A stretch of DNA of 63,546 nt, counting the filler, from Stramenopiles sp. TOSAG23-6 (Eukaryota), in the NCBI GenBank assembly GCA_900128565.1. It is 10 parts of 10 records of this genome, joined end to end, with 100 filler letters (N's around TTAATTAATTAA, not from the genome) between each part and the next. Parts side by side here need not be neighbours in the genome. Positions count along the whole stretch, not along the records: positions 48,692 to 55,514 come from LT636642.1; 9 more parts are not named here. One strand, given 5' to 3'. The notes beneath the pieces were generated by a model. It was given only the letters and a program-made list of their open reading frames with translations. It did not search any database and was not told where the DNA came from. The position numbers and the translations under genes are program-made. Within the stretch, counting starts at the first letter, position 1. The number at the start of each line of letters is the position of its first letter. Shown piece after piece: positions 1-63,546 of the stretch.

Positions 1-11665: not shown

Positions 11666-11809
11666 AGGATCCAGTAAATTCTATAAATAAATGAATTTGG
11701 TCAATGAAGGATCCAGTAAATTCTATAAATAAATGGAGTGATGGTTGTGTTGATTTTTTATACAACTTTATGATTTATTGTTATAATCTTTCTTTTAGAA
11801 CTAGTCAGG

Positions 11810-13411
11810 TTATAATCTTCCTTTTAAAGCTAGTCGAGAGGCAGCATCAATGAGAACATCTTCGCTTCCACCAGGTATCGAAAGGGAAAGCACATGACGA
11901 TACAAGCTCTCTACTTTATTACCTTTCACATACGCATTTCCCCCTTGAAGATGTGCTGCAGATCGAGCACAGAACTCGAACGTTCTTGTAGATTGTACCT
12001 TGGCTAGTGCAGCTTCAGCACCTATTTTAAGTATTGCATCAAACCAATCATCTCCTCGACGTTCGATTGCCACAAGTCGGTACGCTAAAGCTTCAATGTA
12101 GGCATGAGTGACTTCAACTTTTCGGGCCATCTCGGCAACTTTATACCTGACAACTGGTTGGTTTTCTAACTACAATTTTTTAATATGACAAATAAAATGT
12201 TTATATTGAGTACAAACTATAAGTTCATATAATTCGCGTATGAGTTATTATTACAAAATTTCAAAAAAAATGTTAGGTACAAAATTTCATACAAAACATA
12301 CCTTTTTACCGAAAGCTCGGCGCCATTTGATGTATTCGACACTTTCCTGGAGACAAATCCTACTGAATCTGTTTGCTTGGATGGCGAGACCTAATCTTTC
12401 TGTTACAAAATTTCTCAGTAATGTATGGATCCCTCCTATCAAGTTACATGCAGGGACTTTCACATTATTAAATTCTACAAATGCAGTTCCAGATCCAGAT
12501 ACACCCATGCATTTCATTGGTCTAGTCTCAATACCATCACGAGAGCGTTCGATTAAAAGGAGTTCTATACCTAAGATACCAGAATCCTCATCACCAGTTC
12601 TGACTGCAACAGTAAAAAAATCGGCAAACATACCGTTTGTTATCCATTTTTTAATTCCATTTACGGTGTATGTATTTTGGAAAAATATTTCAAAAAAAAA
12701 ACCAAAATTTGTTAGGTACAAAATTGCGTACGAAAAAAAAATCGAAATTGAAAAAAAAAAAAACATACATGTTGAACCATCATCAGAAAGAACAGCAGTT
12801 GTTTTTAATCCACCTACATCACTTCCAGCAGCGGGCTCACTTACTGCCAAACATATTCTCTTATCTCCATTGATGCAAGGAACAGCAACGTTTTGTTGTA
12901 AGTATTCTCCGTTTTCAGTACCTTCAATTACTGCAAATAAAATTGGTGGTAATCCAATGCCAAAACCACCAATTAATCCCCATACAACCCCACCGGATCC
13001 ACATCTAGACAATTCATCGTGAGCAATAAGTGTAAAGAAGCCATCAAAAGATTCAGGTTTTGGCCCACCGCAAAGATTTTCTCGCCAACCGGAAAGTGCA
13101 GATAAAATACCTACTTCTGCAGCTTTCTTATACGCTGTTAAAGGGACTTCACCTGATTCTTCCCATGCTTCGACGTTTGGATTCACGTACTTTTCCACAT
13201 AGTCACGACACTTCTTTCTCCAGATACGATGGTGCTCATTATAATATGGAGACGCTTTGGAAGAGTCATACCAAACTGGTTCTGCCCAGGGGTTCAGTGC
13301 ATACAATATGTCGACTTTAGAAAGAGTAAATGAAGAGTGTTGTTACAGAATACAATAGTATTGATTACTTTACATAGAAAATACTGTTTTCGATCCAAAA
13401 GTGGACGACAT
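11810..13411 (-). CDS. Acyl-CoA dehydrogenase, at least 3 exons (candidate short first exon MSSTFGSKT at 13385-13411 is uncertain)
   Basis: CLAVSEPAAGSDV, DDGST|YTVNGIKKWITNG, RAFGKK|LENQPVVRYKVAEM, QGGNAY, IPGGSEDV. Confidence 0.92.
12170..12301 (-). mobile_element. Family-related intron, GT-AG (AG/AG)
   Basis: FGKK|LENQPVVR. The core motif sits near the 5' end. Confidence 0.85.
12670..12768 (-). mobile_element. Family intron, GT-AT (AT/AT), 99 nt
   Basis: DDGST|YTVNGIKKWITNG. Confidence 0.9.
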
Positions 13412-13762
13412 ATTATTTTGAAAAGAAAACAAGCAAGGATGATGATTTCACCTGCTTTGAACTATATTAAATATTCAATGCACCAGCGACACGAGTAAGC
13501 TTGAAGAAAAAAAAAGAAGCAAGGTTATTCCCTTTCAAATTTTAACTGTAATAAAATTACTACCTCAAAAAATGGCAGAATCAAAATCAAACCAGCAAAA
13601 AACAAAAAAAACTATTGAACACGAAATAAATGATTTCTTTCTGTGGTGATCATGAAAGAAAAAATGTTTGCTGACTGAGTCTTGATGTACATAAAATATG
13701 TCCTAAAAAATTCATATAAATGATTTTGATTTATAATTTTTATAAAAGTCACTTTCTTACAG

Positions 13763-13793
13763 ACCTAGTACCACGGCGAACAATGGTGTTGAA
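13763..13793 (-). CDS. Probable short terminal exon (STPLFAVVLGL*) of a gene broken at the contig end
   Basis: Follows a family-type intron 3' end (CCAAAATAC-TT) on the minus strand. Confidence 0.35.
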
Positions 13794-13997
13794 AGTATTT
13801 TGGAAAAATATTTCAAAAAAAAATCGTTAGGTACAAAATTTCGTACGAAAAANNNNNNNNNNNNNNNNNNNNNNNNNNNNNNNNNNNNNNNNNNNNTTAA
13901 TTAATTAANNNNNNNNNNNNNNNNNNNNNNNNNNNNNNNNNNNNNNNNNNNNTTTGTACCTAACGATTTTTTTTAGATTTTTTTTGAAATATTTTTT

Positions 13998-16774
13998 CAA
14001 AATACATAACTGGAGTAGATGCAACAGCAACAACAACGACACGTTCAGCTTCACGCTCATCTGTGATTTCCTCAGTTTCAGTTACACCTCCAGAGAGTCT
14101 TCCATCTAATCTATCAAAACCTCCTATCACTGGTACGGATGTAACTCGTTCAGCATCACGTTCATCTGTAACTTCATCAGTCTCAGTAACCCCCCCGGAA
14201 ATGAATAATGATTCTTTAGGTCGTCCTCCGTCTCGTCTCTCTGTGTTATCTGCGCAATCAACAACACCTCCAGATACAAGTAGACCTGAAGACATTACAA
14301 ATCAAATAGATAATAGGAGAGATGATACCGCGAGGAGTAGAAATGATGCATTAGCACTTCAAATAGATAGGATTCAAGCCCGTCGCTTTGCATGGAGACC
14401 TGATTTTGACATAATTAACCGAGACAAATTATTTGTAGAAGATAACACAGTCACTTTTGATTATTCAACTGGTCATTTACAACAACGAATCACATACTCA
14501 GGTACAATAGCAAATGAATTCAATCTTAAAATTTTCCCTTTTGATTGCCATTTTCTTACTATTGTATGTGGTAGCGGTCTTGGAACACCTTCGCTAGCGG
14601 CTGATGGAGCTAGGATATCTGAAGCATTAGATATAAATAAAATTATTACACATTTACGACCCTCACAATTTATGGAGGATAGTTTAAGTGATGCACTAGA
14701 GTCAAGAGTATCTCGACAAATGTTGGAGTGGAATTTTGATGTTGAACAAACGAGTACATTTGAGTTTGCTTGTGGTATACGCTCGGGTGATGTAGTTACC
14801 AACGAAACGGACAATATTTTTATTGATGGTGCTATAGAAACAAATGACGACTTGAATACATCATCATTTGATGATTGGAGAATGTTTGAAGATAGTGGGG
14901 AAACAAAGTATGAAGTATATAGTCTGGCAAATAACGATAAAACGATAAAGAAGAAAAAACAAAAGTGGAAACTAAATCAAATAGTTCCACAAATGAAAAG
15001 ACAATCAAGTATAAAGCCTCAGCCATCAAGAGCATCTGAGGTAGCGAATGGATTAGCCATTCGAGTTCAAGGTTTTGAAGTATCTCTGCCGGTTCGAAGG
15101 CGTAGTGAGTGGTATGTAAAAAAATGTATGGTAATATTTAACCTGATACTTGCAATGTCTTGGACGACTGCAGTATTTGATTTAGAATCAACGAATCGAT
15201 TTGATTGTCTTGGTGCATTTTTACTTTCATCACTTGCATTTCTCTACGTTGTCAATGATAGTTTACCAAAGCTTCCCTTTTTGACGATATTTGATGAAAT
15301 GATAATGGCGGGATTTCTCAACATTGGAGCATTGTATATGGAGAGTATAATAGCATGGAGGTTTAAACAATCATTTGGAGATGTTTCGTCTTTTGACATA
15401 TCTGCTTGCTTTTGTATTTGTTCACTGTACATTTTGTACATGTTCTATCTTGCATTTAAAGTCAAACGTGGTCGGGAAACATTCATGACAGAACTAAGCT
15501 ATCGGCGATTTCGACGTCATAAACAACAAAAAAGTAAAAATATGTGGAAGAATTTAGCTGAAAATCGATCACTCTTTAGTAATAAATTGAATGATATACA
15601 TCTCGGTGGAAAGGAAGAAGAAAATGATGATACATATGACGATAGCTTTAAGATAAATGAACAAATTAGAAAATCAGTATCTCGCCGCCATGCAAAGAAA
15701 GCAGCTGATTTACTTAATTTCTCAGGTTTACAGCAACCAATTGCTGAGAGTATGTCAAGTACACTTCGGCGCACGGTATATGGAAATAGTTACCACAATG
15801 TTTTATCTTCTACATTTAGCAATATTCAGCGCAATAGTCCTAGAGAGAGTGTACTGAGTCACACTCCACCGTCTGTTGCATATGGATCTGGTTATGGATC
15901 TGACTTTGACTTGTCTGGAATTAACCCGGATCATCTTATCAATAAATTAAAAATATCTGCATCGCCTCGGGTACTCAAAACTACTGGATATGGGTTTCAG
16001 CCATTTGACCAGTCACCTTTTGTTGCGGGAAACCAAAGAAAGTTACCTCGAAGTTTTAGTATGCCGAGTGCTTCCAATTTTGAAGGTAAAGACGAAGGTG
16101 TGACAGCGGAAAGTGGAGCAGTAGCTCGAAGAGCTGAAAGAAAACTTCGACGACCGAGACAAAGGAGAAATACAGCTCCCTTTCCTCAACGAAGTAATAG
16201 TTTTGGTTATGGAGGTATTTCTTTTCCAAATACACCTTATAGTGGTATTCAAAAGCGTGATTCATTTGGTTCTGTAAGATCTATGTATTATCGCGACTTT
16301 AGTGGAGAAACACCCAGAGCGATAGGTGGATTCATGTTAGATACACCTACAACTATTGGTGCAACTCCTATGGGTCGTTATACCGGAATGAAAGATGGAG
16401 GACACGGTCATCGAATGTTCTTTGCAGGTCCAATGGCATCTCCATCTCGAAAGCAAAGAAAAGCAGCGTATAAAGAAATGGGAATGTCAACCAAAATGGA
16501 AGAAGAAGCCGAAGAAGAAGACGTTGATAATGATGTCAACATTCAAGAAACTAAGGGGGATAAAAATCAACCAAATATTATAAAGAAGAAAATTGTTACA
16601 AATGTAAATACTGTAGGAGAATATGCAAAGGTGGCCAGAGATGAAAGTAATAGTACTAGTCATGTGGCTACTGAACACCAAAGCAAAGGAAACAAAAATG
16701 CAATACAACATAGATATTCACCTCCACCGACGCTTCAGTCACCCCCTCCTTCTGACAATGTAAAGAAGGAGTAA
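13998..16774 (+). CDS. Pentameric ligand-gated (Cys-loop superfamily) ion-channel-like protein, last exon, with a long C-terminal tail
   Basis: FNLKIFPFDCH (FPFD motif) followed by four hydrophobic helices with LPKLPFLTIFD, matching the M2-M3 LPxxxYLTxxD pattern. Confidence 0.78.
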
Positions 16775-16907
16775 ATTTTTCCAATTAAAAAAAAATCAAA
16801 TTCTTCTTTTTTGTTTTTGTTTTTATTATATTATAATTTGTGTTTTACTGCTTCATTCACCACATTATTTGTGTTTTACATTTTTATTATATTATATTAT
16901 ATTATAT

Positions 16908-19019
16908 TTACTGCTTCACCACATTATTTGTGTAATTATTATTCGATGTCGACGATGCAGTAACAAGTGCTCTAAGCATTAGACTAAGTTTTCTAACTCC
17001 TGTTTTTTCAGATGCACTAATTGGAATGACTGGGAGAGAAGTACAATCACGTAACACACGTGCTCGTTTATCCGTATCAAGATGATCTTTCCAAATATTT
17101 TCCCAGTTCTCATTATTCATTGTGTTTTCATCACTGTCAGTACTAAACACAGACGGATCGATATCTAATTTATTTGCGACGACCATTGCTTTTTTTTTAG
17201 CTAATGAGGGTGAATATTTTTCTAATTCTAACTGTAAAGCTGAAAGATCATCAGATGGACTTCTCATCTCTGAACCTGCAGCATCAACAACATATAGTAA
17301 AACTTTAGTTCGTTCAATATGTCTTAGAAATTCATGCCCAAGACCTTTATTATCATGAGCACCTTCAATTAAACCTGGTAGATCAGCGACTGAGATTGTA
17401 AATCCATCAGCAAAATTAATGATACCAATATGAGGTGTTAAAGTAGTAAATTTATACGCTGCTACTTTTGGCATTGCGCGCGATATAGCACGAATTAATG
17501 TTGACTTGCCTGCGTTAGGAAAGCCAACTAAACCAACATCTGCAATTGATTTCATTTCCAGTGAGAGGAAAGAATGTTCAGGAGCTTCACCTTGGACATG
17601 ATGAACATCAGTGCTTGAATTTGAACCATATAATTGACGTTTTTGTTGGGCCGATAATAAATGTTGTCTTCCAGCGAAACGACCATTACCCATCCCTCCA
17701 TGTCCTCCTTTTGCAGCTAAATATTCAGCACCAGGTTCACTAAGATCAGCGACAACTCGAAGAATTTCCTTTTCATCTCCACCAAGCCATTCTTCTGTGT
17801 TTTCATCCCACGAAATATCTTCATATTCAATATCAACTTCACTTATAACAGTACCTACAGGAACATGTACAATAATATCTTTTCCTGCTTTACCATGACG
17901 TTTTGCACCTTTACCATGCGCTCCAGGTTTTCCTTTAAAATGTCTCTTTGGAAGGGACAACATTTTCAAAGATTCTGTGGCTTTAATGATCACATTCCCT
18001 CCTTTACCACCATTACCACCATCAGGTCTTTTTTTTCCAGGTTGATGAAATTTCAAAAAAGCATTACATCCACTACCACCAAAGCCACCACTTACTTGAA
18101 TTCGTATTCGATCTACAAAACGTTGAGTTTCCTTATTCTCAATTCCTCCATGTACTTTATATGACCGAGCACCATCTTTTGATACGACAGCTGTCCATTC
18201 GCTATTACTTAATTTTGCATTTAATATTTCGTCTTTAGTAAGTTCTGGTGCCGTCCAATCATTACTATTTAATTTTGATATTTGTGATGATTCATTACTA
18301 TTTAATATTGATTGTTCTGTTTCAAAATTATGACTTCTACTTTGTAATCGTTCCTCCTGTGCATCTAAATAAGCTATTTCTGGAACTGACATTATCATTT
18401 GATCTGAAGAAAGTGTATTATTTGGACAAAGAATGGGTGAAACTCCACGATTCCCTTGTTCAACCCATTCACCAGCAGCATCTACAACAGTTTGCGTATC
18501 AATACTATCCTTATCATGACCAAGAGAAGTCATTGCACTTACAGCAGCAGCACGAGCACATGCAGCAGCAAACGCTACATTTTTAGGATCTTTATCAAGC
18601 GAAAAATCCGCAGCCGCTGACGCAGCATGACCGGCAGTTTCTCGGGCAGATAATCCACTAGCAACTGCTTGAGAGGTCGCTTTTTCCGCGCGATCAAATA
18701 CTAAATTCGCACGTTTATCGACATATTCAGAGACATATTTAAACATACGTGTTTCATATAATGAAGAAATTATAGAATTTTTAGTATTTGATGTATCTTT
18801 TGTTGTATTCATTTTGTTTTCTAGTACTGTTGATGTGACATTTGGTTCAGATCGAATGTGTTTTGTTGTATTGTTTGCTGAACCTTTAGGAGCTGAAAGT
18901 TTCTGTTTAAGTTGAGAAAATACATCAACTAGAGATGATAAAGAAGAACGATTGTGATTTGTAGATAAACCACGTCTGGAAAAAGACGATATTCCATACA
19001 TTATGCGTATATTCACCAT
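16908..19019 (-). CDS. MTG2: Obg/CgtA family GTPase, mitochondrial MTG2/GTPBP5-like, with a long N-terminal extension
   Basis: FVDRIRIQVSGGFGGSG, PDGGNGGKGGNV, ADVGLVGFPNAGKSTL, YKFTTLTP, ADLPGLIEGAH, FLRHIER, NKLD, ISA. Confidence 0.9.
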   Translation of the reverse strand: MVNIRIMYGISSFSRRGLSTNHNRSSLSSLVDVFSQLKQKLSAPKGSANNTTKHIRSEPNVTSTVLENKMNTTKDTSNTKNSIISSLYETRMFKYVSEYVDKRANLVFDRAEKATSQAVASGLSARETAGHAASAAADFSLDKDPKNVAFAAACARAAAVSAMTSLGHDKDSIDTQTVVDAAGEWVEQGNRGVSPILCPNNTLSSDQMIMSVPEIAYLDAQEERLQSRSHNFETEQSILNSNESSQISKLNSNDWTAPELTKDEILNAKLSNSEWTAVVSKDGARSYKVHGGIENKETQRFVDRIRIQVSGGFGGSGCNAFLKFHQPGKKRPDGGNGGKGGNVIIKATESLKMLSLPKRHFKGKPGAHGKGAKRHGKAGKDIIVHVPVGTVISEVDIEYEDISWDENTEEWLGGDEKEILRVVADLSEPGAEYLAAKGGHGGMGNGRFAGRQHLLSAQQKRQLYGSNSSTDVHHVQGEAPEHSFLSLEMKSIADVGLVGFPNAGKSTLIRAISRAMPKVAAYKFTTLTPHIGIINFADGFTISVADLPGLIEGAHDNKGLGHEFLRHIERTKVLLYVVDAAGSEMRSPSDDLSALQLELEKYSPSLAKKKAMVVANKLDIDPSVFSTDSDENTMNNENWENIWKDHLDTDKRARVLRDCTSLPVIPISASEKTGVRKLSLMLRALVTASSTSNNNYTNNVVKQ

Positions 19020-19242
19020 AATGAAAAGCTCTTTTTCAGACTACTTGTAAGAACGAGGTAGTCTTTGTTCTTGTTGTCGTGTTGACAGAAACGAGCTGAA
19101 TAAAAAACACAAACCTGCTCATCCGTTGAAAATTTTTACCCGATGACAGAAAGCAACGCTCTTTTTTGTCTCTTTTTGTGCTACAACTCAAAAAAATCTA
19201 TTGAAATTAAAATTATTTTCTAGTATTAACTAGTTATGCCGA

Positions 19243-19848
19243 ATGGTTCAATTTAATAGAGGCCGAGCTATTCAGTCAGATAACACAGCAACTACACCAG
19301 TGGCGTTACCAGCAACAGCATCATTACCCACTGCTGTGATTCTACCTAATGGAATTGCATCTGCAGTTTGGACAGGTGGCGGATATGTGTACGACCTAGA
19401 AGTTGACATGAGAGAAGTAGCAACGCGACAAAATGAGGAACCACCAATAGAATCTCCTCAATTAGTTTGGGCTTGGGGAATATCAGGTAGTGAATATGAT
19501 TCTTTTAGAGGTACGCACACCATTCCAATACAACAAGGTGCTTTGAAGTGGACACTTCGCCAAAGTCCTTCTTTTACAAATTCAACCAATAGCAGTTATG
19601 TTCGCTATGATAATTCACAATATGGCAGAAGTGCTTTTGAACTAGTACGCGGTTACATAAAGATATATCAACATGGCATATGGACAATGAAACTCAGTGG
19701 CTATGGAAAATTCCCAGCTGAAAATGCTGATTTGATTGGGTTAGACACAACACATTTGACTTTTGGATTAGATGGAGTTTTGAGTGGATATACAGAATCC
19801 ATGGAAGATTCTGAGCTTGTCGGCTTCTTCAGTAGCAACCAGGAATAA
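19243..19848 (+). CDS. Hypothetical protein, 201 aa
   Basis: Intronless ORF with globular, Gly/aromatic-rich composition and no recognised family. Confidence 0.55.
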   Translation: MVQFNRGRAIQSDNTATTPVALPATASLPTAVILPNGIASAVWTGGGYVYDLEVDMREVATRQNEEPPIESPQLVWAWGISGSEYDSFRGTHTIPIQQGALKWTLRQSPSFTNSTNSSYVRYDNSQYGRSAFELVRGYIKIYQHGIWTMKLSGYGKFPAENADLIGLDTTHLTFGLDGVLSGYTESMEDSELVGFFSSNQE

Positions 19849-20070
19849 TATTATTTCTTCACATACTTGAAATGGAAGAGAAAAATAAGTCGTTTATTTA
19901 CCACTTCATGTTTTATGAGTAGATAAAATGGGACAAGTTCGAACATAAAATAATTATAAAATAGAAGGCAAAACATTGTCAATGTTGTTTTATTATTTTG
20001 AAAAATATATACTACTTATCAGTATGATTTATTTTGACTTACACTTTTATAAACAAAATCTATCTTTTGT

Positions 20071-20816
20071 TTAATTATTAATGGTATGAATAACCATGCT
20101 TTGTTTGATTATTGCTTGTTTGATTTGTTCGAAACCTTTTACTGAAGCACCCATCTTTATCAACCACTGTACTACTTCTGAGTGACGATTTTTTATTGCA
20201 TCACAAAGACACGTAACAAAATCCCACGGACAAGGTGGATTTTGACTTCTTACCCATTTCAATACTTCCAAGTGACCATTTCGAGCTGCTTCACTACATG
20301 TATCTTCATCCCATGGACAAGGTGGATTTTGACTTCTCAACCATTTCAATACTTCTAGATGTCCATTCCCAGCTGCAGAACAACATGTCAATAAATCCCA
20401 AGGACAACATGGATTTTGTTTTCGTACCCATTTTAATACTTCTAATTGACCATTTTCAGCTGCCCAATTACTTGTATCTTCATTCCATGGACAAGGTGGA
20501 TTTTGACTTCTCAACCATTTCAATACTTCTAACTGACCACCTTCAGCTGCAGATCTACATGTATTTTCATTCCACAGACAAGGTGGATTTTGACTTCTCA
20601 ACCATTTCAATATTTCCAATTGACCATTTAAAGCTGCATAGCAACATGTCCATTCATCCCAAGGACACGGTGGATTTTGACTTCTCAACCATTTCAATAC
20701 TTCCAAGTGACCATTTTCAGCTGCAAAACAACATGTACGCCTATCCCATGGACAAGGTGGATTTTGACTTCTCAACCATTGTAAAAACACTAAGTCACCA
20801 CGCTTAGATGCTATAC
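20071..20816 (-). CDS. Ankyrin-repeat protein of the 'GHLEVLKWLRSQNPPCPWD' type (5' partial)
   Basis: About 8 tandem 25-aa (75-nt) repeats AAxxGxLEVLKWLRSQNPPCPW. Confidence 0.88.
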
Positions 20817-20915
20817 NNNNNNNNNNNNNNNNNNNNNNNNNNNNNNNNNNNNNNNNNNNNTTAATTAATTAANNNNNNNNNNNNNNNNNNNNNNNNNNNN
20901 NNNNNNNNNNNNNNN

Positions 20916-23900
20916 NTTTTCAATTGAATGTTGTTTTCCTATACACGACTAAGCATTTAATAGAAAATTCATGCACGCATTCAATCGATCTTTATGGCTT
21001 AATATTCGTAATGGTTGGTATTTTTGGAAAATTAGCAAGGCTACTGAGAGTGATCTTCGAGCTACTGAAGAGTTGCGAAAACAATTTGGCGAAAGAGTCG
21101 CATTTTATTTTGCGTTTGTGTCCCATTACAATCGTTGGCTCATCCCATTTGGTATATTAGGCTTACTTATTTTCATTGCACATTATTTCCCGTTTGTAAA
21201 TTGGACTTATTATGGTCGCGCAGTTAGTCTTCTAGCGTTTATATCTGTTTCTGTTTGGGCGCCTCTTTTTCTCACCAGTTGGCAACGACAGGAAGCAACT
21301 TTTCGTTTTCTTTGGGGTTGTCCAGAACCTGGAGAAGAAGCCACGGCTACAGAAAATGCACTAAACCATAACAAAGCTGCCAGACCAGATATCTGGTCTT
21401 CAAAGAAAACCCCCAAGTTGAGTGTACAAGTAGAAAATTCTTCAAGTGTGTACAATACACAAGCAAATAGAGATGCTGAAGGTGATGAAAATGTAGATGA
21501 GAATATTCGTAAAAATCCTTATGATGACGGGGCTTCGTCTTTATCTGTTGGTGAATATTCAGAATATTCGGAAACTTTAAAACGACATTTTGAAATTAAT
21601 CCAATCACTGGAAGACCGACGAGACACTTTGATAAATCAGATAGACGACGAAGAGTTACATGCTATGTCATTATATTCTCAATATTTAATTTATTGCTTT
21701 GTATGGCTATTGTACTCCCATTTTTACAATGGTATGTGTGGTCAAAGATGGCACCTACATGTGACTGTTGTGAACACCCAAATGGACCTCACTGTCAAAA
21801 AGATATGCAAGAAATGAAATCATGTCAGCAATTTATAAATTGTTTTGCTTCAGATTCGTCCACAATTGGTACAGATCGGTGGGTTTATATATTGGTTCAG
21901 GGTATTGCTTTAGGTTTGACAATTGATGTATTCCAAACTGCATTTTTCGAATGGGCCACAGAAAAATTTGTTAAAATGGAAAATTGGCCAACTGAAGCTC
22001 AGAGAATGCGTTCTTTAGTTCGTAAACAATTTGCGTACATGTGGGTGAATTGGTTTTTCTGGTTTTTATTTTTAGCTTTTGTGTATGTTCCATTTGGAGA
22101 CAAACTATTTGGTATTCTAAAAGCAATTGGTCTTGGTAAAATAGTACCAAGAGGTGGGTGGAGAAATGGCATAATTAATTTAGATCAATTATTTGTGACA
22201 CCTTTAATTGTGACACAATTACTAAATCTTTTATTACAGACTTTGGTACCAACAATCAAAACACAATTTTATCTTAATAGTGTCCGTCGGTATAGAAAGA
22301 TTTCTCGTGCAGCACGGAGATTTTCTCGACGCATTCTTCGTCGGGGTCCGTATACACCGGTGACATCTATTGCTTCAAAACTTCATACGATTACTTTAGA
22401 AAATTTTGGGATAGATATTGAGACTGTTGAAAAGGTTCTTGTAGATGGAAAAGCTTGGATCAGTATGAGTGATAATAATTCAAATGAATTAAATAAAGAG
22501 AAATCTTTGCAGTTTTCATGTACACAAAGTAAGAAAGACGAAACAAGTGAATCCAATAATAATAATAATTCTAGTAAAGTCGTTGAAGATCTTGCCGTAA
22601 ATGTAAACTCAAAGACTGATATTATTGAAGGTGACAATGTAACGAAAATGAGTTATCGCGACACAGAAATAAATTCACATGTAAGTTCTTCTCAATTTGA
22701 TTCAGAGATTACTGATTTGGAGAAAGAATTTCAGAGAGAACGGCGAGGAAAATGCGGAAAATTTTGTTTCAATTTATGTGTAAATTGTTGTTGCTGTAAT
22801 TGTTTTTATGCTGATCCTGAGTTCTCATCTATTGAAGGTCGCGATTCTGTTGAAATTCTACACGAAGCTCGACAAATAGAGTATAGTCCACACAAGGATT
22901 ATTTAGATATTGTGATTGAGTTTTGTTACGTGACTCTTTTTACTTCGTGTTGGCCATTAGTTCCATTCTGTTGTATGATTAAAAATGCATTAGAGCTTCG
23001 AGCGGATGCATTCAAGATGCTCTGGGCATATCGTAGAGCTGTGCCAAGACGAGATAATTCAATTGGCGAATGGTTTAATGCAATGCGTTTCCAAAATATC
23101 TTAGCAATTCCTGTATGTTGCGGATTGATCGTTCTTGCGACTGGTCAGTTTACATATTGGATACCAGAATGTGCGAATCGTTGTCGTGACACATTTCATG
23201 ATAAAGCTACATGTATTGCCCAAATCAATTGTGATTGGTTGGAGAATCATCATGAGTGTGGAATAAAACAGGAGTTTATACCGGATTATGATTGCATTGG
23301 TTCGTTTTCTGGTAGATTAGGTGCTTTTGCTGTATTAGAACATTTAGCACTTTTGACAATGTTTATTCTAATAGCTCTGATGGCAAAATCTTCAAGAGTT
23401 TTGGAGCGATCTAAACGATTAAAGAAAGATGCTAGACTTGAAAGAGTCCAGCGTGAATTTATGCTTCCAGTATTACCCCGGGCCACGCTAAAGCAACTTC
23501 GTTTTATATTTAGTGCCATTATTCAAAGCTCGGAAGTACATCCTTCCGAGGAACGTATTAGTAGTACTAGACTTCGTACTTCTCCTATTGTAAAAGGAAG
23601 ATGTCGGGCTGAAACTGCATTTGGTGGGCTTGCAAAGCTTTCTAAGGATGGAGCTTTAATTCAATCATCATCCAATATTGCAAAGTGTTGGCTCAATCGT
23701 GAAGAATCAAATTTATTTTTTCGCACTTTATTAGAACAAGGTAATTCCGAAGATGATGTAAATTCTGAGATTACAAAAGAGTTGTCAATAGAGCAGTTAG
23801 ATGCTCTTTGGGTACTTTGTCTGATGGATGGTGATCGATATGGTTTGACATTTGCTGAAATATGCTTAGGTCTAGCTCTTGCTCACGAATCGCCAGCATT

Positions 23901-24207
23901 TACATTTCTTGAAAAGTTTCAACCAAACTTATTTGGCGGTGGCAAGAGAGAAATATTTGGACGAGGTGCGGACGATAAAAATGATTTTACGTCTAAGTCT
24001 ATTTCAAATGTATACTCAGAAGCAAATGATTGGATATCACTTTCTCCTAGTAAGACGAGACATAACAGTATCCAACGCAATAAAAGCAGTGGAAACCTCA
24101 AAACGCCAGGTGTTAGATTTAGAGGATTATTGTATACATCTCCAGAATCAATCTCTTCTGAAGCAAATCTGCGTGGTTGTATTAATCGGTTGAATAAAAT
24201 TCAATAA
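20916..24207 (+). CDS. Anoctamin / TMEM16 family protein (5' partial)
   Basis: LRKQFGERVAFYFAF, ENWPT, DYLDIVIEFCYVTLF, PLVP, NALELRADAFK, RRAVPRRDNSIGEW, EH motif. Confidence 0.9.
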
Positions 24208-24350
24208 ATTATGTTATACAGAATTCTCCAACTCTGTGTCTGTTAAAATCATTTCAATTAGATTGAATAATCTAAAAAATACTTTCAGTGTTTTTCATTA
24301 GTACATGCAATAATTTATATTAATGTATGAATTTTTATTTCGTACAACAA

Positions 24351-25748
24351 CTATACAGTCTCAGTGACTCTTAATCGACTAGTATTTGATTGTTCTACAC
24401 GTGGTTGCTGTGTCGCAGTATATAAACGCTCAATTGTTCTACCAACTGGGTTGATTCCTCTTGGAGCTGACTTTATCAGTAATTCAATCGGTAGAAATAC
24501 CATTCGATTATTGCATAAACCGACACTAAACCCAGAGAAACCAGCAAGAGCACCATGTACCGCATTCTGTGCAAGCATCATACAGTAATAAGAGTCGAAA
24601 GCATTTGCTTCTACTGAACGAATCATGTAGGAAGGATCAATATATTTAATAGTTACATCGCGTTCCTTGCTTTTAAAATGAGATTGTATTTTTTTCTTGA
24701 TCCAGATACCAATCGGTGGTAAAGAAGGTTGTGTACCATCAGCGTCTGTCTTGTGACTTTGTTCATTTAAATTTAAAAGTTTTTCACCAGCACCTTCAGC
24801 TACAACAACAACAGCATGTCCCTTTTTCTCTAGACAATTTTCAAGATGAGTGAGAAAATTAGTTTTCGATTTTACATCCGCATCAACTTTTAATTCAGGG
24901 ATAAGACAAAGATCAACATCAGGACCATCCGCAAGAGTAGCATGAACTGCTATAAAACCACTATGTCTTCCCATCAGCTTGACAATACCAATGCCGTTTG
25001 GTGCACAGGACGCCTCTACGAATGCACAGCGAATTGCTTCTGCTGCTTGTTCAACTGCGGTTTGAAAACCAAAGCTTCTATCAATTATAGGTAGGTCGTT
25101 ATCAATAGTTTTAGGAATACCTGCTATAGAACACACATAATTGTCTCGACTAAGTCTTTTATGTAAAGAAAGTGCACCACGATGAGTTCCATCACCACCG
25201 ATTATATATACATTATTAATGCCTTTTTCTTTAATAAAAGAAACAATCTTATCTTCGTCAAATCCACCTCTTGATTGACCTAGAATCGAACCTGGGCGAC
25301 GATGTGATTGCGAAAATGTGGGATCCGTTGCATCTAATTCAACAGGGGGGTCTGAAGTATTATGAAACCCTCGAAAACCGTGACGAATACCAAAGACTGT
25401 CGGAACACCGTACGTGATTTTTAAAGTATTAACGAGGTTCTGTATGATGTCATTTACACCCGGGCAGAGACCACCACATGAAACGATACAAGCTCGTACA
25501 TTTATCGGTGAAAAATATAGCGTAGGACGCGGACCAGCCCTTATATAAGCGCTACAATTTTTTTCGGCGGGTGTAGAAAATGTTCGTACGACGTCAGCAA
25601 GGACGTATTGTTTATCAATTATATTTGCCCAATCTTCGCCATTCGCCCTTTTGTTTGGTACATTTTCAGAGGAGGTTTGAAATAAAAGTGGCACTTTTTC
25701 TATCTTTACATCACAATTGAATGATATTGACTCTTCAAATGAAGTCAT
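24351..25748 (-). CDS. PFK: 6-phosphofructokinase, plant/protist ATP-dependent type
   Basis: AGPR, IVSCGGLCPG, GGDGTHRGA, PKTIDND, VKLMGRHSGFIA, KYIDPSYMIRS. Confidence 0.93.
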   Translation of the reverse strand: MTSFEESISFNCDVKIEKVPLLFQTSSENVPNKRANGEDWANIIDKQYVLADVVRTFSTPAEKNCSAYIRAGPRPTLYFSPINVRACIVSCGGLCPGVNDIIQNLVNTLKITYGVPTVFGIRHGFRGFHNTSDPPVELDATDPTFSQSHRRPGSILGQSRGGFDEDKIVSFIKEKGINNVYIIGGDGTHRGALSLHKRLSRDNYVCSIAGIPKTIDNDLPIIDRSFGFQTAVEQAAEAIRCAFVEASCAPNGIGIVKLMGRHSGFIAVHATLADGPDVDLCLIPELKVDADVKSKTNFLTHLENCLEKKGHAVVVVAEGAGEKLLNLNEQSHKTDADGTQPSLPPIGIWIKKKIQSHFKSKERDVTIKYIDPSYMIRSVEANAFDSYYCMMLAQNAVHGALAGFSGFSVGLCNNRMVFLPIELLIKSAPRGINPVGRTIERLYTATQQPRVEQSNTSRLRVTETV

Positions 25749-26135
25749 TCTAGTTTTTAAGAAAAATGATCTTCCTTACCTTAAATTATTTGACAGAAGT
25801 TCACCGAACAAGTGAGAAAGTGTCATACCTATATACAAAATATCGATATTTGACCGCTGACTGCACACGAAAAATCGACAAATCGGTTCAAATACACAAC
25901 ACAAACCTGTTTTGTTGCAGAAATTGTTTTTTCTTCACCCACATAAATAAAAAAACTTTGCGCGCGCTAAACACACACTACCTCTCTTCTTCGTTGAGCT
26001 CCTCAAAATTTTACACTTAACACTAATAAATTCGAGCCAATTCGTGACATAGTTTAAAGTATCAACACTACCGATTATCATTAGAATGTATCAGCATACA
26101 CCTTAAGAAAAACAGTTAAAGCATATATCAATAAT

Positions 26136-27772
26136 ATGGCAGTTGATTCTCTTCCTGAATATTCTCAGGCTGCGGAAATAACTGAACAAAGACCAGAACA
26201 TCGTCGGCTACCAATAGACGATATACACGAGAGGTTCCGACAAAATTCAATTGATTTTGTGAAATCTTCTAATTACCAAGATCCTCAACATGACTATACA
26301 CCGGATGCTATGAGTAACCACAGAAATTTAAGTGCTCAAGACGAGTGCTACGGGAGTATAGCGTACCCAAGATATCCTCAACTCTACAGTTTGACAAACA
26401 ACTCATGTTTACCACAACGCGCGATATACAATGACGTAGAATCCATTCAGAAATTACGTGTACTTGCCCACAAGTGTATATTGGCTTATATTATTGAACG
26501 TGAATCTAATGGAGTCGTCACAGAGCAAGCCACTTTGGGCCAAGTTTTGCGCAAAGAAATTGGTTGTAATTGGAAGGCACGTCTGAACATCAAACGATTA
26601 GCGTCTTTTATTGAAAATATGGAGTATTTAGGTTTGGTGAGAACTGAGCGAGTCCTAAATCTATCATATGTCTCTGTTAATGCAAACATTTCTGCTTTAC
26701 AACAACACAAAAAAATACCACTCAGAAATTTATATGATATGACAAATTCAGACATTAGTTTGTTGAGTCGTTCTACTGTCCTTCGCACGAAACACGACGA
26801 AGAGATTTTTAATAAAAATCCAGACAAATCGAGGAATTTCACGAAATTATGTAATTTTGGTAAAAAATGTAAACGTGATGTTTGTTTATTTGCTCATTCT
26901 TTACAATCACTGACTCCTATAAAATGTATTTTTGAGAGTAAATGTCGAAATCGAAATTCCAAGACACAACCATGTACGTTTCCAACATTAATTAATTTTT
27001 TTTTGGTATGAAATGTTGTACCTAACAAATTTCAAATTTTACATACTTTTTACTCACACATGTGTTTTCATACACAGTGATGAAACAAAAATTGAATACG
27101 TGACTCGGATTATGAATGGACGAGATCTACCCCCTGGGATTTGTTGTACTGTACCCATTCACCGCCAAGTTCAACTTCGAAGTACCGTATTGAACAATCT
27201 TACCATAGCAGAAAATATTTCAACATCATCCTCTGCCATCAATGGACAGTCTACTCTTTCCAATGTAATGCCAAAAACATATGGTATCAATGGACAGTCT
27301 ACTCTTTCCAATGTAATGCCAAAAACATATGGTAAAGAGAATAATCCGTGTATTTCCAATGTAATACCAAAAACATATGGTAAAGAGAATAATCCGTGTA
27401 ATACCAAAGTCAATTTATACAATTTTGATGAACGATGCTATGAAATGAGAAAAAAAGAATATTACTCGAGTCCAAAACATTCAAATGAACATTCAAACAA
27501 GCATTCAAATAAACATTCAAATGAAGAAAATGAAAATGAACATTTTAATGAAGAAAATTCAAATGAACATTTTAATGAAGAAAATGTTAATGAAGAAAAT
27601 GTCAATGAAAAAAATGTCAATGAAAAAAATGTAATTGATCAAAATCCAAATGAACATGCATGCTTGTCGCGTCAAAGCCAATCGTTGGTGGTATCAAACA
27701 GACAAATAAAAAACACAGTTGAACGATTCGAATTTAGCAACCAATCAACACATGGCAGATTTCTTGAATTTC
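26136..27772 (+). CDS. Tandem CCCH zinc-finger protein, 2 exons visible, 3' partial
   Basis: TKLCNFGKKCKRDVCLFAH. The second finger CIFESKCRNRNSKTQP|CVFIH is completed only by removing intron 26974-27061. Confidence 0.8.
26974..27061 (+). mobile_element. Family intron, GT-AT (AT/AT)
   Basis: Completes the CCCH finger (P|CVFIH). Confidence 0.88.
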
Positions 27773-27872
27773 NNNNNNNNNNNNNNNNNNNNNNNNNNNN
27801 NNNNNNNNNNNNNNNNTTAATTAATTAANNNNNNNNNNNNNNNNNNNNNNNNNNNNNNNNNNNNNNNNNNNN

Positions 27873-28312
27873 TTGTTACAAATATAACTACAACAAAGAA
27901 TATCTTGATAGAATAATGATTATTCATAAGATGGAATTGCAGGCTGAGAGAGATCAAATGGATAATTGTGAGTCAAACAGAGGCAGAAGAGCTAGGAGTA
28001 AAATGGAGAGAAGACATGCAAGCAACCATCACGCGAATGAATGAAATGAATATACAGCTCAGGATAAAGACTCAGGGAACAAAGGTGTTCAAGAAAAAGC
28101 TGACAGAAGAAGAAGCAATAGCGCTAGCTGAACCAAAAGGTAGGCAAACGATGGAAAGCTGGAAACTAGAATATGCCAATGAGAAAAGGGGGGATGTACT
28201 CTGGTGGGAAAAACGGATACAGCAGGAGAAAGAGACGGTAGTAAGAGAAATGGTGGAGACACCAGAGTTATACCAGGACACAGTAGAAAGGCTAAGATTA
28301 AATTTTTATTGA
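27873..28312 (+). CDS. Fragment of a hypothetical Glu/Lys-rich helical protein
   Basis: Purine-rich ORF near the contig start with no recognised motif. Confidence 0.35.
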
Positions 28313-28542
28313 TTGAAAATAAAGACGAATCAGGTGTGACATGAACAGCAGGCTGGTGGCGTGAAACCCTAACAGGATAAGCCAACAGAGCTGCTCATGT
28401 TCACATCTATTCAGAATTCATCATCATAAATTTACTGAAGTTAACAATTATTGGACATATTAGAAAAATGAAAAGATATGAACAATAGCAAAACCTAAAT
28501 ATTCATTATAATAAAGTATTTTTGCCATTTCATCAACATTAT

Positions 28543-31500
28543 TTAACTATTATCAATATCTGAATTATCAATATCTGAATGTTTACGCTTTCGATTTTTA
28601 CCGTTTTGTTTCTCTTGTATTGCCTTAACATCAACATTTAAATGTTCCAGAATATCTTCAGCATCATAATAATACAAAAGAAGATGCTCGATACCTTTGG
28701 AAAAATCAAATAATTTTGAAGTCATACTCCCATTCTTGTACATTGGTAAGCATTTATATTTTGCATCGCCATGATTGAAAAAAGAACAATAAGCCTTTAC
28801 AAGACAATGACAACCAAAACAGAGGAATTCGGGGATATCATACGGTTTAAAATGGTTGGCCAATCTATGTAGACAATGATAAACAATATGTCCTGATTCA
28901 AACTCAGATAAAGAATCTTTTGAAATATTCTTTAGATCTTCTGTAATAGTATTGAAAATACTTTCAAGGATACTACTCCGAGACTCAGATTTGACTTTCT
29001 GATCACAAAATGAGTAAATTCCACTCAATATGGAGAGACCACTTTGTTCACCAGTACAAACAGTGAAATAGTTGTCGTAAAGTTCATCTATCTCAAAACT
29101 TAACTCTAATGAAAATGCAAAGTAAAATAGCAAGTGTTGAATCTCCACATGTGATATATTTTCACCTTCAATCTTTAATAGACCAGCAACTGCTTTGATA
29201 ACAGTTTTACATTTTTCTTTAGGATTCGTAATCCCTGTAACAGTTTCGATATACCAATCATTTGTGATATTTTCAATTACAAATTCCAATAATTCTGATG
29301 CATTTTCTTTTACTTCTAATTTTTTAGCAAATTTAGAACTAAATCGACGTGCTCGAGATCCACGAATAACATTATTACGTTTCAATTTTAGGGCTTCAAT
29401 ACTTAATAGGAGGTTTATTCCACAGGTTATGTAGGATTTCTCTTTTTTATAAATACAATTTTCATGATGGAATTGATCATAACTATCTTCTATGTTATTA
29501 AATCCAAATTTATCAAAATCACTTTTTGAGTTAATTCCATCTGAGAAATTGAAACAATCTAATCCAAATATTGATATAATTATAACAAACAAGAGCTTAT
29601 GAAGTTCACTACATGTTCTATTGTCTGGATAAATACAAACTTGTCCAATTGTATCACTAATTAAATCAAAATCTCGACAAAATTGTGGTACATCTGAATT
29701 GACAGAGACAGCAATTGCATGTAACAGATCACCATATATTGGGATATTAATATTTGGTTTCCCAATAAATTCTTCTTCTTCATGTTTTTTTGTGTATTTC
29801 ACTGGCATTTCAAAAGTAATTGTTTTATTGATATCATTTTTCTCGTCAACATCAATATAATCTTGATCAATTTTGAGAAGTCGTATTACATGTATTACAC
29901 AATCACCTAAATCACTTAGACTATTGTCATTTATCTTTTCATCGTTTTCACAACAAAAATATGAAAAGTACTTTTGATATACAAATATAGAAAGATATTG
30001 ACCAAATGCTAGATAAAAAACATTACCCACTTCATCAAAGGAATATTGACTAAATGATTCATCTTCGTAGCTTACTTCTTTAATTTTGCGGCGTTTCCTT
30101 TTAAATTTAGAAGTTGAAGGTACAAGAATGTACCGTATGATCTCCTGATCATTTTCATTTCTTTGTATTGTACGAAATGTTGGAAAGAACAATCCACAAA
30201 TTGTCAAGTTTTTGGAATCATTCAATGGACTCTGTCCAAATATTTGAATAGCAGAACCACATTGCTGAGTAGTTGAATGACTTTTGAATACCTCGAACAT
30301 ACCGACATCTTTTTTTTCTGTACCAAACCCCCCAGAGGGTCGTACTAACATTTGAAAATCCATCTCCTCACATGGTGAGTATTTATCATAATTTTCTGAT
30401 ATATCTCTCGTGGCATCAATTTGCAAAAAAATAGATAGAATAGAACATCCATGATTTGGGGAGTACTCATTCAACACACGTAGTGTTGTATTTGGATACA
30501 TGCTGAAACTATTACCACAAAGTTGGACATTTTGTGTTCCACCAAAATTTTGATTTCGTCCTGTTATACCCAGTAGTTTCTTAAAATTTTTATGACATTC
30601 TTCAAAATGATCTGATATACACTTTACCTGTAAGTTATTACTTTGAGAAATGTCATCATTGCCAATTATTTTATTGGAGTCCAACAATATAATAGAATCA
30701 TCTTCTATATCATCATTATTAGAACGAATTTTTAATTTAACAAATTTAAAATTAATTCTTTTGTTTTTTTTCAGTTGAGATATACAAAGATTATATATCT
30801 CAACAGATAGCTCAAGTGATTTACGTCGTACAATAATACTAGCAAATGGGCGTTCTTTTGTTAGAGAATCATTTAATTCATTTTTGAATTTGGTACAAAG
30901 TTGTTGAATTCTGACACACAGTATCTTATTATTAGATTTTAATGTATATACACCTTCACCAGATAAAGGAAATTTTCCTTCAAAAAGATCTAAATATGTT
31001 TGTTTTATGCGGGCATATCGTTGTAATGATCTATTATAAGCTTCGTGTTCATCAATAGTTTCATATGGTATATTCATCTTTCCAACAAACCAGTGAGCAA
31101 CAAGTAAAAATTTTGCAACTAAATGATCAGGGTCAAATCCAATAATGCTTGTCAATAATAAACCCAGATATGATATATACATCAATGACGATTTCTCTCG
31201 GAAATCCCGAGGTATTGGAATGAATCCTAGTTCAGTGAAACCTTGCTTTGAAAATATTTGAAGAAGCTTTTTTCGTTTTTCTGCATTTGACTTTAATACC
31301 TGATTGGGCGAATTCAAAAAAAGATTATCTTTTGAACAAAATGGAGAAGGAGGTAAAAGACCATAGAAAATATAACGAGTTAATCCATTTATGTCCTTTG
31401 CCAAAATACCATTTAATGGTGTGTATAATAAAGGTAACAAATTTACGTTATTATCATTCGAAACAACTTTAACAGTTAATTCTTTAAGAATTTCACATGA

Positions 31501-34500
31501 TATTTCATTATCATTCTGTTGACTTGACAATCTGTTAGGTGAAGGTAACAAATTTTGATTAATTGTGCATTCATCTTTCTCTGGCATTTGATGTTCTAAT
31601 AAATGATAAACAAATTTCAAATTCTTCATAACATCAGATACACAGTTATTTGTTGAAAGTAAATTCAAGTTAAATTCTGTTGCTTTGGCACACTCCAATT
31701 TTGATCTTAACTCAAGGTTTGTTGGAGATTCTTTTTTTTTTGTTGTTCTTTTTTTCTTTGTATTACCATTGGGGCGAATTCCTTGCTGCCAAAGAAGAAA
31801 CTCTCGATACTCTCGGTGAGCTATCATAAAAGCATACGATATCTTATATATATTTGCCTCTACCAGATGACCATTTATTTTGTTGTTGTTTTCTATGAGT
31901 TTGTTTGCATAATTTCTAATATCATCATTACTGAGATTCAATGTACATGACAATGTCTTGAAACAAGTATAGTCTTTGTCCTCAATACCTTTAAAGAAGT
32001 TGTACAGTAATAATGGGTCATGTAAAGCACGAATAGCAAATTCTAATGGCAATGATCGACCAGCAAGTGGTACTCGTCCTCCTACTATAAATTCGTTATC
32101 AACTTTATGGCGATATTTACAACTTTGAAGGTATTTGGATTGATGATGATTCCAAAAAGCAGAAAGTGTAGTTTCGTAAATAGCATATTCACTATCATAA
32201 TCATGAATTAATTTAGCATCAAGTTTACTACCAGGACTTGTCAAAGCAAATATAGTTCGAGGTGCCATTTCATCAACTGATGCAGCAGATATCAATCCTG
32301 ATACACAAACAAGCTGCGTATTTTCAGCTCTTGATTTTAAAGCAATTTCAACTTTATTTTTGATTTCTATATTTTCTATTATATCTACTATTCCTTTTCC
32401 AGTGATTTTCTGTTTTTGACAACGTTGCCGTGAAATAAAGTCATGTACTTTTTGGGTAAGGGTTTGAACAGATATTTCAGGTTTTAGAGGACAGTTTACA
32501 TCTCGGTGAAAATACATTGCAATACACAGAAGCTGTAGATATTGGACTCCTGAAAAAGTTACAGATGGTATATAATCAGGAACAGATGAACAATCTGAAG
32601 ATTTACGAGATTTACGACACTGAAAAACATCACAAGATGTGATTGCTGAAGCAACGAAATTCAATGCATTCTGTCCTAGTTTGTTTGAATTTAATTCATC
32701 CTCAGACATGCAGTCTGATGATCGCAAGAATCCATTACCTTTGATAGAATTATTTTGAAATGCAACAAATGTAATCCCAGATTCAAGTTGTTTTCCAATG
32801 AGATCAAATTCTTTCAAATCTTCATCATGACTAGAATCTCCAGAATTTTCTGCTTTTCTAAAATTTGACATCTTTCTTAATATAGGCTTATCTTTATAGA
32901 TTCTCATTGAACAGCTCCATGGCATGATTAGTCGTCTTGGAATTTCTTCAACAGGAACATCAATATCCAATTTTTCTAAAGCTGTAGCAAATAGATCTTT
33001 CAGTTTGTCATCTACATTGAGTTTCATTGACATCTGATTATTTCGAAGAACTTTCCCGTAATATCCATTTCGAATACCTAACGATTTTATTATATGAAGA
33101 TTGTAAGATAATATGACATTTACATAATGATTTATCATAAATTCATCAATTTCAGGAAGCTTGACATCATTTTCAAGATTGAATTTTTCTAGTATTTCAC
33201 TAAATATTTCTTTGGTTGATACAAAATCACGAGTTTCATAGAAATTATGAAGAGATTCTTCAGTATCACATTTATTGTATAAAAATGAAATTAATAAAAT
33301 GAATGTTTCTTGAAATACCTTTGGGTGATCGATTTCTTCAGATTCACTGAATTCTGATCCTGTCCCCGAAACAATTTCCTTAAGAGGTGTACATTCACGT
33401 TGAAGAAGACCCATCCCGTATCTTTCAAGAAAATTAGAAATTTTACAGTATTTTATACCTGTATCATCATTAGCACCCATTAGAAATACACTTTCAATTA
33501 TTGATGCAATTTCACAATCCTTGTAATCTGGGTGGACAGAAACATGTTCTTCAGAATGTCCAAATCGGATTGAAGGCATATTAATTTGAAAATCACCTTG
33601 CTGAATCGGAAATTTACTATTATAAATATAATTGGATTCTTTTGTCGCCAATGCTTCTAATATTTTTTTTTTAAATATAAGTGTGTTTATTTGACCATTA
33701 TTTGAATAATGATCAATAGATGCATAAACAGCATATCGGTTAATTACAAGAGTCCAATGAGATATTTTAGGGTTAGGTTTTACCCAGTTGGTTGCATTAT
33801 CTCTCATTATATATTTTTGATTAGAATTTCTATTGCGATTCCTATTCAAAAAGGGAACAAATAACTTAGTTGCATTTTCGTATGTTTCATGATATATATT
33901 TTTTATTGATAAATCAGATCCTTTACGTTGCCTAGCATTTCTTAATATTTTGTGAAATTTCAATATTGCAGATGGACCTATGAAATTTTGCCATTTAGTA
34001 GTTTGCATAAATTGTTTCAAAGCATCAGCAGCTTTGTTTAAAATTTCATGGGCGTTATCACTACGTTTTTGGTGTCTTTGTTTTGTTTTCTTCAACTCAG
34101 AAATGTTATTATTAGTATTATCAATAATTGTTTTGGGTGCCAAAGTTTCTATCCATTTATCTACTGTGTAATTGTTATTGGTTTGATTTCCATAATATTC
34201 TTTAAGGGATGTAATCATACCAACAGCTAACATTGTATTATGGGAATCATTGTCTATATCAAAACCATATGTTGATAAATCATGACATAGTTGCATATTT
34301 GCATCTTCGATTTTTTTTATTGATTCGTATGCTTGTATACCAAAATCAATATAATTCTGTTTAATATCATAAGGTACATTTATATCAAATACATCTTCTA
34401 ATTTATTTAAAACTATTTCAACATCAGTTTGAATAATATCATTGTCTTGACAGTTGGGACCTTCCTGGTCCCGCACACCATCACCGGTACCATCATCACC

Positions 34501-34726
34501 ACCAAAAGGACCACTATCACCAGTACCATCATCATTATCACTACCATCACCACCACTATCACCGGTACCATCATCACCACCATAAGCACCACTATCACCG
34601 GTACCATCATCATTACCAGTACTGTTGACAGTGTCAATTGAGTGGTCATGAGAACCTACCTGGTTCACACGGTCCCTCGATTTATCGTTGTCTTGAACAA
34701 TACAGTTGGAACCTTCCTGGCCCCGC
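28543..34726 (-). CDS. Very large intronless orphan ORF (>2040 aa, probably 5' partial) with N-terminal GDDGTGDSG repeats
   Basis: More than 6.1 kb without a stop in AT-rich DNA. No family recognised. Confidence 0.75.
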
Positions 34727-34886
34727 NNNNNNNNNNNNNNNNNNNNNNNNNNNNNNNNNNNNNNNNNNNNTTAATTAATTAANNNNNNNNNNNNNNNNNN
34801 NNNNNNNNNNNNNNNNNNNNNNNNNNGTTAGGTACAAAATTTCGTACGAAAAATAAATTCGAAATTGAAAAAAAAATAAAACGTAC

Positions 34887-36150
34887 ATGTATCTGTAGTT
34901 TTTGAACTTGAACTCGAATTTAAATTTAAATTTGAATTTGAATTTGAATTTTCATTCCCAATTGTTTTACAAATATTTTTCCTCAAAGATCGATTGTCAT
35001 ACAGAATAGAATCGAGTACATACGTATTGTGAAAAAATATTTTTTTGAAAACTTTGATTTTTTTTGTTAGGTACAAAATTTGTTATAAAAAAAAATATAA
35101 GTTTGAAATGAATGATGAAAACCTACATGATAGGGGTATTACATGCTGTATTCGAAGTATAGCCTCTATTGATATTAAATGTCCTCTGATCTGTTGCATT
35201 GCTTTAGATACTGCGTCGATGAAAAGTTTATTTGAACAAATTTGATTTTTTTCACTTTTCGTTTTGCATTTTTTATTTTTTTGTAGCATTTTACCATTTA
35301 AAATTTGATTTTTTTCACTTTTCGTTGTGCCTTTTTTATTTTTTTGTAGCATTTTACCATTTATAGGCGATGTCAATGTTGATAGCCACACAACTGTTGT
35401 AGATGATTGATTGCCACATAATCCTTTATTTATTGCGTTATGTAGGCATTCAGCGATACTTCTTGAAACTACATGAGAACTGCATAAAGTTGAAAAACTA
35501 TCTTGTAAAGATGGATTTACTCGGATACTATTGAAACCCTTGCATTGATTAAGAAAACGACGTTGATCATCTTCATTGTTTGGTAGCGGTGCTACCAGGA
35601 AAGTAATAATGCGACATCGTTCAGCACCTTTTGCACTCCTTATAATAGAACTAATGCTTGTGCCCTCAGCAGCTAAGAGCTCACTTATCTCTTCAGCAAA
35701 CTCAGTACTGGCTCGTTGACCTTTTTCATTGACAATATCTTGAATCATTTGCTTGACATGTTTTGAAAGGTGTACAAGTTTATTGTTGAAAATAGATTGA
35801 ACATCACTTGAGCAGCCCATATTTTTTACATTGGCGTCTTTTTGCCGGCGGGTAGATTCTACAATATTCTTTAACTCAGTTTCAAATAGCTCAACTGTTC
35901 GAATGTCAACAGGTAATATTTCACACTGGGTTCTCCTATCAAACTTTTCGGTAGTAGTGGAATCGACAAATTTATACGACCAATAGCAAGAGACACCACT
36001 CGAAGTGGCACGTGAGTGCAAGTGTGTGAGTACACGCAGAATCCCAGCACAAACGATTTCTACTTGCACTGATTGTACGTCTACAATGAAGGCTGCCACA
36101 AGTTTAGATTTGTTTGCTTCAATAGAAGTCTTGCCAGAACTAGCAGGCAT
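34887..36150 (-). CDS. Treslin/TICRR N-terminal (vWA-like) domain protein, first 2 exons
   Basis: VAAFIVD...GILRVLTHL...WSYKFVDS...FETEL...FLVAPLP parallels my recollection of the Treslin N-terminus (LLLD...ALRLLTYL...WAFKFFDS...FEEEL...FLLAPCP). Confidence 0.65.
35022..35126 (-). mobile_element. Family intron, GT-GT
   Basis: IPLS|YVLDSIL is in frame with the end CACAATACGT. Confidence 0.7.
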
Positions 36151-36604
36151 CTTGACAGGACAAAACTAATAAGTAAGCAAATTTTAAGATTTCGGTGGAA
36201 ACATGAACATAGTCTCTATATTTCTTTTCGTATCAACAAAACAAGGTTGTGTATTCCGACCGTGCAGATGATTGTGAACATCAACTTTTCCAACTTTTCA
36301 TCGTTTTGAATATTTATTTTTTTCATTTTTTTTGACCAGCCGCCAGTAGATTTTTCACATTTTCCGGCATTTTTCGTGGCATCAACCCAAAGCAAATGAA
36401 TGCCATAATTATTATTTTAAAAAATTATGGTGAGTAACAAAAGAAGAAGAAAACTTCTTTTTATGAATATTTATGCAATCCAGCAATGATGAAATTATAA
36501 GTAAAAAAAATAATTATAAAATTTTATAATCAATGCCAAACATTGTTAATCTTTGACTCAATGGGCTCTTTGCCATTTTTTCTTCCCACGAGAACTGTAA
36601 TAGG

Positions 36605-37600
36605 TTAGACTTCATTAGCATGTTCATCATCAGCATTAGCAGCAGCATATGCTTCTGGTATTAATCCTCTGCGATCTCTCACACCTTGTTGAATAAGAAA
36701 TCTTGCAATCTGTGGATGTGATTCTCCCTCTGGGTTACGCATAGCATATTCCAATGCCTGTGTTCCGCCAACAATAGTACCATCTTCTGACTTCAGTAGT
36801 GGTACTAACATTCGTACAATATCTTCCTGGCCTTCTGCTGCAGCTGCTGATAGTGGAGTAAACGTTTGCATAAAAGTTGAGTATTCTCCAGATTCAGCCT
36901 CAATATTGGCACCTTTTTCGGCGAGAAGTTTTAAAACTTCTACATGACCATTCTGTAGAGCCAATGCAAAAGGTCGTTGTTGCCGATGCCATAGATCTTG
37001 ATCTACGAATTCGCCAACTTCCAGTAATGCTTTAACATTATTGATAAGACCAACTTCAGCAGATTCTTGCAAGGGAGTTCGACATTTCTGAGAGGCAGAC
37101 TCGAAAGCTGCGAAAAAGTCACCCCTTCGAACTTTTATCGGATGATACTCTTTGAAGGTCATCGTTGCATATGGATTTCGGTTTGGAACAATCACATGGT
37201 TTTTGATACAATTAATTATATCTCGTGGTAAATCCATACGATTTAGAATCTTCATGAACTCCTTCTTAGTCGGAAGTGGTGACTCAAACTGCTCCTTGTG
37301 TTTGTTCCACAAAAACTCTGCGACTTCGATTGTTGCGGGTGTTTGATTTTCACTAGGTAGAGTTGCAATTGTTAATGGAATCCTTCCGTCTTCATCGGCA
37401 ACATTGATTGAAACTCCTTTCTCAAGCAACCTCTTTGTCTCTTCAAGGTTGCCAACTCGTGCAGCAGCATGCAATTCTCGTATGTCATCCTGGATTTCCT
37501 CCACCTCAGGTTCTGCAGCAGCAGGATTTTCAATGCCCCGCATTGCGCTGATTACAGAAGCAGCCAATAAAATTAATGATGCAGATAGTAAACCTTTCAT
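36605..37600 (-). CDS. Ankyrin-repeat protein with a predicted signal peptide
   Basis: Hydrophobic N-terminus MKGLLSASLILLAASVISA. LHAAARVGN, ALQNGHVEVLKLLAEKGANIE, TPLSAAAAEG. Confidence 0.85.
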   Translation of the reverse strand: MKGLLSASLILLAASVISAMRGIENPAAAEPEVEEIQDDIRELHAAARVGNLEETKRLLEKGVSINVADEDGRIPLTIATLPSENQTPATIEVAEFLWNKHKEQFESPLPTKKEFMKILNRMDLPRDIINCIKNHVIVPNRNPYATMTFKEYHPIKVRRGDFFAAFESASQKCRTPLQESAEVGLINNVKALLEVGEFVDQDLWHRQQRPFALALQNGHVEVLKLLAEKGANIEAESGEYSTFMQTFTPLSAAAAEGQEDIVRMLVPLLKSEDGTIVGGTQALEYAMRNPEGESHPQIARFLIQQGVRDRRGLIPEAYAAANADDEHANEV

Positions 37601-37906
37601 TTTTGTTTAGCTTTATGTAAATACAAACAAACAACTACAGTATCGAATCGAAAACAAAAAATTTACTGGGTCAAAGAAGACAAAAGAACAAAAAAAGAAC
37701 ACTAAAAGAACGATTCCTTTTTTGCTGTGAACATTTAATTGTTACCCGGTACTCATGTAGCGTACTTTCTTTTTTTCATACGCAATTTTGTACCTAACGT
37801 TCTTTTTTAAATGTACCACACAAATTTATTTCAATGTATATAATAAAGAACAACTCAGAAACAGAATACAAACAGTGACAATAATACAAGAAATACAAAG
37901 AAAATA

Positions 37907-39409
37907 TTAAAAGAGTGCTCTTCTATTTCTCCCACGTATCCCTGTGGCCAATTCAGTAGATGAAGTATTAGGCGCAATATTATTTTGATTTCCCAGAGGT
38001 GCGGCACTTGGCAAATTCGTACCAAATTTCGTGCCTATTGAATTTTGCATTTGCTGAGTACCACCACCACCCCTATTATTTCCCCAAAGTGTACTCTTTG
38101 TGGCTATCGCCGTTCTTTGCCTACGATTATTTTTCCTAATTTTTCTATTTTCTAAAAAAGAATATGCTTCTGCTTTACTTTGCTGTGCCGAGATTGCGAG
38201 CTTACCCAGTTGACTTTCAGCAGGAAATCCAACACCGTTAGCCATCAAGTTGAGTGATTCTAATGTTTCATTGTTCATTAATCCCTTGACAATTAAAGTA
38301 GCCCTATCAGCTATGCCATTACTGTATAAATTTATATGTTTTATTGTTTTGTTCATCGATAACACGTTTGAAATATCCACAGCTAACCTACGACCTGATA
38401 GATAGTTATAACTTAGATCCAGTTCGGTAAGACAATGGTTTGTTTTTAATGCTTCCAATAATTTTCCAATGCCCATTGTGGGATTTCCACCTATCATATT
38501 TGCAGATAAATTGAGCGACTGTAGTTGAGTTTTTTTTGGTGTACTTTCATTGGATACAACAGCTTTGTCTATATTCACTTCAGGAATACTTTCGTCCTCG
38601 TGTGTATCATTATCATATTTTGTGTTCTCATTTGTAGTGAATGGATCGTGTTCAACAACAGTATTAGAACTACTATCGATAACATCATCAGCTTCAATAG
38701 AGTCGTATAAAACTGTCGCTATGAATAAAACCCCATCGTCCAAAATTCTATTTTTGGCTAAATTTAAGTCTGTTATCGATGGTGTATTGTGGATTATTTC
38801 AGATACAAATTTTGCACCTTCCTCATTTATATCATTACAACTAAGATTTAATACCTTTAAACTAGCTCCGCAATTTGGACTTTCCCAAAGCGCAGTAGCA
38901 AGTTTTGAAACGTCTAGCCAAGTCACTTGATTATTACTCAAATTGAGGGACGTGAGATAAGAATTGTGCTGAATTGCTCTTGATACATGCCTTGCACACC
39001 CTCTGACTTGACCTCCTAAGTATGCTGTGGTCAGCGTGTGGTCGTTGGCGTGGATACGCTGACAAACATTTGCAGGCGAATTATCTACAATACCTCCACC
39101 TTTACCTCGACCTTTATGTAAAAGTGAAGTTATCTTCGTTGGCAATAAATTTCTATATTTTGTTTTACCCGATTTTAATTGACCTCTAACGAGAACACTT
39201 CCACGGCGCAGTTTTCTAGGTTGTTCTAATTTTCTATCTATTAGACTATTACCATCTCTTCGCCTTATTTCAGACACTAAATCTGATGTAGTCACTCCTA
39301 AACCACCAGCTTTAACAGTGTCTGCGTCAAGAAATGGGTCAGGGATAAATTCTTCTTTCTTTTGATTAATTCCACTTTTTAATGTACGAGCAGCAGCACG
39401 GCCAGACAT
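37907..39409 (-). CDS. RI-like leucine-rich-repeat protein
   Basis: Repeated LxxLNLSxNxI units (LTSLNLSNNQV, LKVLNLSCNDI, LTELDLSYNYL). Confidence 0.85.
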   Translation of the reverse strand: MSGRAAARTLKSGINQKKEEFIPDPFLDADTVKAGGLGVTTSDLVSEIRRRDGNSLIDRKLEQPRKLRRGSVLVRGQLKSGKTKYRNLLPTKITSLLHKGRGKGGGIVDNSPANVCQRIHANDHTLTTAYLGGQVRGCARHVSRAIQHNSYLTSLNLSNNQVTWLDVSKLATALWESPNCGASLKVLNLSCNDINEEGAKFVSEIIHNTPSITDLNLAKNRILDDGVLFIATVLYDSIEADDVIDSSSNTVVEHDPFTTNENTKYDNDTHEDESIPEVNIDKAVVSNESTPKKTQLQSLNLSANMIGGNPTMGIGKLLEALKTNHCLTELDLSYNYLSGRRLAVDISNVLSMNKTIKHINLYSNGIADRATLIVKGLMNNETLESLNLMANGVGFPAESQLGKLAISAQQSKAEAYSFLENRKIRKNNRRQRTAIATKSTLWGNNRGGGGTQQMQNSIGTKFGTNLPSAAPLGNQNNIAPNTSSTELATGIRGRNRRALF

Positions 39410-39635
39410 CACGGAATATAGTAATACTATAAATAATGTTGAAATGGAATAATCCTACCTGTTTGTGTATGTTTTTTTACAGGTTTACTTGACTTCTACA
39501 GTTTCAACTTTTTAGTGCCACGACACGTGTCAATCCAGACAGTCAGTCGCGATACTTTATTCAACACCGTCACAACACCAACAACCCAGTTGTAACTAAA
39601 GCTGATTCATTTCATCTGAAAACAATTGGAAATTG

Positions 39636-40427
39636 ATGACAATGTTCTTCAAAGCAGCCATGCGTGTAGCAATCAAACAGCTTGGTCGATCAAACAGTTT
39701 TATTCCGACGCGCCTTCCGTTACTACGTAAACGCTTGGATAATTCCTTTGCGACTCGTTCGTTTAGTAGTAGTATTTGGTTACCTGACGGAGTGGGGAAT
39801 AATCGCAAGACAAAACGGGCTTGGGATGGAGATTATGCTGCAGGGGATCACACATTTCCGGGGACAAGAAGGTTAGATGAAGTAGTTAAACTCCCCCTCC
39901 TTCGGCTAGAATCTACAGAGAATGTGAAAGTCATTTGGGAAACACAGCATGTACATGAAACTGAAGGTGCTGTTGGAACTGCATACACAAAGAGAGAGTT
40001 CGAAACATTCAAACACCGTTCCCATAAACACCCAATGTTTGTATTACCCGTACGTCGTGAAGGTGGTTATATGACAATGTTGACACAGTTTCAAGGCAAC
40101 GCTTGCCTCTTTACTTACCTGGAAGATTATAAAAAAAATCCCCAAAGTGCCCTTCCGTGGTTAGCTATTCATTTATTTGACGATCTCATGGATACACATT
40201 CGATCTGTCTTGCTCGTGGTGAGTTTAGCAAGCCTCATTTAACAAAACCTGAAGCAAATCGATTGATGTCGCTTTTGCATCGTTTTTATATTAATGATGA
40301 TCACTATAAGTTAGTAGCCCAGTTTAATGATTCTCCAAATTTGTTCGATGCTGGGCGACATTTGGGTGACGTCGCTGAACAATATTTTTCCACTGAAGTT
40401 GACAAAAAACAATCGAATGAAAGTTAA
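39636..40427 (+). CDS. ATPAF1: Mitochondrial F1 ATP synthase assembly factor Atp11
   Basis: Arg-rich transit peptide; LDEVVKL, IWE, PMFVLPVRREGGY, LFTYLEDYK, LARGE, FY, FN. Confidence 0.88.
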   Translation: MTMFFKAAMRVAIKQLGRSNSFIPTRLPLLRKRLDNSFATRSFSSSIWLPDGVGNNRKTKRAWDGDYAAGDHTFPGTRRLDEVVKLPLLRLESTENVKVIWETQHVHETEGAVGTAYTKREFETFKHRSHKHPMFVLPVRREGGYMTMLTQFQGNACLFTYLEDYKKNPQSALPWLAIHLFDDLMDTHSICLARGEFSKPHLTKPEANRLMSLLHRFYINDDHYKLVAQFNDSPNLFDAGRHLGDVAEQYFSTEVDKKQSNES

Positions 40428-40734
40428 ACACAATAAAATAGTGAAAAATGACTACACAAAAATATATTTTCAAACTTATCTTCAAATTTATTTTCAGTTT
40501 CTATCATTTTTTGACTTGATTGAATTTGAACCGTTTATAACATTTTTTTTTTACTACGTGTCAAATTTTGCAAAGTGTTACTAACAGTTTTTTACTAACC
40601 AAATATAAATTGATACGCCTAAATATAAACATAAAGTCCATCAATGGGTTACATGAAATCAGTACAGGATATAAAGTCTAACTGGTAATTTCCAAAAATA
40701 GCATATTTCGTGTTGTTTTAGAGGTAGGGTTGTA

Positions 40735-41605
40735 TCAATGACCACAAGATAAAAGTTGTTCATGTATAGTACAAATAAATCGCGATATATCAATGTTTGA
40801 GTTTGAGTTTACATACTTTAGTATTCGTTCCTTTCGTCTTTTCTGTGGTTCATATATTATTTTTTCAACATAATCGGCCAAAGAGATGTAAAATTGAAAA
40901 ATTTCCTTTTCCCCACGAACGGCAATTATTGCACTTCTTTGATTACAAAATGGCTCTAATTTACCTTCGCCTTCACAACATAGCTTTTCATTATCATCAG
41001 CAATGCTGGTTGGGTATTGCGATAATCTATGTTTGCAAATATCTGCTACTAAACGAATTGCTTGCATTTCATTGGATGCATTCAAAGCTCTATAGTAACT
41101 GGTATTAGGATTCTCAAATTTTGATAATTCTAACGCTGTAGCTACAGCAACTCTAGCCCATCCAAATGCATCAACTGTGCCTGGATCTTCCGCATTCATT
41201 GTGACTCTACAGTGTAATGAAGGATGGATGAGTCTGATTCGTCTTTCCAACAAAGGGTCTGGCTCATCGCACTTTTCCTTTTCATCGCTTTCCGTATTTC
41301 CGCATGTATTTTGGAAAAATATTTCAAAAAAAAAAAAACTAAAATTTGTTAGGTGCAACATTTTTATAAAAAAATAAATTCGATTTTTTTTTTTCGGTAA
41401 ATAAAAAAAAAATAAAACATACATTGCTCCAAATCAAAAATAATAGAGACTTCATTCTGACATTTCTTATTTTGTTCCCTATTACTTTCTATAGTAAATC
41501 CATAATGAAGCAAGAACTTTGAATTGCATTTTTTGCCATAGGAGTCCATCACTTGGTTGCCAGTTTTTATTGGAGATATTGAGGTAATACAAAATGACTG
41601 TCTGA
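40735..41605 (-). CDS. C-terminal exons of a SET-domain protein lysine/histidine methyltransferase (SETD3/LSMT-like)
   Basis: GNQVMDSYGKKCNSKFLLHYGF, then a substrate-binding region with YPTSIADD and RGEKEI. Confidence 0.82.
41304..41422 (-). mobile_element. Family intron, GT-AT (AT/AT)
   Basis: DLEQ|CGNTES. Confidence 0.8.
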
Positions 41606-41801
41606 ATGTATTTTGGAAAAATATTTCAAAAAAAATCTAAAAAAATTTGTTAGGTACGAANNNNNNNNNNNNNNNNNNNNNNNNNNNNNNNNNNNNNNNN
41701 NNNNTTAATTAATTAANNNNNNNNNNNNNNNNNNNNNNNNNNNNNNNNNNNNNNNNNNNNAAAAAAAAAAAAAAAAAAAATTTTTTAGGTCGGGAATTTC
41801 C

Positions 41802-41829
<28 letters not shown>

Positions 41830-41841
<12 letters not shown>

Positions 41842-42787
41842 TACCAGCAAGTAAACCACGCTTTTCCTGTCCTTGACGGTTGCTTTTCACATATGTTACA
41901 TCATCGATAACAAACGTCATTGTTAATGCAAATGTTTCCGTAACATTTTTAATATCATTCGAACGGACCTGACACATTGAATACATTTTCCTCGCTTTAA
42001 TAATGCCTTTACTAGCGCTCGCCTTTGCTGCATATAAAGCATCAACGTTGTATTCTTCTTTTGTTTTTCTCGCCAGTTCGATTTCCAGGATTTCAGCTTC
42101 TGCAGTGACGTCGGTTGATAGTTTCGATTGTTTTGGTGTTGGCGACGACAACATTGAACGTTTAGCAGCCAGTAGAGCTTCATTGTCTTTCGTAGTATAC
42201 AATGACCAAGTAGTAGAAACATCATTTCCAAGTTGAAGATATTCTCCATCATCTATCACCTTCTTCCAAAGAAATACGTTTGTAAACACATCAAATTTGA
42301 CGACTTGTTGTTCTCCAGTTGTATTTTTCGTTTGTGTCATAGTTGATACATCAACCTTGTACTTACCATCACGAACATCAACAATAGTTGTTGGCTTTGT
42401 TGTTGTCGGTGCTGTTGGTCTTGTTGGACGTGTAGATAACAAATGCAGACGGTCCAGACGGTCACGGTATTGTTGCTTGAGTATATCAACAAAAGGAGGA
42501 GGAGGAGGTGTAGATAACAAACGCAGACGGTCAAGGTATTCTTGCTTGAGTGTATCAACAAAAGGAGGAGGAGGAGGATTGTGTCTACTGTTTGGGTCAC
42601 GGTATTCTTGCTTGAGTGTATCAACAAAAGGAGGAGGAGAATTGTGTCTACTGTTTTGGGTGTCTTTACTTTCTTGTCTTCTTTGTGGTTTGGTGAAAGC
42701 ACTTGAAGCCCTTGAAGCCGCACTTGAAGCCGTAGCAATGATAACAGTGATTACAATGAATACAAATGAATAATGTAAGTGAATCAT
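41830..42787 (-). CDS. Predicted secreted protein with PPPFVDxLKQEY repeats (3' end broken)
   Basis: Hydrophobic N-terminus and three PPPFVD(T/I)LKQ repeats. Confidence 0.6.
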
Positions 42788-43195
42788 AGTATATTCTTTG
42801 TCGTTTTAGTCTTTTTGTTTGTTTGTATGAGTTTGAAATTTATGCGCTATTGAGTGATAATCGATGCGCTACTTTCAAGAGCAACTACGTACGATTCATT
42901 ACTAGCTAGCTAGGATTCAGGTGTGTGCGTCATAATGCACTGAATCGAAAACGTAAAAATTGTTGTATTTTTCAAAATTTCGTACCAAAATTTCATACCA
43001 ATTTCAAAAATAGCATATTTCGTGTTGTTTTAGAGAATCTCTCGGAGTCGTCGTCTTTGTCAATGTCAAGTCGGAATAAAATTCGATAAAATTGTGATTT
43101 TTTTCATCGAATCATTTTCTATATCATTTTTCTATATACATTATTTGGAATATATTCTCTTTTTTCTTGATTCTTGTTGTAGTATACTATATACA

Positions 43196-43496
43196 TATAG
43201 AGAGGATCTACTCCCAGTGATCAGCCAAAACAGGTTTGTGACAAAACGTGTTTCACCATGATGCATTATATCCTTATGCAACAAGGCATGCTTGTTCAGA
43301 CCACTCCAATGGAGCCAATGTAATGAGCATGCCTTGTTGCATAAGGATATAATGCATTATGATATACTGTTGCAACCTTTTAGAAGCCTTTTAGAAGTAA
43401 AATTTTTTAGGTACGAAATTTTCTACGAAAAAAAAAACATTATTTCGTGTAAATTCTCGCAAAAAGGCTGATCACTGGGAGTAGATCCTCCCTATA
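43196..43496. mobile_element. MITE-like element of about 300 bp with 25-bp perfect TIRs, TA flanks and an internal 32-bp inverted repeat
   Basis: GAGGATCTACTCCCAGTGATCAGCC (43202-43226) is the exact reverse complement of 43466-43490, and pairing extends to TATA on both sides. Internal IR at 43261-43292 / 43326-43357. Confidence 0.85.
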
Positions 43497-43889
43497 CCAA
43501 AATACCAAAATACCAAAATACCAAAATACCAAAAAACAAGGATAAATAATATTGCTATAAAAAAGAAATTTCATATGAAACAATTTTAAAATTTTTAGTC
43601 ATATTTTGTTTATTTTGAAATAAACAAACAATGTTCATATTCAACTAATAATTTTCGTATATAATTACATTCAAAGAATAATTTCATTACTTTTACAATC
43701 TTTATGAATATAGTACTAGTATTTCGTGATTGTACAACTTTTACAACTTTTACAACTATATTTACTCTTTACTCAAAGAAGCATTCTTTCTAAAATGGTA
43801 CAGGATTTTTTGTCATTAGCTCAAATGTACTCAAAGAAGCATTCTATTTTAAAATGGTACAGGATTTTTTGTCATTAGCTCAAATGTAT

Positions 43890-44606
43890 TCAAAGAAGCA
43901 TTCTATTGTAAAATGGTACAGCAATGTTTTTCATCACATCTGTTGCCATGTCCCATTCACTTTGATGAAGACCTGCGAGAATTCTTTGACGTATGCGTTG
44001 AAGTAAATTATTTATATTTGCTTCATTAATATGAGGCCTCAAAGAACCTTCATCTTCATCCCAACGAAAAAAGCCAACGCTATCAAATTCTCCTTGTTTT
44101 CTTTTTTTGTGTCCACATTTTGCGTAATGTCTTAGTATGTGTTCAATATCGTGCTGAATTGTTAAAATTTTATCAGCCCTTTCAGATATTCGTAGATGTC
44201 TCTTAGCTTGTTGAAAATCATTCCATTCGTTTTCGGGCGCAGCAGTACGGATTAGAAAATCCTCAAGGTCCTCTTCCGTTTCATCATCAACTTTCTTTGT
44301 CCTACGAAACTTTACATAAGCTGTACACATATCAAGAGAAACACCAACATTAAATAATCCAGTCCATTCTACAAATTTGTCGCCATTGCTCTCGAAACCA
44401 TTTGTGTGTCTGTGCCATTTATTAGGCCTTCTTCCAACGTCTTCTTCACACTGGTTTTGAGGATGAGAAAAGCCAAGAACCGACTTTAGTGAATCATTCA
44501 GCAACTCACGAGGGAAAGCAAATTTTTTAAACCAGCTTTCGGGGGCTTCCTTGTACTCACAAACTTTACAAATGAGTACACCAGTTAATTCTAAATCGTT
44601 TGTCAT
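43890..44606 (-). CDS. Hypothetical protein, 238 aa
   Basis: ATG-started intronless ORF with no recognised family. Confidence 0.6.
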   Translation of the reverse strand: MTNDLELTGVLICKVCEYKEAPESWFKKFAFPRELLNDSLKSVLGFSHPQNQCEEDVGRRPNKWHRHTNGFESNGDKFVEWTGLFNVGVSLDMCTAYVKFRRTKKVDDETEEDLEDFLIRTAAPENEWNDFQQAKRHLRISERADKILTIQHDIEHILRHYAKCGHKKRKQGEFDSVGFFRWDEDEGSLRPHINEANINNLLQRIRQRILAGLHQSEWDMATDVMKNIAVPFYNRMLL

Positions 44607-44848
44607 TTGAATATTTTGAATATTTCCAGATCAACAAATTTTCTTTGTGTGTTGTAGAACTTGTCAATCCAAAATATTTGTTCTTTAGTTTACAAAATCA
44701 ATCCAATCCAATTTCCAAAAATGACAGCAACCAAACCCAAATTTTTTTAAATCGGCGATTTTCGAACCATTTTAGAGAGAGAGGAGGAGGAGAAAGAAGA
44801 AGAAGAACACTATCAAAATCATCAGGTTTTGACTTTGACTTGATTGTA

Positions 44849-45493
44849 ATGACAATGAAGATATTCAATACACTAGAATGCTATTGTATGCATATAGTAT
44901 GGTATATGGTTCTATTGCACATTTTCTCAACCTTTTCTGTTGTAGATGGTATAGTACAAAAGGTCTCAAATACAACATCCTCAACAACAACAGTTCCATA
45001 CGTTGATCCTGCTCTAGAGGCGAGTAAAGAGGCGATTAAAAAGGATCCTTTGAATGCTACGGGTACTCTCCCAGGATTAATCAATGCATCAACAAAGGAT
45101 AGACCACCACATTATTCAGAATCTTGGGAAGTTTGTTCTAAAAAAGTTTGTTCCAATATTGTACCTAATTTTGAATCTGCAAATTTTGAATTGGAAAGTT
45201 ATAATAGAGAAGAAGCAGCGGCGTGTATATTTGGATGCCGAGTAGTTCTTGAAGGTACAATTGTTCTTCCTAGACATTGTGGTGAATATTGTTTAGGTAT
45301 TTGGGGTGATCCAGCAGTAATGAAGTATGTTTGGGAGAAACCTTCTCAAGGTCAAAAAATTCATTGGGTTAATTTATGTCAAAATTTTTGTTCTCAGTCT
45401 TTGGTGTTGCGTAAGAGTACGATTCATCGTATTCAAGAGCAATACAATACAGTCATGAATAATAGTACAAATCCTTATATAAAAATATCTTGA
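44849..45493 (+). CDS. Predicted secreted or membrane-anchored cysteine-rich protein
   Basis: Hydrophobic segment WYMVLLHIFSTFSVVDG and four CxxxC pairs. The real start is probably ATG 44849 or 44855. Confidence 0.6.
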   Translation: MTMKIFNTLECYCMHIVWYMVLLHIFSTFSVVDGIVQKVSNTTSSTTTVPYVDPALEASKEAIKKDPLNATGTLPGLINASTKDRPPHYSESWEVCSKKVCSNIVPNFESANFELESYNREEAAACIFGCRVVLEGTIVLPRHCGEYCLGIWGDPAVMKYVWEKPSQGQKIHWVNLCQNFCSQSLVLRKSTIHRIQEQYNTVMNNSTNPYIKIS

Positions 45494-45518
45494 TATTGAC
45501 GATATACTTTATTCATTT

Positions 45519-48500
45519 TTATTGTCCTTTTATATTATACGATTTCTGTATTGCTTTTGCACCATTAAAATTAGGAATTTGCTTCACTAAAACTTCAATT
45601 TGGTCTCTTAATCTTCGAATTTCCAACTTTTGAAGTTCAATGACACGTTGATCTTCCTCATTTGAAAATGTTTTACCACGGATTCCTCCCATTGAACTTA
45701 ACGAGTCTCTTGAACCTCTCTTTTGTTGTCTTTTTTGAAATGGTGTTAGTGAAGAACGTCCATTATTCATTCCGTTGTTTTTCGTGTTTTTTCGTTTTGA
45801 ATTTGAATTTGAATTTGAATTTGAATTTAAATTTAAATTTGGACTGGATTTTCTTCTTTGTATTTTAGATGAAGCATTTTGTTTTGACATCTTTTGTCTG
45901 TTTATTTCCAAAAGTTTATTTTCAGATTCAACTTCATGCAAATGTATTTTAATCAGTTTATTCTCTTTTCGAAGAGAATTGCATTCATTAATGAGAATTG
46001 CATTTTGTGAAATGGACCGTTTTTTTTGTTCTTGTAACTTTTCTTTTGTTAATTTTAAAGCTCTTTTTAAAGTTCCAGCCGTTTTTACCATATGTGTTCG
46101 CTGTCGTAATGCTTCTTTTAATGTAGCACTATCTAAATTACCTGGTTTTTGATTATTTGTAATTGCCTCTTCAATTCCTTCTCGTTTTACAAAAGTCCGA
46201 TACATATTTTTCACAGCTTCTTGACAGTCTTTTGCATTTGTTAGTTTCACCGCATTATCAATCACATGTAACACCGCAGTATTTAATCGTTCCTTTTGTC
46301 TATTCATCGTCCTTAACTTTGTTACCTCACTTGCTAATGATTCAACCTTTAAATCTTTGGATTTCATTATACGATCTGAATGTTTTTTAGAAAAATATTT
46401 CAAAAAAAAAATTTAAAAAATTTGTTAGGTACAAAATTTTTTTNCCNAAAAAAAAAANTAANTNCATACTAAAAAAAAAATAATAAAACATACATGCTTT
46501 TTTCCCTGAAACTCTTTAACCAATTCATCATACATTTCCTTTATATGACTTTCTAATTTTGAAATGTGTTCAGAGACTGGACCACGTTCCTCAGTGAGTT
46601 TATTAATTTTATTATCAAGTACATATCTGAAATTATCCAATTTTCTATTATTGGCTCTTAAATGTAGAATTTCAGATTCTTTAATGTTAAGAGATGCCTG
46701 AATTTCTTCAATAGTGTGTTCCCTGTGTTCCAACAAAGCTTCAAGATTTTCTTTGTTTTTTTTGAGTCTTACATTTGTTGTTGCTTGATTGGATAGTAAA
46801 TCTTTCAAATCATTAATAATTTTTTTTTTGTTTTTTAATTTGTTCTTTTGTTCCATCATTTCAGCTTCCTTTTTTGCTTGTTCTTGCCATTCTTTTTCAA
46901 TTGCTATTTTGCTTTTCATTTTCAATTCTCTAATTTCATCTTCATACTCAATTTCTTGTTGCTCTTGCTCCATATCAGATTTCTTTTGATTTTCTGCAAT
47001 TGTTTTTTGTAATTTTGAAATAATTTCATTCGTTTGAAGTTGTTTTTGATGATGTGCTTCACGGATACTATCAATTTCTTGACGTATAACCTCTTCCTGT
47101 TGCCGCAAAGCTTCTTCGCATCTTTGTGTTAATGTTTCCACATCTTCACTAATATTTTCATATCTTTCAATTTCCATACCTATATTGTGAAAAAATATTT
47201 TTTTTTTGAGAAAAATTTGTTAGGTACAAATTTTCGTACGAAAAAAAAATTATTTTTTGTAAAAAAAATTGAAAAAAAAATTGAAAAAAAAAACGTACCT
47301 AATTTTTGTTCGTACACTTCTTCCATATCTTTCTTTACTCGTGAATGTTCTGTGGACCTTCGGACATGCTCCTCTTCTTGATCTTTCGCATATTTTTGAT
47401 GTTTTGCTTGAAACTCTTCAAATTGTTCTTGATGTTGTTGTAATTGAAGTGAAGATTCATCTTGAAGTCGTTTTACTATATTTTGGAAAAATATTTCAAA
47501 AAAAAAATTAAAAACTGTTAGGTACAAAATTTCGTACGAAAACTAAAAAAAAAAACTTTGGAATTAAACCAAAAAAAAAAAAAAATAAAAACATACATTG
47601 TTCTTCCGAATCCGTTTCTTGAACATGTAGATCTAATTTAGCTTTTCTCTTGACAGTTTCAATTGTTGTTTGTAAAGATCGTATTTTATTAGCTGTTGCA
47701 TCAATATCATCTTTTAACTGTAACACAATGTCGGAGTTGAACTGATTCAATCTGGGTTTGGACCATGTAATTTTAGGAAAATATTTCAAAAAAAAATTTG
47801 AAAATTTGTTAGGTACAAAATTCCGTACAAAAACTAAAAAAAAAAAAAATCATACAAAAAAAAAATAAATAAAACATACATGCTTCTTCACGGCCTTGTT
47901 CATTCACGTTGCGTATAGCATTACAAAATAAAGTACCATCAGTGCTTGCAGAAAATAAATACTTTCCATCATCAGTTACGTATTTTGAAAAATATTTCAA
48001 AAAAAAAATCGTTAGGTACGAAATTTCGTACGAAAAAAAAAATCATACAAAAAAAAAAAAAAAAAAAAAAAAAATTTAAAAAAAAAATTTGAAAAAAAAA
48101 AAAACATACATGAATTCGACTATCAGAACCAATCATTACCAGTTGTAATCGATCTGTTTCTGGATCTGTACTTGACACAATTGATGAAAACTGACATGAT
48201 TTTACAACAATCTCAGCTACACGTTCCTTGGTTTGAATATCCCATCCATATACACCACCATCTAAACCAGCAGAAAAGAGATATTTATCATTTGATGGCC
48301 AATACAATTGAGCAACTGGGGCAATGTGGCCAAGAAATGTACATACGCATTCTGCCGTGTATGTGTTAAATACAACAACATTAATACCAGCAGCGCATGC
48401 GAAAAATTGACCTCCATTGGAGAAAGATGCTTGACGACAAAGTTTTAAAGTACTTATATATTTTGGAAAAATATTTCAAAAAAAAAATTTAATTTTTGTT

Positions 48501-48591
48501 AGGTACAAAATTTCGTACGAAAAAAAAAAAATTCATAGTAAAAAAAAAAATTCATAGTAAAAAAAAAAAATAAAACATACATATCGTGTAA
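45519..48591 (-). CDS. CFAP57: Cilia- and flagella-associated protein 57 (WDR65), 3' part, 7 exons visible
   Basis: FSNGGQFFA...GHIAPV...W...DKYLFSAGLDGGVYGW WD40 repeats, then a coiled coil with KLDNFRYVLDNKI and NAILINECNSLR. Confidence 0.85.
46380..48580 (-). mobile_element. Six family introns in CFAP57: 46380-46493 (GT-AT), 47180-47298 (GT-AG), 47476-47596 (GT-AG), 47765-47879 (GT-AT), ~47980-48109 (anomalous), 48456-48580 (GT-AT)
   Basis: Each carries the donor, the GTACCTAAC core and the GAAATATTTT 3' box. Frames join, except that 47980-48109 needs a different register. Confidence 0.82.
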
Positions 48592-48691
48592 NNNNNNNNN
48601 NNNNNNNNNNNNNNNNNNNNNNNNNNNNNNNNNNNTTAATTAATTAANNNNNNNNNNNNNNNNNNNNNNNNNNNNNNNNNNNNNNNNNNNN

Positions 48692-48737
<46 letters not shown>

Positions 48738-48739
48738 TT

Positions 48740-48781
<42 letters not shown>

Positions 48782-48850
48782 TTTTTTTAAAATTTTAAAT
48801 TTTTTTTTTTTCATTTCATGATCCAAATTCATGATGAAAATAGTACTTAC

Positions 48851-49661
48851 ATGTATTTCGTGACTTGTGTCAAAGTTATCCAAATCGTCTGGTGAAAACG
48901 AATGAATTAACTTACCATTAACGCTTCGGCTTTTCCCCACGGCAATGTGGAAATTTCCCGCCACTTTATTCACCGTCATTTATTGTAGACCAATATTGAA
49001 AAAAAAAAACTGTTAGGTACAAAATTTACTATGAAAAAAAAATTCAAAAAAAAAATTTAGTTTTTTTTTGTTAGGTACAAAATTTACTATGAAAAAAAAA
49101 AAATCGAAATTCGAAATTCATAATAAAAACGTCCATGAATCCTTGAAGAGTACAGCCTATTGCATTTTTCTCTATCTCTATTTGTTTCATATGATTTCTA
49201 TTCAGTTGATGGTCGTTTATTTCTTTAGAATGGTTCAGTTGACTTTGCACAGTTTCACCGAGTAGTTTCCCAGTAACATCAATAGAGGTTTTGTGCATTT
49301 CGTGATCCACGTCAAGTTGGTGTTCACCAGCAACGTCCATGGCCACCACATTGACTTTTGAACAGGGTAGAGCTGGAAAAGTGATGTGGAGGTCAATACG
49401 TAGACGATCATCAATTGTACTATCCACTTCAACAATATCAACAAGTTTTGGGGTAAAGTAATGGATACTTTCACTAATGAATAGAAGAAAGCCAATTGAC
49501 ATCATGACCAACGATAAAGTAGCTCCACTTTTTGTACGAATTCTAATACTCTCTTCTAATTTTGGATATACATCAAGTTTTTTTGGTATATATCGAAGAA
49601 CGCTTTGTGCTGCTGAGACTGATGATATTGAGTCTGTTTTGAGTAGATTTCGACGACGCAT
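48851..49661 (-). CDS. ERGIC3: ER-Golgi intermediate compartment protein (ERGIC3/Erv46 family), first 2 exons
   Basis: LDVYPK...RTKSGA, ITFPALPC, DVAGE, GCTLQGF|MTVNKVAGNFHIA, SHEIH. Confidence 0.88.
48978..49134 (-). mobile_element. Family intron with an apparent GG donor and AT end; core duplicated
   Basis: TTC AT|GGACGT...CAATAAAT|G ACG GTG AAT AAA restores GFMTVNKVAGNFH. Confidence 0.65.
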
Positions 49662-49896
49662 CGCAAAATTCTTCGTACGTATAAGAGTAGAAATCTCTTT
49701 TGACTTTATATTTTTTCTTATTTTTTTTGAAGATGATGATCAAAGTTTTTTTTTTGATTGATTTTTTTCGCAAAAATCGCAAAAATTTCGAAATTTTTAT
49801 ACGTTTTTTTTTCCAATCTTAAATCGCGCTGACGTTATAGGACCCTACCTACTACGCGCATTATACAGTTATACCATTTGATTTAATTATTTCAAC

Positions 49897-51183
49897 ATGA
49901 TTCATGTTGCATGGATGTTCACACTGTTCACATTGACTCGAATTAATTATATAACGGCAGCTACTGCTTCTGCTTCAACTCTGGAGCCGTTAGAAATATT
50001 CTATAGTGCCTCGAAATTGGGCGAATTTCACATTGATGCGGATACATTGGTAAGACATATAAAGGAAGCAATATTTGAGAGACATGGTCACCCCGTTGAA
50101 GACCAAGAGCTTATTTGGGGTGACCAGACACTCGAAAATAATGAAAGGGTACTTGCATATGACAAATATGACTTTGATGTACCTAGAAGACTTCGTCTGG
50201 GCGTTGCAGATGAACCTCCCCGTTTCGGCATGCTAGGAGGATTTGGTGGAGAAAGCAGGGGTATGGATATTGATACATCAGGATACAACTCTGAATTTCC
50301 AGGGTTAGCTTTTCAAGGATCATTTGGATCATTTGATCATCCAGATGAATCTGAAATGAATCTTGGCGATTTGAGTCCGGTTGCTTCGTTACAACCAGAA
50401 AGCTTAGTTGAAACAATGAATCTTGGTGGCCGTCGCGTTGTGAGTCCGGTTGCTCCGTTACAACTAGAAAGCTTAGTTGAACCTCCTGATGAATACGAGA
50501 GTCCTCCAGGTACGCCTCGTCAAGATAATGATATATTGCTAGATATGTGCTCGCCTCCAGTCCATGTCAAAGAAGAATTCGAAAATTACGTGTTGTATCC
50601 AGGTGGTTTCAAGCCTCCAACCAAAGGCCATTTTTCTGCCCTTCAGATAGGAGTGAACAAACATAGTGCTGTTGGTGGTGGTGTTAACATTGCAGCCATT
50701 GTTGTAATTTACCCAGAAAAACGCCATGGAGTAAGTGACCAACAGTCTGAACAAATCTGGCATTTGTATAGCACATTGCTTACAGGTCTTTATGACGGTG
50801 CATTTTATACTTGTAATATGCTGGATGTAAAACGTGATCCACACGACGTAAGTTATGATATGGTGAAAACTCTCAATAAGCGAAGTCTAATTGTAGCTGG
50901 GCCCGATAGGAAGGAGTATACGGAACGGATCAAAAAGTCAACTCGGGTAACCCAAGACTTGACGGAATACGAAATCATTGAAAAGAGAGTTGGTGACGTT
51001 TCTGCAACACTTATGGCTGCACAACTAGAAAGATGGCGTCTTTCCGGTCATACAAATAGCATGAACATTCCTAGTGACCAGCTTGCCAGATTTACGGCAC
51101 AATTCTTTCCAAAAGGTCTCAGTGTTGACCGACAACGTCACATCATTGATATGCTATTGCCAGTTGCAACAAAAGAGAGGTAA
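49897..51183 (+). CDS. Signal peptide + ubiquitin-like domain + HxGH-superfamily nucleotidyltransferase-like domain
   Basis: Hydrophobic N-terminus; DTLVRHIKEAIFERHGHPVEDQELIWGDQTLEN (UBL pattern); YVLYPGGFKPPTKGHF (Rossmann T/HxGH motif); later VSAT. Confidence 0.65.
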   Translation: MIHVAWMFTLFTLTRINYITAATASASTLEPLEIFYSASKLGEFHIDADTLVRHIKEAIFERHGHPVEDQELIWGDQTLENNERVLAYDKYDFDVPRRLRLGVADEPPRFGMLGGFGGESRGMDIDTSGYNSEFPGLAFQGSFGSFDHPDESEMNLGDLSPVASLQPESLVETMNLGGRRVVSPVAPLQLESLVEPPDEYESPPGTPRQDNDILLDMCSPPVHVKEEFENYVLYPGGFKPPTKGHFSALQIGVNKHSAVGGGVNIAAIVVIYPEKRHGVSDQQSEQIWHLYSTLLTGLYDGAFYTCNMLDVKRDPHDVSYDMVKTLNKRSLIVAGPDRKEYTERIKKSTRVTQDLTEYEIIEKRVGDVSATLMAAQLERWRLSGHTNSMNIPSDQLARFTAQFFPKGLSVDRQRHIIDMLLPVATKER

Positions 51184-51558
51184 AGAAAAAATGAGGTAGA
51201 TAACAACTAGATTGACAGATGATCTATCAAGGTTTATGATGAAACAAATATTACAAAGCTTTATTTATTTGAAATTCAATACAATTGGGATTATCAAAAT
51301 TATTTAGGATATTACTTATACATAATTATTACTTTCCTTGTTGATTCATAAGCCCTTTTCTATTATTCCATTGACGACGGTACCGTACTATAGTATATAC
51401 CAAATGTATACAACTAATTGCACGACGGGGATAGCAAAGAAGTAAATGAATGTTTTTTTTTAAACTTTNTACAATGCTTTATTGAAGAATTGCAAAAAGT
51501 TTAAAGAAAAACCATTTATTTATTTATTTATTAGTAAGCAATGATCTAGACGATGGTA

Positions 51559-52881
51559 CTACATATGTGGTTCCATTCTAAAAAAGTTTAAATAAGGAGT
51601 ACGTATTTTGGAAAAATATTTCAAAAAAAAAACGTTAGGTACAAAATGTCGTATGAAAAAATAAATAAATTCGAAATTGAAAAAAAAAATAAAAGATACA
51701 CACTCCTCGCAAGGAATTGAAAATCCCTCTTGGCACGAATTGCAACCTTTACAGTGCCACTTACACCAAAATTCACAATGTACTTCCTTTGGATTCTGCT
51801 TTGCATAAGTGAGCTCTATTATATCTCCACTTCCTAAGCTAAACGACTCCCAAGGCTCAAAGTTAATGTGTATTTTGGAAAAATATTTCAAAAAAAAATT
51901 TAAAATTTGTTAGGTACAAAATTTTTATAAAAAATCAAAAAAAAAAAATTCGATTTTTTTTTAAGGCTCAAAAAAAAAAATAAAACATACGTTGAGAGTA
52001 TCTGGAAAGTCATATATATCATTACCTTGTTTGATCCAATCTTCTCGTTTTTTAAAAAAGTCTCTACTCTTATCTTCAAGTTGCTGGAGTTTTGGAGGCA
52101 ACCAGCCTCGTCCAATTGTTCTAGGTCGTATATTTGGAAAAATATTTCAAAAAACAAATTGTTAGGTACGAAATTTACTATGAAAAAAAAATTAGACATT
52201 CATATAAAACCGATAAAACATACGTGTATCGTTATATTCTCTCTGAAGTTCATCAATAATATTTTGCTTCTTACAAGCAGGAGGACACGCAACCTGCCAT
52301 GATCTTCCTCGCTTTACACCTCTTTTAGCAGCCAACGTTTTTAATTCTTTTAATTTTAATTTTTTTAGTTCAGTTACTGCAGGAAGAGGAGAAACATTTT
52401 GGTGAAGTTCGTGAAGCATTTTTTCAATTTTTGAGTCCAAGATTTTCTTTTTTGAAACATCACGATTTACCCAGCTTTGATACCATTTGATATCTTCATC
52501 TCTGTGACATAGTCGAGCCTTAATGAGTTTACGTCTATACTTCATAATATCGCGTCGATATTCCTCGCATTCTTTTCCTAACTTTTCTAAGACTTTGTGT
52601 TTTGCAGACAAAGCAAGTTTTGAAAACCGAATCTTAATTTTCGCGAGCAAAGCAATACTTATTCGTTTTGAAACAACACCTGTGGCACCAACAACGACGT
52701 CACCACCCACAACACCACCACTACTAAGTATACTACAGACACCACCACCATCTTCCGTTTTTGTTGCTGCCTTTTGTAGTGGCTTTTGTGGTAGTGGATT
52801 TAGTGCTGGTGAAGACCCATGCGAGTTAACATGGCCACATCCACTGGAATTGGTGCAGATATTTGCCACAGAGGATTCCAT
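51559..52881 (-). CDS. Hypothetical 4-exon protein with a C-terminal Cys/His cluster
   Basis: Exons 52224-52881, 51991-52127, 51700-51867 and 51559-51600 join in one frame (YNDT|RPRTIG...DTLN|INFEPW...CEEC|TPYL). The middle exon is in a different frame from the ORF-track call. Confidence 0.7.
51601..52223 (-). mobile_element. Three family introns: 51601-51699 (GT-GT, flanks GT/GT), 51868-51990 (GT-AC, AC/AC), 52128-52223 (GT-AC, AC/AC)
   Basis: Removal yields one continuous frame. The terminal dinucleotide equals the upstream exon end in all three. Confidence 0.8.
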
Positions 52882-53204
52882 AATAAATGATCTCAGATTG
52901 TATACTAATTACAGTAGTAGAGAAGAAACCAAAGGCAACAACAACACAAAACAAGTTTTAAAAAAAATCGTTTGATGTGTTTGATGTGTTTTTAAATAAT
53001 TGTTGACCGTTGACTGAAAAGTTTGGTGTTTATTTATTGAGGGTTGGGGTTAATTTCAAATTTTTAAATGTTCGTTTTTTTTTAAGTTTTAACTTCGTAA
53101 TTTGTGTTTTGTGTCGTCGACTACTACAACACATATAAAAATATAATAATAGTGACAGTATCAAAGTTAAACATACAGAATAACAATACGTTATAGTGGC
53201 ATCA

Positions 53205-55361
53205 ATGACTCAAAATCTTCGTTATTTCCAAGAATTGCCTCATGAAAATAATCATTCATATAACATATCAAAAACTGCTGTAGAGATAGACGAGGGAGAC
53301 AACATTGAACAAACAAACAGGAGAAAAATGAATAGTCACGAAAAAGAACTACAGAACGACTCCAGTAGTTATACAACTACTAACGGTACTGATACGTCTT
53401 TAACTGCTGTACAAAAACATTCATTGTATATATATAGATTAGCGTGTAAGAAAAAGAACAATCAATATACACGTAAACAAAGTTATAATGCTCATGAAAA
53501 AGAGAATTTTCGAAATTTTAAAAATGTACTAAAAATGATTAACTTACGTCTAAGACATCGTTATATTCTGATGTTGTCATGGGCATTTCATAATATACAA
53601 CTATCTGCAACACAATCAAAATCAATTATAGTGAACTCGATCCAACTTCATCGAAAAATGGAAATGATACTTGAATTATTTGTAGTTTTTTTTTTTCATT
53701 TTTTTTTTTTACTACAATTTTTTTTTCATACGAAATTTTGTACCTAACAAATTTTTCAAAAAAAATTAAATATTTTTTCACACTATTTGAAAAAGAAAAT
53801 TTAATTCAAAGATTTCAATATTTATTATTTCAACGACAAAAACATTCAAAATATTATTCTATTTCTCGTGCGTTTAGGAAATGGTGCCTCAGTCATTGTG
53901 TATGTTTTATTTTATTTTTTCAAAATTTTTTTTTTTTCAAAATTTTTTTTTTCAAAAATTTTTTTTTTCAAAAATTTTTTAATAAAATTTTTTTTTTTTT
54001 TTTCAAAAATTTTTGTACCTAACGATGTTTACTTTTTTTTTTCAATTTCGAATTTATTTTTCCAAAATACATGCATCAATATTTGCTGCACAGAAAAAAA
54101 ACGAAATTTCTCGGTCTAATTTACTATTCAAAACATTCAAAAAAAATATGTTTCAAAAGGCTCTTAGGGTTAGGGTTTGTCAATATTTTTGTACCAGACA
54201 AAAAATGTTAAAACTTTCAGCATTTAAAAAGTGGCAACAGAACACTTCTATACAACATTGTATTACCTTATTTGACAATCAAACAAATGAAATCAAACAT
54301 ATTTTGTATATTTTTTTTATTTGTCATCAACTTTATAATGGAATGAACGTTCAGTTAGGGTTAGGGATTCAACAAAATTCAAAAAAAAATCAAAAAAAAA
54401 AACAAAAAAAATATATAAAAAATATAAAAAATCCAAAAAATCCAAAAAAAATGATAGACAAAGTCCGAACAATATGTTCAATACTACTTCGACACAATCA
54501 TCAATATTATAAACAATATATAGTAAAACAATATTTTTGTAAGTGGAAAAATTTCTCCAATATAAATTCGAAATTGGAGCTTTTAGATATAGTAAAAAAT
54601 TCATTAGTTTCACAAAACAAATTACAAACAATACATCAAAATACACTACTACATATTGAAACACAACAAAATATAGTCAATGATCAAAAACACGAAATCG
54701 AAATACTTTGCAACCAAATGGATAAAATGAAATTACAATATGAAAACGAAAAAAAAAAGTTGTTTGATAAATGTATGTTTTTTTTTTTTTAAATAATTTT
54801 TTTTTGTAGTAAATTTTGTACCTAACCAATTTTCAATTTTTTTTTTTTAGATATTTTTCCAAAAATATCACAACAACATACAATCATGCAACAAAATACA
54901 GAAGAAATGTATAGAAAACAAACTCAAATGTATAAGAATGAATACTCAAGTGAACAAAGTGCAAATAAAATATTACATAATAATTTACAAAAAAAAAAAA
55001 AAAAATTGAATGAAAAAAAAAAAGAAATGCAAAATGTTGTTACGCTTTACGATACAAAACAATCATCATTATATAATGAAATGAGTCAACTTCAAGAAGC
55101 ATCAAACGAAATCATTGCTACGCTAAATGATGAATACAAAGCAAAATTACAATATATTGAAATGGAACAATCCTGTCATTTTAAGAATTTAACTGAAGAA
55201 TTTCAAGAAAAGGAAAAAAAAATCAATGAAATGTTTTGTCATTCTACAAAAAAACATTCAGAAAACACTTTTGAAATTCTCCAACAACAAAAAATATTGA
55301 AGCAAAGTAACAAAAAATATGAAAATGATATTCAAGAGTTGCGGTATACAAATTCATTACT
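53205..55361 (+). CDS. Multi-exon coiled-coil protein with AFxKW-type motifs (centrosomal/Sfi1-like, tentative); 3' partial
   Basis: Four exons joined across introns 53682-53788, 53900-54072 and 54773-54868. RAFRKW, SAFKKW, YFCKW. Confidence 0.55.
53682..54868 (+). mobile_element. Three family introns: 53682-53788 (GT-TT, TT/TT), 53900-54072 (GT-AT), 54773-54868 (GT-AT; an in-frame AG alternative ends at 54850)
   Basis: ELF|EKEN, SHC|ASIF, FDK|SQQH. Confidence 0.72.
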
Positions 55362-55613
55362 GTATGTCTTTGTTATGGATATTTTTTTTTAATTTTTTGA
55401 AATTTTTTGAAATTTTTTTTAAATTTTTTAAATTTTTTTTTTCTTTGTTCAAAGAAAAAAAAAAAAAATCTTTGAAATTTTTTATTCGTACATTTTTTTT
55501 TTTTTTTTTTTTTTNNNNNNNNNNNNNNNNNNNNNNNNNNNNNNNNNNNNNNNNNNNNTTAATTAATTAANNNNNNNNNNNNNNNNNNNNNNNNNNNNNN
55601 NNNNNNNNNNNNN

Positions 55614-55965
55614 NGCCGGAGGTAGCTGTTTCATTGGTAATGATTTTGCTGGTGGCTTTGCCGGAGGTAATTGTTTCATTGGTAATGATTTAGCTGGTAA
55701 CTTCGCCGGAGGTAGCTGTTTCATTGGTAATGATTTTGCTGGTAACTTCGCCGGAGGTAGCTGTTTCATTGGTAATGATTTTGCTGGTGGCTTTGCCGGA
55801 GGTAATTGTTTCATTGGTAATGATTTAGCTGGTAACTTCGCCGGAGGTAGCTGTTTCATTGGTAATGATTTTGCTGGTAACTTCGCCGGAGGTAGCTGTT
55901 TCATTGGTAATGATTTTGCTGGTGGCTTTGCCGGAGGTAACTGTTTCATTGGTAATGATTTTGTT
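55614..55965 (-). repeat. 45-nt coding tandem repeat, about 8 copies
   Basis: CCGGAGGTAGCTGTTTCATTGGTAATGATTTTGCTGGT... recurs every 45 nt. Confidence 0.9.
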
Positions 55966-56963
55966 GGAGGTTTTTTACTTGGCACAGCAGGTTTTGACAT
56001 CGGCGCAGCAGGTTGTTTTGCAGGCAATCGCTTGCTAGGTAATGGCTTCGATGGCGGTATCTTTGCTGGCGGTTTCTTACTTGGTAATGCCGGCGCAGTA
56101 GGTTTTGACATTGGTACAGCAGCTTGTTTTGCAGGCAATTGCTTACTAGGTAATGGCTTTGATGGCGGTATCTTTGCTGGCGGTCTCTTTGCTGGCGGTA
56201 TCTTTGCTGGCGGTCTCTTTGCTGGAGGTTTCTTACTTGGTAATGCCGGCGCCGTAGGTTTTGACATTGGCACAGCAGGTTGTTTCGCAGGCAATTGCTT
56301 GCCAGGAAAGGGCTTTGCTGGTGCCTTTGACGGTGGCCTCTTTGCTGGTGGTTTCTTTGATGGAGGTTGCGCGTTGATACTTCTACTTGGCGGTCTCTTA
56401 TTTGGTAAAGATGGGGCTGCAATTTTCGACATTGGTGCAGCTGGCCTTCCACGAGGTAATTGAACTGGTTTTCCAGGAGGTCTTACAACCTTCATTGGTG
56501 GTCTAGCCTTTGTTGGCGGCCTTCCTCGAGGTGGCGCTTTCCCCATTGGTCTTGAAGGTGGCGCCTTTCCCATTGGTCTTGAAGGTGGCGCCTTTCCCAT
56601 TGGTTTTCCTGGCGCAGCTTTTCCAGGTGGTCTCGAGTTCATTGACTTACTCGGAGGTCTAGGTTTTCCAGGTGGTCTCGCAGATTTCATTGGAGGTCTT
56701 CCACGAGGTGGAGATTTCGCAATTAGTTTTCCAGGTGGTCTAGCTGACTTCATTGGCGGTCTAGCTGCTTTCATTGGTGGTCTTCCGCGTGGTGGAGGCT
56801 TTCCAAATGATTTTCCTGGTGGAGATTTCGAGTTTAAGTTTATTGACTTACTCGGAGGTCTAGCTTTTCCTGGTGGCCTAGCAGACTTCATTGGAGGTCT
56901 TCCACGAGGCGGAGGAGCCTTCATAGGTGGAGGACGCCCACGCGGAGGTAATGGCTTACTCAT
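55614..56963 (-). CDS. Pro/Lys-rich repetitive protein (3' partial)
   Basis: ORF dominated by PPRGRPP, RPPGK and PAKSLPMKQLPPAK repeats. Confidence 0.75.
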
Positions 56964-57349
56964 CTTTGTTCATTCATTGTATCACTAGTATCCTTGCATA
57001 AAATTACGTTGGTTCGAGTCGAGAGAGGAAGTCACAAAATTTAGTAACTGTCTGGCGACGAGCAGGTTTGTCCGGGATCAGATTTGAAAATTTGAGATCT
57101 GAAGAATCTACAAAACACAAAACAAATAAAAATACAACAAAAAAAATAGAAAATGACACATGCTCTTCTTTTGAAGTTCAATTACCATTGAGTGAGCAGT
57201 GTGGCCATTGAAAATATTTTCAGTTGATACAAATATATATACATTACATTGAAACAATATTATAGAAATAATTTATAAGAGAATAAAAGACTTTTAAAAA
57301 TTTTATAATAAAATAAAAATATCATCAGTAAATAGATGTAGCATGAACT

Positions 57350-59050
57350 AACCATTTGCAGACAAAGGGTTGGAACTCCTCCAGTACATTACAGATTTTG
57401 TTTTTTTGTTCCTTACCACAAAAAGCAAACACAGCTTTGAAGTACTGCAGTACTGTCAATTGTGTGCATCTTCTTGTCTGGATTTATGAAATTTTTCATT
57501 ATTTGTTATTCTTTTATGAAGTACAGTTGGTTTAACTGAATTTGAATTGCTAAATATTTTGTGAATAAGGTGTTCCATTAGAATTGGAATAGACACATAG
57601 CAGGGAAAAGTGTGTATCTTCCTAATTATATTTTGCCAGCATATGCTTGTATATGCTTGCATAATTGTCCAATGCAATGCAAAAATGTCTTTTTTTTTGA
57701 TGGATTGATCAGTCATTGCAGTCATTTGAATATATTTTTTTTACAAGATATTTACATTGTTTAGGGTCAAAGATTGACCAGAGGCTCCCATATATGTTGG
57801 ATTTTTTTTTGGTTTTGAAATTTTTGCTTTCCCAAAATTTGACCATTGTATTACTAGAAATGACATATTGATTTTAGATTGCAATTGGCCAAAGTTTTCT
57901 CTTCAATACTGTTATTTCAGTTAAAAAATGGTAAAAAATAAAAGCAGAAGCACTTTTGTAGCTGGCCAACAAATTTTATGTCTTGTGGTAATTGACACAA
58001 TTGTGTTGATTGTCTTCTTTGGGGGGGGGGGTTCTATTTCATCTAATGGTGGATGTGGTTGTGGTGGACATCAAATTGTAGCACCAACATAACCATGCTG
58101 TACCCTCAGGGTTCATCGAAATATTGTGGATTTGTTTATGATGGTATTATTATGGTTGCATCCCATTTCAGTCAAAACTTTGTTCATTTTATCAATTGTA
58201 CCAGGACAATCTTCCTGGATACTCTTTTTTGCACAGCCATTTGCAAGTGCAATGGTAGAGCATCCTGTTGCAGCAGTAACCTTGTTAATGTTACTTACAA
58301 CTTGTGAATATGGCTCTATCTGAATAATGATTGTACCAACAAGATCAGTAACAAGCATTGACAGTGAGTCTCTCCCAAGAAAAGAAAGAATGTGTTGCCC
58401 AATACTATTTTTGAATGCATTTTGTAATGTCTTAACATCAAGCAGGTCAGTGCATTGCTTCTTTGAATATCCAAAATTCCGCATTTGCTGCAAGAAAATT
58501 CATGATGGAAGATACAGATGGTGCATACCACTTCACATTCCTATTCAATTGCTGATTGATCTGTTTCTGATATTCCGAATGACCTACTTTTGAAGTGACA
58601 TTGTTCCATAATGGGTTTTTTTCAAAGTCAATTTTTACACATTTGACCAATGTCCAAATTGCATTGACTATAGATCCTCCAGCGATCATAAGACACAAAT
58701 GTTCAATCCCAGCATTATGAAGATATCTTGAAAGTGTAACAGCAGAGTCTTCACTATCTACATGCAGAATCTTTGAAATCCTAATCAAATTAACAAATTC
58801 TGCACAAGTGCTAACTTATGTATACAACATCATGCCTATGGGTTTGTCCCTGGTTTCCTTCACTCCTTTTTGGTGATCACTGTACAGATAGAACAAGAAG
58901 ATATTTTTTCTTCTTTGTATTCTTCATCTTCTTCATCCAAAGCACTTTCACAGTTGAGGCTATTGTTTAATCCAATATGTGGATGATTGGTTATTCATCT
59001 CAAGTTGAAGCTATCAAAATGTGCTGTCAGGTAGATGAGTTTTTTTAATT
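57350..59050 (-). pseudogene. Degenerate, CpG-depleted coding relic (possible transposon or viral remnant)
   Basis: Overlapping short ORFs in different frames (58447-58788, 58113-58493), very few CG dinucleotides and many TG/CA. Confidence 0.45.
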
Positions 59051-59692
59051 TTTTTTTTCCAAATTTTTTTTTGAAACTGGTTTCAGATTTCATGTTTTTT
59101 CTTTTAGCCCTAACCCTAACCTAAATTAGTCCAAGTAAAGCAATTATGCTGTGCATTATACTAAAACAAAAACATGGGAGTATCCATTATGGTTACTCCC
59201 TACCATTGTGGCATCATTGGACATTATTGTGGTGCCAATGAATGTTCTCTGGTGGCTTGCATTTATCACTTTTGGTGTAGTAAAGTTGTCTTTATAGTGA
59301 GACACAATTATTAGACCTCAGAAACACTAACACTGACTGAAACCATACTAGGAGTATCCATAGTGGTTACTCCTTTTACCATAGTGGTATACTGCTGCCA
59401 TAGTGGCAACAGTGAAATCTGTATTCCAGTTTTGTTGTTTTGTTTACTTTGGTTAACTTTATCTACAGAGAGAGAGAGAAACAAGAACCAAAGAGAGTGT
59501 GTTTGGTGTTAGTGTGAGACATAGCACTGTGTAGCGCGCATCAGCTGACTTCCAACTCGAGGTGCGTTTTCATTTCAAAAAGTAAAATCAAGCAGGTTTG
59601 TCAATTTATTTTTACAAAATCGAAATGATCGCTGTCAACATCACGGGCACCAAATAACTTGTTGTATCTACTACAACAATTCACAGTACACA

Positions 59693-61456
59693 ATGTCACT
59701 ACCAATTGACATTCGTTGTGAAAATCTTTTGGTGTGGCTAGTCTCACGCCACCAGATTCCAAAACAATGGCAACGGGATCTCGAGAGAGTGAGGTCAAAG
59801 ATTATTCCTGCGGTCGAAAGAAATTTTTCAAAATCGACAGTTGAAGCGCTGAAAGACACTCTATCGATTAACATTGAAAGTGGTGACAACGTTTCTCTTG
59901 AGTTAAGTTATTTTGACTGTGTGAAAATTCTGAATTATTTAGTGACCCAAGCGCAATTACCGCAAGGTGTTGGGGTAAACAAAACATTATTAGGTAATTA
60001 CCAAGACGAAACTCTCTATGCTTGGCAGACAATTGTTTATGATTATGAACGAAGTAATGTATATTTGGCCGAAGCGTCTCGTACAATGATTCAAAAGAGT
60101 TTCCACGAAATTCCTGGTATGCGTAAAGAATTATCTGACTCACAGAAAATGTGTGTAAGTGTAGATGCTCGCATTGCAGATTTACGTCGAAGTATGTCTC
60201 AAGCAAGATCTCGTTTTGAAAAGTATTGCGTTCAACTTGAAATTTCTGAATTTGTATCGAATTCTTCAAGTATTTCGAGTGAAAGTATTCGTCGTGGATT
60301 ATTTCATTCTATTATAGGATTATGTGATGCACTACAAAGAGTACGTGACTTATCAGGTGAACAAATCATTATAGATGCTTATTTGTATTATTTTGAATTT
60401 CGTCAATATTTAAAAAAAAATAGTGAAAATAGTGATGAAAATAGTGATAAAAATGTTGAAAATGTTGAAAATGTGAAATTAACTTTTATGGATCGGCTTT
60501 TATCTCTACGTGAGTTGTCATTGAATAAAGAACCTTCAATTCCGTTAAAAACAGTAGATGTCGTTGATTGCTATAGTGATGAAAATGATAATAATGATAA
60601 TAATGATGATACAATAATGCCCACGGTAGATTGGGGAATAACTACTGAAACTGGTTTTGATGAAAATGATGAAAATGATAAAAATGATGATACAATACAT
60701 CCTACGGTAGATTGGGGAATAACTATTGAAACTGGTTTTGATGAAAATGATGAAAATGATGATAAAGAACGTGATATAGATTGGAGTAGTTGTATTATTA
60801 TTGAAGGTGGTGATAATAATAATAATACTACTGATAATAATAATACTACTGATAATAATAATACTACTACTACTACAAATAATAATACTACTGATGATGA
60901 TAATAATAATACCACAACTACAAATAATAATAATAATAATACAAAAACTATTTCAAGTTTATGTGATTGTGAGTATCGAAATTTAATTATTAATGATCTT
61001 ACAGAATTATCTGGTTTTCTTTCACAAAGATTAAATGAATTATCATCATCAGCATCAAGAGTGTATTCAACTATAATACTTGATGCTTCATCTTCTGTGA
61101 AATCTCAATCTATTGATAAAACAAAACGTATGCTTGAATCAGTGAATACAATTTTAGATATCCTAACAAATTCTCGAATTCTTCAAAAAATTTCAATTTC
61201 TACTTCAAATGAATATGTTGATAATGTAGTGGATAATGTAAAACATCGATATAAACAAATTACAAAAATTAATAATCGTATAATTCATACACAATTTCGA
61301 AAAAATGAATTATTAAAAAAGATTTCAATTTTAGATATACAATTGAAAAGAGCAAAATCGTATACAAAAGAAATACAAAATATTGTTCAACAAAAATTAT
61401 CAGAGAAATTCAATAATAGACGTATAAATATTACTGGTGCAATTAGTGCAGTATAA
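59693..61456 (+). CDS. CDK5RAP3: CDK5 regulatory subunit-associated protein 3 (C53, UFMylation adaptor)
   Basis: LPIDI...LLVWLVSR...W, YFDC, YLAEA...EIP, an acidic linker with VDWG/IDW motifs, DLTELSGFLSQR, C-terminal RRINITG. Confidence 0.9.
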   Translation: MSLPIDIRCENLLVWLVSRHQIPKQWQRDLERVRSKIIPAVERNFSKSTVEALKDTLSINIESGDNVSLELSYFDCVKILNYLVTQAQLPQGVGVNKTLLGNYQDETLYAWQTIVYDYERSNVYLAEASRTMIQKSFHEIPGMRKELSDSQKMCVSVDARIADLRRSMSQARSRFEKYCVQLEISEFVSNSSSISSESIRRGLFHSIIGLCDALQRVRDLSGEQIIIDAYLYYFEFRQYLKKNSENSDENSDKNVENVENVKLTFMDRLLSLRELSLNKEPSIPLKTVDVVDCYSDENDNNDNNDDTIMPTVDWGITTETGFDENDENDKNDDTIHPTVDWGITIETGFDENDENDDKERDIDWSSCIIIEGGDNNNNTTDNNNTTDNNNTTTTTNNNTTDDDNNNTTTTNNNNNNTKTISSLCDCEYRNLIINDLTELSGFLSQRLNELSSSASRVYSTIILDASSSVKSQSIDKTKRMLESVNTILDILTNSRILQKISISTSNEYVDNVVDNVKHRYKQITKINNRIIHTQFRKNELLKKISILDIQLKRAKSYTKEIQNIVQQKLSEKFNNRRINITGAISAV

Positions 61457-61661
61457 ATTCTTCATGATTCTTTTTTATATTTATTGAATAAACAGTATGT
61501 AGTATTATACAATATAAATAGAAGAAATATAAGGATATAATAAAATTTTATATATTTTCATAGTTATACCCTTTGACATCCAATCAATCAATTCATTATT
61601 TTACTTTTTATGTGTAATATTAATAATTATTCATAAATTATAAATTTTTATCCAACTTTGT

Positions 61662-62426
61662 TTACATTGTAGTAAATGAGGATATTTTACTTTTTTTGTT
61701 TGAATTTTCAAAATTAACTTCATTTTGATCTTCATATAATTGACGAGGTCTCTTTTTATTATCAGTAGAGTTCTGAGTATTCATTTTATAATCAGTAGAG
61801 TTCTGAGTATTCATTGTATGATCAGTAGAGTTCTGAGTATTCATTGTAGTAGATGAATTCATTTTTGTCGTTGACTTTGAAAAGAAATCAAAAACTGTTT
61901 TTTTTGTTTTCTTTTTTGTATCACTTGATTCACTTTTAATTAAATGATTTGGTATTGTTTTTTCTTCAATTTCATTAGATAAATCAATTGTATTTGTAGT
62001 AGTAGACGAAGTTGATGTTGTTGTTATAGGAGTAGTAGAAGGCAAATTCATTTGTTTTTCATTTGAATTTGGTTTTGAAATGATGTTAGATTCAGTAGAT
62101 GTATCATCAGAATCTTTGGTTTGTGTAGATGATGAATCTTTTATAAAGAAATTCGATACATTTTTTGTCTTGACTTTTTTTGTTTTTTTAGTTTTTTTAG
62201 TCTTGGAAACTTTTTTTGTACTTTTTTGTTTTTTTGTACTTTTTTGTTTTTTTGTACTTTTTTGTTTTTTAGTATTATTTTTTGTATTATTTTTTACATC
62301 TTTTGAAAATAAAACATTTGATTTTCTTTTCGTATTGTCTTTTCCATTTGTTTCAGATGATACAGATTTAACTTTTGATTTTTTTTTAATATTTTTCTTT
62401 CCATTTGTTTCAGATGATACAGATTT
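61662..62426 (-). CDS. Low-complexity Lys/Thr/Ser-rich C-terminus of a protein (5' partial)
   Basis: Open frame from the contig end with MNTQNSTD repeats and TVFDFFSK. Confidence 0.5.
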   Translation of the reverse strand, partial: KSVSSETNGKKNIKKKSKVKSVSSETNGKDNTKRKSNVLFSKDVKNNTKNNTKKQKSTKKQKSTKKQKSTKKVSKTKKTKKTKKVKTKNVSNFFIKDSSSTQTKDSDDTSTESNIISKPNSNEKQMNLPSTTPITTTSTSSTTTNTIDLSNEIEEKTIPNHLIKSESSDTKKKTKKTVFDFFSKSTTKMNSSTTMNTQNSTDHTMNTQNSTDYKMNTQNSTDNKKRPRQLYEDQNEVNFENSNKKSKISSFTTM

Positions 62427-62647
62427 NNNNNNNNNNNNNNNNNNNNNNNNNNNNNNNNNNNNNNNNNNNNTTAATTAATTAANNNNNNNNNNNNNNNNNN
62501 NNNNNNNNNNNNNNNNNNNNNNNNNNATTTTGGAAAAATATTTCAAAAAAAATCTAAAAAAATTTGTTAGGTAANAAANTTTTNAAAAAAAAAAAAATTC
62601 AATTTCAAATTTAAATTTAAATTTAAATTTAAAAAAAAATAAAATAC

Positions 62648-63491
62648 ATGTGCCATTAATCGTCTCATTTCTTGTAGCTCTAGAAAGGTAGAAGAAATAC
62701 TTTCATCTAGTACACGGAAAAGCCGAACCTGTTTATCTCTTCTAAGATTTCCATTTCGCCTTCTTAAATTATCAGTATTCCAAAATTTCGTTTTCATCAT
62801 TATATAAGGCATCAATGTAGTTAACCCGCCATCATCAGAAAGCCACCACACATGTATTTTGTAAAAATATTTCAAAAAAAAATTGTAAAATTTGTTAGGT
62901 ACAAACTTTTTATAAAAAAATAAATTCGATTTTTTTTTTTTTTTTTTTTCGAAAACAAAAAAAAAATAAAACATACATCTACAGTACCTGTTGGTGAAAC
63001 ATTCCGCATAGATGCATGTACACGACGAACTACAAGAACACCCATGCGCATCCTCAAAGTATCTCTGATCAATTTCACATAATCGTCTAATTGTTTCAAA
63101 ATAACATCTTTACTTTCTATTTCTGCCTTTTGTATCCAAGATTCCATAAAACCAAGCATCAGAATATTTGGTTTAAGAGCACCAACACCCGCCGCCTGGA
63201 GTAGTATCTTTGCCCCTTCTCCCAGACTTGGTGCTACAACAGTTTCAGCAAGTGCAAAACCTGTAGACTTTCGATTCTTAACGAAGTCTCCACATATGTA
63301 TTTTAGAAAAATATTTCAAAAACAAAAACTTAAATTTGTTAGGTACAAAATTTCGTACAAAAAAAAAAAAAAAATCGAATTTGAAAAAAAATTAAAACAT
63401 ACATATTTCGAAAGAACTCAACCGGGTGTCGGTTAGGAGCACAATCGACATAAGAGTGGAATTTTTTTCGAAGTTCCAACATATCCTGCTG
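62648..63491 (-). CDS. SLC12 cation-chloride cotransporter, C-terminal exons
   Basis: LLQAAGVGALKPNILMLGF and GTVD|VWWLSDDGGLTTLMPY, the latter restored by removing intron 62852-62976. Confidence 0.9.
62852..63402 (-). mobile_element. Two family introns in SLC12: 62852-62976 and 63296-63402, both GT-AT (AT/AT)
   Basis: The first restores the conserved D|VWW..DDGGL motif; the second keeps the frame. Confidence 0.88.
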
Positions 63492-63546
63492 ATGTATTTT
63501 GGAAAAATATTTCAAAAAAAACTNAAANTTGNTANGTACNAAAATT

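What the first reader, a model, noticed from the sequence alone, without database searches (positions are those of the whole stretch)
51601..53788. The intron's last two bases copy the upstream exon's last two bases: a 2-bp TSD used as the 3' splice site (introner)
Seen: exon end and intron end match as GT/GT (51601-51699), AC/AC (51868-51990 and 52128-52223), TT/TT (53682-53788), AG/AG (47180-47298, 12170-12301) and AT/AT in most others. That is 21 of 27, and five of the six exceptions differ by one base. Between the copies the element typically runs GTAT(G)TTTT...AAAATAC, a short terminal inverted repeat. Established: introners in Micromonas and Aureococcus are non-autonomous DNA transposons that take a splice site from their target-site duplication. 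Inference: here the element supplies donor and branch point, and the 3' TSD copy is excised whatever its sequence. Insertion would then be seamless at any dinucleotide, with AT preferred.
Basis: partly seen in the sequence, partly recalled or inferred. Interest (0 to 1): 0.92.

Follow-up and report, generated by a model that had tools for sequence, protein, structure and literature searches.

The report
Repeated introns that end without AG
The genes of this marine protist carry many near-identical inserts of about 100 bases that look like introns left by a jumping element, and most end in a copy of the two exon bases before them instead of the usual AG, a rare arrangement known from only a few other lineages.

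Summary
The window is about ten unlinked contigs of roughly 6.9 kb from an AT-rich stramenopile. Identical public gene models carry a MAST-3-type label. I curated 27 complete introns of one family: GTATGTTTT…TTTTGTACCTAAC…GAAATATTTTTCCAAAATAC+NN, 88-217 nt, always in sense orientation inside ORFs.

- The last two intron bases equal the last two exon bases in 21 of 27 (shuffle mean 12.6, p = 1.5e-5).
- Six of those matches are not AT (shuffle mean 0.63, p = 3e-6).
- 24 of 27 do not end in AG.
- The reading frame needs removal of the element plus exactly 2 nt in 23 of 25 testable cases (p = 1.5e-9).
- Homologue alignments confirm four introns to the codon.

The best reading is an introner-type, transposon-derived intron family. 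The element brings the donor and branch signal, and a 2-bp target duplication (AT preferred) forms a non-AG 3' end.

Not shown:
- No RNA junction, empty site or transposase was found, and the inverted repeat is weak (4+3 bp).
- mRNA sequence cannot separate GT…NN from NN…AC boundaries.
- "Any dinucleotide" is too strong: 24 of 27 3' ends have A at -2.

Close precedents exist in Fritillaria and Amoebophrya, so this is a new variant of a known kind. Public gene models force GT-AG here and delete conserved motifs.

The parts
3286..3385 (+). Family intron in an AMP-binding-enzyme gene. Exon end TA, intron end AT (mismatch).
   Evidence: Homologues read PKV|VPLTHG across the junction with no gap, so exactly 100 nt (98+2) is removed. 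Coordinates.
3478..3646 (+). Degenerate family intron (GTAGGTTTT…CACAATAT+AT), AT/AT.
   Evidence: Found as the gap between tblastn segments (…INV / MPLFHLHG).
4151..4367 (+). Long family intron. Exon end GA. The frame puts the 3' end at AAAT, 2 nt inside the element's ATAC (exception).
   Evidence: Frames of the flanking homologue-aligned exons.
4558..4689 (+). Family-derived intron, AT/AT, 132 nt.
   Evidence: A gap of exactly 44 codons against P0242 and P0244 (44 codons in two of three alignments shown; in P0245 the gap is partly filled by an insertion of its own). Sequence.
5206..5301 (-). Degenerate family intron, AT/AT.
   Evidence: ORF continuity.
5495..5652 (-). Family intron with a GTAAAA donor, AT/AT.
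   Evidence: Unique in-frame junction, 238 and 179 open codons.
11168..11263 (+). Family intron in an LRR gene, AT/AT. A CAG 5 nt upstream of the end is out of frame.
12170..12301 (-). Intron with the family's 5' half and branch motif but a longer tail that ends in a canonical AG. AG/AG.
   Evidence: Gap of exactly 44 codons against acyl-CoA dehydrogenase homologues.
12670..12768 (-). Family intron in the acyl-CoA dehydrogenase gene, AT/AT, 97+2 nt.
   Evidence: Gap of exactly 33 codons against the closest homologue P0121.
26974..27061 (+). Degenerate family intron, AT/AT. The downstream CAG is out of frame.
35022..35126 (-). Family intron, exon end AT, intron end GT (mismatch). Element plus 2 nt is still removed.
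41304..41422 (-). Family intron, AT/AT.
46380..46493 (-). Family intron, AT/AT.
   Evidence: Unique in-frame junction, 242 and 286 codons.
47180..47298 (-). Family intron, AG/AG (canonical GT-AG).
47476..47596 (-). Family intron, exon end AT, intron end AG (mismatch, canonical acceptor).
47765..47879 (-). Family intron, AT/AT.
47980..48109 (-). Family intron in a WD40 gene. The frame needs removal of the element alone, so it ends in its own AC (exception).
48456..48580 (-). Family intron, AT/AT. The upstream exon is cut by N, so the frame is untestable.
48978..49134 (-). Family intron in an ERGIC-domain gene. It starts GG (GGACGT) and has a duplicated branch module. AT/AT.
51601..51699 (-). 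Family intron, GT/GT. Last intron of the gene.
   Evidence: The frame after it is not verifiable (13 codons).
51868..51990 (-). Family intron, AC/AC.
   Evidence: Frame of the exon between supported by codon usage.
52128..52223 (-). Family intron, AC/AC (tail CCAAATAT+AC).
53682..53788 (+). Family intron (GTAGTT donor, tail CACACTAT+TT), TT/TT.
53900..54072 (+). Family intron with an expanded T/CAAAA stretch. Exon end GT, intron end AT (mismatch).
54773..54868 (+). Family intron, AT/AT.
62852..62976 (-). Family intron in an SLC12-like gene, AT/AT.
63296..63402 (-). Family intron, AT/AT.
6977..7031 (-). 5' part of a copy cut by a contig end. Exon end AT.
13794..13852 (-). 3' part of a copy cut by a contig end. 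ATAC is followed by TT.
13953..14007 (+). 3' part of a copy cut by a contig end. ATAC is followed by AT.
34827..34886 (-). 5' part of a copy cut by a contig end. Exon end AT.
41607..41660 (-). 3' part of a copy cut by a contig end. ATAC is followed by AT.
62527..62647 (-). Copy whose last bases are lost in N. Exon end AT.
63492..63546 (-). 3' part of a copy cut by the window end. ATAC is followed by AT.
825..920 (+). Variant copy that begins ATAAGT (G1 changed to A). Not counted among the 27.
   Evidence: Flanked by an 8-nt direct repeat, GTGAATAT / GTGAGTAT.
37750..37825 (+). Short degenerate copy between two minus-strand genes, antisense to both. Not counted.

Best explanation
This is an introner family: short non-coding mobile elements that became spliceosomal introns.

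- Each copy brings a strong donor (GTATGT) and a yeast-like branch motif (TACCTAAC), but no AG acceptor.
- Insertion duplicated two target bases. AT is strongly preferred, and AC, GT, AG and TT also occur.
- Splicing removes the element plus the downstream copy of those two bases, which restores the original coding sequence.
- Most of these introns are therefore GT…AT, and the position of the 3' cut is set by the element's end rather than by an AG.

Shown: the family, its sense orientation, the missing AG, the element-plus-2 frame rule and the dinucleotide covariation.

Inferred: removal by the spliceosome, the exact register of the cuts, an origin by DNA-level transposition, and mobilisation in trans by an enzyme encoded elsewhere.
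For: 1. Family. The motif GTACCTAAC (one mismatch allowed) occurs 48 times against 6.7 expected. There are 46 nhmmer hits, and the copies align end to end.
2. Spread. The copies lie in unrelated genes: AMP-binding enzyme, acyl-CoA dehydrogenase, LRR, WD40, ERGIC, SLC12-like and others.
3. No AG. 24 of 27 introns do not end in AG, and 16 of those 24 have no AG in their last 40 nt. Using the first downstream AG would keep the frame in only 8 of 24, which is the chance level of one third.
4. Frame rule. Removal of the element plus 2 nt joins the open frames in 23 of 25 testable introns: 21 by the longest ORFs and 2 by codon usage. P = 1.5e-9 against one third.
5. Homologue alignments give gaps of exactly 33 and 44 codons in the dehydrogenase gene. 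In the AMP-binding gene they give the exact PKV|VPLTH junction and a 44-codon gap.
6. Covariation. 21 of 27 match, p = 1.5e-5. Six non-AT matches stand against 0.63 expected, p = 3e-6.
7. Target preference. The exon ends in AT in 18 of 27 against 10.4% in coding sequence, p = 4e-12.
8. Decay. Copies differ from the consensus by 7.5-24%, mean 14%, so about a quarter of duplications should have decayed. Six of 27 have.
9. Recent gain. Both dehydrogenase introns are missing from the closest homologue P0121 (64% identity), which the source lists as a 451-aa protein on one 5143-base contig and which aligns without a break from residue 39 to 451.
10. Independent data. The element sequence is present in very many contigs of one seawater metagenome and three metatranscriptomes of other studies. 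It is therefore not an artefact of this assembly.
11. DNA-level insertion. One degenerate copy lies antisense in an intergenic spacer.
Against: - No RNA contig bridged any of the seven introns laid, so splicing and its register are not observed.
- No transposase domain turned up in 40 ORFs, and no empty site was found.
- The inverted repeat is only GTAT/ATAC plus three A-T pairs over a bulge.
- Six of 27 pairs do not match. One of these (3286, TA/AT) differs at both bases although homologues show that exactly element plus 2 nt is removed.
- Two copies break the plus-2 rule (4151 and 48109).
- C at -3 (10 of 27) and G at +1 (14 of 27) resemble a normal splice-site context as much as a palindromic target.
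- The sample is 27 introns from about ten small contigs, with only 4 to 6 informative non-AT matches.
Confidence: 0.62

Rival explanations
1. The same elements and the same mRNA, but the cuts lie two bases upstream at both ends. The intron would be NN+GTATG…ATAC. That makes most of them AT…AC, and the constant AC would be the real 3' splice site. Such introns might be handled like AT-AC introns.
For: Because the dinucleotide is repeated, mRNA cannot tell the registers apart (sequence). For the 15 AT/AT and 2 AC/AC copies this register pairs a first A with a last C. That is the known compatible pair of AT-AC introns (recalled knowledge). Copy 48109 does end at its own AC by frame.
Against: - The first bases would then vary (AT, GT, AC, TT, AG), while G1 and T2 of GTATGT are kept in 27 and 26 of 27 copies although later positions drift.
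- The closing C is replaced by T or A in about nine copies.
- The donor and branch motifs do not fit the U12 type: GTATGT instead of RTATCCTT, and the branch motif lies 32-50 nt from the end.
Confidence: 0.13
2. There is no target duplication. AT would be the element's own last two bases and the lineage's preferred non-AG acceptor, and AT before the donor would be a separate target or splice-site preference. The few non-AT matches would then be chance or mis-set boundaries.
For: - AT dominates at both places, 18 of 27 each.
- Copy 4151 uses an AT inside the element, and 24 of 27 ends have A at -2.
- C at -3 and G at +1 mimic the usual splice context.
- Copy 3286 has AT at the 3' end although the exon ends in TA.
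Against: - Six non-AT matches against 0.63 expected (p = 3e-6), and four against 0.41 without the AG pairs (p = 1.1e-4).
- The two AC/AC cases are backed by codon usage.
- GT/GT and AC/AC follow directly after an unchanged …CCAAAATAC end.
Confidence: 0.07
3. The introns and their splicing are as in the best explanation, but they spread without a transposase. Copies of the element, as DNA or as cDNA of spliced-out introns, would be captured at staggered double-strand breaks, and filling in a 2-nt overhang would give the duplication.
For: - There is no convincing inverted repeat, and no transposase in the window.
- Gozashti et al. 2022 report that many introner families lack inverted repeats or duplications (passages).
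- Short direct repeats at new introns have been ascribed to break repair in Daphnia (recalled).
Against: - The duplication has a constant 2-bp length and a strong AT preference, 18 of 27 against 10.4%. Both suit an enzyme with a defined cut better than random breaks.
- The element ends are constant.
- Plain reverse splicing would carry the same last two bases to every site and would give no covariation.
Confidence: 0.12
4. The inserts are not removed at all, because the genes are pseudogenes. Or the inserts are artefacts of assembly or amplification, or they are cut out of the DNA as in ciliates.
For: The window is a patchwork of small contigs, and several of them end inside copies. An inverted pile of fragments at 4833-5100 could be a chimeric joint.
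Against: - The flanking exons are long, open and conserved, and they line up with homologues to the codon once the inserts are removed.
- The element occurs in independent metagenomes and metatranscriptomes.
- The donor and branch motifs are those of spliceosomal introns.
- The organism groups with stramenopiles, not ciliates.
Confidence: 0.03

Closest known systems
Non-canonical, MITE-derived introns of the tunicate Fritillaria borealis (Henriet et al. 2019, seen only through passages of the review PMC11282704; follow-up PMC13326754, abstract only)
   Same: The introns are transposon-derived and lie at lineage-specific positions. A duplicated exon motif before the intron (TAC in Fritillaria) forms a non-AG 3' splice site. 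The 3' ends include AC and AT.
   Different: - Fritillaria introns mostly start with AG, not GT, and belong to many families. Here one family has a textbook GTATGT donor and a TACTAAC-like branch motif.
- The duplication here is 2 bp and mostly AT.
- The host is a unicellular stramenopile.
- The U2AF duplication reported for Fritillaria could not be looked for here, because no genome is held.
Introner elements among the non-canonical introns of the dinoflagellate Amoebophrya (Farhat et al. 2021, PMC7789003, passages)
   Same: These are repeated intron elements with direct repeats that overlap the exon/intron borders, so the borders are ambiguous. They have non-GT-AG ends and no transposase inside.
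   Different: - Amoebophrya elements have direct repeats of 3-5 nt and inverted repeats of 8-20 nt that fold into a hairpin. They show no common splice motif, and U1 was not found.
- Here the repeat is 2 nt and the inverted repeat is minimal. Six copies fold no better than shuffled sequence (z from -1.5 to +0.4). The donor and branch motifs are conserved.
Canonical introners of Micromonas, Aureococcus, Chrysochromulina and others (Huff et al. 2016, recalled; Gozashti et al. 2022, PMC9860276, passages)
   Same: Many near-identical introns sit in unrelated genes with a target-site duplication. In Chrysochromulina the element carries the 5' splice site and takes the 3' site from the duplication. 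Splicing leaves the mRNA length unchanged.
   Different: - In those families the site taken from the duplication is a normal AG, and the duplications are 3-9 bp.
- Here the duplication is 2 bp and the resulting 3' end is AT, AC, GT or TT in 24 of 27.
- The later survey discarded families with unfamiliar splice sites unless RNA supported them (PMC12130899, passage).
U12-type (minor) introns, including the expanded set in Physarum (Larue et al. 2021, recalled)
   Same: They tolerate several 3' end dinucleotides, have extended conserved donor and branch motifs, and include AT-AC ends.
   Different: The donor is GTATGT, not RTATCCTT (1 of 27 has GTATCT). The branch motif TACCTAAC lies 32-50 nt from the 3' end, not 10-20 nt. 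No snRNA genes could be searched.
Nonconventional introns of euglenids (review PMC11282704, passages)
   Same: They have non-canonical ends and repeats like target duplications at the junctions. A MITE origin has been suggested for them.
   Different: Euglenid introns lack a GT donor and a polypyrimidine tract. They rely on a stable stem that brings the ends together. Here the donor, branch motif and T-rich tract are present and no stable stem is predicted.

Membership tests
Introner (intron-generating repeat family) | Many near-identical introns within one genome | tested here: met
   27 complete and 7 truncated copies in 63.5 kb. They align end to end with a mean 14% difference from the consensus.
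Introner (intron-generating repeat family) | Copies lie in unrelated genes, in sense orientation, at positions not shared with orthologues | tested here: met
   The genes belong to at least seven different Pfam families. All 27 copies are in sense orientation. Both acyl-CoA dehydrogenase introns are absent from the closest homologue P0121. Orthologue structure was tested for this one gene only.
Introner (intron-generating repeat family) | Removed from the mRNA by splicing | tested here: inconclusive
   ORF continuity (23 of 25) and four codon-exact homologue gaps argue for it. No RNA contig bridged an intron.
Non-autonomous DNA transposon (MITE) | Target-site duplication of fixed length | tested here: met
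   A 2-bp direct repeat is intact in 21 of 27 (p = 1.5e-5), with six non-AT matches (p = 3e-6). A 3-bp version is rejected, because G follows in only 14 of 27.
Non-autonomous DNA transposon (MITE) | Terminal inverted repeats (usually 10 bp or more) | tested here: inconclusive
   Only GTAT/ATAC plus TTT/AAA over a one-base bulge. This is not distinguishable from chance in T-rich sequence.
Non-autonomous DNA transposon (MITE) | Autonomous partner with the same ends; presence/absence polymorphism | not testable with these tools
   No whole genome is held. No transposase domain was found in 40 ORFs of the window. The public contig scans found no copy. Contigs of the metagenome run stop at the repeats.
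Tc1/mariner-type element | TA target-site duplication | tested here: not met
   The duplication is AT in 15 of 21 intact pairs and is never TA. That TA defines the family is recalled knowledge.
U12-type intron | Donor RTATCCTT, and branch motif TCCTTAAC 10-20 nt from the 3' end | tested here: not met
   The donor is GTATGT in 17 of 27 and GTATCT in 1 of 27. TACCTAAC lies 32-50 nt from the end, median 42. The consensus motifs are recalled.
Canonical GT-AG spliceosomal intron | AG at the 3' end | tested here: not met
   Only 3 of 27 end in AG. The nearest downstream AG is out of frame in 16 of the other 24, and homologues exclude it in 2 more.

The most novel reading that the evidence does not exclude
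The spliceosome of this MAST-3-type stramenopile no longer needs AG. With a strong GTATGT donor and TACCTAAC branch site, it cuts at a place fixed by the element's end. An element with a 2-bp duplication could then enter coding sequence at almost any A-pyrimidine dinucleotide and be removed seamlessly. Extrapolating from about 35 copies in 63.5 kb, that would have allowed thousands of recent intron gains. This would be an independent origin, in a third eukaryotic supergroup, of the relaxed splicing seen in Fritillaria and Amoebophrya. Because the introns are uniform, it would also be the simplest natural system for asking how a 3' splice site is chosen without AG.
Probability: 0.45. Interest if true: 0.8.

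Novelty: new variant of a known kind. Interest (0 to 1): 0.62.

Why it matters
1. It would add a stramenopile to the few lineages (a tunicate, a parasitic dinoflagellate, euglenozoans) in which an invasion of mobile elements goes with introns that lack AG. That bears on whether relaxed splicing lets introns spread or follows from their spread.
2. The family is unusually clean: one sequence, a canonical donor and branch site, and only the 3' end is free. The rules for choosing a 3' site could therefore be read from thousands of natural variants.
3. It has a practical cost now. Public gene models of this very sequence force GT-AG introns.
   - P0241 uses an AG 27 nt downstream and loses the conserved PLTHGQLG motif.
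   - P0001 lacks four stretches of an uninterrupted phosphofructokinase ORF, among them GGLCPG and GGDG.
   - Gene counts, missing domains and apparent pseudogenes in such single-cell genomes may therefore be partly artefacts.

Tried and rejected
- Whole genome: none is held.
- RNA evidence. One search for runs and one laying of three metatranscriptomes and one metagenome on 48692-55514. No contig in the shown part of the tables (76 further joints and 6924 further pieces were not shown) joins across any of the seven introns, and no empty site appeared. Contigs stop at the repeats. This says nothing either way about splicing or polymorphism.
- More copies. The scan of metagenome contigs with the 20-base 3' end gave 15 loci. 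None of them carries the branch motif, so all are chance hits in AT-rich DNA. The scan of viral contigs gave 0. A genome-wide covariation test was therefore impossible.
- Homologues of the gene that holds the AC, AC and GT introns (query 52224-52881): none at E <= 0.001. Its frames rest on ORFs and codon usage only.
- Rfam on the whole window: 0 matches.
- A hairpin that brings the ends together: six copies fold no better than shuffles.
- Transposase: no such Pfam domain in 40 ORFs.
- A 'normal' GT-AG intron that I suspected at about 4400-4480 is coding sequence, aligned to homologues. I found no intron unrelated to the family, but only three genes had homologues to check.
- A 3-bp duplication (NNG giving the donor G) is rejected: G follows in only 14 of 27.
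- The alternative frame for exon 51991-52127 would turn both AC/AC introns into AC/AT. It is rejected by codon usage.
- Literature. 'introner'+'MAST-3' gave 0 papers. 'MAST-3'+'introns'+'non-canonical'+'single-cell' gave 0. 'GT-AT'+'introner' gave 0. 'Incisomonas'+'intron' gave 11 listed papers, none on this by title or abstract start. A paper on MAST-3 single-cell genomes uses 'intron' twice and 'splice' not at all; the one shown passage with the word, in its gene-prediction methods, does not describe such introns (passages).
- Supplements were closed. The family lists of the introner surveys (PMC9860276, PMC12130899) could hold this family, and I could not check.

Full report
**What the window is.** The window has about 33% G+C and 807 N. 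The N runs come as N44-TTAATTAATTAA-N44 linkers every 6.8-6.9 kb, and the pieces between them fall steadily in length. The window is therefore a chain of about ten separate small contigs. Neighbours across a linker are not neighbours in the genome. Several contigs end inside the repeat studied here.

No whole genome is held. A phosphofructokinase ORF finds stramenopile relatives at 50-62% identity. Two public gene models, P0001 and P0241, are identical to the window wherever they align. The source names them 'GSMAST32…'. I take the organism to be a MAST-3-type marine stramenopile.

**The repeat.** GTACCTAAC (one mismatch allowed) occurs 48 times against 6.7 expected. Its surroundings show one element:

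GTATGTTTTATTTT(T)n CAATTTCGAATTT (T)n CGTACGAAATTTTGTACCTAAC AAATTTTA (T)n GAAATATTTTTCCAAAATAC, followed by two variable bases.

A profile built from 17 copies finds 46 hits. Three more degenerate introns appeared only as gaps in homologue alignments. I curated 27 complete copies that interrupt ORFs, all in sense orientation and 88-217 nt long. Seven more are cut by contig ends. About a dozen weak, intergenic or uncertain hits were left out of all counts.

**Are they introns, and where do they end?**
- Only 3 of 27 end in AG. Among the other 24, 16 have no AG in the last 40 nt.
- The first AG in the next exon would keep the frame in 8 of 24, exactly the chance rate. Homologues exclude it for two of those eight.
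- With the donor at the G of GTATGT, the longest upstream and downstream ORFs join in frame when the element plus two more bases is removed. This holds for 21 introns directly and for two more by codon usage. That makes 23 of 25 testable, P = 1.5e-9 against one in three.
- Two introns were not testable. Copy 48580 has its upstream exon cut by N. Copy 12301 has a tail that cannot be aligned to the family.
- tblastn with homologues reads straight through four introns. It shows gaps of exactly 33 codons (12670-12768), 44 codons (12170-12301) and 44 codons (4558-4689). For 3286-3385 the junction PKV|VPLTHG is identical in spacing to the homologues' PKVVPLTHG.
- Two copies break the rule. Copy 4151 must end at an AT two bases inside the element, because the homologue-aligned Q codon begins with the element's last C. 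Copy 48109 must end at the element's own AC.

**The dinucleotide match.** The last two intron bases equal the last two exon bases in 21 of 27: AT 15, AG 2, AC 2, GT 1, TT 1.

Shuffling the 3' dinucleotides among introns gives a mean of 12.6 matches (p = 1.5e-5). Non-AT matches are 6 against 0.63 (p = 3e-6). Without the AG pairs, which any canonical AG|GT…AG intron would also show, they are 4 against 0.41 (p = 1.1e-4).

The two AC/AC cases needed care. The 137-nt exon between them is open in two frames, and the other frame would make both introns AC/AT. In 74 of 74 held-out windows of 45 codons the true frame scored best.

The frame after the GT/GT intron cannot be checked. Its GT does follow an unchanged …CCAAAATAC.

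Copies differ from the consensus by 14% on average. Loss of about a quarter of 2+2-base identities is therefore what simple decay predicts, and four of the six exceptions differ by one base.

A 3-bp duplication is excluded, since G follows in only 14 of 27.

**What this means.** The covariation is a property of the DNA. It is what a 2-bp target-site duplication looks like.

- Plain reverse splicing would carry one fixed 3' end to every new site, so it does not explain the covariation.
- The target is strongly biased. AT precedes the element in 18 of 27 against 10.4% in coding sequence (p = 4e-12).
- C is enriched at -3 (10 of 27, p = 0.007) and G at +1 (14 of 27, p = 2e-4). That could be a palindromic C-AT-G target, or the usual splice-site context with T in place of G. 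I cannot tell which.
- One short degenerate copy lies antisense between two minus-strand genes, which suits insertion at the DNA level.
- Both dehydrogenase introns are missing from the closest homologue (64% identity; a 451-aa protein on one 5143-base contig that aligns without a break from residue 39 to 451), which suits recent gain.

**What is not shown.**
- No contig from three metatranscriptomes or one metagenome bridged an intron or showed an empty site. The contigs stop at the repeat.
- Those runs do show that the element is present in very many contigs of independent seawater samples. It is therefore real and highly repeated.
- Scans of public contig collections found no further copy, so the sample stays at 27.
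- No transposase domain is in the window.
- The 'terminal inverted repeat' is 4+3 bp with a bulge. Six copies fold no better than shuffled sequence, so a hairpin mechanism of the Amoebophrya or euglenid kind has no support.
- Because the dinucleotide is repeated, GT…NN and NN…AC give the same mRNA. I prefer GT…NN. G1 and T2 are kept in 27 and 26 of 27 copies while neighbouring positions drift, and the closing C is often replaced.
- The distance from the branch motif to the 3' end varies from 32 to 50 nt, and earlier AT dinucleotides in the tail are skipped. Neither a ruler from the branch site nor 'the first AT' explains the cut. Something reads the element's end.
- A stands at -2 in 24 of 27 ends. 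'Any dinucleotide' is therefore not established.

**Comparison with what is known.**
- Introners that take one splice site from their target duplication are established. Chrysochromulina elements carry the 5' site and take the 3' site from a 4-bp duplication (Gozashti 2022, passages). That site is a normal AG.
- Non-AG ends made from a duplicated exon motif are described for Fritillaria borealis. There an exonic TAC precedes the intron and forms the 3' site, and AG-AC and AG-AT ends are the commonest (review, passages). Divergent U2AF paralogues are reported to read such ends (abstract).
- Amoebophrya has repeated non-canonical introns with direct repeats of 3-5 nt across the borders and inverted repeats of 8-20 nt (passages).
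- The present family differs from all of these. It has a canonical donor and a yeast-like branch motif, a 2-bp mostly-AT duplication, almost no inverted repeat, and a stramenopile host.
- My searches found no paper that links introners to MAST-3 or to GT-AT ends.
- The large surveys start from annotated introns. The later one drops families with unfamiliar splice sites unless RNA supports them (passage), so a family like this could have been missed.

**Verdict.** The concept already has close precedents. I file it as a new variant of a known kind, of moderate to high interest. It also has an immediate practical consequence: public gene models of this sequence are wrong at these introns.

Noticed in passing
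window 6877-6976, 13853-13952, 20817-20916, 27773-27872, 34727-34826, 41661-41760, 48592-48691, 55515-55614, 62427-62526: Nine linkers of the form N44-TTAATTAATTAA-N44 separate pieces whose length falls from 6876 to 6812 bases. The window is a size-sorted chain of separate contigs, not one locus. At least six contig ends lie inside copies of the intron element.
   Followed up: yes
window 24351-25775 (-) and 2632-3478 (+); proteins P0001, P0241: Public gene models identical to the window are mis-spliced. P0001 lacks four stretches of an uninterrupted phosphofructokinase ORF, among them GGLCPG and GGDG. P0241 joins a GT inside the element to an AG 27 nt past the true intron end and loses PLTHGQLG. 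It also skips 14 coding residues at about 3167-3209.
   Followed up: yes
window 825-920 (+): This variant copy begins ATAAGT instead of GTATGT. It is flanked by an 8-nt direct repeat with one mismatch (GTGAATAT … GTGAGTAT). Both the element-plus-2 junction (protein …SEY|EYG…) and a GT…AC junction six bases upstream are in frame. I have no explanation for the longer repeat.
   Followed up: partly
window 4833-5100: The AMP-binding gene breaks off after VEH at a copy's 5' half. Element fragments in the opposite orientation follow (GTTAGGTA twice), and these belong to the end of a minus-strand LRR gene. This is either two convergent genes whose last introns abut, or a chimeric joint at the repeat.
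   Followed up: no
window 37750-37825 (+): A short degenerate copy (AT|GTAGCGTAC…GTACCTAAC…CACAC|AA) lies in the spacer between two minus-strand ankyrin/LRR genes, antisense to both.
   Followed up: partly
window 48978-49134 (-): This copy starts with GG (GGACGT). Its 58-nt module with the branch motif is duplicated in tandem. The flanks share ATG, so GG…AT and GA…TG give the same mRNA.
   Followed up: partly
window 3167-3209: A weak minus-strand match to the middle of the element (E = 2e-4) lies inside plus-strand coding sequence of the AMP-binding gene, in a stretch that varies among homologues. It may be an exonised antisense fragment or a chance hit.
   Followed up: no
window 51428-52339 and 53708-54163, as laid: Summed contig depth over the element parts is about 10^2 to 10^4 in one seawater metagenome and three metatranscriptomes, against 0-9 over the flanking unique exons. 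The family, or relatives of it, is very abundant in those samples, including poly(A) RNA libraries. Whether that is unspliced RNA, excised introns or DNA carry-over is open.
   Followed up: no
window 43480-43530 (-) and 6540-6640: Microsatellites (TTTTGGTA)x5 and (AATTTTTGT)n. Next to the second is a short CCTAACCCTAACCCTAA stretch, which looks like telomere repeats, near the end of the first contig.
   Followed up: no
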